Translations under genes and position numbers: made by a program
Notes under the pieces: model-generated
Databases searched by the model: none
The model's input: only the letters and a program-made list of their open reading frames with translations
What the model was told of the DNA's origin: nothing
Source of the DNA: Anaerolineae bacterium
GTDB taxonomy: Bacteria > Chloroflexota > Anaerolineae > UBA1429
Assembly: GCA_963675785.1 (NCBI GenBank)
Contig: OY776562.1
Span: 1,664,001 to 1,728,000 of the forward strand
Reading direction: 5' to 3'
Length of the DNA stretch: 64,000 bases
Part shown: positions 1-64,000 of the stretch, piece after piece
How the letters are laid out: every line of letters starts with the position of its first letter
Position numbering within the stretch: the stretch's first letter is position 1

Positions 1-44
1 CCCACCATAAACCTCATGATGAGAAAAGTTGAGAGATAAGATAG

Positions 45-1322
45 ATGACTAACAATTGGAAGCGCATCTTCTTTCCCATCTGGATCGGGCAAGCTTTCTC
101 GCTGTTGGGCAGCATGTTGGTGGATTTTGCCATCATCTGGTGGCTCACCGCTGATACTGGCTCTGCCACTGTGCTGGCCATCGCCACCCTCTGCGAAGTC
201 ATGCCGCGGGTCATCATCGGCCCCTTTGCCGGCGCTTTGGTCGACCGGCTCAAGCGCAAGTGGGTGATGGTGGGAGCCGATGCCGCCATCGCCGCCACCA
301 CACTGGTGTTCGCCTGGCTGTTCAGCCAGAACGCTATCACCATCTGGCATATCTATATCCTGTTGTTCATCCGAGCCACAGGCGGTCTTTTCCACGAGAA
401 CGCCATGCAAAGCGCCACCAGCTTGATGGTGCCAGAGAGTCAACTCACCCGCGTCAGCGGCTTGAATATGACCTTGCGCGGTGCCATGCGCATCGCCTCG
501 CCCATGTTGGGGGCCCTTCTCATCAGCTTGATATCTATGCAACAGGTACTGCTCATCGATGTGGGCACCGCCTTGATCGCTATCCTGCCCCTGCTGTTCG
601 TCACAGTGCCCGAACCACAAAAAACAACTGCGCATCAGCAAACTGGCGCAGGGATTATTCAGGATGTGCGCGCCGGCCTCAAATACACCTTTAGCTGGAA
701 GGGATTGGCCATCATCATGCTGGCCTCGACGGCCATCGATCTGCTGGCCATGCCGGCTCTCAATCTCATGCCCATTCTGGTGACGCAAAAACTGGGCGGC
801 GCAGCCAGCGAGCTAGCCATAGTCGAATCGGCCTTTGGCCTGGGTTATCTGCTGGGTGGCGTACTATTGGGCGTATGGGGCGGCTTTAAGAAACGTATCA
901 ACACCAGCTTGTTAGGATTGCTCTTGTCAGGCGCCGCCCTGTTGGCCATCTGGATCACTCCGGGCAGTGCCTTTGAGGTTACTGTAGGCCTCATTGCTGT
1001 GGTGGGTTTATCCCTGCCGATTGTCAACGGCCCCATGGGCGCGCTGATTCAAACCTATGTGCGACCCGAAATGCAAGGACGCGTCTTTACATTATCCGGC
1101 GCCATGTCCGGTATCGGCACGCCGCTCTCACTGCTCATTGCCGGCCCGGTGGCTGATGCCGTGGGTATCAACATCTGGTACCTCATCGGGGGTCTGGGCA
1201 TCATCGGCGTCGGCCTGATCATGGGCACACAAAAAGTCGTGCGCGAGATCGAATCCAGTGAACAGGCCAAGGACGCCCGACAGGCAATTTCTGTTGCAAG
1301 TAGCGCCAACATCACCGAATAA
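45..1322 (+). CDS. MFS transporter, DHA3/MefA-like (paralog 1)
   Basis: 425 aa, about 12 hydrophobic segments, N-terminal WIGQAFSLLGS, motif A GALVDRLKRK, C-half MQGRVF. Confidence 0.9.
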   Translation: MTNNWKRIFFPIWIGQAFSLLGSMLVDFAIIWWLTADTGSATVLAIATLCEVMPRVIIGPFAGALVDRLKRKWVMVGADAAIAATTLVFAWLFSQNAITIWHIYILLFIRATGGLFHENAMQSATSLMVPESQLTRVSGLNMTLRGAMRIASPMLGALLISLISMQQVLLIDVGTALIAILPLLFVTVPEPQKTTAHQQTGAGIIQDVRAGLKYTFSWKGLAIIMLASTAIDLLAMPALNLMPILVTQKLGGAASELAIVESAFGLGYLLGGVLLGVWGGFKKRINTSLLGLLLSGAALLAIWITPGSAFEVTVGLIAVVGLSLPIVNGPMGALIQTYVRPEMQGRVFTLSGAMSGIGTPLSLLIAGPVADAVGINIWYLIGGLGIIGVGLIMGTQKVVREIESSEQAKDARQAISVASSANITE

Positions 1323-1335
1323 CACGATAGAAAGC

Positions 1336-2616
1336 ATGCAAATGAGCGACTCGCGTGATTGGAAGCGACAATTCTTTCCGATGTGGGTTGGCCAAGCATT
1401 TTCTATGCTGGGCAGCAACCTGGTAAGTTTCGCTCTGGTGTGGTGGCTTACCGATCAAACTGGCTCTGCCACCGTGCTTACCATCGGCACACTTATCGCC
1501 ATGATCCCCAATACAGTGCTAGGGCCCCTTACAGGAGCACTAGTTGATCGTTGGAACCGCAAGACCATCATGATCGTGTCTGATAGCATGACGGCGCTGT
1601 TCACTGTGGCGCTAGCGGCAATCTTTGCCTATGGACACGTGCAGGTGTGGCACATCTTTTTGCTGAACTTTTTAAGATCCTTGGGCGGAGCTCTTCAGTG
1701 GCCTGCCATGCGTAGTTCTACCAGTTTGATGGTACCTACCAAGCACCTTACGCGCATCAATGGTATCAATCAGGCACTACAAGGCATACTTCAAGTGGCT
1801 GCCCCACCGTTGGGAGCTCTATTGATAAGCATTCTCCCCATTCAACTAATACTGCTCATCGATGTTGTCTCGGCATTTTTCGCTGTTACACCTCTCTTTT
1901 TCATAAGGGTGCCACAACCAGAGAAAAAGCAAACCGCCAGGCCTACGACCCTCTACGCAGACATCAAAGAAGCTGCGCAGTATTTATATCACTGGAAGGG
2001 CATGATGGTCCTGATATTCAGTGCCGCAGCTCTCAACTTTCTTTTAGCACCAGCTTCTGCCTTGGTACCTCTGTTAGTTACAAGGCGTTTTGGTGGCAAA
2101 GCGCTAGAGCTTGCTTGGATGAATTCGGCTTATGGTATTGGCCTGATTAGTGGCGGCCTGCTTATGGGCGCCTGGGGAGGGTTCAAACATCGCGTAAAAA
2201 CCATCGTTTTAGGTGCAGCAGGCATGGGGGCAGGTATCTGTCTTTTAGCTGTAGCCCCAGGCGCCGCTCTTTGGATGGGATTTTTGGGAATGGGGCTATC
2301 GGGTTTTATGAACCCCGTTTGCAATAGCCCATTGACAGCTCTTATGCAAAGCTCTGTCGAGCCATCGATGCAAGGGCGTGTATTTACACTGGTTGGTAGT
2401 GTGGGCAATCTGGCCACACCACTCGCTATGATCATCTCTGGTCCAGTGGCAGATGCGGTCGGTATTGACATCTGGTATTGGATAGGCGGCCTGGGCACAT
2501 TGGCACTCACTGCTGTTCTGGCTGGTAACCGGCCTCTCATGCGCTTGGAGCAAGAGGCTCAAGAGCGACAAACTCTGTTGAATGACACGAACACGCCCGA
2601 AACAGCCAATCTGTAA
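1336..2616 (+). CDS. MFS transporter, DHA3/MefA-like (paralog 2)
   Basis: Same motifs (WVGQAFSMLGS, GALVDRWNRK, MQGRVF). Start moved from 1258 to ATG 1336 (or 1342) by alignment with the paralogs and to remove overlap. Confidence 0.9.
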   Translation: MQMSDSRDWKRQFFPMWVGQAFSMLGSNLVSFALVWWLTDQTGSATVLTIGTLIAMIPNTVLGPLTGALVDRWNRKTIMIVSDSMTALFTVALAAIFAYGHVQVWHIFLLNFLRSLGGALQWPAMRSSTSLMVPTKHLTRINGINQALQGILQVAAPPLGALLISILPIQLILLIDVVSAFFAVTPLFFIRVPQPEKKQTARPTTLYADIKEAAQYLYHWKGMMVLIFSAAALNFLLAPASALVPLLVTRRFGGKALELAWMNSAYGIGLISGGLLMGAWGGFKHRVKTIVLGAAGMGAGICLLAVAPGAALWMGFLGMGLSGFMNPVCNSPLTALMQSSVEPSMQGRVFTLVGSVGNLATPLAMIISGPVADAVGIDIWYWIGGLGTLALTAVLAGNRPLMRLEQEAQERQTLLNDTNTPETANL

Positions 2617-2729
2617 AGCAACCTGGCTACTCGCGATATGGTGCCATGGCTAACATCAGCCATTTTCCGGTGTGCTGTTAGCAACAATGAATCATCTAGC
2701 AATCCATTGTAAATAAGAAAGACAAGCGA

Positions 2730-4016
2730 ATGAACAACTCGAGTGATTGGAAGCGGCAATTCTTTCCCATGTGGATCGGACAAGCCTTTTCCATGCTGGG
2801 CAGTAACCTGGTAGGTTTTGCTTTGGTGTGGTGGCTTACCGAACAGACCGGCTCGGCCACCGTGCTCACTATTGGCTCTCTTATCGCCATGATCCCCGGC
2901 ACTCTGCTAGGACCCTTTACTGGTGCACTGGTCGATCGCTGGAATCGCAAGACAGTGATGATCGTATCTGACACTATGACGGCCCTGTTCACCGTAGCGC
3001 TAGCCGCGATCTTTGCCTATGGACAAGTACAAGTTTGGCATATCTTCTTGCTCAATTTTTTGCGGTCTTTGGGTGGCGCCTTCCAATGGCCGGCCATGCG
3101 CAGTTCCACCAGTTTGATGGTGCCTACTGAACATCTGACACGCGTCAACGGTATCAACCAGGCGCTGCAAGGCATACTACAAGTAGCCGCCCCACCGTTG
3201 GGCGCGCTGCTAATGACCGTTTTACCCATTTATCAAGTCCTACTCATCGACGTGGTTACAGCCATCTTTGCCGTCGCTCCCCTCTTCTTTATACGGGTGC
3301 CACAGCCAGAGAAAAAGAAAACCGCAATGCCCACAACACTCTGGGCCGATGTCAAAGAAGCTGCGCAATATATGTACCACTGGAAAGGCATGATGATCCT
3401 GGCTTTGAGTGCTACAGCCATCAATTTCTTGCTGTCACCGGCTTTTACGCTACTTCCCCTATTAGTCACCACTCGCTTTGGTGGCGAAGCGTTGGAATTG
3501 GCCTGGATGAATTCGGCTTTTGGTGCGGGCTTGATCGCAGGCGGCCTGCTCATGGGGGCCTGGGGTGGATTCAAACATCGTGTAAAGACCATCGTTTTAG
3601 GAGCCGCCGGCATGGGGGCAGGCGTCTGCCTTTTAGCTGTTGCCCCAGGCGCTGCCCTTTGGGTAGGGCTCATGGGAATGGTGTTAGCAGGTGTGATGAA
3701 TCCTATTTGCAACAGTCCGATCACGGCCATCATGCAAAGCTCAGTTGAGCCATCAATGCAAGGACGTGTGTTCATGCTGCTAGGTAGCCTTGCCGGTCTG
3801 GCCACGCCCTTAGCCATGATTATCTCTGGCCCGGTGGCTGACGCGGTTGGTGTAGGCATCTGGTATTGGATAGGTGGCCTGGGCACACTGGCTATTACCT
3901 TTTTCATGGCGTTCAACCGTCCTCTCATGCACTTGGAGCAAGAGGCTCAGGATCGACAAAACCAGTTGAATGGCGCAAGCGTTCCAGCAGAGAGCGTCGA
4001 AACCGTTAGCCTGTAG
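2730..4016 (+). CDS. MFS transporter, DHA3/MefA-like (paralog 3)
   Basis: 428 aa, highly similar to paralog 2 along its whole length. Confidence 0.9.
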   Translation: MNNSSDWKRQFFPMWIGQAFSMLGSNLVGFALVWWLTEQTGSATVLTIGSLIAMIPGTLLGPFTGALVDRWNRKTVMIVSDTMTALFTVALAAIFAYGQVQVWHIFLLNFLRSLGGAFQWPAMRSSTSLMVPTEHLTRVNGINQALQGILQVAAPPLGALLMTVLPIYQVLLIDVVTAIFAVAPLFFIRVPQPEKKKTAMPTTLWADVKEAAQYMYHWKGMMILALSATAINFLLSPAFTLLPLLVTTRFGGEALELAWMNSAFGAGLIAGGLLMGAWGGFKHRVKTIVLGAAGMGAGVCLLAVAPGAALWVGLMGMVLAGVMNPICNSPITAIMQSSVEPSMQGRVFMLLGSLAGLATPLAMIISGPVADAVGVGIWYWIGGLGTLAITFFMAFNRPLMHLEQEAQDRQNQLNGASVPAESVETVSL

Positions 4017-4031
4017 CCGGACAAGCGGTAC

Positions 4032-4070
4032 AAAAAAGCGGGGCGATCTAAACGATCGTCCCGCTTACTT
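4032..4070. terminator. Intrinsic terminator between convergent genes
   Basis: AAGCGGGGCGATC-loop-GATCGTCCCGCTT stem with A-tract on the left. Confidence 0.75.
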
Positions 4071-4074
4071 ACTA

Positions 4075-5601
4075 CTAGGCTCCAGCGATGCGGGGCATAC
4101 GGGTAGGTTCACGGCGCAGTTCAGCTTGCAGGAAAGCGAACATCAGCTGACTCTTGACCTCGGCATAGTCGGGATCAGCCCAGCGATTGTGCAACTCGTG
4201 GGGGTCTTCCTGTAGATCGAACAGCTCGCCATAGGCATGATCGCGATAAAGGGTGAGCTTGAAGCGGTCGTTCACATAGGTGCGCAGGTGCACCAGCGTG
4301 GGCTCGTGGCGGTTCTCGATAACCACATCATGGCGGATGGGCTCGCCACTCTCCCAGGTATCCACCTGGCTGAGGCCCTGCATATAGCCAGGTACCTCAA
4401 TACCAGCCGCCTGCAAAAAGGTGGGGCAATAGTCGATCTGGCTCTGCATCGCGTTGCTGACCGTGCCCGCAGGGATGTGACCGGGCCAGCGTGCGGCCAT
4501 AGGAATGCGCACCATATCCTCATAATGGAAGGCGCCCTTGGCCACCAGGCCATGCTGCCCCAGAAAATGGCCGTGATCGGTGCTAAACACCACCAGGGTG
4601 TTATCGGCGATGCCCAGGCGATCTAGAGCGTCGAGGATGCGACCGATGCGGTCGTCCATGAGACTGATCATGCCGTAATAGACAGCCATCGACTCACGCA
4701 GTTCGGCCTCGCCCATACAATGCGAGTGAAAGCCGTGGGGGCCATAGGTCTCATGATACATGCTGAAATCAGGATGCTCTTCTTGCGTCTTGGCAAAATG
4801 AGGCGGCATATCGTCCAGCTCGCCGGGCTCTAGCCGACCAGGTTGCATGTCCTCCATATCGTACATGGAAGCCCAGGGCTCTGAGACAATATAGGGCGGA
4901 TGGGGATCCTGAAAGGACGACCACAGGAAAAAGGGCTTGTCGGCCTCAACCGAACGCTCTATGGCGGCAATGCTGCGTTCGGCCGTCCAGGTGGAATAAT
5001 GCTGCTCTTCAGGCAGATTCCAATGTTTTTCGCCGCCGCGCCAATACATGCCGGTGCCGTCTACCTTGCGCGGCCAGGGCTGGAAATAGTCCTTCCAATC
5101 AGGCAGGCCCTGCTCTTCCAGCCAGATGCCGTAATGCTGACCGGCGTGAGACTCATCACCGTGGTTACGGGCGATCTCGACATGCTGAAAGCCGTACCAG
5201 GGGCCGTGAAAGCCGCGCCAAAAGCCAAGATCGCGCATGACCGGCTGGCATTCCAGCGACAGGCTGCCTGGCTGAGAGCTGAGCGGCTGAAAATGGGCCT
5301 TGCCGATGAGGGTGGTGTCATAGCCGTGAGCATTGAATATGTCGCCCACAAAAGGTACGTCCTCCGGCAGTTTGACCCCGATGGTCCAACAGTTATGCCA
5401 GGCGGGGTACAGGCCGGTGATAATGGTGGAACGCGAGGGCGAACAGACCGGATTGACGCAATAAGCGCGATCAAAACGGACGCCCTCGTTGCTGATGCGG
5501 TCAATATTGGGCGTTTGAATGCGCGGATTGACGCTGCCCAGGGTATTCCAATGCTGCTGGTCCGAGGTGATGAGCAGAATATTGGGTCGATCAGACGGCA
5601 T
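4075..5601 (-). CDS. Sulfatase-like hydrolase (Cys-type, formylglycine-dependent family)
   Basis: RPNILLITSDQ, CSPSRS (CxPxR), GKAH, DPHPPY, STDHG, ELFDLQEDPHE; start set at MPSDRPN (5601). Confidence 0.9.
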   Translation of the reverse strand: MPSDRPNILLITSDQQHWNTLGSVNPRIQTPNIDRISNEGVRFDRAYCVNPVCSPSRSTIITGLYPAWHNCWTIGVKLPEDVPFVGDIFNAHGYDTTLIGKAHFQPLSSQPGSLSLECQPVMRDLGFWRGFHGPWYGFQHVEIARNHGDESHAGQHYGIWLEEQGLPDWKDYFQPWPRKVDGTGMYWRGGEKHWNLPEEQHYSTWTAERSIAAIERSVEADKPFFLWSSFQDPHPPYIVSEPWASMYDMEDMQPGRLEPGELDDMPPHFAKTQEEHPDFSMYHETYGPHGFHSHCMGEAELRESMAVYYGMISLMDDRIGRILDALDRLGIADNTLVVFSTDHGHFLGQHGLVAKGAFHYEDMVRIPMAARWPGHIPAGTVSNAMQSQIDYCPTFLQAAGIEVPGYMQGLSQVDTWESGEPIRHDVVIENRHEPTLVHLRTYVNDRFKLTLYRDHAYGELFDLQEDPHELHNRWADPDYAEVKSQLMFAFLQAELRREPTRMPRIAGA

Positions 5602-6820
5602 GTGCCGCTCCTTTCGCGCCGCGGAGGCCGAGCAGCCCCACACAAAGGGCAGCCAGCGCCCAAAAGGCAAAGACGGCGGGCCAGCCCAGAGTAGACTGCA
5701 ACATACCTACAATAATGGCACTGAGACCACCGCCCACATATGAAATAAAATCAAAGGTGCCAGCAGCAGCCGAGGTGTTGCCCTGTCCGCTAAGGCTGAG
5801 GGGCACCGAGGTCACCAACATGGCATTCACGCCGTGGGCGCCCAAGGCCATGAGCGCCAGCAGAGCAAAGGTAGCGACGATGGGCAATCCGGCGGGCAAA
5901 GCATACAACAGAACAGAGCCGATGACCACCAACCCCGCGCCGATAGCCGTGGTACGACCCTCGCCATAGCGGGTGGTGAGGATGCCGCCCAGGGCGGCGC
6001 CGGCGGCGCCAGCCAGAGGAATCACTGTGCCCGAAAGCGCGGCGGTGGTGATGTCCAGGCCCTTGACCTGCACCAAAAAGGTGGGCCCCCACAGGTTCAT
6101 GCCCTCTTTGATCATGCCGCTGGCCGCACTAGCCAACAGCGCCCAACGGAGTGAAGGTTGGCGCAGGATATTCCCTATACTAGCCGTGAGTCCGCTGAGA
6201 TGCAGGCGCTGGCGAAGCGGCACATGAACCGTAGTTGGAGCATCGGGCGGATTATCACGGATCAGTAGGAACCAGGACAGCGAGAGCACCAAGAGAACCG
6301 CAGAGGGGCCGAAAAAGGCAGAACGCCAGCTATGGTGGGCCACCAGCAGCCCCGCCGCGGCCCAGGCCAGGGCCTGCCCCACTACATAGCAGGGCGAAAA
6401 GATAGCCGTGATGCGGCCACGTTCCTCAGGAGGAAACCAACGCGAAAGCAAGCCCACCATGGGGCCCCAAGCGCTGGACTGAGCCAGGCCGTTGAGAGCC
6501 CAGATGAACAACATCAACGGGAACCAGAAGGTCAGGCCGAAAAGCAGGTTGAGCAGCGCCGAGGCAGCGATGCCCAAAGCCACAAAACGCTGGGCCGAAA
6601 GACGGTCGCCGAGGTAGCCATTGACCACCTGGCCACCGGCGTACACCCAGTAATAGGCGGTGCCCAACAAACCAGCCAGGGCTGCGCTCCAGCCCATGTC
6701 ATCCTGCAAAAGAGGTAGAGCCACAGAGATGTTGACACGCCCCATATAGAGGAGAGAGTAGGTAATCCAGCAGATTGCCAGAATGCGCCACTTGTTCCTG
6801 GCCGCGAAAGCTTTAGGCAT
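5591..6820 (-). CDS. MFS transporter, OPA (GlpT/UhpT-like) family
   Basis: YMGRVNIS, GQVVNGYLGDR, WALNGLAQSSAW, WFPPEERG. Confidence 0.85.
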   Translation of the reverse strand: MPKAFAARNKWRILAICWITYSLLYMGRVNISVALPLLQDDMGWSAALAGLLGTAYYWVYAGGQVVNGYLGDRLSAQRFVALGIAASALLNLLFGLTFWFPLMLFIWALNGLAQSSAWGPMVGLLSRWFPPEERGRITAIFSPCYVVGQALAWAAAGLLVAHHSWRSAFFGPSAVLLVLSLSWFLLIRDNPPDAPTTVHVPLRQRLHLSGLTASIGNILRQPSLRWALLASAASGMIKEGMNLWGPTFLVQVKGLDITTAALSGTVIPLAGAAGAALGGILTTRYGEGRTTAIGAGLVVIGSVLLYALPAGLPIVATFALLALMALGAHGVNAMLVTSVPLSLSGQGNTSAAAGTFDFISYVGGGLSAIIVGMLQSTLGWPAVFAFWALAALCVGLLGLRGAKGAAHAV

Positions 6821-7607
6821 GGGCCGAGATCAACTCCTCGTAAGGCCAGCCCACGGCCAGGCTGCGGCGCAGACTGTCGATGAGGTGATAGCCAAAGGGG
6901 CCAAGTTCGGTGCGAATTTCGTCGTTGGTGAGACCCTGGGCTATAGCTGCACGAATGGCCGGCAGGTTGCGCTCCAGATCATCATTTTGAACACGTAGGC
7001 GAGCAACATCGGCCCAACGGGTGAACTCTCCAGCGCGAACGACCTCGGCTAGGTCGTGCTCGGTGCGCACAGTATCGGGCACATCGAGTGCATAGAGGCC
7101 CACATGATGAACGATGTGCGCGTCAGAGGCAGCCGTCATGGGCAGGCCAAATTTTTCCGCCAGAGCCACCGCTTTGGGGTGGGCGTGGCGAATGACATTG
7201 TTGGAGTAGACCTCGATAGCGTCCACTGGCGTATTCTGCAGCGTTTGCAGGGGCACCTTGGGGCCATAGCGATAGGGGTGGGCCAGGATGGCCACGCCAC
7301 CCCGCCCCTGTATGGTGGTGATGATCTCGCCAGCCGGACGGGGTTCGCCCAATGGCTCAAAATCATCCACACCAAAAGTGACATAGTGATCGCCCACGTC
7401 GGCGGTAAACTCGGCGCCGCGCAAGATGAGGAATTCAGGGTAGCGTGTGCGCAGCTCATCCAGCTCGGTCACAGGCCAGGGAATATTGTGTTCGGTGATC
7501 ACCAGGCCATCTAGCCCATAGCTAATGGCTGCTTTGATCATATCGTCCGGGTCGGATTTACCGCACTCGGAATAACGCGTGGTATGTACATGTATATCAA
7601 TGAGCAT
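6813..7607 (-). CDS. PHP-domain phosphoesterase
   Basis: IDIHVHT, ITEHN, GAE, AHPYR, ASDAH metal-ligand motifs. Confidence 0.9.
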   Translation of the reverse strand: MLIDIHVHTTRYSECGKSDPDDMIKAAISYGLDGLVITEHNIPWPVTELDELRTRYPEFLILRGAEFTADVGDHYVTFGVDDFEPLGEPRPAGEIITTIQGRGGVAILAHPYRYGPKVPLQTLQNTPVDAIEVYSNNVIRHAHPKAVALAEKFGLPMTAASDAHIVHHVGLYALDVPDTVRTEHDLAEVVRAGEFTRWADVARLRVQNDDLERNLPAIRAAIAQGLTNDEIRTELGPFGYHLIDSLRRSLAVGWPYEELISAHA

Positions 7608-7731
7608 CGCGAATACAGGCTCCTTGCAATAGTAGCATCCTGCCGCTCAAACGGCATGTCGTGCAGGCACAACAGCCCCCATAGTAATCAGTTCAAGCAG
7701 CCAGGTCAATGTATCAAAATCGAGCAAAAGC

Positions 7732-7760
7732 TTGACGAAGCCGACAGTGCGTTCTACTCT
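7732..7760 (+). promoter_or_regulatory. Sigma70-type promoter
   Basis: TTGACG-17 nt-TACTCT, followed by AGGAGG RBS before ATG 7787. Confidence 0.6.
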
Positions 7761-7786
7761 AGGGCAATTATTAGGAGGTGAACTAG

Positions 7787-8986
7787 ATGATCGAAAAAAT
7801 CAATCCCCAAGCTGTAGGGTTTTCTGCGCAGCGGCTGAGCCGTTTGGACACCGTGATGCACCGCTATGTGGACGAGAACAAGTTGGCGGGCGCCATGACT
7901 GTGGTAGCGCGCAAGGGCCGCATCGCCCATTGGGATACCTATGGCATGGCCGACTTGGAAGCGGGTTTGCCACTGCAGCAAGACACCATTTTCCGCATCT
8001 ACTCTATGAGCAAAGCCCTGACTACCACAGCCTTGTTGACCCTGCTGGAAGAGGGGCGCCTGCTGCTCAACGATCCCGTCTCACGTTACATCCCGGGATT
8101 CAACCAGATGAAAGTGGTGTCCGGCGGCACACCCGAGGCCCCCAAGCTGGTCGAGCAGGAACGTGAAGCAACCATCGCCAACCTACTAACCCACACCTCG
8201 GGGCTGCTGTACGGCCGAACCGGTAAGGATGCGGCCTCCAAGCTGCAATACGAGGCCATCAACAAGCTGTACATGGAAAAGAAGCAATTCACGCTGTCCA
8301 ATTGGATGGATGCCGTGCTGACCACGCCGCTGGCCTTCCAGCCAGGCACGGCCTTTGCCTATGGTACTTCTATCGACGTGGTGGGCCGCATCATCGAGGT
8401 CGTCTCGGGCAAAACGCTGGACGTATTCATGCAAGAGCGCGTCTTTGAGCCGCTGGGTATGGTGGATACCGCCTTTAGCGTGCCTGAGGACAAGGTAGCG
8501 CGCTTTGCCGCCAACTATAGCCCGCGGCAAGAGGGCGAAGGGCTGATCTGCATCGATCACCCCAAAGAGAGCCACTTTCGCGAACCGGTGAGCTTTTTCG
8601 AGGGCGGCGGCGGACTGGTCTCCACAGCCATGGACTATTTGCGGTTCTGCCAGGCCATCCTCAACGGCGGCGAACTCGAGGGCCAGCGCGTGCTGGGCTC
8701 GCGCACAGTAGAGCTAATGGAAAGCAACCACATGCCCGAGGGCCTTTGGGGAGATAATCGCCCCGGCATGGGCTGGGGGCTGAGTTGGTCCATCTATATG
8801 GACCCCGGCCGGCTGCACGAGCTGGTTTCGCCGGGCACCTGCCGCTGGGGCGGCGCGGCCAGCACCGAGTTCTGGATCGATCCGCGCGAAGAGGTCATCG
8901 GCTTGGTGATGACCCAATTGATGCCTTCAGGCACCTACCCCCTGCTGCAGCAGGCTATGACCACGGTGTACCAGGCGCTAGAATAG
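7787..8986 (+). CDS. Serine hydrolase, beta-lactamase/class C-like esterase family
   Basis: FRIYSMSK (SxxK), LLTHTSG, PGTAFAYG, GGGGLVST, WGGAA; no signal peptide. Confidence 0.9.
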   Translation: MIEKINPQAVGFSAQRLSRLDTVMHRYVDENKLAGAMTVVARKGRIAHWDTYGMADLEAGLPLQQDTIFRIYSMSKALTTTALLTLLEEGRLLLNDPVSRYIPGFNQMKVVSGGTPEAPKLVEQEREATIANLLTHTSGLLYGRTGKDAASKLQYEAINKLYMEKKQFTLSNWMDAVLTTPLAFQPGTAFAYGTSIDVVGRIIEVVSGKTLDVFMQERVFEPLGMVDTAFSVPEDKVARFAANYSPRQEGEGLICIDHPKESHFREPVSFFEGGGGLVSTAMDYLRFCQAILNGGELEGQRVLGSRTVELMESNHMPEGLWGDNRPGMGWGLSWSIYMDPGRLHELVSPGTCRWGGAASTEFWIDPREEVIGLVMTQLMPSGTYPLLQQAMTTVYQALE

Positions 8987-8991
8987 ACAAC

Positions 8992-9030
8992 AAGCCCGGG
9001 ACACACGCTCCGGGCTTGTTCTTTTGGAGA
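8992..9030 (+). repeat. Palindromic terminator-like repeat, copy 1
   Basis: AAGCCCGGGACACACGCTCCGGGCTTGTTCTTTT; 22/25 nt identical to 13058-13082. Confidence 0.75.
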
Positions 9031-9034
9031 ATTG

Positions 9035-9574
9035 ATGAAACTATTGCACCCCATCGAGACTGAACGGCTGATCATCCGCCGCTTTGTGCCCGAAGATTGG
9101 CAGGACCTATACGCGTATCTCTCGGATGAGCGCGTGGTGCGCTATGAGCGCTATGGTCCCTTTAGCCGTGAGGCCGCCCAACGAGAGGCCGCCCGTCGGG
9201 CCGAAAGCGACGAATTCCTGGCCGTGTGCCTCAAAGAGTCGGGTAAGCTGATCGGCAACCTTTACCTGGGCGTGCGCGAATACGAGACGCTGGAGCTGGG
9301 GTATGTGTTCAACGCCGCCTATTGGCATCAGGGATATGCCACTGAGAGCGCCAGGGCCGCCATGGATTATGCTTTTACCACCGGCGCCGCTCGGCGCATT
9401 GTGGCCATGTGTAATCCCGAGAACGCCGCCTCATGGCACTTGATGGAACGGCTGCACATGCGCCGCGAGGGCCATTTGCGGCAGAATATCTATTTCGAGG
9501 TGGACGAGAACCAGCAGCCCATTTGGATCGATACGTTCATCTATGCGGTGTTGGCTTCAGAGTGGGGGAAGTGA
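9035..9574 (+). CDS. GNAT N-acetyltransferase, RimJ/RimL family
   Basis: IETERLIIR, ELGY, YWHQGYATE, NAASWHLMERL. Confidence 0.9.
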   Translation: MKLLHPIETERLIIRRFVPEDWQDLYAYLSDERVVRYERYGPFSREAAQREAARRAESDEFLAVCLKESGKLIGNLYLGVREYETLELGYVFNAAYWHQGYATESARAAMDYAFTTGAARRIVAMCNPENAASWHLMERLHMRREGHLRQNIYFEVDENQQPIWIDTFIYAVLASEWGK

Positions 9575-9638
9575 AAGAAAGAGAATAAAAAGAACAAATG
9601 ACTTGGGGAGACAGCGCCATCAAACCACAAGCAATGGC

Positions 9639-12600
9639 TTATGATTCTTTTGGCAGATAAATCAAAGAACAACGACAGAATGATGCGAATATGCCAAAAA
9701 GCTTTTTCCAGTTGATTTCCAACTCTGCCATTTTCATGAAACGAGGAAAGTTGCCCAAAAAGCAATGCCAATCACCAAAATGGTCGGATCTAGGAATGCA
9801 AGCATACATAGCAGTATGAAGAATACTCTTTGTCCCTCTCGCCAGTTCTTTAGCTGGATAATGCTCGTATAATGCCATATCAGGAAACGACGAGTACCAC
9901 TCGTCTGTATATCTGGATATCTCCACGGCTGAAAGGTTTTGGCTAATAATATAGTCAAGATCCTGGGAATGAATAAAGCCGTTTCTAAACGGTGCAAACT
10001 CCTCATCATCAGTATCAACCAGATCATGATTAGAAGCATTCGTATATATACAACCCTCAACAATGTTGTCATACTCTTGCGGAACGCCGGTAATGTGAAT
10101 CTCTCTTTCTATAAGGGCTTGCTTGAACAATTCTGAATAATCAGAAAGTAAAATACCTTTTACATCATAAAAGTCTATGCTTTTCGAATGCCAATAAGTA
10201 GACAGATAACTACGTATCTCTTTAGTAATATCTTCTTTAAGAAGACTATTGAGTTTTTCAGGTCTTAGTTCAAAAAAGCTGATATGTTTAGAGTCATAAT
10301 CAACACTATGGAAGTATCGGACAAAAAAGACATCACTTTTCCTATTGAGATATGAATTTAAAAGTAACCTTATGCCCTTTTCGGATTGATCCATTAGAGC
10401 AGAGAGCACTTTTGGGGATGTCTTTTCTTCGATTACACCAACTTCTTCAAATGTCAGTAATGCTTCCGCCATGGTCGAGACGGAGTAGTCCTTTCTGTTG
10501 AAATACATAAAAAAGTATTTCCAGACAGATAAGATATCAGTTTCACTATCACTGTGATTTACGTATCGCAGAAAAGCCAAGACGCGTTCACAAGTCTCAA
10601 AGGATCCTTGCGAAGCACTATCCTCAATGACGTCGAGAAGAGTTTTATCAGAAAATTCGGACGTATATCCGAGGGAAGATAAGGTTAAATAAAGCTCCTG
10701 GAAAAGTCTAGAACACATAACCTCCGGCAAATATAGTTCACGTCGATAGTACGCTAGAAGATGAGCGGGAGCGAAATCACCTCTACAAGAGACGATTTTG
10801 CATATGTCCTCATACAAAGGACTATCACTAATTTTATGTATATAAATATAAGAAAACGCAACTAGATGGGAATTATAAAAGACTTCATAAGATGTGTTTT
10901 TCAGATTTATTCCATGAAGTTGTTGATCAAGTGATTCCCAGTTTCCCCAATCAAGCTCTTCGATATTGAGAAATGTAGTTTCCTGCGTAACAGCCTTCTT
11001 AAAATCCCGCTCCGCTTTTTCTACATCATAATATGTTCTGCTGTAGGACTGTCGATAGTACTGGCTGTTCTTATGGAGGCGTGCCCGATAAGCCCCCCAA
11101 ATGAAACCCGTACTGAAGATACTGTCAATCGTGATGCCGTGCTTGTGCCAATACTCCGTAATATGAAACCAGAGACGCTCTGATCCCGCAAAGTCATGTC
11201 GTTCGGTGATAAGGCAAATAAGAATGAACGCATAATACTGATAATAATCCAGCAGTTTCTCAGACATGTGAGAAAAACGTTTTTTTAACTGCCAATAGAA
11301 TTCCTTGACAGATTCAAAGTCATAGTTTTCATCAAGTAGCTTTTTAAATACATCGAAATCAGCGTATTTTTGAAGCACCTTCGCCACAAAATCATCATCG
11401 AAATCAAATCCACTGAATCGTGAAAGATACTCTATTTCCCTGCTCAAGATGCTATCTTGAATTTGATCTATAACTTGCGAATGATCTACCACACAATTAG
11501 GCTGCCCGAGAAGATACGTATTCAAACTATCATGTATCAATGAAACACGTTTTTCATTGATCTCGAATAGATAGGGATGCTTTTTGATGAATTCCTCTAC
11601 CAGAAAAGCTGCCAATTCATGGTTCAGCAAATCGTGTATCTCTTTATATGTAAAGTAAAATCTATTAGTACTAAACAAGCTCAATGCTTTACTAATACCA
11701 TCAAATTGCATCAATGAATCGTAATAGGCATTTATGCTGTCTATTTTTTGATCAACTGCTATTTCATGATATATTATATAGTGTTCTGCTAAATAATTCG
11801 TAATAATTGGATATCCATCAGCGATTTCATATATCCTTGCTGCGGCATCAGGATCAATTTCCTTATATTCGACAAGAAACTTGAAAGTTTCACTTCTTCC
11901 CCAATTTACCAGCGTTCTTCGCTTCCATGATATCTTGCGCCTGAGTGGACGTGTTAGAACAACAACTCTGGCTTCTTGGAGCTTATCCACAAATGCAAAA
12001 TAGCGATCTAGCTCATAGCACCGATAATTCTCGATATGATCCAAACCATCTATGAAAAGAGTCAGGGTCTTATCATTGATTTCTTCTATGAGTTCATCTT
12101 CAGTAAACTCTTTGGGGGAATGAAATACTTTTTTGCAAAGATCCCTGATAAATTCAGAATATTCCAGACGATCGGATGCATTAGGATCCTGCGACCCTAT
12201 CCAAAATCTATATACGATAGCATTGGGATATGCTTCAACAAGCTCGTTCACAAAATGGCTTTTCCCAACTCCAGGCTTTCCAATAATGCAAAGAACACCC
12301 TTCTCAGGAATAGCCGTATCATGATTTACATCGAAAGTGCCCTCTGATAGAATCGCAGAAAATGCCTTTACAAATGGCAGATCATCTCTTATTACTTTGC
12401 AATTGCCATTCGAACAACATGTATGGGCGAACGAGATAATGTGGCTAATCCTTTCAGAGCTGGGATACATTTCTGTGATTTTCCGTTCAATCACGTCAGG
12501 GCTCAAAGGAACAACATAAACACCTTCTTTTAGTTTTTTTGCATTCAGGCCCAAGATCACATCCTGACATTCATCAAGTGGTATGCAATCGGTGTTAATC

Positions 12601-12887
12601 ACAGCTATGCTTGTCTTATCTCCGGCAATACGACTACAACTGCCTTTTACACTAAGAACTCCTTGTTCAGAAAGCTTGATTTCCTCAAGCGAGGTACCGG
12701 GGTAATCTTTGACCTGAAAACAATAATCGCCACCGGTATTTGTAAGACACACATCATCAAAATTATGTGCAGCGTCAAATTCGGCATCGATAGAGGTAAC
12801 ATTAGTTTCACAATCCATTATTGCCAAGAGCAAGCAATAAACTTGAACCTGATAAGCATATCCCTTGAATGCAAATAAGGCAGCCAT
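9639..12887 (-). CDS. N-terminal PD-(D/E)xK (Cap4-like) nuclease fused to a STAND/NACHT-like ATPase; Avs-like defence candidate
   Basis: N-term GYAYQ...E...FDD...FQVK; Walker A GKPGVGKS; Walker B LFIDGLD; VLTRP; GYPI; long helical C-terminus; AT-rich; RBS GAGGG before ATG 12887. Confidence 0.75.
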   Translation of the reverse strand: MAALFAFKGYAYQVQVYCLLLAIMDCETNVTSIDAEFDAAHNFDDVCLTNTGGDYCFQVKDYPGTSLEEIKLSEQGVLSVKGSCSRIAGDKTSIAVINTDCIPLDECQDVILGLNAKKLKEGVYVVPLSPDVIERKITEMYPSSERISHIISFAHTCCSNGNCKVIRDDLPFVKAFSAILSEGTFDVNHDTAIPEKGVLCIIGKPGVGKSHFVNELVEAYPNAIVYRFWIGSQDPNASDRLEYSEFIRDLCKKVFHSPKEFTEDELIEEINDKTLTLFIDGLDHIENYRCYELDRYFAFVDKLQEARVVVLTRPLRRKISWKRRTLVNWGRSETFKFLVEYKEIDPDAAARIYEIADGYPIITNYLAEHYIIYHEIAVDQKIDSINAYYDSLMQFDGISKALSLFSTNRFYFTYKEIHDLLNHELAAFLVEEFIKKHPYLFEINEKRVSLIHDSLNTYLLGQPNCVVDHSQVIDQIQDSILSREIEYLSRFSGFDFDDDFVAKVLQKYADFDVFKKLLDENYDFESVKEFYWQLKKRFSHMSEKLLDYYQYYAFILICLITERHDFAGSERLWFHITEYWHKHGITIDSIFSTGFIWGAYRARLHKNSQYYRQSYSRTYYDVEKAERDFKKAVTQETTFLNIEELDWGNWESLDQQLHGINLKNTSYEVFYNSHLVAFSYIYIHKISDSPLYEDICKIVSCRGDFAPAHLLAYYRRELYLPEVMCSRLFQELYLTLSSLGYTSEFSDKTLLDVIEDSASQGSFETCERVLAFLRYVNHSDSETDILSVWKYFFMYFNRKDYSVSTMAEALLTFEEVGVIEEKTSPKVLSALMDQSEKGIRLLLNSYLNRKSDVFFVRYFHSVDYDSKHISFFELRPEKLNSLLKEDITKEIRSYLSTYWHSKSIDFYDVKGILLSDYSELFKQALIEREIHITGVPQEYDNIVEGCIYTNASNHDLVDTDDEEFAPFRNGFIHSQDLDYIISQNLSAVEISRYTDEWYSSFPDMALYEHYPAKELARGTKSILHTAMYACIPRSDHFGDWHCFLGNFPRFMKMAELEINWKKLFGIFASFCRCSLIYLPKES

Positions 12888-13057
12888 TATGTCCCTCACA
12901 AACTAGTCGATGTCTTTGCAATAAACGAACAGGAACTCGATATCGCAGCAGAATCATATGATTTATGACAACCCAGTAGCGCACTTACTATAGCGGTTTA
13001 TTAACGGCAATGCCACCCTTTTTCCTTACTCTCACGCACCTGCCAAACGCTAAAGCA

Positions 13058-13098
13058 AAGCCCGGAGCATACGCTCCGGGCTATTTATTCTTTGGGAA
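13058..13098. repeat. Palindromic terminator-like repeat, copy 2
   Basis: AAGCCCGGAGCATACGCTCCGGGCT; perfect stem; positioned to terminate the GrpB-family gene on the minus strand. Confidence 0.75.
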
Positions 13099-13105
13099 CT
13101 AGAGC

Positions 13106-13675
13106 TCAATCATATCGCGCGCCGTACAATGCCTTTGCTTCTTTAGTGTACTTGTAGATAAACTCGGCCTTGTTATCGGTATAAGCATCGCGGTTGTGTT
13201 CGTACGCTTGCCACAAGCCGAGTTTCAAGCTCTCGTACTCGCTGGCGACTTGCGGATGGTCGTTCAAGTAATCGCGGAAATACAGCTCGTCGTTGTCCCC
13301 GGCGTACCGCAGATGCAGGTGGAACACCCTTTCCGAAAAACCGTCCGGCGTATAGCCCTTGTTGAAGGACAACCTTCGTTCGCTTGACGACATGCAAATA
13401 TACCCGCTGGCCTCGATCAGCGGCACGATTTCGTCGAGGCTGCACCCATCGACAACCTCGACCAGAATATCGACAATCGGCTTGGCCCAGATCGTATCCA
13501 CCGCCGTGCTGCCGATATGGCTCAGGCGGGCGATCTTGTGCGCGGGCAAAACCTGGCTCAGATGATTGGCTTCTTCTTCATACCACGCGTGCCAACGCGG
13601 GTCATGTTCCACCAGAACGATGGGGAATAATTGCCACAATTCATCCAAGGTCATTTCAGAAAGTGATTTTGGCAC
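13106..13675 (-). CDS. GrpB family protein (UPF0157, nucleotidyltransferase-like)
   Basis: HIGSTAV, AKPIVDI, FRDYL, Y..LK, YTDNK. Confidence 0.85.
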   Translation of the reverse strand: MPKSLSEMTLDELWQLFPIVLVEHDPRWHAWYEEEANHLSQVLPAHKIARLSHIGSTAVDTIWAKPIVDILVEVVDGCSLDEIVPLIEASGYICMSSSERRLSFNKGYTPDGFSERVFHLHLRYAGDNDELYFRDYLNDHPQVASEYESLKLGLWQAYEHNRDAYTDNKAEFIYKYTKEAKALYGARYD

Positions 13676-13744
13676 AGGCTAGTCCTCTTCATGAGCTATG
13701 ACGGCTCTGTAAGGCACTCAATATAACCCTATCGGGCGGAGATG

Positions 13745-14110
13745 CTACTCTTTCTTGCCCTCACGCACCCATTCCTTATGCAGTGCATCGCGGGAGGTAG
13801 AGGCGGGCTCATAGCGGGCCTCCAGGCGGATGGCGCCGTGACGGCAAGAGGCCTCGCACTGGCCGCAAGAAGCGCAGGTATCAGCATCATAGCGCATACG
13901 CAGGCCACCATCGGGCAGACGTTCCAACACCAGGCTGCCAGCTGGACAATCGCGAACACAGAGGCTACAGCCAGTGCATTTATTTATGTCAACTACTACC
14001 CGGCCACGGTAACTGTCGGGCACCACGCCCATTACCTCCAGCCCCACAGCTTCACGCGGGGCCCGCGAACGGCGCAGCACGTGGCGCAGCAAATAGATGC
14101 GCTTGGGCAT
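13745..14110 (-). CDS. 2x[4Fe-4S] subunit of group-4 hydrogenase (MbhN/EchF/NuoI-like)
   Basis: YRG...CTGCSLCVRDCP and CASCGQCEASCR; TAATG overlap with upstream gene sets start at 14110. Confidence 0.9.
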   Translation of the reverse strand: MPKRIYLLRHVLRRSRAPREAVGLEVMGVVPDSYRGRVVVDINKCTGCSLCVRDCPAGSLVLERLPDGGLRMRYDADTCASCGQCEASCRHGAIRLEARYEPASTSRDALHKEWVREGKKE

Positions 14111-15036
14111 TAGAGCCTCCCCATCCACACAGTAAAGAGCATCTGGGCCAGGCCAGCAGGCACCAAATACAGCCAGCCAAAGGCCGCCATCTGGTCAATG
14201 CGCACCCGAGCGAACAACACTTGCACCAGGGCCAGCATGGTCACCATAAGTGCTGCCTTGAGGCCATAGGCCGCAAACCCGGCCAAACCCACAAAGGGAG
14301 CTCCCCCACCCAAATAGACCGCCACCAGCAAATTGACGCCCACCAACGTTTGCATCATGACGGTGAGCTTCCACAAGGCCAGCTTGCGGCCGCTGTATTC
14401 AGTGAGCGGGCCAGCGCCCACCTCTGATTTGGCGTGGGGGATATCAAAGGGCACCCGTTTGAGCTTGCCGATGAGCCCGACGACCGACACCATAAAGCCC
14501 ACAGGCTGCCAGAACACGCTCCAGCCCCCCTGCGCCTGTGCCGAAACCAGCCCCATAATGCTCCAGCAGCGCGTCAGCAGGGCCGGCGCGGTCAGTCCCA
14601 GCAGCAGGGGCACTTCGTAGGAGAAATATTGCAACAGCGAGCGGTTGCCACCCAGCGCGCCAAAAAAGCTGGGCGCGGTCCATCCAGCCATGAAATAGCC
14701 CAGCGTAGGGATGCTCAGCAGGAACAACACCACGATGAGGTCGGCCTCAAAATCGGCTGCGGCCCAATCGCCCACGGGTACATAGAGCGCCGCGGTGAGC
14801 ACCGAGGCGATGGAGACGATGGGCAGCACGGCGCTCAGGGCGGCGTCGGCCCCACGAATGGTGATGTCCTCCTTGGCGAACAGCTTGATGATGTCGGCCA
14901 GGGGCTGGTAGACGGGCGGGCCCACCCGACCCTGGAACAGCGCTACCAGCTTGCGATCCAGCCAGTGCACCAACAACGAGGCCGCCAGCACGTACAGCAG
15001 CCCGGGGAACACCAGCACATGGAACAAGGTCGTCAT
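14110..15036 (-). CDS. Membrane subunit NuoH/MbhM/EchB-like
   Basis: DRKLVALFQGRVGPP, QPLADIIKLFAKE, SYEVP, RVPFDIP, GPLTEYSG. Confidence 0.92.
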   Translation of the reverse strand: MTTLFHVLVFPGLLYVLAASLLVHWLDRKLVALFQGRVGPPVYQPLADIIKLFAKEDITIRGADAALSAVLPIVSIASVLTAALYVPVGDWAAADFEADLIVVLFLLSIPTLGYFMAGWTAPSFFGALGGNRSLLQYFSYEVPLLLGLTAPALLTRCWSIMGLVSAQAQGGWSVFWQPVGFMVSVVGLIGKLKRVPFDIPHAKSEVGAGPLTEYSGRKLALWKLTVMMQTLVGVNLLVAVYLGGGAPFVGLAGFAAYGLKAALMVTMLALVQVLFARVRIDQMAAFGWLYLVPAGLAQMLFTVWMGRL

Positions 15037-15072
15037 CAAGAACTCCTATCAGGGAGATCAGGATCTCCGATC

Positions 15073-16155
15073 TCAGCGGTCAGCACAAGCGATACACAAG
15101 TCGGCCCCGGCAATCACCGCGGCTACATCGGCGGTCTGCACGCCCGAAAGCAAGTGCGGCAGGCTGGCCAGGGTGGGCAAGGTTGGCGTGCGCACTTTGA
15201 CCCGCGCTGGCGTATCAGAGCCATCCGAACGCACATAGTAAAACAGCTCGCCGCGCGGCGCCTCTATGCGCGTGGTCACCTCGCCAGCGGGCACCCGCCG
15301 AGGAGCGCGCACTTGCACTTCACCCTCGGGCAGGCCGTCTAATATCTGATGGACGATTTTCAAGCTCTCGTCGATCTCGGCCAGACGCGTATGCGCCCGG
15401 CACCATACATCGCCGCCGGTGCCGGTAATCACTTGGAAATCCATTTCCTCATAGGCCAGGTAAGGCTGTTGTTTGCGGATATCCAGCGTGCAGCCCGAAG
15501 CGCGCGCCGTGGGGCCTACCAGGCCAAGTCGGTGCACCAGATCGCCGCCCATCACCCCCAGTCGGCGGGTTCGGGCCTGAAAATTGCGGTCGTGCAGCAC
15601 CATATCGCGAAACAGCTTGAGCTGCTCCTCAAACTCGGCCAAGTTGGTTTGTACATAGCGCTCGTGGTCGGGTGTCAGATCGATGCGCACCCCGCCGATG
15701 GAGGTAGCCGAATGGGACACGCGTCCGCCGGAGAGATCCTCCATCAGGTCGAGGATGATCTCGCGGTCGCGCCAGGCGTACATGAAAATAGTGGTAAAGC
15801 CAATGGCCTCGGAAAGCACGCCCAACCAGAGCAGGTGGCTGTGGATGCGCTCTAATTCGCAAAGCAACATGCGAATGTATTGGGCACGGCGCGGCACCTC
15901 GATACCGGCCAGCTTTTCCACCGAGAGGCAAAAGGTGGTGGTGTGGGCTTGCGAACAAATACCGCAAACACGCTCGACCAGGTGCACATTCTGAATATAA
16001 GTGCGCTGCTGGGCCAGCTTTTCGATGCCGCGATGCACATAGCCGATGCGCAGATCGGCGCCCAACACGGTCTCGCCAGATACGCTCAGGTTGATGGAAA
16101 GGGGTTCTTTGAGCAAGGGATGTTGCGGCCCGATGGGGATACGAGTCGGCGTCAT
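15073..16155 (-). CDS. Group-4 [NiFe]-hydrogenase large subunit (MbhL/EchE-like)
   Basis: IGPQHP, GYVHRGIEK, L1 ERVCGIC, ELERIHSH, EAPRGE, L2 DLCIACADR-stop; all four Ni-Fe Cys present; no C-terminal extension. Confidence 0.92.
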   Translation of the reverse strand: MTPTRIPIGPQHPLLKEPLSINLSVSGETVLGADLRIGYVHRGIEKLAQQRTYIQNVHLVERVCGICSQAHTTTFCLSVEKLAGIEVPRRAQYIRMLLCELERIHSHLLWLGVLSEAIGFTTIFMYAWRDREIILDLMEDLSGGRVSHSATSIGGVRIDLTPDHERYVQTNLAEFEEQLKLFRDMVLHDRNFQARTRRLGVMGGDLVHRLGLVGPTARASGCTLDIRKQQPYLAYEEMDFQVITGTGGDVWCRAHTRLAEIDESLKIVHQILDGLPEGEVQVRAPRRVPAGEVTTRIEAPRGELFYYVRSDGSDTPARVKVRTPTLPTLASLPHLLSGVQTADVAAVIAGADLCIACADR

Positions 16156-16589
16156 GCGTTCTCCTCCTCATTCAACAAAGGCGGTGGTCCCTGCCAGTCG
16201 TCGGGCAACAGCAGCGGCTTGATCTCCCCCCGGCCCTCGATGGTGACGCCCAGCATCTCGTGCACCTCGCGCTCGTACCAGTTGGCTACCAGCATAATCG
16301 GGGTCAGGCTGGGTACGCTCAGATCATCCATCGGCAGCAACAGGCGCAGGGTAATGCCACAGCCGCCGTAAAAGTGGTACATCAGTGAGACGCCCTGGGG
16401 CAGGCGTTGGCCAGTGATGGTGGTCAAGTGGTGCACATCTGCCGCCACCAGGGCTCGCGCCGCCTCGATCAGATTCTCACGGGGCAGGTCATAGCAAATC
16501 TCGTTCTGGGGGCCCTCACCGCGTTGGGCACCGCATTCAACAAGCGCAGTGTCGATGGCGGCGAGATCAGCAGAAAGCAGATCATCCAT
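16152..16589 (-). CDS. NuoC/MbhK/EchD-like subunit
   Basis: HLTTITG, VPSLT, ANWYEREVHEMLGV, LLLPDDW..PPL. Confidence 0.9.
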   Translation of the reverse strand: MDDLLSADLAAIDTALVECGAQRGEGPQNEICYDLPRENLIEAARALVAADVHHLTTITGQRLPQGVSLMYHFYGGCGITLRLLLPMDDLSVPSLTPIMLVANWYEREVHEMLGVTIEGRGEIKPLLLPDDWQGPPPLLNEEENA

Positions 16590-17008
16590 CAGATACCCTC
16601 CAACAGTTGGGAAATGGCCTCGATGACGGCCTCGGGGCGTGGCGGGCAGCCGGGAACATACAAGGCCACCGGCACCACCTGATCGATACCGCCCAGCACG
16701 TTATAGCTGGCCTGCACAATGCCACCCGAACAGGCGCAAGCGCCAATGGCCACCACCCAACGCGGCTCGGCCATCTGCTCGTAAATGCGCCGTAGCGGGC
16801 GCGCTGACTGGCGCGTCACCGGCCCGGTGGTCAGCAGAATGTCGGCGTGACGCGGCGAGGCCTCTTTGAGGATTCCCAGCCGCTCAATGTCATAGCGGGG
16901 CGTCAGCAAGTCGAGAATCTCGATATCGCAGCCGTTACAGCCGCCGGTGTTGTAATGCAGCACCCAGGGCGATTTACGCCGCGCCCAGCGCACCACGCGG
17001 TCGATCAT
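16589..17008 (-). CDS. Hydrogenase small subunit (MbhJ/EchC/NuoB-like)
   Basis: GGCNGCDIE, SPRHAD, GACACSGG, VPGCPPRP; ATGA overlap at 17005-17008. Confidence 0.93.
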   Translation of the reverse strand: MIDRVVRWARRKSPWVLHYNTGGCNGCDIEILDLLTPRYDIERLGILKEASPRHADILLTTGPVTRQSARPLRRIYEQMAEPRWVVAIGACACSGGIVQASYNVLGGIDQVVPVALYVPGCPPRPEAVIEAISQLLEGI

Positions 17009-17343
17009 GATTCCTCTCCCTCGTGGGTTAGTACGTCCACGCAAAGCCCGGTGCCCAGCAAAAAGGCCGCTGCCAGCACCCAGGCGTTGCCCTCCAGGGG
17101 CAGCATAGCTACCACCAGTGCGGCCATGTGTACCACCACAAACATCAAACCCAGCCTGAAATAACGTTGGTAAGAGAGCTCCATCTCCTCAGGCACTAAC
17201 TCTTGCCCCCCGGCGTAAGGCTCTATCTTGCCAGGTTCATCATCTCGACCGCGAGGGGCGATCCTGCCGGACCAGCGATAGAGGCCATAGGCCAACAATC
17301 CGAAAAGGGCCAGCGCCAGTGGGGGGCTTGTCAACCAATCCAT
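17005..17343 (-). CDS. NuoA/MbhI-like membrane subunit
   Basis: Three TM segments, K.EPYAGG loop, YF..GLMFVVVH. Confidence 0.8.
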   Translation of the reverse strand: MDWLTSPPLALALFGLLAYGLYRWSGRIAPRGRDDEPGKIEPYAGGQELVPEEMELSYQRYFRLGLMFVVVHMAALVVAMLPLEGNAWVLAAAFLLGTGLCVDVLTHEGEES

Positions 17344-17344
17344 G

Positions 17345-18787
17345 TCAACCTCCCAAGGCCAACAAGGAGGCAGCTGCTTTCGTAGCAGCTACCATCACCG
17401 GGGTGGGCCAGACGCCCATCCCCAAGGCCATAACCGCCATTAGCACCATGGGCACCAGCATCCAGGCGGAAACAGGAGCATGCGGCCCCTCAATGCGCTT
17501 GTGGGTGAGCAGTCGACCCACCAGGGGCACGTAATAGCCCAAGCTAAGCAGGCTGTTGAGCACAAAAAGCACCACCACCGTGCCACTCAGCCAATCCCAC
17601 TGGCGCAGACCGCCCTGCAAGAACAGCCACTTGCTGATAAAGCCGTTGAGTGGTGGCACACCGGCCAGCCCCAGCAATGCCACAGTGAACACTACCGTCG
17701 TGGCCGGTGCGCGGTCCATCAACCCGTCCAGATCAGAGAGCATGGTGCTATCCATGTAATAGTGACAAACGCCTTTGCTGAGAAAAGCCAGCCCCTTGAG
17801 CAGCGCGTGGGCGGCAATGAGGTAAAAAGCCGCGGCCAGCATCTCCACATGCCCGCTGACCAAACCCAACCCCAGGGCCGCGGCCACATAGCCGGTCTGG
17901 GCAATGGAGGAATAGGCCAACATCCGCTTGCCGTAGGTTTGCACCAGGGCCATGCTGTTGCCCACCGTCATGTTGAGCACGCCCTCGACCACCAGCGCCC
18001 AACCCAAAATTCGCGGCTCAATGCCCAAGCCCAGCCCTACGCGCACCAACACCAGCAGATTGACCTGGATGAGCACACCAGAAAGTAGCGCGCTGATGCT
18101 GGATGGCGCTCGTCCATGAGCATCGGGTAACCAGGTGTGCGCTGGCACCAAGGCTGCCTTGACGGCGTAGCCGAGCATCATCAGCACGGCGCCAAACAGG
18201 CCCCAGGTGCCCATGGCAGCAGCACCACTAGTCAAAGCCAGGCTCCCCGACTGGCGATAGACATAGCCCAGGCCAAAGAGGATGAGCATGGCTGCAGATG
18301 AGCCCATGATGGCGTACTTGAAACCAGCCTCCACGGCGGTATCCGTGGTGCGGCGAAAGGCCACCAGCACATAAGAGCAGGCGCTGGCCAGAATGGTAGC
18401 CAGATAGAGCGTGAAGAGATCGACGGCGCAGAGCATGGCCAGCAGACCAGCGCACATCAGCAGCACCAGTGAATAGTAATAACGATAGCGCTTATCCTCC
18501 GACATATAGCGCCCCGAGTAGACGGAGATTAGCAGACCCAGGCCCAACACGATGACGCCCATAAAACGCGATACATCGTCTATAACAAAAGTGGCCGCCG
18601 TACCCTGGCTGGAGGTCCAAGCTAGGCCGTTTGTCCAGCCAAGCAGTAGGCGTCGCAAGGCCACAGCAAACACAGCGGCTGTAAGCAGGGCCATCAAGCC
18701 ATTACTGCTGATGAGGCGGCTGACGACATAGAGCGATACCGCGCCCAGCGCTAGTACGACCAGGGGAGCCAACAGGGGATCAGACAT
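17345..18787 (-). CDS. Mrp-antiporter-like subunit (NuoN/MbhH/MrpD-like)
   Basis: EAGFKY, KAALVPAHTWLPDAH, KRMLAYSSIAQ, HALLKGLAF, GVPPLNGFISK; start MSDPLL 18787. Confidence 0.9.
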   Translation of the reverse strand: MSDPLLAPLVVLALGAVSLYVVSRLISSNGLMALLTAAVFAVALRRLLLGWTNGLAWTSSQGTAATFVIDDVSRFMGVIVLGLGLLISVYSGRYMSEDKRYRYYYSLVLLMCAGLLAMLCAVDLFTLYLATILASACSYVLVAFRRTTDTAVEAGFKYAIMGSSAAMLILFGLGYVYRQSGSLALTSGAAAMGTWGLFGAVLMMLGYAVKAALVPAHTWLPDAHGRAPSSISALLSGVLIQVNLLVLVRVGLGLGIEPRILGWALVVEGVLNMTVGNSMALVQTYGKRMLAYSSIAQTGYVAAALGLGLVSGHVEMLAAAFYLIAAHALLKGLAFLSKGVCHYYMDSTMLSDLDGLMDRAPATTVVFTVALLGLAGVPPLNGFISKWLFLQGGLRQWDWLSGTVVVLFVLNSLLSLGYYVPLVGRLLTHKRIEGPHAPVSAWMLVPMVLMAVMALGMGVWPTPVMVAATKAAASLLALGG

Positions 18788-18788
18788 G

Positions 18789-20234
18789 CTAGGCACCTCC
18801 GGGAATGAGCAATCCGGCGGCGGCACTGCCCCAGCCATAGAGCAGGCCGGGAAACAACCCCAGTATGAGCACCAGCAGCACAGCCGCCGCAGTAGACCAA
18901 CGCATGGCCGCTGGCACCTGTTGTACGGCCATATCCAGCGGGGCTTGGCCGCTGTTTACGCGCACAACAAGCCATACCGCGTACATGGTCGTAGCCAGCG
19001 GTGCCAACAGTTCCAGCACGGCCAACAAGCTATAGGGCGCAGCAAACCCGGCCAGGATGATTTGCAATTCGCCGTAAAAGGCGGCAAAGGGCGGTAGCCC
19101 GGCAATAGCCATGGCGCCCAGTGCCAACCAAAGGCCAGCCCCGGGCAATACCCGGGCCAGTCCACGAATCCGCTCAATATTGCGCCGCGAGGTGGCCAGC
19201 ATGATCCAGCCCACGGCCATAAACAGCGCTGCTTTGATCAAGCCGTGGGTAACCACCTGCATCACGGCGCCGGTCAGGCCGGCCTCACTCAGCGTACCGA
19301 TGGCAAAGAGCACATAGCCCATCTGGCTGACGCTGGAATAAGCGACGATGCGTTTGATGTCGTGTGAAGAGATGGCCATCAGGGCGCCGTATATCTGTGA
19401 CACCAAACCGGCGATCATCAGCGGCACTTGCAAGGGCTGTAATGCCGCCACGCCCAAAATGCCCACGGCAAAACGCATCATGCCATAGGCACCCATGCTG
19501 AGCATAGCCCCAGCCAACATCACCGTCACCGGCATGGGAGCGATCGAGTGGGCATCGGGCAGCCAGGTGTGCAATGGAAAGACTGCCAACTTGACGCCAA
19601 AGCCCAACACCAACAAACCAGCCAACCAAGTGAGCGTCGTGGCAGGAATTCCTGCCGCCATAGCCTGGCCAGTCATATCGGTGGTACCAGAGTGAACCGC
19701 CATATAAGCCAGCACGCCCAGCACCGTCAGCGAGCCAAGCTGGGTATAGAGCACGTACTTGAACGTAATGCGCCCAACCTGCTCGCCACTGCCCCACCAC
19801 AAGAGCAATAAGCTGGAGGCTACCAGCATGAGTTCCCAAAAGAGGAAAAAGACCAGCGCATCGTGGGCCAACACGGTGCCCACCATACTGCCGCAAAAGG
19901 CAGCCATGAGCGCATAGACGACGTGCCCGCGTGGAAAGCTTTGTAAATAGCCCAGACCGTACAGGCTGGCCAACAGTGTTACGCTCAGCACGGTGATGGC
20001 AAAAGGCCGGGCCAGGGCATCCAGCACCAGGCTAAAGGATGGCCCGTTCTGAATCCAAGGCAGTGAGAAGGAGCTTGCAGGTGCGACAATCACTAAAACG
20101 AGGGTAGCTCCCACAGCGGTACAGGTCGCCACACCGGCGATGCGCGTCCGCTTGGTCAGCCGCGCGGGCAAGACGAAACTGATCAGGCTTGCCGCCCAGG
20201 GCAGTATCAGAATGAGAGCGAGCATCCAGGGCAA
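18789..20234 (-). CDS. Mrp-antiporter-like subunit (NuoM-like)
   Basis: FFLFWELM, KLAVFPLHTWLPDAH, KRIVAYSSVSQMGY, HGLIKAALF, GLPPFAAFYGE; start TTG 20234 (RBS GGAGG) or ATG 20225. Confidence 0.9.
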   Translation of the reverse strand: MPWMLALILILPWAASLISFVLPARLTKRTRIAGVATCTAVGATLVLVIVAPASSFSLPWIQNGPSFSLVLDALARPFAITVLSVTLLASLYGLGYLQSFPRGHVVYALMAAFCGSMVGTVLAHDALVFFLFWELMLVASSLLLLWWGSGEQVGRITFKYVLYTQLGSLTVLGVLAYMAVHSGTTDMTGQAMAAGIPATTLTWLAGLLVLGFGVKLAVFPLHTWLPDAHSIAPMPVTVMLAGAMLSMGAYGMMRFAVGILGVAALQPLQVPLMIAGLVSQIYGALMAISSHDIKRIVAYSSVSQMGYVLFAIGTLSEAGLTGAVMQVVTHGLIKAALFMAVGWIMLATSRRNIERIRGLARVLPGAGLWLALGAMAIAGLPPFAAFYGELQIILAGFAAPYSLLAVLELLAPLATTMYAVWLVVRVNSGQAPLDMAVQQVPAAMRWSTAAAVLLVLILGLFPGLLYGWGSAAAGLLIPGGA

Positions 20235-20244
20235 GGTTAGCCTC

Positions 20245-21558
20245 CTACAATAACGAAAATACAGCAACAAAAGCCAGCGCTAGTACAATCAGGCCGGCCA
20301 TCCAGGCCAGATTGGCCCGCAGCTTGCCCGTGTGCAGGCGGCGCAAACGGCGCCCTACCTCCAATGCTGAACGCTGTACATTGACAAAACCCTTTTCAAG
20401 GACATGCTCATCGATGGCGCTGGCCGCACGCGAGGCGCTCTCGGTCAAATGCCAAACCCAGGCATTGAGTGGCTCTAGCAGCCGCGTCTCGACGAATAAG
20501 GCCGCAATCGAAAGCCTATCCCATCTTGTGTTCAATGGGGCGTTATCAGCGTATTCGCCCCGAGCCTCGTCCACAACTCTTGGGGCAGACAGGATCATCA
20601 ATACCCCTCGCAGCGGCATGAAAGAATAGAGATAGGCATATGGCCAGCCCAGAGGCACAATCACCAGCGCAAGCGCCCCATGTGCTACTTCCAAATGGTG
20701 CAAGCGCAACCTGCTTTCGGCTCGAACAGCGCAAATCAGAGCCCAGATCATGATTCCGGCACCGGCCACAACCAAAGGAGTCGTCAGGTGCAGTGCCTGA
20801 ATGCCGCCCTCCAAACGATAGAGCAAATAGGCGCCCAACAGAGGTAGGCCCGCCGTAGCCGCCGACCATCGTTCAGGGCTAGCGATCTCGCCTGCAACGG
20901 CTAACCAGCGATCAAATGGATAGAGGCCCAGCTTGATCCACACTGCCAACAGGCCCATCAGTACTGCCAGCCAGGTGGTACCATCGGCTGCCTGGGCAGC
21001 GGCAGCCAACATGGGGGAGATGAGCAGCGTGTCGTGGGCCTGCCAGAGCACGATGATAGCCCCCAGCAAAGCCAGATCGCCCAAACGCAAAGTGAGAAAA
21101 GAGCCGACTAGATCGCGCCAATTGCCGCGACGTACCGTCATAACCAGCGTGGCCAAAGCAGCCGCCTCCAGAAAGGCATAGCGGTAGAGAAAATGGTTGA
21201 CGTTCAGCGCAGCAAAAGAGGCAGCCAGCAAGATCGGTGCAGCCAAAGCCTGCCACCAGGCCGACGCAGGTTGATCGGCATCTTGCCAAAGCAGCAGGGC
21301 ATAGCCCAGAATGGCCAGCCCGCTCAACTCGGTGCCGCGCTCATCCAGGGCAATCACTCCCGGCTCGATCCAGGGAATCCAGCCCAGATTGATCGTTGAA
21401 GCATCGCGGTGAACTAGGGCCACCAACGCAGCCAAAGCAACAGCTACCGCCACCATACGCAATAGCCGCGCGCGTTTGGCTGTAACCGGAGCAGGCAAGG
21501 TACGCAGCAGTCCTCCTGCCAAAGCCAGTGCCAGCGTTGCCATGATGAAATAGATCAT
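20245..21558 (-). CDS. Shortened NuoL/MrpA-like antiporter subunit
   Basis: FLE, RLGD, IKLGLYPFDRWL (variant of K.AQ.P...WLP), C-terminal LRRLHTGKL plus TM as in NuoL; only 437 aa. Confidence 0.75.
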   Translation of the reverse strand: MIYFIMATLALALAGGLLRTLPAPVTAKRARLLRMVAVAVALAALVALVHRDASTINLGWIPWIEPGVIALDERGTELSGLAILGYALLLWQDADQPASAWWQALAAPILLAASFAALNVNHFLYRYAFLEAAALATLVMTVRRGNWRDLVGSFLTLRLGDLALLGAIIVLWQAHDTLLISPMLAAAAQAADGTTWLAVLMGLLAVWIKLGLYPFDRWLAVAGEIASPERWSAATAGLPLLGAYLLYRLEGGIQALHLTTPLVVAGAGIMIWALICAVRAESRLRLHHLEVAHGALALVIVPLGWPYAYLYSFMPLRGVLMILSAPRVVDEARGEYADNAPLNTRWDRLSIAALFVETRLLEPLNAWVWHLTESASRAASAIDEHVLEKGFVNVQRSALEVGRRLRRLHTGKLRANLAWMAGLIVLALAFVAVFSLL

Positions 21559-21878
21559 CCGCGTAGCGTCCTGAGGTCATCCACCTCACCAGAGGGGAAA
21601 TAGCGCAAAGCGTTGATAGTAAGCGCTAGAACGATGGCCAACACGATGGTCTCGGCCACCAAGGCAGAGACCACCAGACTTTGCACTAACTCCAAGTCGC
21701 CCTGTACGCGGGCGGCATCCACAAAGTTGAGCAGGGCGCCCTGCAACATGATGTTGAGACCGATGACCTGTTTGAGCAGACGACGACAGGTAAGAAGACA
21801 GAGGAAGCCAATCAAGATCAGCGCAGCAGAGAGTAACGGGTTGACGATATCTAGCAGAGGATCGGGTAAAGACTGCAT
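21555..21878 (-). CDS. NuoK/MrpC/MbhG-like subunit
   Basis: Three TMs, LLKQVIGLNIM, QSLVVSALV, C-terminal LRG. Confidence 0.85.
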   Translation of the reverse strand: MQSLPDPLLDIVNPLLSAALILIGFLCLLTCRRLLKQVIGLNIMLQGALLNFVDAARVQGDLELVQSLVVSALVAETIVLAIVLALTINALRYFPSGEVDDLRTLRG

Positions 21879-21881
21879 GAT

Positions 21882-22112
21882 CTAACTCTCCTCGTCACGG
21901 CCGGGCAGCAAAGCGCGAATGCCCAAGGCCCCGGCAAACATGAGAGCCAACTGAAACAAGAGATCGGGCTGGCGGGATGTCCAGAGGGTGAAAAAGGAGG
22001 CTTCTTCACTCGAGGATTTTTCTCCCAGTAAAATGTAAAGGCCTGCCCCAAGCACCAGCAAAAGGATCACGCCGGTTCTGCCCAGAAGCAGGTCAATGAG
22101 TTTGGACTTCAT
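21882..22112 (-). CDS. Small membrane subunit (MbhE/MrpB-fragment-like)
   Basis: 76 aa, two TMs, LW..R..DL..Q...FAGALG pattern; position in operon. Confidence 0.65.
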   Translation of the reverse strand: MKSKLIDLLLGRTGVILLLVLGAGLYILLGEKSSSEEASFFTLWTSRQPDLLFQLALMFAGALGIRALLPGRDEES

Positions 22113-22138
22113 CGTCTCCCCACAGTTTTATGGCCGGG

Positions 22139-22420
22139 TTAAACCCCGGGGCTATTGTCACGGGTCTCTTGTTTGCGCCGTTTGCCGATGGATTCGGCCA
22201 AGCTAAGAGCGATGATAAAAAGCGTGCTCACCAATCCAGCGCCCACAGAAAGCTGAATAGCAGCAGCATAAGGCGCCTGCAGTAGGTAGAACATCAAAGC
22301 CAAGCCGCTGCTGGCCACAATGAGAGCCCCAGCTGCTCGGATGAGTTCCCTGGTACGAACGGCTACAATCGCCGCCGTCAGGACAAGTGCTGCTGCTACC
22401 AGATATGCTGTCGTCATCAC
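22139..22420 (-). CDS. Small membrane subunit (DUF4040/MbhD/NuoJ N-half-like)
   Basis: RELIRAA, FYLLQAPYAAAIQLSVGAGL. Confidence 0.75.
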   Translation of the reverse strand: MMTTAYLVAAALVLTAAIVAVRTRELIRAAGALIVASSGLALMFYLLQAPYAAAIQLSVGAGLVSTLFIIALSLAESIGKRRKQETRDNSPGV

Positions 22421-22487
22421 TCACTCTGTTGTATTGAAGAAAAAACCGCGTCGGTCTGCCATGGCCGGTGCGGTCTATCTTTTATAT

Positions 22488-22516
22488 ATCATAGCATAGC
22501 AGGCGGCAACAGGCAA
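22488..22516 (-). promoter_or_regulatory. Putative promoter of hydrogenase operon
   Basis: Minus strand TTGCCT-17 nt-TATGAT with TGn extension. Confidence 0.5.
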
Positions 22517-22524
22517 CCAACATG

Positions 22525-22552
22525 AAAAAAGCGCCCCGCAACAGCGGGGCGC
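22525..22552 (-). terminator. Intrinsic terminator after polyferredoxin gene
   Basis: Minus strand GCGCCCCGC-loop-GCGGGGCGC followed by TTTTTT. Confidence 0.85.
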
Positions 22553-22566
22553 TCAGGAAAACAGGA

Positions 22567-23346
22567 CTATCTACAACAGAGTGTGCCTTCACGGGGACAG
22601 GCGCCGGTGCATTCCATGCAGCGAATGCATTCCATGCTGCGCTCTACCTCGGTAGATGGGTCAATATCCATGGGACAGATGGCTTCACAACGCCCGCAAG
22701 AGACACAACTGGTCTCATCGGCCTTGATGCGCCAACGAGAGAATAAGTTGGTGACGGAGAGCACCGCCCCCAGAGGACAAGCATAGCGGCACCAAAAACG
22801 CTCAATAGCGATGGACCAAATCAGGAATACGACGACCACGCCAGCACCCAGGGCACTGCCTACATTCATGGTGAACAAGGTACGGTAGGGACAAAAGGCC
22901 ATGAGGGGCGGCACCACAGCGGTGATGCTGGCATAGATCACCCAGCCCAGCACCAGCCACTTGACCCAGCGCATAGGACGGTCGAGCCAACGCGGCAGAT
23001 GAATGGGCAACCAGTGCTTGCGCCCACCGGTAATGCGCCGCAAAAAGCGGCTAATCCAACCCTGTACCGTGCCCAAGGGGCAAAACCAACCACAGAACAC
23101 CCGACCAAAGAGAACCCCAGAGATCAACACTAGCCCCAGCAACACCAAATTGATGATGCTGGTATAGCGTAAAACGGTGCCTGAAGTAAGAAAAGTTGAG
23201 ATCAACTCAATGCCACCCATGGCGCAAATGGCGTCAAAGGAAGCAATGAGCCCCAGTGAAAAGGCTATGCCGATGCCGATGGCAATGAGTAAGCCAATAC
23301 CCTGCGAGATGCGGCGGTAGATCTGAAGGCGATTCTTGGCCGCCAT
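22567..23346 (-). CDS. Membrane 4Fe-4S polyferredoxin (NapH/FixG/MauN-like)
   Basis: FCGWFCPLG, FCP, WCRYACPLG, CVSCGRCEAICP, CIRCMECTGACP, several TMs. Confidence 0.9.
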   Translation of the reverse strand: MAAKNRLQIYRRISQGIGLLIAIGIGIAFSLGLIASFDAICAMGGIELISTFLTSGTVLRYTSIINLVLLGLVLISGVLFGRVFCGWFCPLGTVQGWISRFLRRITGGRKHWLPIHLPRWLDRPMRWVKWLVLGWVIYASITAVVPPLMAFCPYRTLFTMNVGSALGAGVVVVFLIWSIAIERFWCRYACPLGAVLSVTNLFSRWRIKADETSCVSCGRCEAICPMDIDPSTEVERSMECIRCMECTGACPREGTLCCR

Positions 23347-24173
23347 CAGTGACTGCCCCTGCCGGAGCCACTGGAAGAACTGGAAAGCTGCTCATAGAGT
23401 GCGGGCTCGGAGTAATCACAATAGCCATTGCCGTTGGAATCGACATAGTCATGGCACAAGCCGGGATAAGGATCCCAAACCTGCCCTTTGGGACAGGCTA
23501 CTTGCCCAGTGACGCTGGTATCGACGGTGGAATCGGATGTCACAGCAGGCACGGCGGTTGCCGTCGCTGTTGCGACCGCAGTTGTGGCCGTTTCCTCGAT
23601 CAAAGTATCTGATGATTCTTCGGGCTCAGACAGGTCGCAAATGGCGTTGTTGTTCAGATCGCAATAGCGATTGCACTGACCCGGGAAGGGATCATTCAAT
23701 ATGCCAAAAGGACAAGCAACCACAACAGCAGCAGTCGCCGTTGCTTCGGCGGTAGCCTCAGCAGTTGCGGATGATTCTGTTGTTGCATCCGGTGTAGCCG
23801 TGGCCATTGAATCAGCCGCAGGTTCGGAATAGTCGCAATAGCCGCTGCCGGTGGTATCCACGTAATTGAGGCACTGGCCGGGGTAGGCATCGTACTGTAA
23901 TCCAAAGGGGCAAGTGGAGACGAAACTGGAATCCACAGTTACCGTTGCAACAGCCGCTGCCGCAGCCGTCGTGGCGCTGGATGATTCTATGCGGTCGCAC
24001 AATGCGTTGCCATTGGCATCGTAACAGGCAGCACAGGGGCCAGTGCAAATGCCATCAGCCGAAATGGGGCAATCGCTCACGATGTAAAGTCCACCCATGG
24101 CTCCGGTAGCAACCACGCCTCCGGCAAGCACCAGGAACTGTCGGCGGTCGAGTTTTCGTTTCTTGGGGACCAT
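23346..24173 (-). CDS. Tat-exported protein with four Cys/Asp-rich repeats and Ala/Thr linkers
   Basis: Twin-arginine signal LDRRQFL plus hydrophobic stretch; repeats CPxG..D(P/A)(Y/F)PGxC..YxDxxxxxxCDxSEP; TGATG overlap with the polyferredoxin; start ATG 24173. Confidence 0.8.
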   Translation of the reverse strand: MVPKKRKLDRRQFLVLAGGVVATGAMGGLYIVSDCPISADGICTGPCAACYDANGNALCDRIESSSATTAAAAAVATVTVDSSFVSTCPFGLQYDAYPGQCLNYVDTTGSGYCDYSEPAADSMATATPDATTESSATAEATAEATATAAVVVACPFGILNDPFPGQCNRYCDLNNNAICDLSEPEESSDTLIEETATTAVATATATAVPAVTSDSTVDTSVTGQVACPKGQVWDPYPGLCHDYVDSNGNGYCDYSEPALYEQLSSSSSGSGRGSH

Positions 24174-24290
24174 TATACCCTTCCTGTGTATGGTTGGATA
24201 AAGCATATTAGATGACTATAGTATAAGGAATAAATGTTCGTGAAATGTTAAGAGTCAATCAGGATGTTGCATAGTTAAAGCTGTTCTTAC

Positions 24291-24337
24291 AGAGCATCTC
24301 CGGGAGGGCAACCAGAGGTTGTTCCCGGAGATGCTCT
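24291..24337. terminator. Long GC-rich hairpin downstream of anti-sigma gene
   Basis: AGAGCATCTCCGGGA...TCCCGGAGATGCTCT, 15-bp perfect outer stem; weak U-tract. Confidence 0.6.
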
Positions 24338-24386
24338 ATTTACTGCTGTGAATCAAGGGACAAGGTGCAGAATGAGCACATCCTCA

Positions 24387-24674
24387 TCAGAGGGTTTGGA
24401 GGGCGACGAGCAATGCGGTAAATTCCCTGCGGCAATCCGGGCAGGAAGCCAGATGCTGCGCCACTCGCGGCATAGCCTCGTCCGCCGAGAGCCCAGCCAA
24501 TGTGAGTTCCGCATAGCGATCGACTTGTGCCAAACATTCGTCGCAGGTCAGCTCGTCGTTTGGGGTTTCCAAACACCGCCTAACAAGGTTCTTGAGTGCG
24601 TCCAAATCCATCTGCCCTATCTCCCCTATGTCATCAACGATAGGGTCAGAGGCGAAATTCTTACGAAAAACCAT
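24387..24674 (-). CDS. Zinc-binding anti-sigma factor (ZAS, zf-HC2-like)
   Basis: CDEC and HLASCPDC (HxxxCxxC); directly downstream of ECF sigma; true start may be ATG 24611. Confidence 0.8.
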   Translation of the reverse strand: MVFRKNFASDPIVDDIGEIGQMDLDALKNLVRRCLETPNDELTCDECLAQVDRYAELTLAGLSADEAMPRVAQHLASCPDCRREFTALLVALQTL

Positions 24675-25317
24675 TCAGGATTTCCTCAGCCGATATCCCC
24701 GTGGCCAGCAGTGTATCGCGCAGCTTGACCCGAGCGTCATGGACAAGTTTATACAGAGCATTGCTGTTGGTATCCATACTTGCCGCCACCTCGGCAACGG
24801 GAATACCCTGCAAATGTACAGCCAAAAGCGCTTCACGCTGGCGCGGTGAAAGCTCTTTCAGAGCCTGGCCTAATGTATTGAGTAGATCATCCTGTACAGT
24901 GCGCTGCTCCGGATCAGGGGTCGAAATGCTCAAACGGGCAATGAGCGCCGGAAAATCATCACTCCGTTCGGCCTCTAGCGGAACATCGCGCCAACGCATA
25001 CGGCGCAGCTCGCTATAGACGGCGTGCACGGTTATCTTGGTCGCCCAGGTGGTAAAACGCGCCTCGCCGCGATAGGTATCAATGTGTTCGATGATGCGCA
25101 ACAACGAATCCTGTATCAAGTCTTCGAGGTCGGCTTCGGTAAGGGGTGTATTGGCAAAAGCCCTGATCATGCCCCGCAACAAAATGACACGCAGATCCTG
25201 AATGGCCATAGCTTGCTGAGGTACACCAGCCTTGAGTTCGGCCACCCAGTCCGCATCGCTCCGTTCCGGCATTGAACCGGCTTCGAGGGACGCCCTCTGC
25301 ATGTCATCCCTTTCCAT
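24661..25317 (-). CDS. ECF sigma-70 factor
   Basis: Region 2 EDLIQDSLL...F.TWATKI; region 4 LSPRQREAL...EVA..M.....ALYKLVHDARVKLR. Confidence 0.92.
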   Translation of the reverse strand: MERDDMQRASLEAGSMPERSDADWVAELKAGVPQQAMAIQDLRVILLRGMIRAFANTPLTEADLEDLIQDSLLRIIEHIDTYRGEARFTTWATKITVHAVYSELRRMRWRDVPLEAERSDDFPALIARLSISTPDPEQRTVQDDLLNTLGQALKELSPRQREALLAVHLQGIPVAEVAASMDTNSNALYKLVHDARVKLRDTLLATGISAEEILNGFS

Positions 25318-25325
25318 TTCGCTGC

Positions 25326-26582
25326 CTACTTGCCATCGAGTTCAAGGCGCTTGAAACCACCAAAAGGCATAAAGATCGTCTCTCCCGGTGTGGTTTTCAG
25401 GCTGGCACGCAACGGTGTCTTTTCACAAATACCCGCCATGGCGCTGAGCTGTGTCTTTTTGCAGTCACTGGCCTTTTGCAAACCCTTGACCTGCGCCTTT
25501 TTCAAGCCTTCTATGACCAGTTCGCCATCAGGCAGATTGCGAGCACGCAGTGTCGGGGTTTCCGGCGCCACATCCAGAGCAGCATCACGCACAAAATCAG
25601 CAATGAGTAGATCATCCGAGGCCGTCTCCAGCACGATGAGCGGGTTGGCGTTATTGCTGGCCTTCCAAGTGTGCACATCACGGATAGAGACGCGAGTGAC
25701 TGCGCCAACACCATTGGCCACCGCAGGATCGTCGGGATCAAAGATGGGCGTTGCGCAATAGCGGGCAGCGTCCATATTGATGGCATGGCAGTTCACGCCG
25801 CCGCTCAAGTTGGAGATACGCACATCCTCGATGGGGGCATTGACGCTGAGTAAGCGAACCAACGTATGGCAACGCTGCACTTGAACGTCATCCACCTGAA
25901 TGCGACGGATGGGACCGCGATCCATGCCCAGATTGAGCACGCGGGTGACACAATCATCGGCATTGAACGCCAATACGTCATCGTTAGGCACCGAGGGCCC
26001 ATAAGCTCGCAAGTGGCGGATGACGCCGTCTTCACAATAGCCACCAAGATGAATGCCATCATGGTTGGGGCGCACATGCGGCGCCTCAAAAGTGATGCCC
26101 TCGATGGTAAAATTACTCACATGCCCCAGGCGAACAAAAAAAGCCTCGGGGTCACGCAGGGTCATGTTACGCAACCTAAAGTTTTGTGCCTCAAAAAAGT
26201 TGATGAGCGTGCCGGTATAGCTGCCTGGCTTTTCGGGGCCGCGCGGGTTTCCGGGGTTGTTGCCATCCCAAATGCCGCCTTCAATCGTAAAGCCCACCGC
26301 ATCCCGCTCGTTGGTCAGCAAAAAGCTGTCGCTATCTACGCCGGCGCCATCCGCCATGTAGAGTCGGGCCAGCGGATGCACCACCAAGCGAGTGTTAGAA
26401 GCCACACGCAGGGTTTTGCCGATGCAGTACGTACCGTAAGGGATGGTTACCAACGGCTCGCCCGAATCCAAGGCCCTTTGGATCGCCGCGCTGTCGTCAG
26501 CCTCACCATTGCCCACGGCACCCATATCCAGCACATTGATGCCAAAGGTTTCGTTGCTCATTACATCGTCCCAATCTGCCAT
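25326..26582 (-). CDS. Right-handed beta-helix protein (pectate_lyase_3/GH28-related)
   Basis: NVLDMGAVGNG..DDSAAIQRAL, IPYGTY, NHDGIH, DD..A. Confidence 0.8.
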   Translation of the reverse strand: MADWDDVMSNETFGINVLDMGAVGNGEADDSAAIQRALDSGEPLVTIPYGTYCIGKTLRVASNTRLVVHPLARLYMADGAGVDSDSFLLTNERDAVGFTIEGGIWDGNNPGNPRGPEKPGSYTGTLINFFEAQNFRLRNMTLRDPEAFFVRLGHVSNFTIEGITFEAPHVRPNHDGIHLGGYCEDGVIRHLRAYGPSVPNDDVLAFNADDCVTRVLNLGMDRGPIRRIQVDDVQVQRCHTLVRLLSVNAPIEDVRISNLSGGVNCHAINMDAARYCATPIFDPDDPAVANGVGAVTRVSIRDVHTWKASNNANPLIVLETASDDLLIADFVRDAALDVAPETPTLRARNLPDGELVIEGLKKAQVKGLQKASDCKKTQLSAMAGICEKTPLRASLKTTPGETIFMPFGGFKRLELDGK

Positions 26583-26618
26583 GATGTCTCTCCTGATTGC
26601 TTCAATCTGTTAGCAAAG

Positions 26619-27602
26619 CTATTCCAGCAAGAATGCTTCCAACTGCCGCACTCCCCGCCTCTCTAATTCGCCGGCGCGACGCAGTCGTCCAGCCAGCGCA
26701 ATGCGCACCTCTTCTGGAGGGCACTTTTCTGTCGAAAACGCCTGCCAGATCGGCAGCAGCTCTTTTGCCAGGTGGGCATAGGTTTCGGCAGCATCGGCCA
26801 GTGCGGGGTATTCTCCAATCAAAAGGCGCAGATAGTCGCGAGCATAGCAGCGCGCCCCTACCCACTGGGCCGCATAATAGGCAGACCAATCCCAATTGAC
26901 CGAGCCCTCATAGTCTGGCTCGATGGTATTGGCCCACTGAGTATAAGCGGGCAGTCCGTTCACGTAATCCGGCAGTTCCATCCGCTCACGCTCAGAAGCA
27001 TGGTCAACAGCAATTTGCAGCGAGCGGCGTACAACCTCCTTTCGGGAGCGTCCATTGGGCTCGCCAACAACGGTGACCGATAGAAGAGAAGGATCGGTTC
27101 CGCGATTGCCCAGTTTTTCACAGGGCAGGGTGCCCAGTTCACCAGTGCAAGAGATGAACTCGTAGACACGAGCGACGGCATCATAGCCGACAATTAACTC
27201 CCATTCGGGGATGGACATATCCCAGGAAATGGCGGGGATACCCCGCTCCAAACCTTCAAGAATGGCAACATGAGCCCGTTGCTGGCGTTCGGATTGCAAT
27301 TCATCTTCCCACCACATGCGACTCACATACGTACAGCCATGGCCCAGTTGGGCGACAGACTCTGTGAGCTGATCTGCCCAATCGAACACAGAGATGGCAC
27401 TCGGGCACAAGTCCTTGTGGACATTGATGCGAAAGGCCCAGCCACTTGCCCCCATGAGCCAAGCGGGGGCGTAATCCTCACCAAGGACACGCAGTACAGC
27501 GCCAAGAGATGCCATATAGGTGTTCCACAGGCCGGGCTCACCTTTTGCTACAGCCGCCGAGTCTATATACCACGCGACGTCGCCAACATGAAGGCTTTCC
27601 AT
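26619..27602 (-). CDS. Hypothetical protein
   Basis: 327-aa ORF with RBS GGAGG and its own promoter; LMGASGWAF...CPS and WELIVGYD motifs; no family assigned with confidence. Confidence 0.7.
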   Translation of the reverse strand: MESLHVGDVAWYIDSAAVAKGEPGLWNTYMASLGAVLRVLGEDYAPAWLMGASGWAFRINVHKDLCPSAISVFDWADQLTESVAQLGHGCTYVSRMWWEDELQSERQQRAHVAILEGLERGIPAISWDMSIPEWELIVGYDAVARVYEFISCTGELGTLPCEKLGNRGTDPSLLSVTVVGEPNGRSRKEVVRRSLQIAVDHASERERMELPDYVNGLPAYTQWANTIEPDYEGSVNWDWSAYYAAQWVGARCYARDYLRLLIGEYPALADAAETYAHLAKELLPIWQAFSTEKCPPEEVRIALAGRLRRAGELERRGVRQLEAFLLE

Positions 27603-27628
27603 TCGGGCCCTCCGTTCGTTATATAACT

Positions 27629-27657
27629 ATGTTAGCCTCTGACACAGGCGGGGTCAA
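27629..27657 (-). promoter_or_regulatory. Sigma70-type promoter
   Basis: Minus strand TTGACC-17 nt-TAACAT. Confidence 0.55.
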
Positions 27658-27703
27658 TAGCTCATTCGCACAAAGACGATCAGCAAGGGCAGAGTGGCTG
27701 TAG

Positions 27704-27733
27704 TTGGCAATCTACCGGCTCTTGTGGTATACT
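27704..27733 (+). promoter_or_regulatory. Promoter of bS22-like gene
   Basis: TTGGCA-18 nt-TATACT with TGn extended -10. Confidence 0.55.
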
Positions 27734-27776
27734 ATCTAACCGTAGAGGGAGTTAACCGCAGTTCAGGAGGCTATAC

Positions 27777-27869
27777 GTGGGCAGCGTTATCAAGAAGCGT
27801 CGCAAAAAGATTGCTCGGCACAAGTACCGCAAGATGCTTCGCAAGCAGCGTTTCCAGCGCCGCAAGTAG
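27777..27869 (+). CDS. 30S ribosomal protein bS22-like (AURKAIP1/COX24 domain), 30 aa
   Basis: GTG start after AGGAGG; translates MGSVIKKRRKKIARHKYRKMLRKQRFQRRK; below the ORF-track length cutoff. Confidence 0.9.
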   Translation: MGSVIKKRRKKIARHKYRKMLRKQRFQRRK

Positions 27870-27903
27870 CAATAGCGTTCGAGTATATACGCCCCCAGGC
27901 GTT

Positions 27904-27934
27904 GCGGGTGCGCACAAAGCGCACCCGCCTTTTT
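27904..27934 (+). terminator. Intrinsic terminator of bS22-like gene
   Basis: GCGGGTGCGC-ACAAA-GCGCACCCGC followed by CTTTTT. Confidence 0.85.
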
Positions 27935-27981
27935 GCTAGTAGGGATGCCGCAGGCTGACAAGCTTGCGGCATTTGCTTTGG

Positions 27982-29244
27982 CTAAAGCGCACCGTATTCA
28001 CGAACGGCATCAAACAGCGCCACAAGGTTCTCTGTGGGTATGCCCGATTGGATGTTGTGCACGGCGTCAAAGATGAACCCCCCGCCGGGCGATAGAATCT
28101 CGATTTGCTGGCGTACGTGCTCGCGAATCTCCTCCGGCGTGCCAAAAGGCAACACCCACTGTGTATCGATGCCCCCGCCCCAAAACACCAGCTTGTCTCC
28201 CCAGCGCTCTTTGAGCGCCGTCGGGTCCATCCCCTCGGCAGCAATCTGCACTGGATTGACGATATCCACCCCGGCATCGATCAAGTCATCGTACAACTTG
28301 ACCATGGAGCCGCACGTGTGGAAAAAGGTCTTCCAGGTAGTGTGGGCGTGAATCCAATCGTTGATGGCCTTGTGATTAGGCTGGTACAGCTTGCGATACG
28401 CTCGCGGCGAGATGAAGGGGCCGTTCTGGGTGCCAAAATCGGTGCCGCTGACAAAGACGGCGCAAATGCGCTCGCCCACCGCCTGGTGATACATTTCTAG
28501 ATTCTTTAAGCAGATTTCGCGCTGTAAAGCATAAATCTCTTGCACGTAATCCGGATAAAGCAGCGAAGCCATGTACCAATCAGCCACCTTACGAATGCCG
28601 TGGGGTTGCTTCACATGAGGAGCCGGCACATAAGCGATATCCCCAAAAGAACCCTGGCCCCAATTACCGATGATAGCCTTGTCCGTGCCCTCATACAGAG
28701 CACGACTGCGTTCCTCCAGCAGGCGCAGTTCATCCTCAGTGTAGAGAGCATACATCTCATCCACCCAGGCCTGTGGGTCTAGCTCCTCGGGTTTGAAATC
28801 CAGTTGACGCTCAATGGAATCATGATAGTAACCATCGACGGGCATACGGGCTGAAGGCGACGCCATGCGGTCTCCTTGAGGGTATTGGTAGAGATAGCCA
28901 TCAGCCGCCGGCTCGGTGTTATAGAGGCCGGGCACCAGCACCGGGGTGCCATCAAAGAGCCGCCAGGGTTTCCAATCGGTCGCCGGAAAACCGTAAAAGG
29001 TGCCGTCGTCGCGCAAGCCCAATACATCGATGCCCAGCGCCTCGATCACATCCTCTTCAACCAAGCCCAGCATCTGGTAGGGCTCAAACACCTTGACCTG
29101 ACGTTCCTCCAGACCTAGCGCGGCCCGCAGTTTGTACAAAGACGAGGCTGTAATGCCGGTAACATTGGTGGACCCCAAGTCCAAAGGAACGCGATCCGGC
29201 TGCCGATGGTCAAGAGCAGCCATAACCCGTTCGCGAGCTCTCAT
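27982..29244 (-). CDS. Uroporphyrinogen decarboxylase family protein (MtaA/CmuA-like methyltransferase fold)
   Basis: RERV..AL.H..PDRVP, DFGTQ..PFISP, FFHTCG, NPVQ, WGGGIDTQ, GGGFIF..VHNIQ. Confidence 0.9.
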   Translation of the reverse strand: MRARERVMAALDHRQPDRVPLDLGSTNVTGITASSLYKLRAALGLEERQVKVFEPYQMLGLVEEDVIEALGIDVLGLRDDGTFYGFPATDWKPWRLFDGTPVLVPGLYNTEPAADGYLYQYPQGDRMASPSARMPVDGYYHDSIERQLDFKPEELDPQAWVDEMYALYTEDELRLLEERSRALYEGTDKAIIGNWGQGSFGDIAYVPAPHVKQPHGIRKVADWYMASLLYPDYVQEIYALQREICLKNLEMYHQAVGERICAVFVSGTDFGTQNGPFISPRAYRKLYQPNHKAINDWIHAHTTWKTFFHTCGSMVKLYDDLIDAGVDIVNPVQIAAEGMDPTALKERWGDKLVFWGGGIDTQWVLPFGTPEEIREHVRQQIEILSPGGGFIFDAVHNIQSGIPTENLVALFDAVREYGAL

Positions 29245-29348
29245 AGCGATTCTCCTTGCAAGAAATGACCTGGCTGCATTCTAGCCACCGCCCTCATCAG
29301 CCGCAACCACAACGAGACTGTCTCATTCATCTACACCTAGCCTTGCCC

Positions 29349-29377
29349 TTGACACCCCACTCGACCGGGGGCACACT
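29349..29377 (+). promoter_or_regulatory. Sigma70-type promoter
   Basis: TTGACA-17 nt-CACACT. Confidence 0.45.
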
Positions 29378-29433
29378 CTGGCCAAAGATGTATGCAGCAA
29401 AGCAGTATGTAATCCGTAGGAGGGTTGGCAGAG

Positions 29434-30438
29434 ATGAAAATTGGCGTACGCACGGATAATGGCGCCGAGGAACGCCTGGTGCTGGCCGAGCAAATCGGAG
29501 CCCACGGCGGCAGCATTTGGGCGGATAACGCCTTACCCGGCTTTTATGAGACCAATGTGGCAAACATAGACGGTATCAAGCGCATTCGCGAGCGCTTTGA
29601 AGCCCACAACTTGAACATCACAGGCATCGGCATTGGCGGACGTGCCCTCAAGAATCAACTGTTGGGCCTACCCGAGCGCGACCGCGACATCGACGCCATC
29701 TGCGAGACGGTGCGACGCATTGGCCAGGTGTATGCTGACAAGGCGCCCGCCGAAAGCCCGGTGATCATTATGGACCAGCGCATCACCTATTGGGCCAGCG
29801 AGGGTTGGAAGGGTTCAGCGCGCGTTCCCGGTCGCGGCGGGGTGCTGCTTTACGACTTTCACGCCTCACGCGATGCCGATCAAACCGACGCTCCTGCTGG
29901 TCAGGTGCCCCTGGAAGAGACCTGGGCACGCATCGATTACCTGTACGATCGTCTGGTGCCGGTCGCCGAAGAAGCGGGCATTCGCCTGGCTACCCATCCC
30001 GACGATCCGCCCTTGTACGTTTACCGCGGGGCGGCGCAGGCACTCAACAGCCTGGCGGGGTTCAAGCGCCTCTTTGATTCACATCCCAGCCCTATGAACG
30101 GCATGTTGCTCTGCCTGGGCTGTATGCAAGAGGCCAACGAGGACGTGATTGAGGTCATTCGCGATATGGGCGAGCGGAACAAGATCTTTTACGTGCATTT
30201 CCGCAATGTCCGTGGCACCGTACGCGACGAAAAGAACCCCGGCTATACCGAGGTCTTCCCCAACGAGGGGGATATGGACATGGTAGCAGCCCTCAAAACC
30301 TTCTGGCAAGTGGGCTATGATGGTGTGCTGGTTCCTGATCACCATTTTGGCTTTGAAGGCGACGACGAGTGGTCATCCATCAGCCGAGCCTGGCAAGTGG
30401 GCTATATCAGCGGCCTGATCCAAGCTACAAAATCCTGA
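29434..30438 (+). CDS. Mannonate dehydratase (UxuA) family protein
   Basis: LVPVAEEAGIRLATHPDDPP, VHFRNV, E.F..EGDMDM, PDH; ATG 29434 fits AGGAGG spacing. Confidence 0.8.
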   Translation: MKIGVRTDNGAEERLVLAEQIGAHGGSIWADNALPGFYETNVANIDGIKRIRERFEAHNLNITGIGIGGRALKNQLLGLPERDRDIDAICETVRRIGQVYADKAPAESPVIIMDQRITYWASEGWKGSARVPGRGGVLLYDFHASRDADQTDAPAGQVPLEETWARIDYLYDRLVPVAEEAGIRLATHPDDPPLYVYRGAAQALNSLAGFKRLFDSHPSPMNGMLLCLGCMQEANEDVIEVIRDMGERNKIFYVHFRNVRGTVRDEKNPGYTEVFPNEGDMDMVAALKTFWQVGYDGVLVPDHHFGFEGDDEWSSISRAWQVGYISGLIQATKS

Positions 30439-30498
30439 TCATCATCTCGCGAAGCAAAGACACCCTTGTGAACAAGTCATCAATCGGAGGCATATCTT

Positions 30499-31659
30499 AT
30501 GATCCGTGTGGCAATTATTGGTACTGGCAACATCTCAACAGCGCACATCCGCGCCTATCTGGCATTCCCCGAACGCTGCAAGATCGTCGCCTTGGCCGAC
30601 ATCTACCCAGAAAAAGCTCAAGCTAAAGCGGAGCAGTTCGGGCTGGATGTAAAAGTGGTCGATTCGCACGAAAAGCTGCTGGGGAGATCCGATATCGACC
30701 TGGTCAGCGTATGCACGCCGCCCTACTGCCACGCCGAAATCGGTATCGATTTCTTGAATGATGGCAAGAACGTTATCATCGAAAAGCCCATGGCCGCCTC
30801 ACTAGAGGAATGCGATCGCATTCTGGAGGCCGAAAAGCAGAGCGGACGTGTCCTCGCCATCATCGCCCAAAACCGTTTTCGAGACCCCATCATGAACTTG
30901 AAGACTGTGCTGGATAGCGGCATGATCGGCCGGGTGCTCCACGCCCAAGTGGATTCCTTTTGGTGGCGCGGCCACTGCTATTACGACCTGTGGTGGCGCG
31001 GAACGTGGGAAAAAGAAGGCGGCGGTTGCACACTGAATCATGCCGTGCACCACATCGACATGCTCAGCTGGATGATGGGCTTACCCAAACAGGTGATGGC
31101 CACGCTCAGCAATGCCGCTCATGACAATGCCGAGATCGAGGATATCTCGGTGGCCGTGCTGCAGTACGATAAGGGTACCCTGGCTCAGGTTACCAGCTCG
31201 GTCATTCACCACGGCGAAGAACAGCAAGTCATCTTTCAGGGCGAAAAGGCGCGCATCTCGGCACCCTGGAAGGTCTATGCCTCGCTCTCCAAGCCCAACG
31301 GCTTTCCCGAACGCAACACGGCATTGGAAAAGGAAATACAGGCCTTCTATGATGCTCTGCCCCATCTGGAGCACATTGGCCACGAGGGCGAGATCGACAA
31401 CGTGCTCACGGCTATTGAGACGGGCAGCCGGCCACTGGTTACCGGCGAGAGCGGCCGCGACACCATCGAGCTAATCACCGCCATCTACAAAGCAGGCTTT
31501 GCTGGCAGAGTAGTCGACCTGCCGCTGACCAAGGATGATCCTTTTTATACGGTAGAGGGCATCCAAAAGAACGTGCGCCACTTTTATGAAAAGTCCGCCT
31601 CGGTGGAGAATTTTGCCGATTCCGAAATTACCGTGGGCAGCGATTACAAAAAGAGCTAA
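30499..31659 (+). CDS. Gfo/Idh/MocA family oxidoreductase
   Basis: VAIIGTGNI, EKPMA, WRGTWEKEGGG..NHAVHHID. Confidence 0.92.
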   Translation: MIRVAIIGTGNISTAHIRAYLAFPERCKIVALADIYPEKAQAKAEQFGLDVKVVDSHEKLLGRSDIDLVSVCTPPYCHAEIGIDFLNDGKNVIIEKPMAASLEECDRILEAEKQSGRVLAIIAQNRFRDPIMNLKTVLDSGMIGRVLHAQVDSFWWRGHCYYDLWWRGTWEKEGGGCTLNHAVHHIDMLSWMMGLPKQVMATLSNAAHDNAEIEDISVAVLQYDKGTLAQVTSSVIHHGEEQQVIFQGEKARISAPWKVYASLSKPNGFPERNTALEKEIQAFYDALPHLEHIGHEGEIDNVLTAIETGSRPLVTGESGRDTIELITAIYKAGFAGRVVDLPLTKDDPFYTVEGIQKNVRHFYEKSASVENFADSEITVGSDYKKS

Positions 31660-31674
31660 TCCATACGGCTGGAA

Positions 31675-31717
31675 CTAAAAGGCGACGGATATTCTCAGGA
31701 TATCCGTCGCCTTTTAG
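31675..31717. terminator. Bidirectional intrinsic terminator
   Basis: CTAAAAGGCGACGGATAT...ATATCCGTCGCCTTTTAG. Confidence 0.85.
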
Positions 31718-31739
31718 ATATTATGACAAGTTAATTGAT

Positions 31740-32210
31740 CTAGAAATACTCGGTCATCAATCGTCCCACCCATTCGGGCACCGTCGCTTCTGGTCTGCAA
31801 TCATACACAGGGAAATAGGGCTTGATATCGATAAGCGGCGTGCCATTGATGGCATCCAACCCTTTGACGGTGACCACATTGCCAGAGACATTCAACAGCT
31901 CGACCGCGGTAACGCCCACGGGATTCGGGCGATCCTTGGCCCGCTGAGCCAGAATGCCGACAAAGGGCATATCCTCTCGCCCCTGCGGCCTGCGCACCAT
32001 GTGTCTCTCAGTCTCGAAATGGGCCTCATGAAGGTAATAGACCACCAAAATGTGGGAGAACTCGGAAAGCCCCGTCAAGCCAGCCTCATACTGAGGGTCA
32101 AGCACTAGCAAGCTCACATCATCGCCCCAGCCAGTGTCCTTTTTTTCGTTGATTCCGTTCTCCACATGGCCGATTGATTCCAGTTGGATGATCATAGAGT
32201 CTCCCTGCAT
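31740..32210 (-). CDS. trmO: tRNA (t6A37) N6-methyltransferase TrmO/TsaA-like
   Basis: GL.EFSHI.V.Y.LH, R..DRPNPVG, GLDAINGTPLIDIKPY. Confidence 0.85.
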   Translation of the reverse strand: MQGDSMIIQLESIGHVENGINEKKDTGWGDDVSLLVLDPQYEAGLTGLSEFSHILVVYYLHEAHFETERHMVRRPQGREDMPFVGILAQRAKDRPNPVGVTAVELLNVSGNVVTVKGLDAINGTPLIDIKPYFPVYDCRPEATVPEWVGRLMTEYF

Positions 32211-32225
32211 AGCAAACGCACTCGC

Positions 32226-32687
32226 CTAGCACGATGTATCATAGTAAACCACAATAGCTGTACCCTGCTCGAAATCCAGGAATTTGCGGTACGGCTGGCC
32301 TTTTTCATAACACCACAGCGTGATCAGGCGAGGCGATATCTCGATGAGTACCTCGTTGGCCATGTGGGTGTACTTGGCAAATGAATCTGGATAGTGCACC
32401 TCAAAAAGCCGCGCGAAAAAGGCATTTTTCTCGGCAAGTGGGTGACCCAAGATACGGCACTGTCCCTCAATCTGGATATTATTCACACACAAAGCTGCCC
32501 TGGGGTTCTCGGCAATCTGGGCATATTTGGTAAACGCCTTGTCTGTCTGCAGGTAAAAGCGCTGATTCGAGATGATACAGCTCATCATGCGAGCAGTCGG
32601 ACGATTTTGTGAGCATGTCGCCAGGGCCATTTTTGGGCTCTCGCCTAATGATTCGAACAAAGCATCCCATTCTTGGATGAAATCCAT
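32226..32687 (-). CDS. Pyridoxamine 5'-phosphate oxidase-like FMN-binding protein
   Basis: MALAT....PTARMMS, K..QI..NP..AL. Confidence 0.8.
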   Translation of the reverse strand: MDFIQEWDALFESLGESPKMALATCSQNRPTARMMSCIISNQRFYLQTDKAFTKYAQIAENPRAALCVNNIQIEGQCRILGHPLAEKNAFFARLFEVHYPDSFAKYTHMANEVLIEISPRLITLWCYEKGQPYRKFLDFEQGTAIVVYYDTSC

Positions 32688-32746
32688 GCTCCCCTGCCCT
32701 CGTGTATGATCTTCCTACGCTTGACTACTCTCAATATCAACCGTAG

Positions 32747-32776
32747 CAACGCCCCGCTTTGCAGCGGGGCGTTGGG
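32747..32776. terminator. Hairpin/terminator downstream of SH3 gene
   Basis: CAACGCCCCGCT-loop-AGCGGGGCGTTG. Confidence 0.65.
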
Positions 32777-32805
32777 GTATTGCATCAGAACAGGCATACT
32801 GCCCG

Positions 32806-33405
32806 CTACTCAACTTGCAAGAGATAATCCATAACCGCCCAGAGTTTTTGGCCAGAATAGACAATTTCTGCCCAGGTATAACCATCAGCTGTAGCGGTGT
32901 TAGAGGTAGCATTGAGGATAGTGCCACGCGGGGCTATAGTCACCACATCGTAGGCAGTGCCCGCTCCCTCACGCAGCTTGAGTCCATAATAGGCTGTTAC
33001 CTTGTACTGCACAGCACCATCGGGGGTAGCGGTCTCATCAGGCATATCCTCATAGCCGCTCAAATACTCGGCGGCACAAAAGCCCTCATATTGCGTACCA
33101 TTGCGTTCCGCATAGACATAGGCCCACCAAATACCATCATCATATACGGGGCCGGCACAGGGAAAAACCGTCTCTCCCTTGGCCAATACAAGAATAACCG
33201 AATCGGAGGTGCTGGGGCCCTCACGCAGGCGCAACCCCAGGCTAGAAACCGTCGCAGTAGAAGCATCCGCGACTGTATCCGAACTGATGGTGGTGGTCCC
33301 TACATCGCCTGGCATAGGGCGTGGCGGTGCCGCTGAGACATTCAGCGGTGTAATCAGCATAGCAACCAGCGCCATGATCAATATGATGAGCCGAAGAAAC
33401 TTCAT
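32806..33405 (-). CDS. Secreted protein with two bacterial SH3 domains
   Basis: Signal peptide (MKFLRL...VSA), two L.LREG(P/A).T......(I/V) ... W ... (E/D)YL repeats. Confidence 0.85.
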   Translation of the reverse strand: MKFLRLIILIMALVAMLITPLNVSAAPPRPMPGDVGTTTISSDTVADASTATVSSLGLRLREGPSTSDSVILVLAKGETVFPCAGPVYDDGIWWAYVYAERNGTQYEGFCAAEYLSGYEDMPDETATPDGAVQYKVTAYYGLKLREGAGTAYDVVTIAPRGTILNATSNTATADGYTWAEIVYSGQKLWAVMDYLLQVE

Positions 33406-33609
33406 TTTACGACTCCTTGTGTCAGCCAATATAACAGTGCACCATTCTAGCCACGATCAGAGTTTCAAAGGGCGATTCCATGTCAACAATGTAACATCGG
33501 CCGGGTTGTCGGTCAAGGTCACTAAGCGCCCTCTCTCGACACAAAGCATGCTTTCAAACAGTGGAACTCTTGAAATAAACAAAGCGTCGTGAAAAAAGAG
33601 TGATCGTAG

Positions 33610-33638
33610 TTGACGGATAGGCTCTGGCTTGATAGGAT
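33610..33638 (+). promoter_or_regulatory. Sigma70-type promoter
   Basis: TTGACG-17 nt-TAGGAT with TGn extension. Confidence 0.55.
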
Positions 33639-33734
33639 GACACTAGTGTCGCAGACGGACACAGGTGCACAAGGCACAGACTGCAATCTTCAAGCGCTGA
33701 GGATTGCGGTTGACTTGCGAGGACGGAGGAAGAG

Positions 33735-35069
33735 ATGGATCAAAGGAAAAACACGCGGCTCTGGTTTTGGGGAACATTCGCCCTGGCCTTGATGCTCATC
33801 GTTCTGCCTACGGGCATTGCCAACGCCCTAGAGGGATACCAGATATTCATCCCCGAGCTCCACAAAGACCCAACTCCCACACCAGACCCTGGCTGGAAGA
33901 TAGAGTATTTCAACAACCTCGATCTTTCGGGGTCCGCCGTTTTGACAACCTATGCAGACGTTACTGCACCTGCTTATGACTGGGGTGAAAACGCTCCCGC
34001 TTCTGGCGTCAATGCTGACTATTTCTCCGCTCGCATGTCGCGCAATGTCACCTTTGAAGCTGGCAACTATCAGATCTGCCTTTCTATGGATGACATGGGG
34101 CGTCTTTGGATCGATGGTACCCTGGTGATTGACCAGTGGGCTACCGGATCAGACCGCGGTATTCAAACCAAAGTATGGGAAGGTTATCTGAGTGGCGGAA
34201 GTCACGAGATCGTCATCGAATATCGCGACTATACCAAAGAGGCCCGAGTTCGCCTAGTCTGGTTCAACAAAGACGTTTACTCTGGGTGGAAGGCCGAATA
34301 CTTTAACAATGACAGCGTCAGCGGCGATCCCGTCTTGGTTCAGAATGAAACGACACTCTACCATGACTGGAATGATGGCAGTCCCAGCTCCGCCATCAAC
34401 AATGATTATTTCTCGGCACGCTATACCAAAGCTGTCTATATTGAAGATGGTGGCATGTACGTCTTCCAGGTCATGGGGGACGATGGTGCGCGTGTATGGA
34501 TCGATAGCTGGACAGACCCGAGTGACCCCAGTATCGATTGTTGGGAGGGCAACCCCAGCACCACTATCTCTAACGTCGAGATTCTAGATCCGGGATGGTA
34601 TCTGATCACCGTCGAATATCACGAGTTCACTTCAAGTGCCGAGTTTGCCTTTAGCCAAACTTATGGCGCCACCACTTATGGGTACCGAGTCGAGTATTAC
34701 GACAATGCGAACCTCGAAGGCGACCCTGTGCTGGTGCAAGATGAATATCCCGAATCCACTAGTCAGTATGACCTCGAGTACATCTGGACCAACGGATCCC
34801 CCGTAGACGCAGTCTCAGATGACTATTTCTCGATGCGCTGGACACACACGTTGGAGCTTGCGCCGGGATCATACACTTTCCGGGCTCATATCGATGACGG
34901 CTGTCGCATCTATATCGATGGCAGGTTGATTTTGGATGCCTGGGAAGGCAAATCCATGAGTTGGGTATACGCAACAACCGAGCTCTATGGCGACGATCAC
35001 GCTCTGGTACTCGAATACAACGAGCTAGCAGGCGATGCCCATGTTACTTTTGACTGGTACAAGAACTAG
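33735..35069 (+). CDS. Secreted protein with three PA14 domains
   Basis: Signal peptide; three repeats of EY(F/Y).N..(L/V).G...W..(GS/NA)P...D.FS.R...DDG.R..ID...EY.(E/D). Confidence 0.88.
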   Translation: MDQRKNTRLWFWGTFALALMLIVLPTGIANALEGYQIFIPELHKDPTPTPDPGWKIEYFNNLDLSGSAVLTTYADVTAPAYDWGENAPASGVNADYFSARMSRNVTFEAGNYQICLSMDDMGRLWIDGTLVIDQWATGSDRGIQTKVWEGYLSGGSHEIVIEYRDYTKEARVRLVWFNKDVYSGWKAEYFNNDSVSGDPVLVQNETTLYHDWNDGSPSSAINNDYFSARYTKAVYIEDGGMYVFQVMGDDGARVWIDSWTDPSDPSIDCWEGNPSTTISNVEILDPGWYLITVEYHEFTSSAEFAFSQTYGATTYGYRVEYYDNANLEGDPVLVQDEYPESTSQYDLEYIWTNGSPVDAVSDDYFSMRWTHTLELAPGSYTFRAHIDDGCRIYIDGRLILDAWEGKSMSWVYATTELYGDDHALVLEYNELAGDAHVTFDWYKN

Positions 35070-35097
35070 GGCACTAACCAATAGACAAGTTTCGTTC

Positions 35098-35130
35098 AAC
35101 AAAGCGCGGCATTAGCCGCGCTTTGTTCTT
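35098..35130 (+). terminator. Intrinsic terminator
   Basis: AACAAAGCGCGGC-loop-GCCGCGCTTTGTT. Confidence 0.8.
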
Positions 35131-35157
35131 TGCTCAGCCCGATATCTACATGCAAAC

Positions 35158-35187
35158 AAAAAAGGCGGGGCATGATGCCCCGCCTTT
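35158..35187 (-). terminator. Intrinsic terminator
   Basis: AAAAAAGGCGGGGCA-TGA-TGCCCCGCCTTT. Confidence 0.8.
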
Positions 35188-35197
35188 CATCAAACGT

Positions 35198-38100
35198 TTA
35201 ATTGAGCACCGATTCAAGTGCGGTAGCCAATGCCGATGGGGTAAAGGGCTTGCTCACAAAGTAGGCTCCCTGGGCGATGACTTGCTGAGCAACCGCCGAA
35301 TTATCGCCATAACCCGACATGTAGATCACTGGCAGGCCGGGCATATCCCTAACAAGGCGCTCGTACAAACTGGCCGAAGAGAGTCCGGGCAATACCACAT
35401 CAGTGAGCAGCACATCGATCTTGCCAGAAACCGGTGCAAGTTCCAGAGCCATCTCGGCGTCTTCGGCAGCGATAACGCGACAACCCAGGCGCTCAAGCAT
35501 ACGCGTGGCCAGAATGCGCACATCGGATTCATCTTCAACCAACAACACCGTACGTTGTTCACCCTCCTGCAAAGAGTCAACCTGAGAGATAGTAGGGGTC
35601 GGTTTGACAGGAGCCGTCAACACATCCGATACAAGCGGCAGGTAAACATCAAAGGTAGTGCCCTTGCCAGACTCTGAGTGAGCCTCGATGTATCCATCGG
35701 CCTGGGTAATGATGGCGTACACTGTAGCCAGCCCCAGCCCCGTACCCTCGCCAATATCCTTGGTGGTAAAGAAGGGCTCGAACATGTGCTCCATAACTTC
35801 GGGAGTCATACCAACCCCCGTATCCGAAACGGAAAGCCGTGCAAAAGCTCGTGTACCAGTGGCTTTATCGCAAAGAGCATCGGGGAGATCGCTCGATTCA
35901 ACACGGTGCAGTGAGAGGTTCAATTTGCCGCCATTGGGCATGGCGTCGCGGGCATTCACAGCCAGGCTAACCACAGCCTGTTGTAGTTGAGCAACATCTA
36001 TGAGCACAGGGAGCGGTTCTCCCGCCAGATCCAGCACCAACTCAATGCGTTCATCGAGGACAGAACCGACAAACTGCCGGGCCCGTTCCATCTCATGATT
36101 CAAATCGATCCGCCGAACGCTAAGTACGCGCTGGCGCCCGAATTCAAGCAGTTGGCCAGTCAATTCCGCTGCACGCATGCCAGCATTGAGAATGGCCAGC
36201 ACGTCCTCACGTTGAGGATCATCACCCGGCATGCTGCTCAGCAAAAACTGGCTGTACCCGTTGATTACAGTAAGCAAGTTGTTATAGTGGTGAGCAATGC
36301 CGCCAGCGAGCTGGCCAAGGCTCTCCATCTTGCTGGAAATGCGGAATTGCCGTTCATATTCGCGCCTGGGGGTAATATCCCGAGCGATGCCCATTACACT
36401 TTTGGCCTCTCCGTCCGACGCACGATACACAGACACTTTGGCCTCCATCATAGCCTCTCGCCCCGTCTTCGTTTGCAGTGCCAACTCCAACGTGAGTTCA
36501 CGATTGGTCGGCGAAAGCAGTAGTGCCGATACAGCAGCGTTTGCCGTGTCTCGCGAAGAAGGCGAGATAATCTCAAATACACTCGTGCCCACCAGCTCTT
36601 TGGGGATATAACCCAGAATTCGCTCAACCGAGGGGGCGACAAAAGTCAGAATGCCCTCGGGTGTGCATGACCAGACAATATCACTAGTGCCTTCGGCGTA
36701 GAGGCGATAACGCGCTTCGCTCTCTTCGAGAGCGCGCACGCGCAAGCGGTGGCTTACAGAAGCACCTAGTTGAATGGCAACAGTACGCATAAAAGCTGCA
36801 TCATCTGCCGAATAGGCTTTTTCGGATGTGTAACTCTGGATAGCAACCACGCCATAGGGCTGGCCATCTTCGACCAAGGGGGTACCAATATAAATACGCG
36901 GCACTCTGCCGCGAGCCTTGATGACGCCCTCGCCGGCCAGCTTGCGAATCTCGGGGTCGGTAAGAACAACCTGATCGCCCTTTTCGATAACGTATTCGGT
37001 GATGCCGCGATCAGAAGATCGACAAAGATTGGCGTTCATATCCGGCACGGCCAGGTTGGATTCAACATAATAGGGAAAACTGACCGCATTATCTTCTACA
37101 TCATACAAAGCAAGGTAGAGATTGGGAACCCGTATGGTACACTCTAGGTGGCTGTGCACCACCGCCATTAGCCCAGCTATTGTTTTGCAAGATGCGCCCG
37201 CCTCACAGATGGCATACAATACCTGATCCCGCAAGGCTTTCTCGTAACGGCGCTCTTCCAACGCCAGCGCTACTTCGGTTTCGCGCAGCAGGTTGACCTC
37301 GTGGTGCGTAGGAGTTTTATGATTGTCGAAAACCAGCCCAATCGCACCCTTTTTGTCGCGGTCTGCCTGAACACGGCGCGCACAATAAAGGAAAGGTCCC
37401 TGTACACCCTGGATGCCCTCAGTCAATACTTGAGGAAGTACCACGTCACGCAGAATCATTAGCCCATTGCTAGCTGCCAACGAAGAGGGAAGTTGCCCTG
37501 CACCATCCATTAAAATGCTGAAATCTGGCAGGATCTCATCCACATCTCTTTGAGAGATCAATGTATCACCAGACAAGCCTCGCTCGTACACGGCGCAAAG
37601 CGCACCTGAAGCCAGGCGCAATTCACGCAGTATGGTCTGCATATTGGTGAGGGAATCAGAAGTAAGATGATCCCAACAGCCCTCGAGCACCGTCCGCATC
37701 CTCTCACCGCCAACAGATTCGCTAAGCGAATCCACCGGAGCAGAAACACTGAGGATAGCTAAAACGGTGCCCTGAGCATCACGGAGGGGAAGTTTGCATG
37801 TGCTAACCGAACAGGCATACCCATCAAAGTTGAGCGTTTGGGGTAAACATCGGAATTCACCAGTTGTCGTAACAATGGTATCGGCATCAGCAAGTACGCC
37901 CAAACGGAATGTGTATTCGGCCTTGTTTGTATTTTGCAGGTAAGCATCACATTCGGGACTACAGGCCAAAAGTTGCCCCGATGTATCTGCCACATACGCG
38001 ACTGTATCGAGACTGCGCACCAGATCGCAGTACCAACTCAGTTCTGGGTCGAGGGTAATCGGATCTTTTTTAATATCAACAGGCAGAGGATTGACCTGAA

Positions 38101-38347
38101 TGCTCAGTGAGTGCATCCCCTGAGTATCCGTCGTGAATTCGACAGTGAATTGATAAGCAACCCCATCCTCAGCACGAACGACACCCTGTCTCGTTTGTCC
38201 CGATTCGGCAGCAGCACGCGCTGCATCTTGCACCGCTTTGCATACCGAAAGGGGCCAATCACAAGATTCGATGGCGGCCAAAACCGCGTCAAGGTCTGCA
38301 ACTTGATTGTTCTGCCTGAGAGAACGTTTACTCACCGATACCACCAA
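35198..38347 (-). CDS. Hybrid sensor histidine kinase (GAF-PAS-HisKA-HATPase-REC)
   Basis: H-box GIAHHYNNLL, NARDAM, DTGVGM, FEPFFTTK, GTGLGL, REC LLVEDE...DVVLP...KPF. Confidence 0.92.
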   Translation of the reverse strand: MVVSVSKRSLRQNNQVADLDAVLAAIESCDWPLSVCKAVQDAARAAAESGQTRQGVVRAEDGVAYQFTVEFTTDTQGMHSLSIQVNPLPVDIKKDPITLDPELSWYCDLVRSLDTVAYVADTSGQLLACSPECDAYLQNTNKAEYTFRLGVLADADTIVTTTGEFRCLPQTLNFDGYACSVSTCKLPLRDAQGTVLAILSVSAPVDSLSESVGGERMRTVLEGCWDHLTSDSLTNMQTILRELRLASGALCAVYERGLSGDTLISQRDVDEILPDFSILMDGAGQLPSSLAASNGLMILRDVVLPQVLTEGIQGVQGPFLYCARRVQADRDKKGAIGLVFDNHKTPTHHEVNLLRETEVALALEERRYEKALRDQVLYAICEAGASCKTIAGLMAVVHSHLECTIRVPNLYLALYDVEDNAVSFPYYVESNLAVPDMNANLCRSSDRGITEYVIEKGDQVVLTDPEIRKLAGEGVIKARGRVPRIYIGTPLVEDGQPYGVVAIQSYTSEKAYSADDAAFMRTVAIQLGASVSHRLRVRALEESEARYRLYAEGTSDIVWSCTPEGILTFVAPSVERILGYIPKELVGTSVFEIISPSSRDTANAAVSALLLSPTNRELTLELALQTKTGREAMMEAKVSVYRASDGEAKSVMGIARDITPRREYERQFRISSKMESLGQLAGGIAHHYNNLLTVINGYSQFLLSSMPGDDPQREDVLAILNAGMRAAELTGQLLEFGRQRVLSVRRIDLNHEMERARQFVGSVLDERIELVLDLAGEPLPVLIDVAQLQQAVVSLAVNARDAMPNGGKLNLSLHRVESSDLPDALCDKATGTRAFARLSVSDTGVGMTPEVMEHMFEPFFTTKDIGEGTGLGLATVYAIITQADGYIEAHSESGKGTTFDVYLPLVSDVLTAPVKPTPTISQVDSLQEGEQRTVLLVEDESDVRILATRMLERLGCRVIAAEDAEMALELAPVSGKIDVLLTDVVLPGLSSASLYERLVRDMPGLPVIYMSGYGDNSAVAQQVIAQGAYFVSKPFTPSALATALESVLN

Positions 38348-38574
38348 TCAGGCTATCCAGAAGAGATTCGCAGCAACGCTACGTATCGTTTGCATGTATC
38401 TAGTTACATTTTAACGACATAATTGCATATATCCGTAAACAATGAGTGAAGTACTCATTAAGTATTCCTATATATTGGTGTTCGTGTTGCCTCTACAATG
38501 GCACCCATATAGAATAACACAGGTACATGGTGGTTACTATTTAAAGCGCAAGATACTGAAAAAGGCAAAATGAC

Positions 38575-39411
38575 GTGAGTGCAAACAATTCCCAACTTTC
38601 GATGACGACAGACTATGCCTCTAGCTTGGGGAGCCCCCTACCCGCGTTGGAGCGCATCGCGCAGGCGGGCTTTACTCATATCCACTGGTGTCATCAATGG
38701 AACACGGATTTTGTGTACACAGAACCCGAGATCGAACAGATCAAGCGTTGGATGAAAGAGCTGAATTTGCTGATGTGCGATCTGCACGCCTCTGCCGGCA
38801 GAGAGAAATGCTGGTATTCGTCTGAGGAATACGAACGTCAAGCTGGCGTACTACTGGTAGAAAATCGCCTGCGCATGACAGCCGAACTCGGCGGCGATGT
38901 GATCATCATGCACGCCCCCGCCGCTCCACTAGATGAGGAGACCGCCCAAATCTACTGGGATGCCCTATGGCGTTCAATAGATGCGCTAGCCCCCTGTTCG
39001 CAGAAGACAGGCGTGCGTATTGCTGTGGAAAACGGCAGCCCCGACCAGTGGGACACCATTCGGCGTGTGTTGGAACGCTATCCTGCAGATTACATTGGGC
39101 TTTGCTATGATTGCGGCCATGGCAACCTGAGCGAAGAAGGGCTAACCTTGGCCGAGAAATACGCCAGCCGGCTCATATCGGTTCATCTTCACGACAATGA
39201 CGGCGCAGGTGATCAGCATAATCTCATCTACAGCGGCACCATCAACTGGGATCGTCTGGCCAAAATGATTGCCGGATCAACTTATGTCAAGCCGCTCAGT
39301 TTTGAGCTATCGATCAAGAATACCGGCTATACCAATGAGGAAGCACTGCTGGCCGAAGCCATGCGTCGAGGCCTTGACCTGGACAAAAAGGTCGCATCCT
39401 ATCGCGCTTGA
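38575..39411 (+). CDS. Sugar phosphate isomerase/epimerase family (TIM barrel)
   Basis: IAVEN, CYDCGH, HLHDN.G..DQH, G.INW, E. Confidence 0.85.
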   Translation: MSANNSQLSMTTDYASSLGSPLPALERIAQAGFTHIHWCHQWNTDFVYTEPEIEQIKRWMKELNLLMCDLHASAGREKCWYSSEEYERQAGVLLVENRLRMTAELGGDVIIMHAPAAPLDEETAQIYWDALWRSIDALAPCSQKTGVRIAVENGSPDQWDTIRRVLERYPADYIGLCYDCGHGNLSEEGLTLAEKYASRLISVHLHDNDGAGDQHNLIYSGTINWDRLAKMIAGSTYVKPLSFELSIKNTGYTNEEALLAEAMRRGLDLDKKVASYRA

Positions 39412-39437
39412 CAAAAGCATTGGCTGAGCTTTAACAT
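39408..39437 (+). promoter_or_regulatory. Promoter of inhibitor-protease operon
   Basis: TTGACA-18 nt-TAACAT. Confidence 0.5.
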
Positions 39438-39469
39438 AAATAGCAAAGTTGAACCAGGAGGCAAGGCAG

Positions 39470-39724
39470 ATGGCACGTATGAGCAAGAACCTCGAAACCC
39501 AGTGTAAAGATCACCCTCGAACCTGGGTGAACCTCATTGTAGGTATTTCGGGTGATGCTGGCGAGCACGTTCAAGCAATGGAAAAGCGCGGCGTTCAGAT
39601 TCAGCGTCGCTTTCGACTTACAGGCAAGGTGGGCGTCAAAGCCACTGGCAAGATGGTCCTGGAACTCGCCCAGGCCCCATGGGTTACATCTATTGAAGAA
39701 GACAAGCCTGTTCACGCCCTCTAG
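39470..39724 (+). CDS. Stand-alone subtilisin-propeptide-like (inhibitor I9-like) protein
   Basis: 84 aa after AGGAGG; C-terminal PWVTSIEEDKPVHAL resembles subtilisin propeptide ends and the propeptide of the next gene. Confidence 0.7.
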   Translation: MARMSKNLETQCKDHPRTWVNLIVGISGDAGEHVQAMEKRGVQIQRRFRLTGKVGVKATGKMVLELAQAPWVTSIEEDKPVHAL

Positions 39725-39738
39725 CGGAGGTACGCCTT

Positions 39739-41040
39739 GTGTCTGACTCTCGGTCCAAGCTAACCCGAGGCCTGTATCTGTCTCTGTGCCAGGTCGAGGA
39801 TGAACCCCGCCCTCCCAGTCTGCCCATCATCGTCGAATATGCTGACCATTTGACGGTACGGCGTAGCGCAGTGGCCGGAACCTTTTTTGCGCGATCCTTC
39901 CATTTGCTGCCGCTGGCAGCCATGCGAGCCACGCCTTCTGCCATTCGCGCATTGGAAGATGAACCCGAAGTTGTGCGCATTTATGAAGACCAGATGGTCT
40001 ATGCCACGCTGGACTTTTCGGCGCCGCATATTAACGCGACACAAGCCTGGGATAGCGGTTATGATGGTTCAAACGTCAAGATTGCCATTATTGATACCGG
40101 CTTGGATGCCGACCATCCCGATTTTGCCGATCGCGTCATCGACATGGCCGACTTTACTGGTGAGGGACACGGCGACCTGAACGGACACGGTACCCATTGT
40201 GCCAGCATCGCCGCAGGATCGGGTCAGGCCAGTGAGGGCAAGTATCGCGGTATCGCTCCGGGCGCCCACATTTATGTAGGCAAAGCGCTGGACCGCGATG
40301 GCGCAGGATCGATGAGCGATGTGATGACCGCTGTGGAATGGGCGGTTGATGCCGGTGTCGACGTCATCAGCCTTTCGTTGGGCAGCCCTGGCCCCTCTGA
40401 TGGCACTGATGCCCTGAGTGAGATTTGCGATGCCGCCGTCGATGCGGGTGTAGCCGTCTGTGTCGCGGCAGGCAACGAAGGCCCGGAACCTTATACTGTT
40501 GGCAGCCCCGGCGCTGCCAAAAATGCCATCACGGTGGGTGCGGCCAGTGACCTGGACCGTATTGCCTCGTTTTCGTCGCGCGGGCCCACTGCCGATGGAC
40601 GGCAAAAGCCGGATATTATCTTTCCCGGTGTCGAGATCACCGCAGCACGAGCCAACAGTACCTATATGGGCTCGATTGTGGATGATATGTATACCTCAGC
40701 CTCCGGCACTAGCATGGCTACGCCGCATTGCGCAGGAGCCTGTGCACTCATCATTCAGGCTCATCCCGGCATTACACCCATAGAAATCAAGCAAGTACTG
40801 CTCGGCACTGCTGTAGATCTCGGTGCCGAAGGTAATGCCCAGGGTTACGGTCGCGCAGATGTATGGGAAGCGCTGCAGGCCGATATCTCAGAGCCACTAC
40901 CGGAACCAGATCCCGATGAGCCAGATGAAAACGAACCCGACGATCCCTCTACCTCCAATCCGGGCTGCCTAGGATTGTTATTGGGCGCCTTGCCCGAAGA
41001 AGATGGCGAGACGACCCAAAGACGCCGATATGCTCGATAA
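39739..41040 (+). CDS. S8 (subtilisin-family) serine peptidase
   Basis: Triad IIDTG, HGTHCA, SGTSMATPH; oxyanion AAGNEG; N-terminal propeptide; no signal peptide. Confidence 0.95.
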   Translation: MSDSRSKLTRGLYLSLCQVEDEPRPPSLPIIVEYADHLTVRRSAVAGTFFARSFHLLPLAAMRATPSAIRALEDEPEVVRIYEDQMVYATLDFSAPHINATQAWDSGYDGSNVKIAIIDTGLDADHPDFADRVIDMADFTGEGHGDLNGHGTHCASIAAGSGQASEGKYRGIAPGAHIYVGKALDRDGAGSMSDVMTAVEWAVDAGVDVISLSLGSPGPSDGTDALSEICDAAVDAGVAVCVAAGNEGPEPYTVGSPGAAKNAITVGAASDLDRIASFSSRGPTADGRQKPDIIFPGVEITAARANSTYMGSIVDDMYTSASGTSMATPHCAGACALIIQAHPGITPIEIKQVLLGTAVDLGAEGNAQGYGRADVWEALQADISEPLPEPDPDEPDENEPDDPSTSNPGCLGLLLGALPEEDGETTQRRRYAR

Positions 41041-42223
41041 TCTGCGCAGAGAGGTAGAAGAGATGGGCAGGCCGCGCTGGCGGCCCATGCTGCGCTATGT
41101 CGCCGAGCTGCACGCCCGCAGTGTCCATCCACCCAGCCCTCCCTTTTCCCATTCCTGGGAAGAGATCGGCCCCGGCTATTGTTACGGACCTGCGTTTGGC
41201 CATCAGGATCTGATCTACCAAATTATTGATGTATTACCGGCTGAGCCCGAACACGCTCGCGAGCAGATTTTGAATAATTTAGAGAATCAACAGCCGGACG
41301 GACTGGTGCCGGGCAGTATCTGGGTTCGTGAAGACGGGCCAAAGTGGAGCACCACGGTGGGCAATCCGCCTATGTGGCCCATTGCCGTCAAAGCCTATGC
41401 CTCTCTTGTTGGTTCAGACGAACTCATTAGAACCTGTTTTGAGCCCCTCATGCGCCAGATTGGCTGGTTCGAAGCCAATCGCAAGGCCGACGACGAGGGA
41501 TACTATTATACTGACATTCTAACTCATCAGTGGGAAAGCGGGACGGACGAAGGTGTACGTTTCGATGATGTACCCCCCGGCAAGCTGGCCTGTATTGATG
41601 CAACCTCGCATTTGTACATGCTCTATGATATTGCCAGCCATTGGGCACTATGGATGGACGAACCCGTACGAGCACTCATGGAGCGAGCCCGCGTGCTGCG
41701 CGAATTCATTCAACGGCACATGTGGTGCGAAGAGCAGAACGCCTTTTTCGATATCTGGTCCGTTCGCCAGCCGCAATATCAACGCCTGACTTTCGAGGGC
41801 TTTTTCCCGCTTATTGTGGGAGCCGCCCTGCCCGAGCAAGCTAACCAGGTCATCGATGAGCATATTCTCAACCCCGATGAGTTCATGGGTGCGCACCCTA
41901 TAGCCTCTGTGGCCATGAATGATCCCCATTTCGAGCTGCGCATGTGGCGCGGCCCCACATGGAACAGCATCAGCTATCTGACGGCGCGTGCCTGCCTGCG
42001 TTACGGTCGTAATGACGCCGCCAAGATGATCCTGACCCGGGCGCTGAACTCGGCATCTTCCGTTTTCGAACGCACTGGCACCATCTGGGAGTTTTACCAC
42101 CCTCAAGGTGGGGATCCCGAAACGTTGGCGCGCAAACCGCAAACGGGCATCAATACACCCTGTAAGGACTATTTGGGGCACAACCCACTCATCGCCATGG
42201 CTCGCCTTTGGGAAGTCTGTTGA
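41030..42223 (+). CDS. Trehalase-like/GH63 (MGH1-like) glycoside hydrolase
   Basis: PPMW, WESG.D...RFD, MWRGPTW, IWEFY.P. Confidence 0.82.
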   Translation: MLDNLRREVEEMGRPRWRPMLRYVAELHARSVHPPSPPFSHSWEEIGPGYCYGPAFGHQDLIYQIIDVLPAEPEHAREQILNNLENQQPDGLVPGSIWVREDGPKWSTTVGNPPMWPIAVKAYASLVGSDELIRTCFEPLMRQIGWFEANRKADDEGYYYTDILTHQWESGTDEGVRFDDVPPGKLACIDATSHLYMLYDIASHWALWMDEPVRALMERARVLREFIQRHMWCEEQNAFFDIWSVRQPQYQRLTFEGFFPLIVGAALPEQANQVIDEHILNPDEFMGAHPIASVAMNDPHFELRMWRGPTWNSISYLTARACLRYGRNDAAKMILTRALNSASSVFERTGTIWEFYHPQGGDPETLARKPQTGINTPCKDYLGHNPLIAMARLWEVC

Positions 42224-42247
42224 TAGAACCCAATCAATCACCCCCTT

Positions 42248-42286
42248 CACTGCCTCAGACGCCCAGAGTCTCTGAGGCAGTGTTTT
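42248..42286 (+). terminator. Intrinsic terminator
   Basis: CACTGCCTCAGA...TCTGAGGCAGTG followed by TTTT. Confidence 0.8.
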
Positions 42287-42396
42287 GAAAGGGTCGAAAC
42301 CAAAGCATTGGATACGCGTAGAGTATACGTTAACTCAATAATACAGCTGACTGGATTCGAATCAGATCTGGTGAGGATCACCAAAATGGGGGAAAG

Positions 42397-42873
42397 ATGA
42401 AAGCACTGGTCGTTTATGACTCTGTCTTTGGCAACACGGAAAAAGTTGCACAGGCTATTGGGGAGACACTGGGTACAAGAGCGGAAACCGCAGTCGTGCG
42501 GGTAACCGAGATCAAACCAGAGCAGCTCACTGACATTGATCTGTTGATTGTAGGTTCACCAACGCGAGCCTTTCGCCCCATGCCAACCATCAAAGCATGG
42601 TACGGCGCATTGCCACTGGGTGCCCTAAGCGGCATCAAGGTAGCAGCTTTTGATACTCGTATCCGTCTGGAGGATACCACCTCTGGTTTCCTAAAAAGGA
42701 TGAGCAAGTGGTTTGGGTATGCTGCTGAGCCCATGGCCAAAGCTTTGCAGCGCAAGGGCGGCATATTAGCAGCACCTCCAGCTGGCTTTGGTGTAGGAGA
42801 CAGTGAAGGCCCCCTCAAAGAGGGTGAGCTAGAACGTGCCACCGCCTGGGCCGAGCAGGCCCTAAAAGCCTAA
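42397..42873 (+). CDS. Flavodoxin family protein
   Basis: VVYDSVFGNTEKVA, GSPT, AAFDTR, GPLKEGE. Confidence 0.9.
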   Translation: MKALVVYDSVFGNTEKVAQAIGETLGTRAETAVVRVTEIKPEQLTDIDLLIVGSPTRAFRPMPTIKAWYGALPLGALSGIKVAAFDTRIRLEDTTSGFLKRMSKWFGYAAEPMAKALQRKGGILAAPPAGFGVGDSEGPLKEGELERATAWAEQALKA

Positions 42874-42948
42874 CAAGGCAGAACCTGTCTTTCGGCGTTA
42901 GCCAAAGGCTCGCCTTACCGGGCAGATGCTTTGTCTGTTTGGCAAACG

Positions 42949-43551
42949 CTAGTGTAAAAAGAGCGAAACAGCGCAATACATTAGCAACAATGCCATAACT
43001 ACATTAAAGATCCTTTCGTACTTGGCCAGAAATCGCTGAAAGAGCGAGCCGAAAAAAGCCCAGCTGTTGGTAGCCACGAGGGAGACCAGCGCTAGACCCA
43101 CTGAGAACAGTACCAGGCTAATGCCCGACTTGAAATAGGGTATTATGAAATTGGCCATGATGGTGATGCCATAGAGAATGCCCTTGGCATTGACAAACTG
43201 CAGGGCAAAACCACCCCAAAAGGAATTCTGCTTGTTGTTTTGGGCACCGGTTGTTTGATCATCATGGTTGTGTGCATCGCTCGTCACAGTTTTATAGGCA
43301 AGGTAGCCCATGTACACTGCCCCGACGATATTCATGGCCAATTGAATGCGCGGAATGACGCGAAAAAGCAAAAGGTTGGCATAAGCGCATAACAACAGGA
43401 CGACTGAAAAGCCGCCCAGCACGCCGAGAGTAAACCGAACCGTTTTCTTCCAGCCGTAGCGGCCTGCAATCGACATGGCCATGATATTATTCGGGCCAGG
43501 CGTAAACGTGGTAACAAATACATACGACAAGAACGGTGCAAGAGCAAACAT
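42949..43551 (-). CDS. LysE family amino-acid exporter
   Basis: TPGPNNI, G..Y..YLA, GFALQFVNAK; ATG 43551 after AGGAG. Confidence 0.88.
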   Translation of the reverse strand: MFALAPFLSYVFVTTFTPGPNNIMAMSIAGRYGWKKTVRFTLGVLGGFSVVLLLCAYANLLLFRVIPRIQLAMNIVGAVYMGYLAYKTVTSDAHNHDDQTTGAQNNKQNSFWGGFALQFVNAKGILYGITIMANFIIPYFKSGISLVLFSVGLALVSLVATNSWAFFGSLFQRFLAKYERIFNVVMALLLMYCAVSLFLH

Positions 43552-43874
43552 GTGCGACAGAGCTCCTTTTGCACAAGCGAGACGCAAGCTAAAGACTGCA
43601 CTGCTTGGACCGGGTTAATTGACGACAATGTCTTTGGGGGTATAAGAGGCAATTGCACAGCACCGTAGCTGCATAGTATAAAGAGAGGGGAACAGGTTCT
43701 GCTGGAGAAATGAAACTGCTACTACCAGCCGATGAGAGAGTATCGAAATTGATGGGATAACCACAATTATTTCGCAAGTGGGCTGACAAACTGAAACCCA
43801 TTTGTATCACAAGGACAGACAGTGCGCAAACATGCATTGACGACGGCGGGCGATGCCCAGAAACGAGGTAAAGT

Positions 43875-44324
43875 ATGACCAAGGTTCTCGTTCTGTATCA
43901 TTCGCAAGAGTACGGCAACACGAGAAAGATGGCCGAAGCACTGGCCGAAGGCGCCCAACAGGCCGGCGCCGAGGTTGAGTTGGTAAACACCAACGAAACA
44001 CGTGCCAGCATAGAGGCGTTTCGTGCCGCTGATGCAGTGGCCATCGGCACACCCGACTATTTCAGTTATATCGCTGGCAATCTCAAGCAGTTTTGGGACG
44101 ACTGGTACATCGCTCAAAGAATTGACCCCAAGGGCCTCAAGGACAAGCCGCTGGCGTTATTCTGCACCCATGGCGGAGGAGGCAAAGCACGAGGTGTGCT
44201 AGAGAATCTTGCCAGAGAGCTGGGCACCCCTGTGAGCGAGACCATTGCCTCACAAGGTGCCCCCGACAGGGACACGATAGCTGCACTGAAAGAACTGGGT
44301 GAAAAGCTGGTGGAGGCAATCTAG
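43875..44324 (+). CDS. Flavodoxin/WrbA-like protein
   Basis: YHSQEYGNTRKMA, GTPDYF, FCTHGGGG. Confidence 0.88.
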   Translation: MTKVLVLYHSQEYGNTRKMAEALAEGAQQAGAEVELVNTNETRASIEAFRAADAVAIGTPDYFSYIAGNLKQFWDDWYIAQRIDPKGLKDKPLALFCTHGGGGKARGVLENLARELGTPVSETIASQGAPDRDTIAALKELGEKLVEAI

Positions 44325-44364
44325 AAAAAGAGGCTGTGGGATTATTCCCCACAGCCTCTTTTTA
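44325..44364. terminator. Bidirectional intrinsic terminator
   Basis: AAAAAGAGGCTGTGGGA...TCCCACAGCCTCTTTTT between convergent genes. Confidence 0.9.
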
Positions 44365-44375
44365 TTCTTTCCTTA

Positions 44376-45455
44376 TCAGGGCTTGAGCACTACTTTGACT
44401 GAATCCTCGCCCGAGGCGGCGATATCCAGCGCCTCGCCAAAACGCTCTAGTGGCAGGACATGCGAGACCAGTGCCTTACCATTGATGACCCCACTACGAA
44501 GATAATCAATAGCCAGCGGGTAACTGTAGGCACCCAAATGCGCACCATGAATGTTAAGCTCTTTGACATCGCCAATGATAGACCAATCGATGGCAGCAGG
44601 TTTGGCATGTACGCTAAACTCGACGAACGTGCCCAACTTGCGCACCATTTGCAAACCCTGGCTTACGGCCGGCGCAGCGCCAGTAGCCTCGATATAAACA
44701 TCGCAGCCGTAGCCTTCCGTTAGATCGAGTACGCGCTCAATGGCGTTGCCCTCACTCACATCAATGGCCAGGTCTGCGCCGAGCTGCTCTGCCAAACGCA
44801 GGCGCTTGGGTTTCATATCCAGAGCGATGACCATGGATGGCCCCTTTTGCTTAGCCGCCTGTAACATCCCCAGGCCAATAGGACCCATGCCAGCAATAGC
44901 CACCACATCGCCTAATTGAATGTCGCCACGCTGCACGGCATGAATGGCGCAAGCCATGGGCTCAATCAGTGCCGCCTGATCGATGGGCAAATCCTTGGGC
45001 ACCTTGTAATTGATGGCGTTGGCCGGAAAGAGCATGTACTCGGCCCACGAACCCTCAGCACGATCCTTGATAAAGCCGTAGATGTCGTGCTGCTGGCACA
45101 TCCAATACTTGCCAGTCTTGCAGAAACGGCACTTGCCGCAGGGCACAATCTGCTCAGAAACGGCATGATCACCAATTTGCAGGCCGTACTTTTCAGCAGC
45201 GCCTTCACCTAGCGCCACCACCTCGCCCACGAACTCGTGCCCGGCGGTTACCGGAGGCTGAATATAGGGAGCGATGGCGTCTGATCCCCATACGCGAGCC
45301 CCATGAAAAGCCTTGACGTCGCTGGCGCAAACGCCAGTAGCCAACACTTTGACCAGCACCTCGCCCGGGCCAACCTGGGGAACGGGGATGGTTTCAAGCC
45401 GATAGTCATTCGGCGCATAAACACGTACAGCTTTCATTGTAGCGGGAATCGTCAT
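44376..45455 (-). CDS. Zn-dependent (MDR) polyol/alcohol dehydrogenase
   Basis: GVCASD, GHEFVG, CGKCRFC......C, GMGPIG. Confidence 0.92.
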   Translation of the reverse strand: MTIPATMKAVRVYAPNDYRLETIPVPQVGPGEVLVKVLATGVCASDVKAFHGARVWGSDAIAPYIQPPVTAGHEFVGEVVALGEGAAEKYGLQIGDHAVSEQIVPCGKCRFCKTGKYWMCQQHDIYGFIKDRAEGSWAEYMLFPANAINYKVPKDLPIDQAALIEPMACAIHAVQRGDIQLGDVVAIAGMGPIGLGMLQAAKQKGPSMVIALDMKPKRLRLAEQLGADLAIDVSEGNAIERVLDLTEGYGCDVYIEATGAAPAVSQGLQMVRKLGTFVEFSVHAKPAAIDWSIIGDVKELNIHGAHLGAYSYPLAIDYLRSGVINGKALVSHVLPLERFGEALDIAASGEDSVKVVLKP

Positions 45456-45738
45456 CGCATTTCCTCCACAGACATCATTCTACATGCGCCCACATTTGCA
45501 CGAGCAGACGCTCGCCACCATTATAGTCGGCGTTCGCATAATCGACCAGTTCTACTGCTTGCGAATTACCACTCACTGCTGTATACAAAGGGCCATACCT
45601 TTTGCCCCACAGGGCAAACTGAAACAGAGCTGAAACAACTGACCATCATTACACCGGTTTAGTACCACTGGAGAACATGCGCCAACTGGCTCAGGAGATC
45701 ATGCCTAGGCCCGCATTGTCAATATTGTGGAGGATAGT

Positions 45739-46578
45739 ATGACGAGCTTTCCCATGACCCACATTGAAAACATCGAGATCTCGCGTATGATGATCGGCAG
45801 CAACTGGTTTATGGGCTATTCGCACTATTCGGCAGCCAAAAGCCAGTGGATCAAAGAATATATGACTATCGAGCGCATTACCGAGGTGATGTGCGTCTTT
45901 GCTCGCAACGGCATCAATACCGTCATGTCCATCGCCAACGACCCCATGAAAGAGGCCATTCGCCGCGTCGAGGTGGAAACAGGCGTCAAAATGGTCTGGG
46001 TTTGCACGCCATCGGGCGAGCATCTGGAGGATCTGCTGCCCAACATCGAATACACCGCCGAGATGGGCGGGGCCATCTGCATGCCCCATCAGCATTGGAC
46101 TGATGGCAACCTGATAACCAACGAAAAGCGCCTCATCGGTCTGGAAAAGGCCACCGAGCGCATTCGTCAATTGGGCATGATCCCCGGGCTCTCAACACAC
46201 CGCCCTGAGACAGTAACCGTGTGCGATGCTGCTGGCTATGATGTGGCTACCTATATTCAGATTCTCAATCCCATCGGGTTTTTGTGCCAGGTTGAGACTG
46301 ATTGGGTCGAGCGGGTCATTCGTTCTACGCCCAAACCCATCATGTGCATCAAGCCGTTGGCCGCTGGCCGAGTGCTGCCCACCACCGGTTTGAACTATGT
46401 CTACAACGCCATCAAGCCCATCGATACGGTGTGCATTGGCACCTTAAGCCCGTACGAAGCAGAGGATGACATTGCCATCGCCCGAGAACTATTGGCCGCT
46501 CAGAAGGATGCCTGCTGCGAGGAACGTACCCTGGATTATTCGCGAAGCAAGAGCGCCCTGGTGCAAAAGGAGGATTAG
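45739..46578 (+). CDS. Hypothetical protein, aldo/keto-reductase-like
   Basis: ISRMMIGSN...GYSH, GLSTH, IKPLAAGR; ATG 45739 after GGAGG. Confidence 0.65.
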   Translation: MTSFPMTHIENIEISRMMIGSNWFMGYSHYSAAKSQWIKEYMTIERITEVMCVFARNGINTVMSIANDPMKEAIRRVEVETGVKMVWVCTPSGEHLEDLLPNIEYTAEMGGAICMPHQHWTDGNLITNEKRLIGLEKATERIRQLGMIPGLSTHRPETVTVCDAAGYDVATYIQILNPIGFLCQVETDWVERVIRSTPKPIMCIKPLAAGRVLPTTGLNYVYNAIKPIDTVCIGTLSPYEAEDDIAIARELLAAQKDACCEERTLDYSRSKSALVQKED

Positions 46579-46579
46579 T

Positions 46580-47101
46580 ATGAGCCGCGTTCAGGTTCCG
46601 TACGATCATAAACTGGATGAAACCCTGGCCTTGTTGCGAAACCCGGGGCTCTTGTTGGCCTCAACAAAAGCCGACGGCAAATCCAATGTGATGACTATTG
46701 GCTGGGGCACAGTGGGTGTTATTTGGGGGCTGGATATATTTGTGGTGATGGTACGCCCTTCCCGCTACACCTACGAATTCATCGAAGAGAGCGGCGTGTT
46801 CACCGTCAATGTGCCCTCACCTGATCTGCGTGAGTTCTGCCGCATAGCTGGCTCACGAAGCGGGCGCGATATGGACAAGTTCGCCGAGTTCAAACTGAGC
46901 ACCACGCCGGGACGCAACGTTCCTGCCGTGACCATCGACGCTTGCCCACTGGCGTATGAATGCCAAGTAGTGCACCATAACGACGTCATACCAGCCAACC
47001 TGTCTCCTGATGTGGAAGCCAAATCGTATCGCGGCCATGACTATCACCGCATCTACTATGGACAGATTATGGGCGTTTGGGAAAAGGTTGCAGAAAAATA
47101 G
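46580..47101 (+). CDS. Flavin reductase family protein
   Basis: NVMTIGWG, VRPSRYT, FTVN, G..SGRD.DK, EC, YH; ATG 46580. Confidence 0.88.
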   Translation: MSRVQVPYDHKLDETLALLRNPGLLLASTKADGKSNVMTIGWGTVGVIWGLDIFVVMVRPSRYTYEFIEESGVFTVNVPSPDLREFCRIAGSRSGRDMDKFAEFKLSTTPGRNVPAVTIDACPLAYECQVVHHNDVIPANLSPDVEAKSYRGHDYHRIYYGQIMGVWEKVAEK

Positions 47102-47151
47102 CCTGAAGACTAGACTACATAAAAGCTGTTCTTTCTGTACGGAGGGGCCTT

Positions 47152-47718
47152 ATGCCCGATATAGTAGAAGCCACAATTCGCGATGTGGGCACGATCCACG
47201 TCACCTGTGAGCGTTGTGGCCACGAATACGAATACGACCAAATCTTTTTGGGCAAAACCGAAGTGCGTCGCATCGATCCGCGTCCCGATAGCATCAAGGC
47301 TCTCAAAGTCATGGCGGAACAGATACGCTCGGGTTTCGGCAAAGGCGATTACCGCCGGCTAGAATGGCACCGCTGCCCCGAATGTGGTTTTACCCAATCG
47401 TGGATGGCAAAACGTACCCGCAAGTCACTAACAATGCGCATCTTTTTTCCGATTATTCTCGTTGCATTGCTCGCCGGCAGTATCATGGCCATGTTCCAAA
47501 GCGACGCTATGATTGGCGGACAGATCCTTCGAACGGCCTTTTATGTAGTGGGCGGTGCTCTAGTGGCTGGCTCATTATTCTGGCTGTTTTACAGGCCGCC
47601 CCGCCATGGCGTTGAAAGGATCATCCCACCAACGCTGACTTTTAGTTCGGAAAGCCCCGAGGCTCTCAACGAAATGATTGTGGGCAACTTGCCTGACGAT
47701 CGACCAGGCGAAAGATAG
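47152..47718 (+). CDS. Hypothetical membrane protein with Zn-ribbon
   Basis: CERC and CPEC pairs followed by two TM helices; GGAGG RBS. Confidence 0.7.
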   Translation: MPDIVEATIRDVGTIHVTCERCGHEYEYDQIFLGKTEVRRIDPRPDSIKALKVMAEQIRSGFGKGDYRRLEWHRCPECGFTQSWMAKRTRKSLTMRIFFPIILVALLAGSIMAMFQSDAMIGGQILRTAFYVVGGALVAGSLFWLFYRPPRHGVERIIPPTLTFSSESPEALNEMIVGNLPDDRPGER

Positions 47719-47730
47719 ACGGCTAGATTC

Positions 47731-47759
47731 TTGACCGGCCTCAGGTCGTAGCCTATACT
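47731..47759 (+). promoter_or_regulatory. Promoter of lipS1-lipS2-gcvT
   Basis: TTGACC-17 nt-TATACT. Confidence 0.65.
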
Positions 47760-47794
47760 CCCCTCTGTTCTAGCGGACAGAGGGGAGTTCTTTT
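47757..47794 (+). terminator. Terminator hairpin overlapping the promoter and RBS of lipS1
   Basis: ACTCCCCTCTGT-loop-ACAGAGGGGAGT followed by TCTTTT. Confidence 0.7.
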
Positions 47795-48674
47795 GTACAA
47801 CGTTCAAGATCTTCAGGCTCAATACCAGCGAGCCCTCGCGCTTGTTGAAACACAGTCCATTCCTATGGCTGCGAATAAGTCTCTTTATGTCAATCGCCCC
47901 GTAGATACCCTGCCTGTTTCAGTAACGGGTACTGCCTGCAGCCTCAAATGTGCCCACTGTAATGGGGTGTATCTGGAGCATATGTATAGCCTGGATGACC
48001 TGGCTCATTCTCAGGCCCCCAGTGCGCTTATCTCTGGCGGTTGCGATCCCCACGGCTGTGTGCCCATCGCCCCTCATCTGGAGGCTCTTCGCTCGGCAGG
48101 CCAGGGCAAGCGCCTGAACCTTCATCTGGGGTTGGTAGATAAAGAAACGGCTGCCGCTGTTGGCCCCCTGGCTTCGGTCATTTCCTTCGATGTGGTCGGC
48201 AGTCGCGAAACTACCCGTCGTGTGTACGGCCTAGACGTCGACCTCGATACCTACATTGAGACGTTGGAGCGGCTGAACCAATATACCCGTGTGGTGCCCC
48301 ATATCACTCTGGGGCTGGATGGCGGCAAAATTGTTGGCGAGCCTGAAGCCATTCAGGCGGTTGCCGCTTGTAATGTGGCTGCAGTAGTCTTTATCGTGCT
48401 CATCCCCACAGCGAATACCGCGTTTGCAGAATGTAATCCACCCGCTCTCGACGAGGTAACCGCCCTGCTGATGCAGGCACGCCGCCTTATGCCCCATAAA
48501 CGACTGGACCTAGGCTGTATGCGACCCCATGGTGCTTACCGGCAATACGTTGATGAATTGGCTATTCGTGCCGGCATCGATGGCATCGTCAACCCGGCGC
48601 ACAGTGCCCTGCAACTGGCGCGCGAACTGGATATGCGCATTATCGAGGGAACAGAATGCTGCGCTCTGAGCTAG
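47793..48674 (+). CDS. lipS1: Radical SAM protein, LipS1-type lipoyl synthase subunit
   Basis: CSLKCAHC (CxxxCxxC), LGCMRP (GC(M/A)R) and C-terminal CC motif. Confidence 0.8.
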   Translation: MYNVQDLQAQYQRALALVETQSIPMAANKSLYVNRPVDTLPVSVTGTACSLKCAHCNGVYLEHMYSLDDLAHSQAPSALISGGCDPHGCVPIAPHLEALRSAGQGKRLNLHLGLVDKETAAAVGPLASVISFDVVGSRETTRRVYGLDVDLDTYIETLERLNQYTRVVPHITLGLDGGKIVGEPEAIQAVAACNVAAVVFIVLIPTANTAFAECNPPALDEVTALLMQARRLMPHKRLDLGCMRPHGAYRQYVDELAIRAGIDGIVNPAHSALQLARELDMRIIEGTECCALS

Positions 48675-49672
48675 ATCATGATAAAACCTGGCGCGTCTCC
48701 TCGGGGACGGCAGTCGCCGCCGACCTGCTCAATGAGCGCGTCGATGTGCTGCCCACCACTGCCTACCTGATGTTGGGTGAACGCTGCCAGTACAATTGTG
48801 CCTTTTGTGCCCAGGCACATGGCAGCCGGGCTAACGAAGCTGCTCTTTCACGGGTGCTCTGGCCGCAATTTCCCATTACTCAAGTCATCGAGGCCGTTAG
48901 CCATGCTTACACAGAAGGTACGCTGCGCAGAGCCTGTTTCCAGGTAACAGTGGGCGCCGATTCGTTAGAAGAAACGCTAGCTGCCGTGCTGGTTTTGCAC
49001 ACAGCCGTCGCAAGTATTCCCATCTGTGCTTCCGTGTCCGTACATAACATGGACGATGTAGCTGCCTTGCTGGAGGCTGGCGCCGACCGCGTTACCCTCT
49101 CGTTGGACGCCGCTGCAGAACGCATTCACAAGCAGGTCAAAAGCGGTTCGTGGGAGCGTACCTGGCATCTGCTGAGAGAAGCCTCAGCCACTTGGCCAGG
49201 GCACATCGGTACCCATGTCATTGCCGGGTTGGGCGAAACCGAACAAGAGATGGCCGAAACGCTGCAACAACTGGTCGATCTTGGGGTGAGCATTGGCTTG
49301 TTTGCCTTTACGCCGTTGCACGGCACGCCCATGGCCAATCAACCACCTCCCGCCCTGGATTCATACCGGCGTATTCAAGCCGCCCGCTGGTTGATGATCC
49401 ATCATCATGTTCGAGTTGAGGCAATGAGCTTTGATGGCGCTGGCTGCATGACCAGCTTGGGGTTGTCGAGTAAGCAGTTAGCCGAGCTTTTGGCCGATGG
49501 AGAGGCTTTTCGCACGGCAGGCTGCCCCGACTGCAACCGCCCCTATTACAATGAACGCCCTGCTGGCCCTATATACAACTATCCGGCGCCCTTGACGGCG
49601 CAACAGGCCAGCCAAGAACTTGATCTGCTGCTGGCCAACCTATCGGATGCAACATCCCTAAAAGAGGAGTAG
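48656..49672 (+). CDS. lipS2: Radical SAM protein, LipS2-type lipoyl synthase subunit
   Basis: CQYNCAFC and TAGCPDCNRP (TxGCPxC(N/D)RP). Confidence 0.82.
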   Translation: MLRSELDHDKTWRVSSGTAVAADLLNERVDVLPTTAYLMLGERCQYNCAFCAQAHGSRANEAALSRVLWPQFPITQVIEAVSHAYTEGTLRRACFQVTVGADSLEETLAAVLVLHTAVASIPICASVSVHNMDDVAALLEAGADRVTLSLDAAAERIHKQVKSGSWERTWHLLREASATWPGHIGTHVIAGLGETEQEMAETLQQLVDLGVSIGLFAFTPLHGTPMANQPPPALDSYRRIQAARWLMIHHHVRVEAMSFDGAGCMTSLGLSSKQLAELLADGEAFRTAGCPDCNRPYYNERPAGPIYNYPAPLTAQQASQELDLLLANLSDATSLKEE

Positions 49673-49676
49673 CTCC

Positions 49677-50771
49677 ATGACGCAAACAGCCCTCTATAAC
49701 AGGCACGTCGCCCTTGGCGGCCGTATGGTTGACTTTGCTGGATGGGAATTGCCCATTCAGTATGCCACCGGCCCCAAAGCCGAACACCACTGCGTGCGCA
49801 ATCATGCCGGCCTCTTTGATATCGACCATATGGGCCAAGTTCGCGTCTCCGGCCCCGATGCAGTGCCTTACTTGCAGCATATACTTACGGCTAACATCGC
49901 CCGGCTTGTGCCCAGCCAGGCCCGCTATGCACTGATGTGCTATGCCGATGGCGGTATTGTGGATGATGTATTCGTCTATTGCGAGGCCAGTAGCTATATG
50001 CTGGTCATCAACGCTGCCAACCGGGATAAGGATATCCGTTGGTTAGCGTATCACGCTGACGATTACGACGTGCAGGTCGACAACATCTCGGACGAAACCT
50101 ACATGCTGGCGTTACAAGGGCCCCAGGCTCAGGCGGTACTGCAAAACCTTGCCTCATCTGATCTGGATACTATCGGCTTTCACAAACACGCCCATGTCTC
50201 ACTAGACGGCGTAGACACACTGGTGAGCCGCACAGGCTATACGGGCGAAGACGGCTTTGAGCTATATTTTGACGCTGCTGCCGCAAGTAATCTATGGGAC
50301 GCCATTCTAGAGGCGGGAGTGCCCTATGGCGTACAGCCCATTGGCCTGGCTGCTCGCGATTCGCTGCGGTTGGAGGCTGCTATGGCTTTGTACGGCCACG
50401 AGATTCACGCCCAAACCAACGCCATTGAGGCCGGGCTAAACTGGGCGGTTTCCTATAAAAAAGGGGATTTCATCGGTCGTGATGCGATTCTCAAAGCCAA
50501 ATTCGAGGGGACGGTACACACGTTGGTGGGTTTGCGCATGGTTGAAAGAGGTGTACCCCGTGAGCACTATGAGATAGCTCACATGGGCGAGTTGATCGGT
50601 CATACGGCCAGCGGCGGTTACGCACCCACTCTCGATGCCTTTATCGCCACAGCTTTTGTTCAGGGCGAGTATGCCCAAGCGGGCACAGAGCTGGATGTCA
50701 TCATGCGCGGTCAACCCCGCAAGGCTTTGGTAGTCGATCTGCCCTTTTATGAGCCGCGATACAAGCGCTAA
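49677..50771 (+). CDS. gcvT: Glycine cleavage system aminomethyltransferase T
   Basis: GGRMVDFAGWELP, GLFDIDHMG, SRTGYTGEDGFE, GLAARDSLRLEA. Confidence 0.95.
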   Translation: MTQTALYNRHVALGGRMVDFAGWELPIQYATGPKAEHHCVRNHAGLFDIDHMGQVRVSGPDAVPYLQHILTANIARLVPSQARYALMCYADGGIVDDVFVYCEASSYMLVINAANRDKDIRWLAYHADDYDVQVDNISDETYMLALQGPQAQAVLQNLASSDLDTIGFHKHAHVSLDGVDTLVSRTGYTGEDGFELYFDAAAASNLWDAILEAGVPYGVQPIGLAARDSLRLEAAMALYGHEIHAQTNAIEAGLNWAVSYKKGDFIGRDAILKAKFEGTVHTLVGLRMVERGVPREHYEIAHMGELIGHTASGGYAPTLDAFIATAFVQGEYAQAGTELDVIMRGQPRKALVVDLPFYEPRYKR

Positions 50772-53700
50772 CAGTCCAGATTGCTTGTATCAATAGCAGG
50801 CACATATAACGAGAATGTCGTGCCACGATTGGGTTCGGAATGGACCCTTATGCCGCCGCTACTTTGGCTGATCAGATACTTGACCGTAGCCAGCCCTAGG
50901 CCGTAATGATTGCTATCATGACGCGTAGTATAGCGATAATCGAATAAATGTGCAGCATGTTCCGGGTCGATACCGCGGCCCGTATCATGTACCGAAACAC
51001 AGCCATAGAGGCCCGTGTTGATGCCTAACTCATCAGCCAGCGGCTTGGTTATCTGCTCCAAACTGGAGCGTATGTCAATCTTGCCACCCTCTGGCATAGC
51101 ATCACGCGCATTCACACAGAGATTGAGCAGTACGCGATCAAACCAGGTCTGATTCATCCGTACATATACAGGATCAGACGCAAGTTGGAGTCTCAACTCG
51201 ATATCGGTGCCGAGAAGCCGACCAATGCTCTTTTGCAGCTGCCCCACCTCAGAGTTGACTGCCACCAGCATTTCTTCGTCTTCCGACTGACCCAGAATAC
51301 CCTGGAGCATGTTATCCGACATGGTATGGGCCTGTGCGATGTGCTTTACCAGTTCTCCGTATTCCCCCAGAACCGCCTCTTTATCCCCTGCTGAATCTCG
51401 AATAGAATCGGCAACTGCCCTACACACAGTCAATAGATTGATGAAATCGTGGGCCGTTCCCTTGGTCAGGGATTGGGCGGCCCGCAGGCTTTCCGTCTCC
51501 CGCACAATGCCTTCCAACCGCCGGATATCCGTTACATCGCGAATCAGCAACGCAACCTGCTTGCCTCTATCCGTGCCATACCCAAACGCCAACATCTCGG
51601 CGTCAACTAGACCATCAACGCCTTGAACAGTTACCACACCGCCTTCACGAACAATGCGTCGGTTACGCAGTGCCTGGTCGAGCTGTAGAACCATCGTTCG
51701 AGGTTGAACGTTCAAGCGCTCTTCGACCTCGCTGGCGTGCAAGCCGCGCCAGCTTTCAGCAACACCAAACAAGTAGTAACCAACACCGTTTCCAGATTGC
51801 AGTGTGAGATCAGCATCAAACAGAAACAAAGCGTGCCCCATGTTCTCAAAAATGCTACGGAAATTCTCTTCGGACTCCCGCGTGCGGCGCTCTATTTCTT
51901 TGCGTTGCGAGATATCCATCACTGCGCTGTACCAGCTGCCCTCTCCCCTTTCCCCATGCAACCTGTACTGGGGAGAGACAAGCGTCGGCACAACGCGGTT
52001 GTCGTCGTGCCATGCGACTTCTTCTGTTTGGTTAGCCGCGTGGTGTGTAAACATCAAGGGCTCTAGCTCGTAACGTGCTGCAAGATCCAAGAACTCGCCA
52101 ACCTGCCGCCCAAAAAGCTCGGCTTCATTTCGCCCGAGCATGCGACAAAAGGCTTCGTTGGCTGCATAGATGCGACCGTCATCGCGATAGAGCACCAATC
52201 CCTCATTCAAACTTCCGGAAAGATCGGCAAACTCGTCACGGCCTTCGGCAGCAGCACGCTCCGAGCGCGTTCGCTCGGTTACATCACGCACCGAGCCAAT
52301 AACACGCACTGGGTGGCCCTCATCATCGTATTGCAGCGTATTCGCCACCTCAATATGCCGATAGGTGCCATCTTTGGTTCTCAAGTATTCACGCACTAAA
52401 ACGGGCCAAGTTTGTTCATCGCCACGTTGATTGGCGCGCATCTCGTAAAGACGCCGAACCAGCTTTTCTCGGTCATCGGTCTGCAGTCGACTTACCAACA
52501 AAGCCATTCCACCATCGAGCCATTCCTGAACGCTATAGCCGGTGATCTTAGCCAAACCCTCAGAAGCAAACTCGAATTCTTCTGTCCACAGGTTGATCAT
52601 ATAAACGCCATCGGAACTGTTGTTGAGTATGGTAGAGAGAAAATCCGAGGTTCGAGCCAATTCATCGGCATGTGCCTGGCGGCGCATAGCGCCAGAAATA
52701 GTGGCCGCACACCCCTTGAGCGCTACAAGCTGCGCATCCGTAGGCTCTTGGTTCGCATCGCTGTATTCTACCCATAGGCCGCCCCATATACCTGTTTCAC
52801 TCTGGATAGGCAGGACGACAATCAGAGCCACAGCACGCGATTCAAACTGCGAACGCATACGTTCGGGCATATCCTGACGCAGAAATTGGATCGCCTGCCC
52901 TCCAGAAAAAGCACGCTGAAATTCCCGACGCACATCTTTTTGGGACTCCAAGATGCTGCCCAGAATACTGATCAGTTCTCTATCCGCACCAGAGGGCCAG
53001 GCATCCACCTGCACCGGCAGAGCATCCGGTTCGCCATAATGTACCAGGCGCACATATTTTGCACTGGTAGCCTGCCCCATGGTCTCTAATACCTGGGGGA
53101 GCACATCCTGCCAACGCTTGGCTTTGAGCATCATTTCGGCAATCAAGCCAGCAGCCTGTCCGATGCGTTTGGTGATCTCTTGGCGCTGCTCGATTTTTAG
53201 CTGTTCGGTAATATCTGTGATGGTAACGTTCTGAAGCCCTTGATCAGAACAAGGAATCGTGCCGATGCGTATGCTCACCTCACGGGTGGCACCATCAGGG
53301 CGAACCAACGTGGTTTGGAATATCGTGGGAGAAAGTTTGAATCGTGACTCGCGGAAGTGCTTCTCGACCTCTGCTTGCTTGTCGGGCTGCACAAAGTCGA
53401 TGAAATCACGCCCATAGACTTCACGCAGCGAACGCACCCCTAAAAGTTCCAAAGCACTTTGCGAAGCATAGTAGAACCTGCCCTCGGCTTCACGCAGAAC
53501 GGGATTAGAGTTGCTTTCCAAATAACGCTGATAACGCAAGGCCCGATGCGGGGGATTGGTAAAGCTGCCAAGGCTCACGCCTGTCGTTCGTACCAGCATC
53601 AGTGTTGTGCTCAAATCCAATATCGATAGCCGTGCTGTGCGCAGTTCGACATCACGCTCGATGCCCTGTGCAGAGACGAGGGTGCACTCTACCACCGGCG

Positions 53701-53962
53701 TTTCGATATCATGCTCCCAAGGATCGCAAACATGGCCTTCAACATACTCCAAGTCCGAAGGATGGATAAAAGACTGCAGTGATTCAAACCTGAAATTCAG
53801 GGGCAAGTCCAACAGCTGGAGAAGTCGGTCATTGACAAAGAGTACTTGGTCGCCTAGCAGAACAAGCAAGCCATCAGGAATAGCCTCACTGATACCAATC
53901 ATCAGATCTGTCTGCGCTTCGCTCAATGACCGGTGTACAAAAGCCATGGGGTCCCTTTCCAA
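50768..53962 (-). CDS. Multi-PAS/GAF sensor histidine kinase
   Basis: Several PAS/PAC repeats (DITE, DVTE, DISQ, DVTD), H-box TAHDFINLL, NARDAM, DTGRGI, GLGLA; no REC. Confidence 0.9.
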   Translation of the reverse strand: MERDPMAFVHRSLSEAQTDLMIGISEAIPDGLLVLLGDQVLFVNDRLLQLLDLPLNFRFESLQSFIHPSDLEYVEGHVCDPWEHDIETPVVECTLVSAQGIERDVELRTARLSILDLSTTLMLVRTTGVSLGSFTNPPHRALRYQRYLESNSNPVLREAEGRFYYASQSALELLGVRSLREVYGRDFIDFVQPDKQAEVEKHFRESRFKLSPTIFQTTLVRPDGATREVSIRIGTIPCSDQGLQNVTITDITEQLKIEQRQEITKRIGQAAGLIAEMMLKAKRWQDVLPQVLETMGQATSAKYVRLVHYGEPDALPVQVDAWPSGADRELISILGSILESQKDVRREFQRAFSGGQAIQFLRQDMPERMRSQFESRAVALIVVLPIQSETGIWGGLWVEYSDANQEPTDAQLVALKGCAATISGAMRRQAHADELARTSDFLSTILNNSSDGVYMINLWTEEFEFASEGLAKITGYSVQEWLDGGMALLVSRLQTDDREKLVRRLYEMRANQRGDEQTWPVLVREYLRTKDGTYRHIEVANTLQYDDEGHPVRVIGSVRDVTERTRSERAAAEGRDEFADLSGSLNEGLVLYRDDGRIYAANEAFCRMLGRNEAELFGRQVGEFLDLAARYELEPLMFTHHAANQTEEVAWHDDNRVVPTLVSPQYRLHGERGEGSWYSAVMDISQRKEIERRTRESEENFRSIFENMGHALFLFDADLTLQSGNGVGYYLFGVAESWRGLHASEVEERLNVQPRTMVLQLDQALRNRRIVREGGVVTVQGVDGLVDAEMLAFGYGTDRGKQVALLIRDVTDIRRLEGIVRETESLRAAQSLTKGTAHDFINLLTVCRAVADSIRDSAGDKEAVLGEYGELVKHIAQAHTMSDNMLQGILGQSEDEEMLVAVNSEVGQLQKSIGRLLGTDIELRLQLASDPVYVRMNQTWFDRVLLNLCVNARDAMPEGGKIDIRSSLEQITKPLADELGINTGLYGCVSVHDTGRGIDPEHAAHLFDYRYTTRHDSNHYGLGLATVKYLISQSSGGIRVHSEPNRGTTFSLYVPAIDTSNLDC

Positions 53963-54070
53963 TCATGCCGCTTACGTCGAATTCACGCGGCATAAAAAAG
54001 GTGTGGCACAAGAATATACAAAAACAGAGGCTAACTCAAGTGAATGAGATGGCAGAGGATGGAAGAAAGG

Positions 54071-54099
54071 TTGACGCCTCGCTTGCACAACGCTACTAT
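54071..54099 (+). promoter_or_regulatory. Sigma70-type promoter
   Basis: TTGACG-17 nt-TACTAT. Confidence 0.55.
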
Positions 54100-54128
54100 C
54101 GAATTAGTTGATTATACCAGAGGATACT

Positions 54129-57100
54129 GTGAGAGATAACTACCGCCGCTTGGTGTGGGTTGTTATTGCGCTCATTTGCATCGTGTGCGCAAGCACGTCT
54201 GCGCGAGCCCAGGACGCCACCACCCTACTGCTTCCCGATGCCTCTCTGGTAGCACTGACGCCCTGGCCCGGTACAGGCAGTTCTCCACAGCTCGTCATCG
54301 CGAGTAATGATGGCAGTGTACAGCTCCTCACTCGTCAGACGGGTGATACACTTTGGAGCACCACCACTATTGGATCGCTAACCGCAGCCAGCGCTCTTTG
54401 CAGCGCCGATTTTACTGGTGACGGTCTCATCGATCTGGCCGGTATTAGTAATTCTACACATCAGTTGGTATGGTGGCTCAATTCGGGCAGCACGTTTACA
54501 CGTTACATATTGGCCTCGAATACCGACAATGTCTACGGCGTCTCCGGGTTGGTTGCCGCCGATTTGGACGACGATGGCGACACAGACCTCATCACCACGG
54601 CCATGCTCTCGGGTCGTTTGGTATGGTGGAAGAACATCGGCCTGGATACTTTTACCCCCATCACCCTGAACACCAGCCTGGATCAGCCCCAAGGCTGCGT
54701 TATCCTCGACTGGGATGACGATGATGACCTAGACGTGTTGACCATTGAGCGCACCACCATCAGCCTGTGGCGCCAGAGCGATACCCATACCTTTACGCGA
54801 GTTATTCTGGCTAGCGGGCTTTCTCAAGGCGCCGCCTTACAAGTCGCTGATCTGGACAATGACGTAGATCTGGACCTCGTCAGCTATGATTCCAGCACCA
54901 GGCTAGTGCAGTGGTGGAAGAACGACGGCAGCGATAACATGACGGCCTACACCATAGCCCGAGCCGTAAACAGCCCTTGCCACTTGGCGACGGGCGACAT
55001 GAACGGAGACAGCCTGTCCGAAGTGGCCGCCTCAGCCGGAGACGACATCCTGGTGTGGAGAAACAGTGGCGGCACGTTCAGCGAGGTGCTGCTCGACGGC
55101 GCTTTTACCTCGGCACGCGGCATCTGCCTGATAGACATGAACACCGATGGCCGATTGGATGCCGTGGGGGCTTCACGCGCCAAGGGATTGGTATGGTGGG
55201 CACTCGAGGACACTTCTTCCGTTTGGCCACCCTCACTGGATTGCGGCCCTTTTACCAACTCGACGACGCTCGAACTATCCTATACCAGCGGCACCATCTG
55301 GTCGGCCTCTTGTGACGCCGATTGGGTCTCTCTCTCACCCAGCAGCGGGAGCGGCTCGGGCAGCATCAAGGTAACGTTCAACCGTGCAGCTATCCCTGAG
55401 GGATACGGCCGAACACACATCACCATCACCACCAATCAGGGCACGGCACTGGTACCACTGGTAGCGGTCAATCCACCCGAAGGCCGGTGGGCCATGATAC
55501 CTCTCATTATGCGCGACGCCATGAGTGAATCACGCCAAACACTACCAGAAGGCAGCGTGCCAGGTATGCTGGTGACTGCCTGCTCCAGCACAGGTAAGGC
55601 AATTACCTCTGGTAGCCTCATCACTAGCACCATCACCGTGGCCGATACCCGGCCCCTGCGTGATGTGTACGTGACGCTCAACATCGATCATCCATCATTC
55701 AGCAGCCTGGGGGCCTGGCTCATTCACGAGACCACAGGCACACGTATCACCCTCTTCCTCCAGCCCGCCGGGGGTTGTTCAACCTACGCAAGTGACCTGA
55801 TTTTGCGCGATGACGGCAATACCGCTGTCAACAGCGCCTGTTGGGCGGGTAGCGGAACGTGGTCCAGCCTGGTTCCACTCGATCCATTGCAGCGCTACGA
55901 GGATGAATCATTCGGAGGCACCTGGCGGCTAGAGATTCGTGATTATGGCAGCGACAGCAGTGGCCAATTGGTTAGCTGGTGTTTGCAGGGCTATGTGTAT
56001 GCGCCTACAGCCGTGCCCACAGCTCTGCCTACCTATACCCCCACACCAACGGCCACGGCAACCGTCGGGGCGACATATACCCCCACCGCCACCTCTACAG
56101 CAACAGCGACGGCTACCGCCACCAGCACATCCACAGCGACAGCCACCGCTACGGCGACAAATACCCCCACGGTTACACCTTCGCCAACAGCAACCAGTAC
56201 GCCGGTTCCCATCGATTACCCGGCGTTGATAAGCCAGAACACCTCGGGCGAAGTAGGACAATCTGCTAGCGACTGGCCGGTCGTCTCTGCCGATGGCCGT
56301 TATGTGGCCTTTGAATCGCTCGCCCAAGACCTCATTACCTATGACTATAACTATGCCCAAGATATCTTTGTGCGTGACATGCAGCTGGGCAAAACGGTGC
56401 GCGTCAGCCTGGGGCCAAGCGGACAGGCATCTAACGATGAATGCCGCGATGCAGATATCTCAGCCGACGGACGCTATGTGGTGTTTACCAGTATCGGCAC
56501 GAACATGATCTCTGGCGTCACCGACGGCAGTGCTCAGGTATTCCTGCGTGACCGTGACGTCTCTGGCAGTGGCACCTATGATACAGCCGGAAATGTTCAA
56601 AGTTATGTAGTGAGCGAATCGCTGGTAGGCATTACCGGCAACGATAACAGTGGCCATGCCAGCGTCTCGAATGACGGGAACCTGATCGCCTTTGAATCCG
56701 ATGCTGGAAATCTGGTTTCTGGTGACAGCAATAACTTTTCCGATATCCTGGTTAAAAACATGAGCACCGGCGCAGTTGAGCGCATCTCGGTGGGGCTGGA
56801 AGGCGCCGAGCCCGACGGCAACTCGCGCTACCCGGCTATCTCAAGCGATGGGCGCTATGTGGTCTTTGTCTCTTACGCCAGTAACCTCGTTGAAGATGAC
56901 ACCAACCTGGTGAGTGATATCTTTATCTACGATCGCCAGACTGACACCATGGAACGTATCAGCACCGCCAGCGATGGCACTGAAAGCAACGGCCAATCGT
57001 TGTGGCCGTCCATTTCCGCCGATGGACGCTATGTGGCCTACCATTCTGAGGCCAGCAACTTGGTGATCGGCGACACCAATGCCCTGCCAGACTCGTTTCT

Positions 57101-57476
57101 GCGCGATACCTACACCGACACCACCACACGCCTGAGCGTGTCAGAATCGGGCCAGCAGGCCAACGGCGAAAGCATTTATGCCCGTATCTCTGGAGACGGC
57201 AGCACAGTGGTTTATCAATCCCAGGCCACGAATCTGGTCAGTGGGACCGACGAAGCACTGGAAAGAGTATATGCTTGGAACCGCGCCACAGGCGAGGTGC
57301 TGCTGGTTTCAGTCAATAGCTCGGGGCAGCAGGCAGCCGGTGCCAGTTATAACGCCGCCGCATCCTATACAGGCGACTTGATCGCCTTTGTAAGCGATGC
57401 AACCAATCTGACCATCAATGACGATAACGGTGCCCGTGACGTGTTCTTGCAGCAGAGAGACGATCTTTTGCCCTAG
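54129..57476 (+). CDS. Secreted multidomain protein: FG-GAP/VCBS repeats, BACON-like, proprotein-convertase P-like, Thr-rich linker, TolB/PD40-like propeller
   Basis: Signal peptide ..ARAQ; DxDxDGDxD repeats; W.S.SPSSG.G; GTWRLEIRD; SADGRYVAF.S.A.NLV.GD.N repeats; GTG 54129 after GAGG (alt. TTG 54108). Confidence 0.85.
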   Translation: MRDNYRRLVWVVIALICIVCASTSARAQDATTLLLPDASLVALTPWPGTGSSPQLVIASNDGSVQLLTRQTGDTLWSTTTIGSLTAASALCSADFTGDGLIDLAGISNSTHQLVWWLNSGSTFTRYILASNTDNVYGVSGLVAADLDDDGDTDLITTAMLSGRLVWWKNIGLDTFTPITLNTSLDQPQGCVILDWDDDDDLDVLTIERTTISLWRQSDTHTFTRVILASGLSQGAALQVADLDNDVDLDLVSYDSSTRLVQWWKNDGSDNMTAYTIARAVNSPCHLATGDMNGDSLSEVAASAGDDILVWRNSGGTFSEVLLDGAFTSARGICLIDMNTDGRLDAVGASRAKGLVWWALEDTSSVWPPSLDCGPFTNSTTLELSYTSGTIWSASCDADWVSLSPSSGSGSGSIKVTFNRAAIPEGYGRTHITITTNQGTALVPLVAVNPPEGRWAMIPLIMRDAMSESRQTLPEGSVPGMLVTACSSTGKAITSGSLITSTITVADTRPLRDVYVTLNIDHPSFSSLGAWLIHETTGTRITLFLQPAGGCSTYASDLILRDDGNTAVNSACWAGSGTWSSLVPLDPLQRYEDESFGGTWRLEIRDYGSDSSGQLVSWCLQGYVYAPTAVPTALPTYTPTPTATATVGATYTPTATSTATATATATSTSTATATATATNTPTVTPSPTATSTPVPIDYPALISQNTSGEVGQSASDWPVVSADGRYVAFESLAQDLITYDYNYAQDIFVRDMQLGKTVRVSLGPSGQASNDECRDADISADGRYVVFTSIGTNMISGVTDGSAQVFLRDRDVSGSGTYDTAGNVQSYVVSESLVGITGNDNSGHASVSNDGNLIAFESDAGNLVSGDSNNFSDILVKNMSTGAVERISVGLEGAEPDGNSRYPAISSDGRYVVFVSYASNLVEDDTNLVSDIFIYDRQTDTMERISTASDGTESNGQSLWPSISADGRYVAYHSEASNLVIGDTNALPDSFLRDTYTDTTTRLSVSESGQQANGESIYARISGDGSTVVYQSQATNLVSGTDEALERVYAWNRATGEVLLVSVNSSGQQAAGASYNAAASYTGDLIAFVSDATNLTINDDNGARDVFLQQRDDLLP
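56001..56210 (+). repeat. Low-complexity Thr/Ala/Pro linker-coding repeat
   Basis: PTATATVGATYTPTATSTATATATATSTSTATATATATNTPTVTPSPTATSTPVP. Confidence 0.8.
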
Positions 57477-57495
57477 AGATAGACCTTTTGGCGCA

Positions 57496-57524
57496 TTGAC
57501 GGCCATTTGTGCAAGTGTTAAGAT
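57496..57524 (+). promoter_or_regulatory. Sigma70-type promoter
   Basis: TTGACG-17 nt-TAAGAT with TGn extension. Confidence 0.6.
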
Positions 57525-57571
57525 TGGCGTTCATACGCTTGAAAAGGTAGCATGTCGCTCAGGAGGGGGAC

Positions 57572-58216
57572 ATGGAAAAGCTGCAGCTGCTTGAACGCGT
57601 CTTTGATACGGGTATTATCGCCATTGTTCGGCTTGCAAGCGCCGACGTTCTCTCAGCAGTGACCGACGCCATTGCAGAAGGCGGTGTACGCTGCATCGAA
57701 TTTACCATGACCACACCCGGTGCATTGGATACCCTGGCCGAGGCTACCGCCCGCTATGGTAAGGATGTCAGCTTTGGCGCCGGCACTGTCCTGGATCCTG
57801 AGACGGCCCGCGCGGCCATCCTCGCCGGCGCACAATTCATCGTCGCCCCCAACCTCAACCCCAACGTCATCACTCTCTGCAACCGTTACAGCATAGCGGC
57901 CATGCCAGGTGCACTCACCCCCACCGAGATCGTACAAGCCTGGGAGCTGGGCGCTGATGTGGTCAAGGTGTTCCCCGCCGACAGCATGGGCCCCAGATAC
58001 ATCAAGGGCGTGCTAGCGCCGCTGCCCCACATCAAGTTGGCCCCCGTAGGAGGTATAACCCAAGAGAATGCAGTCGACTATATCCGTGCAGGGGCGGCCT
58101 GCCTTGGCGTAGGCTCCAGCCTGGTAAATAACGCCAGCATCGCTGAACACAACTGGACCGATCTCACGATACGCGCACGCGCTTTTATCGATGCTGTTTT
58201 TTCTGCACGAGCCTAA
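57572..58216 (+). CDS. eda: KDPG/KHG aldolase
   Basis: IEFTMTTPGA, GAGTVLD, PGALTPTE, VKVFPA, PVGGI. Confidence 0.92.
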   Translation: MEKLQLLERVFDTGIIAIVRLASADVLSAVTDAIAEGGVRCIEFTMTTPGALDTLAEATARYGKDVSFGAGTVLDPETARAAILAGAQFIVAPNLNPNVITLCNRYSIAAMPGALTPTEIVQAWELGADVVKVFPADSMGPRYIKGVLAPLPHIKLAPVGGITQENAVDYIRAGAACLGVGSSLVNNASIAEHNWTDLTIRARAFIDAVFSARA

Positions 58217-58242
58217 TTGTTCGCCGTGATTGGAAAATAATA

Positions 58243-59538
58243 ATGTCTACTTTTAGTCCCGAACCTGTAAAGAAAAACGAAAAACACTGGCAGCGTGATC
58301 TATGGGTATTGTGCGCTATACAATTCCTCACACTCACTGGCTTTAACGCTTATATGTCCTTTATCGCCTTTTACTTTCAAGAATTGGGAACACAAGGCAT
58401 CGAAGAAACCGCCCGCTGGACTGCCCTGGCCTGGACACTCTCCTCGGTTGCCTTGATGGTCTCTTCACCAATATGGGGAAATCTGGGAGACCGTATCGGT
58501 CAGCGCAAAAACCTGGTACGTGCCACATTCGGCGGTTTGATTGTGGTTGTACTCGCATACTTTGTGCAAACGCCGACTCAATTCACCATCACACGCGTGT
58601 TGCAGAGCACAATCTGCGGCACCGTATCTGTGGCCACTGCTCTTACCGCCACTATGGTACCCATCCGAGAACTGACCAAAGGCCTTGGCTTGCTACAAAC
58701 AACACGCTTTGCAGCAGCCGCGTTAGGGCCGATCGTAGGCGGGCTCATCGCCGATGCTTTTTCATACCGAGATGTGTTTCTGTTCAGTATCGTTATGATG
58801 GTCATAGCGCTGGTGCTGGCACTGGCCTTTCTACCTGAATATCCAGTTGCTCAGGCCATCACGCGCCAAAGGCAAACGTTCAGGGATATGCTGGGAGTGC
58901 CTTCGGGACTCAAAGCTACCAGCACAATCATGATCGCCACGTTAGCGGCCATGGCCTTTGCCGATTTCATCATTAGCCCTATATTTGCCCTCTATGTTCA
59001 AGAGCTTGCACCGATAGGCGCCAATCTGGGCACACTGACCGGTGCGCTAACCGCCGGAACCGCCATTGCTTCTTCAGTGGTGGCTATTCTCGCAGGGCCG
59101 CTCACCAAACGCATCGGCGAAAAGAACCTGCTGGTCATCAGCCTGCTGGGCGTGTGCGCTACGCTGATACCTCAAGCTCTGGTAGGCAGTGCCAACCAGT
59201 TATTCATCTGGCGCATTTTACAGGGTGCCTTTGCCGGTGCACTCATCCCCACAGCAAACGCCATTCTGGGGCACGCCACATCTCCCGAAGCACGCGGCAA
59301 AGTATACGGCGTATCGGCCAGTACACAGGCCGCCGCACGTATTCCAGCATCTCCGCTGAGCGCCTGGATGGTTGCGGCGATCAGTATGCCCTCTGTGTTT
59401 ATTCTGGCGGCTGCCGTTTACGGTGTGCTCGGCCTGGTGGTACTGAGCAAAGCCCAGATGAAAAAGGGCTCTGAAGAAATTCGGAATATGGAGCAGATCC
59501 CCACCCCCGAACCTGGTTGTTCTACACCTGCGCTCTGA
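58243..59538 (+). CDS. MFS transporter (DHA1-like)
   Basis: SPIWGNLGDRIG.R, GPIVGG, RGKVYG; about 12 TMs. Confidence 0.88.
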   Translation: MSTFSPEPVKKNEKHWQRDLWVLCAIQFLTLTGFNAYMSFIAFYFQELGTQGIEETARWTALAWTLSSVALMVSSPIWGNLGDRIGQRKNLVRATFGGLIVVVLAYFVQTPTQFTITRVLQSTICGTVSVATALTATMVPIRELTKGLGLLQTTRFAAAALGPIVGGLIADAFSYRDVFLFSIVMMVIALVLALAFLPEYPVAQAITRQRQTFRDMLGVPSGLKATSTIMIATLAAMAFADFIISPIFALYVQELAPIGANLGTLTGALTAGTAIASSVVAILAGPLTKRIGEKNLLVISLLGVCATLIPQALVGSANQLFIWRILQGAFAGALIPTANAILGHATSPEARGKVYGVSASTQAAARIPASPLSAWMVAAISMPSVFILAAAVYGVLGLVVLSKAQMKKGSEEIRNMEQIPTPEPGCSTPAL

Positions 59539-59539
59539 T

Positions 59540-59580
59540 AAAAAAAGAGGCAGAGCCCACCCACAGGCCTGCCTCTTTTA
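59540..59580. terminator. Bidirectional intrinsic terminator
   Basis: AAAAGAGGCAG...CTGCCTCTTTT. Confidence 0.8.
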
Positions 59581-59593
59581 GTTGCTCTACTAG

Positions 59594-60805
59594 TTAGGGG
59601 CGCCAATCCTCAAAAGCCGGGAATGACTTGATAGTCTCCTCTGGCCAACCCAGCATACGGCATTTCATCCAGATATAGTAGCAATAGTCGTCCCACGCTA
59701 CCTCGGCGGGGCAGCGATGATCGATGTGTGGAATAAACCCACCGGCGGCCACAGTAGGCTCTAGCCGCTTGAGCTCATCCAGAATGGCCTTGCGTCCCTG
59801 ATGCAGCACAAACTTGTCGAATCCACCTCGAATGAGGATATCGCGGCCGTATTCTGCCTTGACCGCCACTGGATCGTTACCGGCGTTCACCTCAAAGGGA
59901 AACATACAGTTCAGGCCTACCTCCAGCCATAGCGGAATCAGCTTGAGTATATTGCCATCACAGTCCGTCCAAATGACATCCACGCCATGGCTGCGCAACA
60001 GATCCATCACTGGACGCATATGCGGCATGATACGTGTTTTGAAAAAGCGCGGGCTGAGGATAGGGCCGCTGTTAAAGCAAATGTCTTCCCAGCCAGAGGC
60101 AGCGTCGAACCAGCCAGCTTCCAGCACAGCTGGCAGATGGCGCAGGGTAAGATTGGCCATATGCTCGACCATCTCTTCCAACAAATTGGGGTCATCCACC
60201 GACAGGTAGGCCAGGTTCTCAAAGCCGATCCAATCGCGCAGCTTGCCAATATAGGAGCCATGTTCCACGCTCACGGGATTGGTGGTTGTGCGTGTAAAAG
60301 AAGCACGGCTTTCCAGCTCCTCTGGTGTGTAAAAGCGTCCCTCGTATTCGGGGTCGAGAAACTCGTCGCGAAAAGCCTCCCAGGTGGCCCTATCTTTGAT
60401 GGGGAATGACAGAAAATGCGGAATCGTGATAGTGCCCGATACTTTTTGTTCAACCAGCACGCCCAACCCATCACGATAGATATGCTTGTTCTCGCTGGAT
60501 TCGATCTCGACCGGCTCACGCTGCGGCATGGGCCCAATACGCGGATTCAATCCCTCAAACTGCTCGATGCCAAAATACTCTTCCACCAGGCGATTAGGAA
60601 TAGACCCATCAGGCTGGCGCATGGACTCGGGCAGATGCCCCTGGATCATCCATTCTTCTTTGAGCTCGTCCCAGTAGCCAAACTCCATGTTCGAAACATA
60701 GTCGACCTGCTGATAGTGCATTACCCGATTCCAGCGTTCACGCGAGGTGAGTGTGCCGCCGGGTAGGTCGTCGCCTTTTCTAATCTCCACCACAATCTCC
60801 TTCAT
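59594..60805 (-). CDS. Uroporphyrinogen decarboxylase family protein
   Basis: TSRER, WEDIC..SGP.LSP, DCDGN, FPFEV.AG, GGFDK, GGFIP..DH. Confidence 0.85.
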   Translation of the reverse strand: MKEIVVEIRKGDDLPGGTLTSRERWNRVMHYQQVDYVSNMEFGYWDELKEEWMIQGHLPESMRQPDGSIPNRLVEEYFGIEQFEGLNPRIGPMPQREPVEIESSENKHIYRDGLGVLVEQKVSGTITIPHFLSFPIKDRATWEAFRDEFLDPEYEGRFYTPEELESRASFTRTTTNPVSVEHGSYIGKLRDWIGFENLAYLSVDDPNLLEEMVEHMANLTLRHLPAVLEAGWFDAASGWEDICFNSGPILSPRFFKTRIMPHMRPVMDLLRSHGVDVIWTDCDGNILKLIPLWLEVGLNCMFPFEVNAGNDPVAVKAEYGRDILIRGGFDKFVLHQGRKAILDELKRLEPTVAAGGFIPHIDHRCPAEVAWDDYCYYIWMKCRMLGWPEETIKSFPAFEDWRP

Positions 60806-60875
60806 CAGATCGATTCCTCGTCATAATACCAAAATCTGCGCCGGTGTCTACCGGCATACCCCTCAAAAGCCCATC

Positions 60876-60903
60876 TTGACACATTAAACAGAGCGGATAT
60901 GAT
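60876..60903 (+). promoter_or_regulatory. Promoter of ABC operon
   Basis: TTGACA-16 nt-TATGAT. Confidence 0.55.
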
Positions 60904-61019
60904 GAATTGTGATTTGTGAGTGCTTTTTATGTGAACCCCCACGAGCGTCCCGTCCACCCACAATGCCTTGGGTCGCTGTGTGGGTTTGTTTTGTTTAAAT
61001 TTCTGGAGGTGTCACAACG

Positions 61020-61948
<929 letters not shown>

Positions 61949-61952
<4 letters not shown>

Positions 61953-62665
61953 GGAATGTCTTTTTAATCATGAAGCGCGAACTTCAGGCTTATCTTGCTT
62001 CTCCTATGGCCTATATTGTCACAGCCGTGTTTTTGGCGGTGGTTGGCGGCATCGAGGGCGTGGTGCTCTACTATAGCCAGGAAGCCTCAATGTACTATGT
62101 GTTTGGCGATATTGTGACGGTGCTGTTCCTTGTGCTTACCACCCAGCTCATGAGCATGCGGTTGGTGTCTGAGGAAAAGCGCAGTGGCACCCTGGAACTG
62201 TTAATGACCACCCCCGTACCCGATTGGCAAATCATCCTGGGCAAATATCTGGCTTCGCTGGTTATGTTGCTCGCCATGTTGGTACTCAACCTCGGCTTTC
62301 CTTTGGTACTTACCAAACTGGGCAATCCGGATCTGAGCGTATTAGCCAGCGGCTACCTGGGCTTTTTCCTGTTGGGTGCCGCCCTGCTCGCTATCGGCCT
62401 CTTTGCCAGCTCGATTACGCGCAACCAGATCGTAGCCGCCATCGTGGGCCTAGGCATTGTACTCGTGCTCTGGATGGCTGGCGGTGTGAGCGATGTGTTT
62501 GGTGATACATTCGGCAGTGTGGTGGTTTATCTTGGGCCCTTTGACCACTATATCGATTTTGTCACAGGCATCATCTCTAGCAAGCACCTCGTTTACTATT
62601 TCTCTGTGATCATTTTCTTCCTGTTCGCTAGTACGCGTGTCGTCGAATCCCGGAGGTGGAAGTAA
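61949..62665 (+). CDS. ABC-2 permease (GldF-like)
   Basis: KREL..Y..SPMAY, SEEKRSGTLELL.T.P, GKYL, NQIVA. Confidence 0.92.
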
Positions 62666-62666
62666 C

Positions 62667-64000
62667 ATGAATACGCTCAAGCGTAACGCCACCTGGATCT
62701 CGTTGACCGGGCTGGCGCTCGTTGCCATCGGTCTGTTCTCCCGAGCTGTTATTGGCAGCTATACTCTATGGATGGAGATTCTACTGGGTGTGGGCGCCGT
62801 GCTCACCCTTTCGTACCTGCTGCTGGCGCCTCAAAACGTCCGCAAATGGTTTGGGGGGCGACAGGCCCGCTATGGCTCAAATTCTGCCTTGATGATGGTG
62901 GCCCTAGCTGCCATCCTGGTTATCGTCAATATACTGGCCAATGGCAGTGAAAAGCGCTGGGATGTTACTGAAGAAGGGCTTTATACACTCTCCCAAGAAA
63001 GCAAAGACGTCATTGCCCTGCTGGATGAGCCAGTAGACATCAAACTGTTTTACACCTCGTCGAACTATTCACTCAGCGAGGTTGAAAACCTGATGACCCA
63101 ATATGCTGCCGAATCGGACATGATCTCTTACGAGTTCATCGACCCCGATACGGATCGCACGGCCGCTCTCGCCTATGGCATCGATACCGACGGTACTACT
63201 ATCTTTATTCGTGGTGACCGCCAGGAGACCACCTATGGCACCGATGAGAGCGATCTGACCAGCACCCTGCTCAAAGTGACTCGGGATGAGGCAACAAAAG
63301 TCTACTTTATCACCGGTAACGGTGAGCGAAATATCGACGCCTATGACACCTACGGCCTGGACACTATCGTTGGTGAACTGGAAGCCCAGTTCTACGAAGT
63401 TTCCACCATCAATCTATCCATCGAGGCCATCCCCTCCGACGCCGACCTGGTCATTGTAGCGGATCCAACCGAGCCCTATGACGATCAGGAAATGCAGTAT
63501 CTGCGTGATTACCTTAGCGCTGGCGGCGGTATGATGATCATGCTTGAACCCGGCGAACAAACCGCCTTTGAAGAGCTGCTGGCTGAATATGGCGTACTGA
63601 CGCCCGATACCCTCGTGGTAGACGTTGCCAATGGTTTTTACGGCGATGTGGCCACACCCATCGTCGATACCTATGAATATCATCAAATCACCAACGACCT
63701 CACCGGTATGAGCAGCGTGTTCAGCACCGTGCGCGCTCTGGAAATTGACCAAACGGTCGAGGACTGGAACGTAACAATGTTGGTCAGCTCCAGCGACTAT
63801 TCCTGGGCTGAGGTGGACTATACCGCCGACCAGGTCGAGCAAAATGATACCGAGATCGCCGGCCCGGTGGGTATGATGGCCGCTGTCTCAGCGGATAGCA
63901 GCTCGGATGCAGAAGCGCGGCTCGTTGTTGTAGGCGATGCGGACTTTTGCAGTAATACCGTGCTCTATTCGATCACTGGCTCTGCCAATACAGAGCTGTT
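62667..64000 (+). CDS. GldG-like ABC auxiliary component (partial, runs off window)
   Basis: ATG 62667, N-terminal TMs, RWDVTEEGLYTLSQES, YEFIDP, YFITGNGE, GDADF; absent from the ORF track because no stop is in the window. Confidence 0.85.
   Translation, partial: MNTLKRNATWISLTGLALVAIGLFSRAVIGSYTLWMEILLGVGAVLTLSYLLLAPQNVRKWFGGRQARYGSNSALMMVALAAILVIVNILANGSEKRWDVTEEGLYTLSQESKDVIALLDEPVDIKLFYTSSNYSLSEVENLMTQYAAESDMISYEFIDPDTDRTAALAYGIDTDGTTIFIRGDRQETTYGTDESDLTSTLLKVTRDEATKVYFITGNGERNIDAYDTYGLDTIVGELEAQFYEVSTINLSIEAIPSDADLVIVADPTEPYDDQEMQYLRDYLSAGGGMMIMLEPGEQTAFEELLAEYGVLTPDTLVVDVANGFYGDVATPIVDTYEYHQITNDLTGMSSVFSTVRALEIDQTVEDWNVTMLVSSSDYSWAEVDYTADQVEQNDTEIAGPVGMMAAVSADSSSDAEARLVVVGDADFCSNTVLYSITGSANTEL

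Follow-up and report, generated by a model that had tools for sequence, protein, structure and literature searches.

A predicted Avs-like single-protein antiphage receptor, alone in a low-GC segment of an Anaerolineae genome

The window, the whole stretch of 64,000 nt of Anaerolineae bacterium contig OY776562.1 that was analysed, carries one long gene on its minus strand. The longest frame, from 9639 to 12899, opens with GTG and encodes 1086 aa; starting from the ATG at 12887 gives 1082 aa, and the N-termini of the family align to this ATG start. An identical 1082-aa protein was found in the protein collection searched. An earlier sequence-only reading had placed an ORF of ~1080 aa at 9639–12887; its extent is confirmed, and the strand, absent from that reading, is added here. 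The gene, its upstream signals and its parts are listed by position.

9639..12887, minus strand: whole gene, 1082 codons plus stop (9639–9641), ATG at 12885–12887
12892..12897, minus strand: Shine-Dalgarno-like GAGGGA, 4 nt upstream of the ATG, read directly
12987..13016, minus strand: promoter-like site GTGGCA, 18 nt spacer, TATAGT; a 9/12 consensus match only, ~100 nt upstream of the ATG
13059..13082, no strand assigned: G+C-rich hairpin, terminator of GrpB, the gene upstream; marks the upper boundary of the low-GC insert
12354..12887, minus strand: residues 1–178, predicted Cap4/LmuA/HamA-type PD-(D/E)xK nuclease core (about 1–128) and helical linker, from profile matches, invariant residues and the model
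11493..12353, minus strand: residues 179–465, predicted STAND NTPase module (NBD, helical domain, winged helix), from Foldseek, VIA-align and weak Pfam matches
12258..12281, minus strand: Walker A GKPGVGKS, residues 203–210, from family alignments
12036..12056, minus strand: Walker B FIDGLDH, residues 278–284, of the NACHT-like DGLD(E/H) form, from family alignments
11946..11954, minus strand: sensor-1 TRP, residues 312–314, R313 nearly invariant and P314 invariant
11808..11816, minus strand: GxP motif GYP, residues 358–360, invariant
11526..11540, minus strand: MHD-like LIHDS of the winged helix, residues 450–454, H452-D453-S454 invariant, from alignments and the model
9642..11492, minus strand: residues 466–1082, predicted sensor, ~25 helices (466–900) then a mixed alpha/beta end (900–1082), from the model
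10683..11087, minus strand: residues 601–735, where the family varies most (majority residue 0.25–0.34), candidate recognition surface
10368..10607, minus strand: residues 761–840, conserved sensor block (S762, R774, K799, D800, S835, G838), from family alignments

The 3.2-kb frame is intact: it is open and keeps all the invariant residues of the family. The hairpin at 13059..13082 cuts the gene off from GrpB transcription. Seven promoter-like sites occur in the upstream region, where 11.0 are expected from shuffles, so the promoter-like site by itself is weak evidence. In one sequencing run (X5), scattered identical pieces of the gene occur at low depth, with no contig across it; this implies no absence.

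As the sequence-only reading had noticed, the gene is richer in AT than its flanks. Its GC is 0.383, against 0.554 for the rest of the window, and in 1-kb windows the values are 0.37–0.40 over 9501–13000 and 0.59–0.63 on both sides. The neighbours are a GNAT acetyltransferase, GrpB, a beta-lactamase-fold protein and an Ech/complex-I-like operon; no defence island was found at the window's own locus, where the gene stands alone between housekeeping genes. Because no other copy was found in a sample of 401 genomes from the host's phylum, and because it branches inside a Bacillota-dominated clade, the gene is taken to have been acquired horizontally, in line with the origin proposed earlier. Its branch is long (1.2) and its residue composition differs from that of the rest of the alignment. 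With a GC of 0.38, it lies 17 points lower than its host and above the family median of 0.30, which suggests some residence time under selection. Neither a target-site duplication nor a terminal inverted repeat was found bracketing the gene, the scan of adjacent ORFs showed neither a tRNA nor an integrase, and a tblastn search of 50,697 phage records and 72,556 plasmid records gave no match. The 20 nearest genomes belong to other genera and have only fragments of the flanks in common with the window, so the ends of the insert cannot be fixed by synteny. This copy shows that such a gene can arrive alone, with neither a mobile-element vehicle nor a defence island around it, in a distant host of high GC.

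The family comprises 361 relatives (235 representatives), nearly all of ~1070–1090 aa and alignable end to end, with a fixed architecture of ~1075 aa. It is scattered, mainly over Bacillota and Bacteroidota, plus a few other lineages that include about two archaeal bins. Relatives that seemed to hold the C-terminus only were considered as other architectures and rejected: the family profile aligns from their first residue, so these short relatives are fragments or internal-deletion forms. A ‘BSP peptidase’ match in one short relative was spurious. The idea of a single-gene system stands, with no conserved partner gene in 80 loci and the largest neighbour cluster present in 13 of them, at varying positions. 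Large neighbours (22 ORFs of at least 800 aa) were examined as possible paralogs of the family and are not.

The nuclease head is recognizable by a short series of motifs, KGYAYQ at residues 8–13, E36, D44-D45 and Q58-V-K60. Ten of its residues (G9, Y10, Q13, M24, D25, E36, D44, D45, Q58 and K60) show no variation across 66 relatives, and in the model these invariant residues lie on helix 11–26 and strands 30–35, 46–50 and 53–60. The predicted topology is alpha-beta-beta-beta, bearing E36, D44-D45 and Q58xK60. Pfam Cap4_nuclease (PF14130) is matched by the N-terminal domains of 20 of the 66 relatives (best 1.2e-4), every other Pfam family by at most 2 of 66. With PADLOC, the 66 heads match HamA1 (23/66, best 9.7e-7), LmuA (21/66, best 4.6e-9), SAVED-PDDEXK models (6/66 and 4/66) and CBASS endonuclease effectors (4/66 and 3/66). 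The window's own head gives SAVED_PDDEXK at 0.017 (residues 9–60) and LmuA at 0.024 (residues 8–65); it has no PF14130 match at E<=1 (curated cut-off 26.2 bits) and reaches no curated Pfam threshold. A PF14130 search of the whole host genome found none, and PF14130-matching proteins of other genomes have the same GYxYQ...IE...DD...QxK order. Aligned by hhalign to five PF14130-type proteins, a thin template, the head gives an E of 0.011 and a probability of 4%. These profiles point to a distant relative of Cap4_nuclease (PF14130) that lies below the score for membership. The head is a fused N-terminal defence effector domain, a predicted Cap4/LmuA/HamA-type nuclease; its likeness to Cap4 was first proposed from the motifs.

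All the motifs listed by the sequence-only reading, from the head signature to GKPGVGKS, FIDGLD, TRP and GYP, are present, and LIHDS is added to them. They are not due to chance: alignments of 33 and of 67 full-length relatives show little or no variation in these columns, and Walker A, Walker B, the sensor-1 arginine, GxP and the WHD histidine are each invariant or nearly invariant. The whole-protein model is confident (pLDDT 89.5, pTM 0.84). Its Foldseek matches are headed by the STAND-TPR protein 6mfv (8e-9) and include Avs4 8dgf (2.5e-5), CED-4, Apaf-1, NOD2, MalT and the Avs5 filament 9nc9. VIA-align yields Z of 12–14 against STAND/NLR proteins over model residues 177–470, the NBD-HD-WHD part. 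In sequence, the signal is fainter: the Pfam matches in the switch (AAA_22, NPHP3_N and NACHT) are weak, the window protein scores 18.5 bits (E 0.0019) against NACHT (PF05729), whose cut-off of 26.7 bits it does not reach, and in the P-loop region NPHP3_N is matched in 26 of 33 members and NACHT in 12 of 33. Sequence-profile searches of the PDB with the family, the head and the sensor gave nothing beyond P-loop matches or noise. The models and the motifs point to a central STAND NTPase of NBD-HD-WHD type, in agreement with the earlier assignment.

The ~600 residues at the C-terminus, which had been called unassignable, indeed have no Pfam, NCBIfam or PADLOC assignment. Modelled by itself, the sensor (~617 residues, mostly helical) gives pLDDT 90.8 and pTM 0.91. 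At ~617 residues after the WHD, this predicted C-terminal domain is larger than the minimum sensor length of 400 aa used as a criterion in the consulted part of Lee et al. 2026 (PMC13581612). The related claim that no clear repeats are visible holds for the sequence only, because the sensor model is largely an irregular helical solenoid. Against the PDB, Foldseek found nothing at E<=0.001 (best 0.58, generic ARM/HEAT/TPR solenoids), and VIA-align against 48,161 chains reached a best Z of only 5.0; the PDB library contained 8dgc and 8dgf, and at 618 residues single-domain matches can escape. BFVD viral models gave no match (best E 0.35), and the absence of a PDB or BFVD match for a sensor of 618 residues does not prove a new fold. 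In the ESM Atlas, the sensor query retrieves unnamed clusters at scores of 0.81 and 0.77. Conservation is uneven: the sequence varies in the middle part and is conserved towards the end, with D800 invariant and K799, S835 and G838 nearly invariant in the conserved block. Such conservation over 761–840 would be unusual for a purely diversifying protein-recognition surface and could reflect an intramolecular (autoinhibitory) contact or another ligand.

The homologs appear to be enriched beside known defence genes, as had been anticipated. The neighbour scan covered 131 of the 287 ORFs collected, corresponding to 38 of the 80 loci, and 37 of these 131 nearest-neighbour ORFs match PADLOC at E<=1e-8, placing a defence gene within two ORFs of the homolog in 23 loci. 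Gabija, Thoeris, AbiE, AbiU, a type IV restriction enzyme, DrmD, Upx, AriA, LmuB and several PDC candidates are represented. At the same threshold, 2 of the 52 other ORFs of the window match, a comparison set that is not a formal matched control. According to the consulted part of Lee et al. 2026 (PMC13581612), a gene picked at random has a probability of 0.0153 of being located within 5 kb of a defence system.

The gene and its family combine a three-part anatomy, intact catalytic and nucleotide-binding residues, a fixed single-gene architecture, a defence-island neighbourhood of the homologs and, for this copy, a foreign origin. We consider it likely that the product is an antiphage receptor working as a single protein and built on the Avs (antiviral STAND) plan, and its most likely function is that of a predicted Avs-like abortive-infection sensor. 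In bacteria, Avs-type receptors correspond to the NLR immune sensors and, to our knowledge, the Avs families investigated to date each recognise a different conserved component of phages. The trigger, oligomeric state, substrate and abortive outcome proposed here are modelled on SeAvs3 and SeAvs7. At rest, the protein would be a closed ADP-bound monomer with an inactive nuclease head. Upon infection, a component made by the phage, most likely one of its conserved proteins, would bind the C-terminal sensor of ~620 residues. The NBD-HD-WHD switch would then open, exchange ADP for ATP and oligomerise, and the oligomer would assemble the Cap4-type PD-(D/E)xK heads into an active dsDNA nuclease. 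Degradation of phage and host DNA would lead to abortive infection.

What the sensor reads is the point at which another reading can be built. The protein may be a restriction-like nuclease that depends on NTP and senses, through its C-terminal module, a nucleic acid or a small molecule, for instance DNA carrying modifications, an intermediate of replication or a nucleotide signal; it would still act in defence, with sensing unlike that of characterised Avs proteins, and we regard this as unlikely. The strongly conserved block 761–840 and the mixed alpha/beta end favour it, the PDB searches found no match of the sensor to a solved protein-binding Avs sensor, and the part consulted of the Discussion of Lee et al. 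2026 (PMC13581612) allows that some STANDs may sense molecules besides proteins. In its most specific form, also improbable, residues ~736–1082 (with S762, K799, D800, S835 and G838 invariant or nearly so) would constitute a previously unseen sensor fold that reads a nucleic-acid form or a small molecule and not a phage structural protein, and the family would then be a non-protein-sensing branch of bacterial NLR-like receptors. However, no nucleic-acid-binding or nucleotide-binding family was detected in residues 466–1082, the variable stretch 601–735 fits a diversifying protein-recognition surface, and the Avs triggers named in the consulted part of the same article (PMC13581612) are all proteins.

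It is quite improbable that this particular copy is intact foreign AT-rich DNA that is neither expressed nor functional in its host, a situation that would leave the defence role of the family unaffected. Its GC deficit relative to the host, long branch, divergent residue composition and solitary occurrence in the phylum could be understood in this way, but the frame remains open over 3.2 kb with every invariant family residue, a Shine-Dalgarno and a promoter-like site of its own precede it, and its GC relative to the family suggests residence under selection. A role outside immunity, either in signal transduction as a regulator like MalT or GutR, or in mobile-element maintenance or competition, is very unlikely. 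According to the consulted part of PMC13581612, STAND clades have moved between defensive and other functions, MalT is among the structural matches and the window locus has no defence neighbours; nevertheless, the protein has a nuclease head with intact catalytic residues instead of a DNA-binding output domain, and the defence genes beside homologs in 23 of 38 loci, together with the 0 matches in phage and plasmid records and the absence of a flanking integrase or repeats here, weigh against such a role.

Several known systems share parts of this design. PADLOC-DB v2.0.0, which presumably contains AVAST/Avs models, returned no Avs or other STAND defence model for the window protein (E<=1) or for 33 relatives (E<=0.01), so the check proposed earlier matched no described Avs model. 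In the consulted part of their STAND census, Lee et al. 2026 (PMC13581612) describe Avs7–24, 589 clades and 684 sensor clusters; in 7 of its accompanying files, neither the organism names nor any of four family motifs were found. The assignment is sound but brings no surprise, as the design is a familiar one. As the possible new Avs subtype of the sequence-only reading, the family, being without a PADLOC match, is set apart from the PADLOC models only and not from the clades of Lee et al.

With Cap4 (CBASS), LmuA (Lamassu) and HamA (Hachiman), of the DUF4297/DUF1837 group, the head has in common a profile signal and the GYxYQ...E...DD...QxK signature, although the matches of the window's own sequence lie below curated thresholds. 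The drivers differ: Cap4, LmuA and HamA work with a SAVED nucleotide sensor, the SMC-like LmuB or the helicase HamB, whereas here a STAND NTPase is fused to the head. DUF4297 nuclease heads are described as dimerising for activity in DUF4297-HerA. The likeness to bNACHT and other NLR-like STAND defence proteins lies in the weak P-loop matches to NACHT and NPHP3_N and in the DGLD Walker B, whose DGLD(E/H) form we take to be akin to the NACHT motif; the window score stays under the Pfam cut-off, and no bNACHT model is among the PADLOC matches.

The protein also resembles SeAvs3 (Avs/AVAST type 3, 8dgc) and SeAvs7, which have the same order in one polypeptide, a Cap4-type PD-(D/E)xK nuclease, a STAND NTPase and a large helical sensor. 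In the Foldseek search with the whole model, Avs3 8dgc ranks second (3e-8), and VIA-align finds the two colinear from model residue 7 to 1082 (Z 12.2), although the window protein is much shorter (1082 aa, against a chain of 2028 residues). SeAvs7, as described in the consulted part of PMC13581612, combines a Cap4 nuclease, STAND and a helical sensor, is autoinhibited, tetramerises on target binding and cuts DNA; the mode of action of the present protein would be expected to be the same as that of SeAvs3 and SeAvs7. The host range differs, mainly Bacillota and Bacteroidota here versus Enterobacteria for SeAvs3 and SeAvs7. A compact family of fixed ~1075-aa architecture, with a confidently modelled sensor for which no structural relative was found, is a clean candidate for trigger discovery, and would carry such work beyond the Enterobacteria, where nearly all of it was done.

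The window gene was proposed, by a sequence-only reading, as a low-GC ORF with a string of nuclease and NTPase motifs, all of which stand, with the minus strand as the sole addition. The ORF scan gives a long frame at 9639..12899 (-), in which the ATG at 12887, preceded by GAGGGA, yields the 1082-aa protein of that reading, identical to the protein on record (P0002). Family N-termini align at this start. GC drops to 0.37-0.40 in the 1-kb windows of 9501-13000, between flanks of 0.59-0.63, and is 0.383 in the gene and 0.554 in the remainder of the window. The listed motifs (residues 8-13, 36, 44-45, 58-60, 203-210, 278-283, 312-314 and 358-360) occupy invariant or nearly invariant columns in alignments of 33 and 67 full-length relatives.

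The family has a uniform architecture. A word-indexed search collects 361 relatives (best non-self identity 38%); an exhaustive one yields 235 cluster representatives, of which 105 score below 1e-30. Almost every member measures 1055-1110 aa and aligns over its full length. No domain-swapped relative is seen among aligned members. Short relatives, considered as distinct architectures, prove by family-profile alignment to be fragments or internal-deletion forms. Two of the latter, P0215 (428 aa; head, profile 2-139, fused straight to the C-terminal 280 residues, profile 798-1074) and P0234 (297 aa), may have decayed or be artefacts of assembly. When each species is represented by a single genome, a relative is encoded at 112 of 211 pattern matches; the 80 loci retained belong mainly to Bacillota and Bacteroidota, alongside one Leptospirales genome, one Cloacimonadota genome, a Kapaibacterium and two bins of archaea. 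No neighbour gene is conserved in the 80 loci, the largest neighbour cluster reaching 13/80 at varying positions; therefore the system is a single gene, as first read. Downstream of the GrpB terminator, the window copy is preceded by a promoter-like site and by a Shine-Dalgarno of its own.

AlphaFold2, run on 67 sequences, models the whole protein with confidence (pLDDT 89.5, pTM 0.84). In agreement with the initial assignment, a STAND NTPase module spans residues 179-465. Top Foldseek matches are STAND-TPR 6mfv (8e-9) and Avs3 8dgc (3e-8), followed by CED-4, Avs4 (8dgf), Apaf-1, NOD2, MalT and the Avs5 filament; VIA-align gives Z 12-14 for residues 177-470. Pfam sees P-loop families alone, all sub-threshold (AAA_22, NPHP3_N, NACHT), with NPHP3_N in 26/33 members and NACHT in 12/33. 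The switch motifs are as follows.

Switch motifs of the STAND NTPase module, all conserved in relatives
G203-S210, Walker A
D280, G281, D283 and H284, Walker B
R313-P314, sensor-1
G358-Y359-P360, GxP
H452-D453-S454, winged helix

Residues 1-178 are the nuclease head. Because the window protein's own head has no Pfam match, heads cut from 65 relatives were aligned with it (n=66) and scanned one by one. Pfam Cap4_nuclease matches 20/66 (best 1.2e-4) and any other Pfam family at most 2; in PADLOC, HamA1 matches 23/66 (best 9.7e-7), LmuA 21/66 (best 4.6e-9), and SAVED-PDDEXK (Cap4) and CBASS endonuclease effectors smaller numbers. The window's own head matches SAVED_PDDEXK (0.017) and LmuA (0.024) over residues 8-65. 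G9, Y10, Q13, M24, D25, E36, D44, D45, Q58 and K60 are invariant in all 66 heads. In the model one helix (11-26) and three strands (30-35, 46-50 and 53-60) carry these residues, arranged as in a PD-(D/E)xK core, the fold that this topology suggests. The order GYxYQ...IE...DD...QxK is common to PF14130-matching proteins of other genomes, and hhalign of the head against a thin set of such proteins is statistically weak (E 0.011, probability 4%). Collectively, the profile signal and the invariant residues bear out the Cap4-type reading.

The sensor (466-1082), folded alone on 67 sequences, is equally well modelled (pLDDT 90.8, pTM 0.91), with ~25 helices leading into a terminal part of mixed alpha/beta structure. 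Searches detect no relative of it: the best PDB matches by Foldseek are generic solenoids (E 0.58), and no solved Avs sensor is matched; VIA-align over 48,161 chains reaches at most Z 5.0, BFVD and HMM profiles give nothing, and no ESM Atlas match exceeds 0.81. At more than 400 residues, the model is large enough for a single-domain match to have been missed. The C-terminal ~600 aa stay as unassigned as they first appeared. Variability across the protein peaks at residues 601-735 and 881-960, and residues 761-840 are conserved to the level of the NTPase. Residues 601-735 are the leading candidate for a recognition surface; the conserved block may form either a ligand pocket or a contact that maintains autoinhibition.

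The window gene is foreign to its host, and the suspected horizontal acquisition is supported by several lines of evidence. Its GC lies 17 points under the host's; the family itself is AT-rich (median 0.30; below its own flanks in 57/63 loci); and at 1e-10 the host is the only match among 401 sampled genomes of its phylum. In the maximum-likelihood tree the protein sits within a Bacillota-dominated clade, adjacent to bins of Thermoplasmatales and Christensenellaceae (SH-aLRT 96), the exact sister being uncertain because its branch is long (1.2). Full-length copies in the archaeal bins (L001, Methanobacteriaceae; L005, Thermoplasmatales) nest in the same clade and reflect either inter-domain transfer or mis-binned contigs, that of L005 being just 4 kb.

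In the window the gene is isolated, flanked by a GNAT acetyltransferase and by GrpB, with neither integrase nor flanking repeats found, beside an Ech- or Mbh-type hydrogenase/complex-I-like operon at 13745-21558 (-), which encodes 4Fe-4S ferredoxin, NuoH-like, NuoD/NiFe large subunit-like, 30-kDa, 20-kDa and antiporter-like subunits. In organism B, a close relative from a different study (run X5), contigs cover both flanking genes (window 8800-13900) with 34 differences in 9069-9439 and 14 in 13106-13706, and are unlike the window rightwards of 9567 and leftwards of 13086, the edges of the low-GC gene. This suggests an empty site in organism B, with no bridging contig seen across the gap.

The anticipated association of homologs with defence genes is also found. 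Among the two nearest ORFs per side in loci L001-L038 (131 of 287 collected neighbour ORFs), 37 match PADLOC at E<=1e-8, in 23/38 loci, as single-HMM matches and not called systems. They include Gabija, Thoeris, AbiE, AbiU, a type IV restriction enzyme, DrmD, Upx, AriA, LmuB, methyltransferases and several PDC candidates. The 52 other window ORFs yield two generic matches (subtilase, ABC-like ATPase) at this threshold, a large contrast even though they are no matched control. In Lee et al. (PMC13581612) the background probability that a defence system lies within 5 kb is 0.0153.

Other long ORFs occur near family genes and in the window. In two Pedobacter loci (L017:6699-9989, L056:6674-9982) a protein of 1096-1102 aa is encoded just upstream; in L017 its N-terminus is Aga_REase-like (1.3e-28), and it has a weak P-loop match. 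The family profile rules these out as paralogs; each may be a further nuclease-NTPase defence gene of a different kind, in tandem with the family gene. In three Bacteroidota loci (L022:7000-9867, L023:7000-9882, L038:7000-9882) a 955-960-aa ORF lies immediately upstream, with no strong PADLOC match (one weak, 5e-6, L038) and no likeness to the family. Three window ORFs of 1049-1122 aa (35198-38347 (-), 50768-53962 (-), 54108-57476 (+)) have no PADLOC match at 1e-8.

In SeAvs7, as Lee et al. (PMC13581612) describe it, the Cap4 head is held at rest by the NBD and the sensor C-lobe, target binding rearranges the sensor, ATP binding leads to tetramerisation, and the assembled heads cut DNA; DUF4297 heads of DUF4297-HerA are likewise described as needing dimerisation. 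Since SeAvs3 and SeAvs7 share the anatomy of the window protein, we propose the same chain for the family. The parts are present with intact residues; each dynamic step we infer: a trigger would bind the sensor, nucleotide exchange and oligomerisation would follow, and the nuclease would assemble, leading to abortive infection.

The window protein scores as a member of none of the described families compared: no PADLOC Avs or STAND model matches it or 33 relatives, and it does not reach the Pfam cut-offs for Cap4_nuclease and NACHT. A literature search by the family's features found no paper on it. Lee et al. (PMC13581612), in their 2026 census, report 589 STAND clades and 684 sensor clusters and name Avs7-24; the family may well be in their tables, because the seed set took in Cap4-bearing proteins. 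Structurally, the protein has the features of the Avs class, and an Avs-like mode of action is proposed. It is a new representative of a well-known design, its function predicted and its annotation solid and unsurprising, and the family is a good target for trigger discovery.
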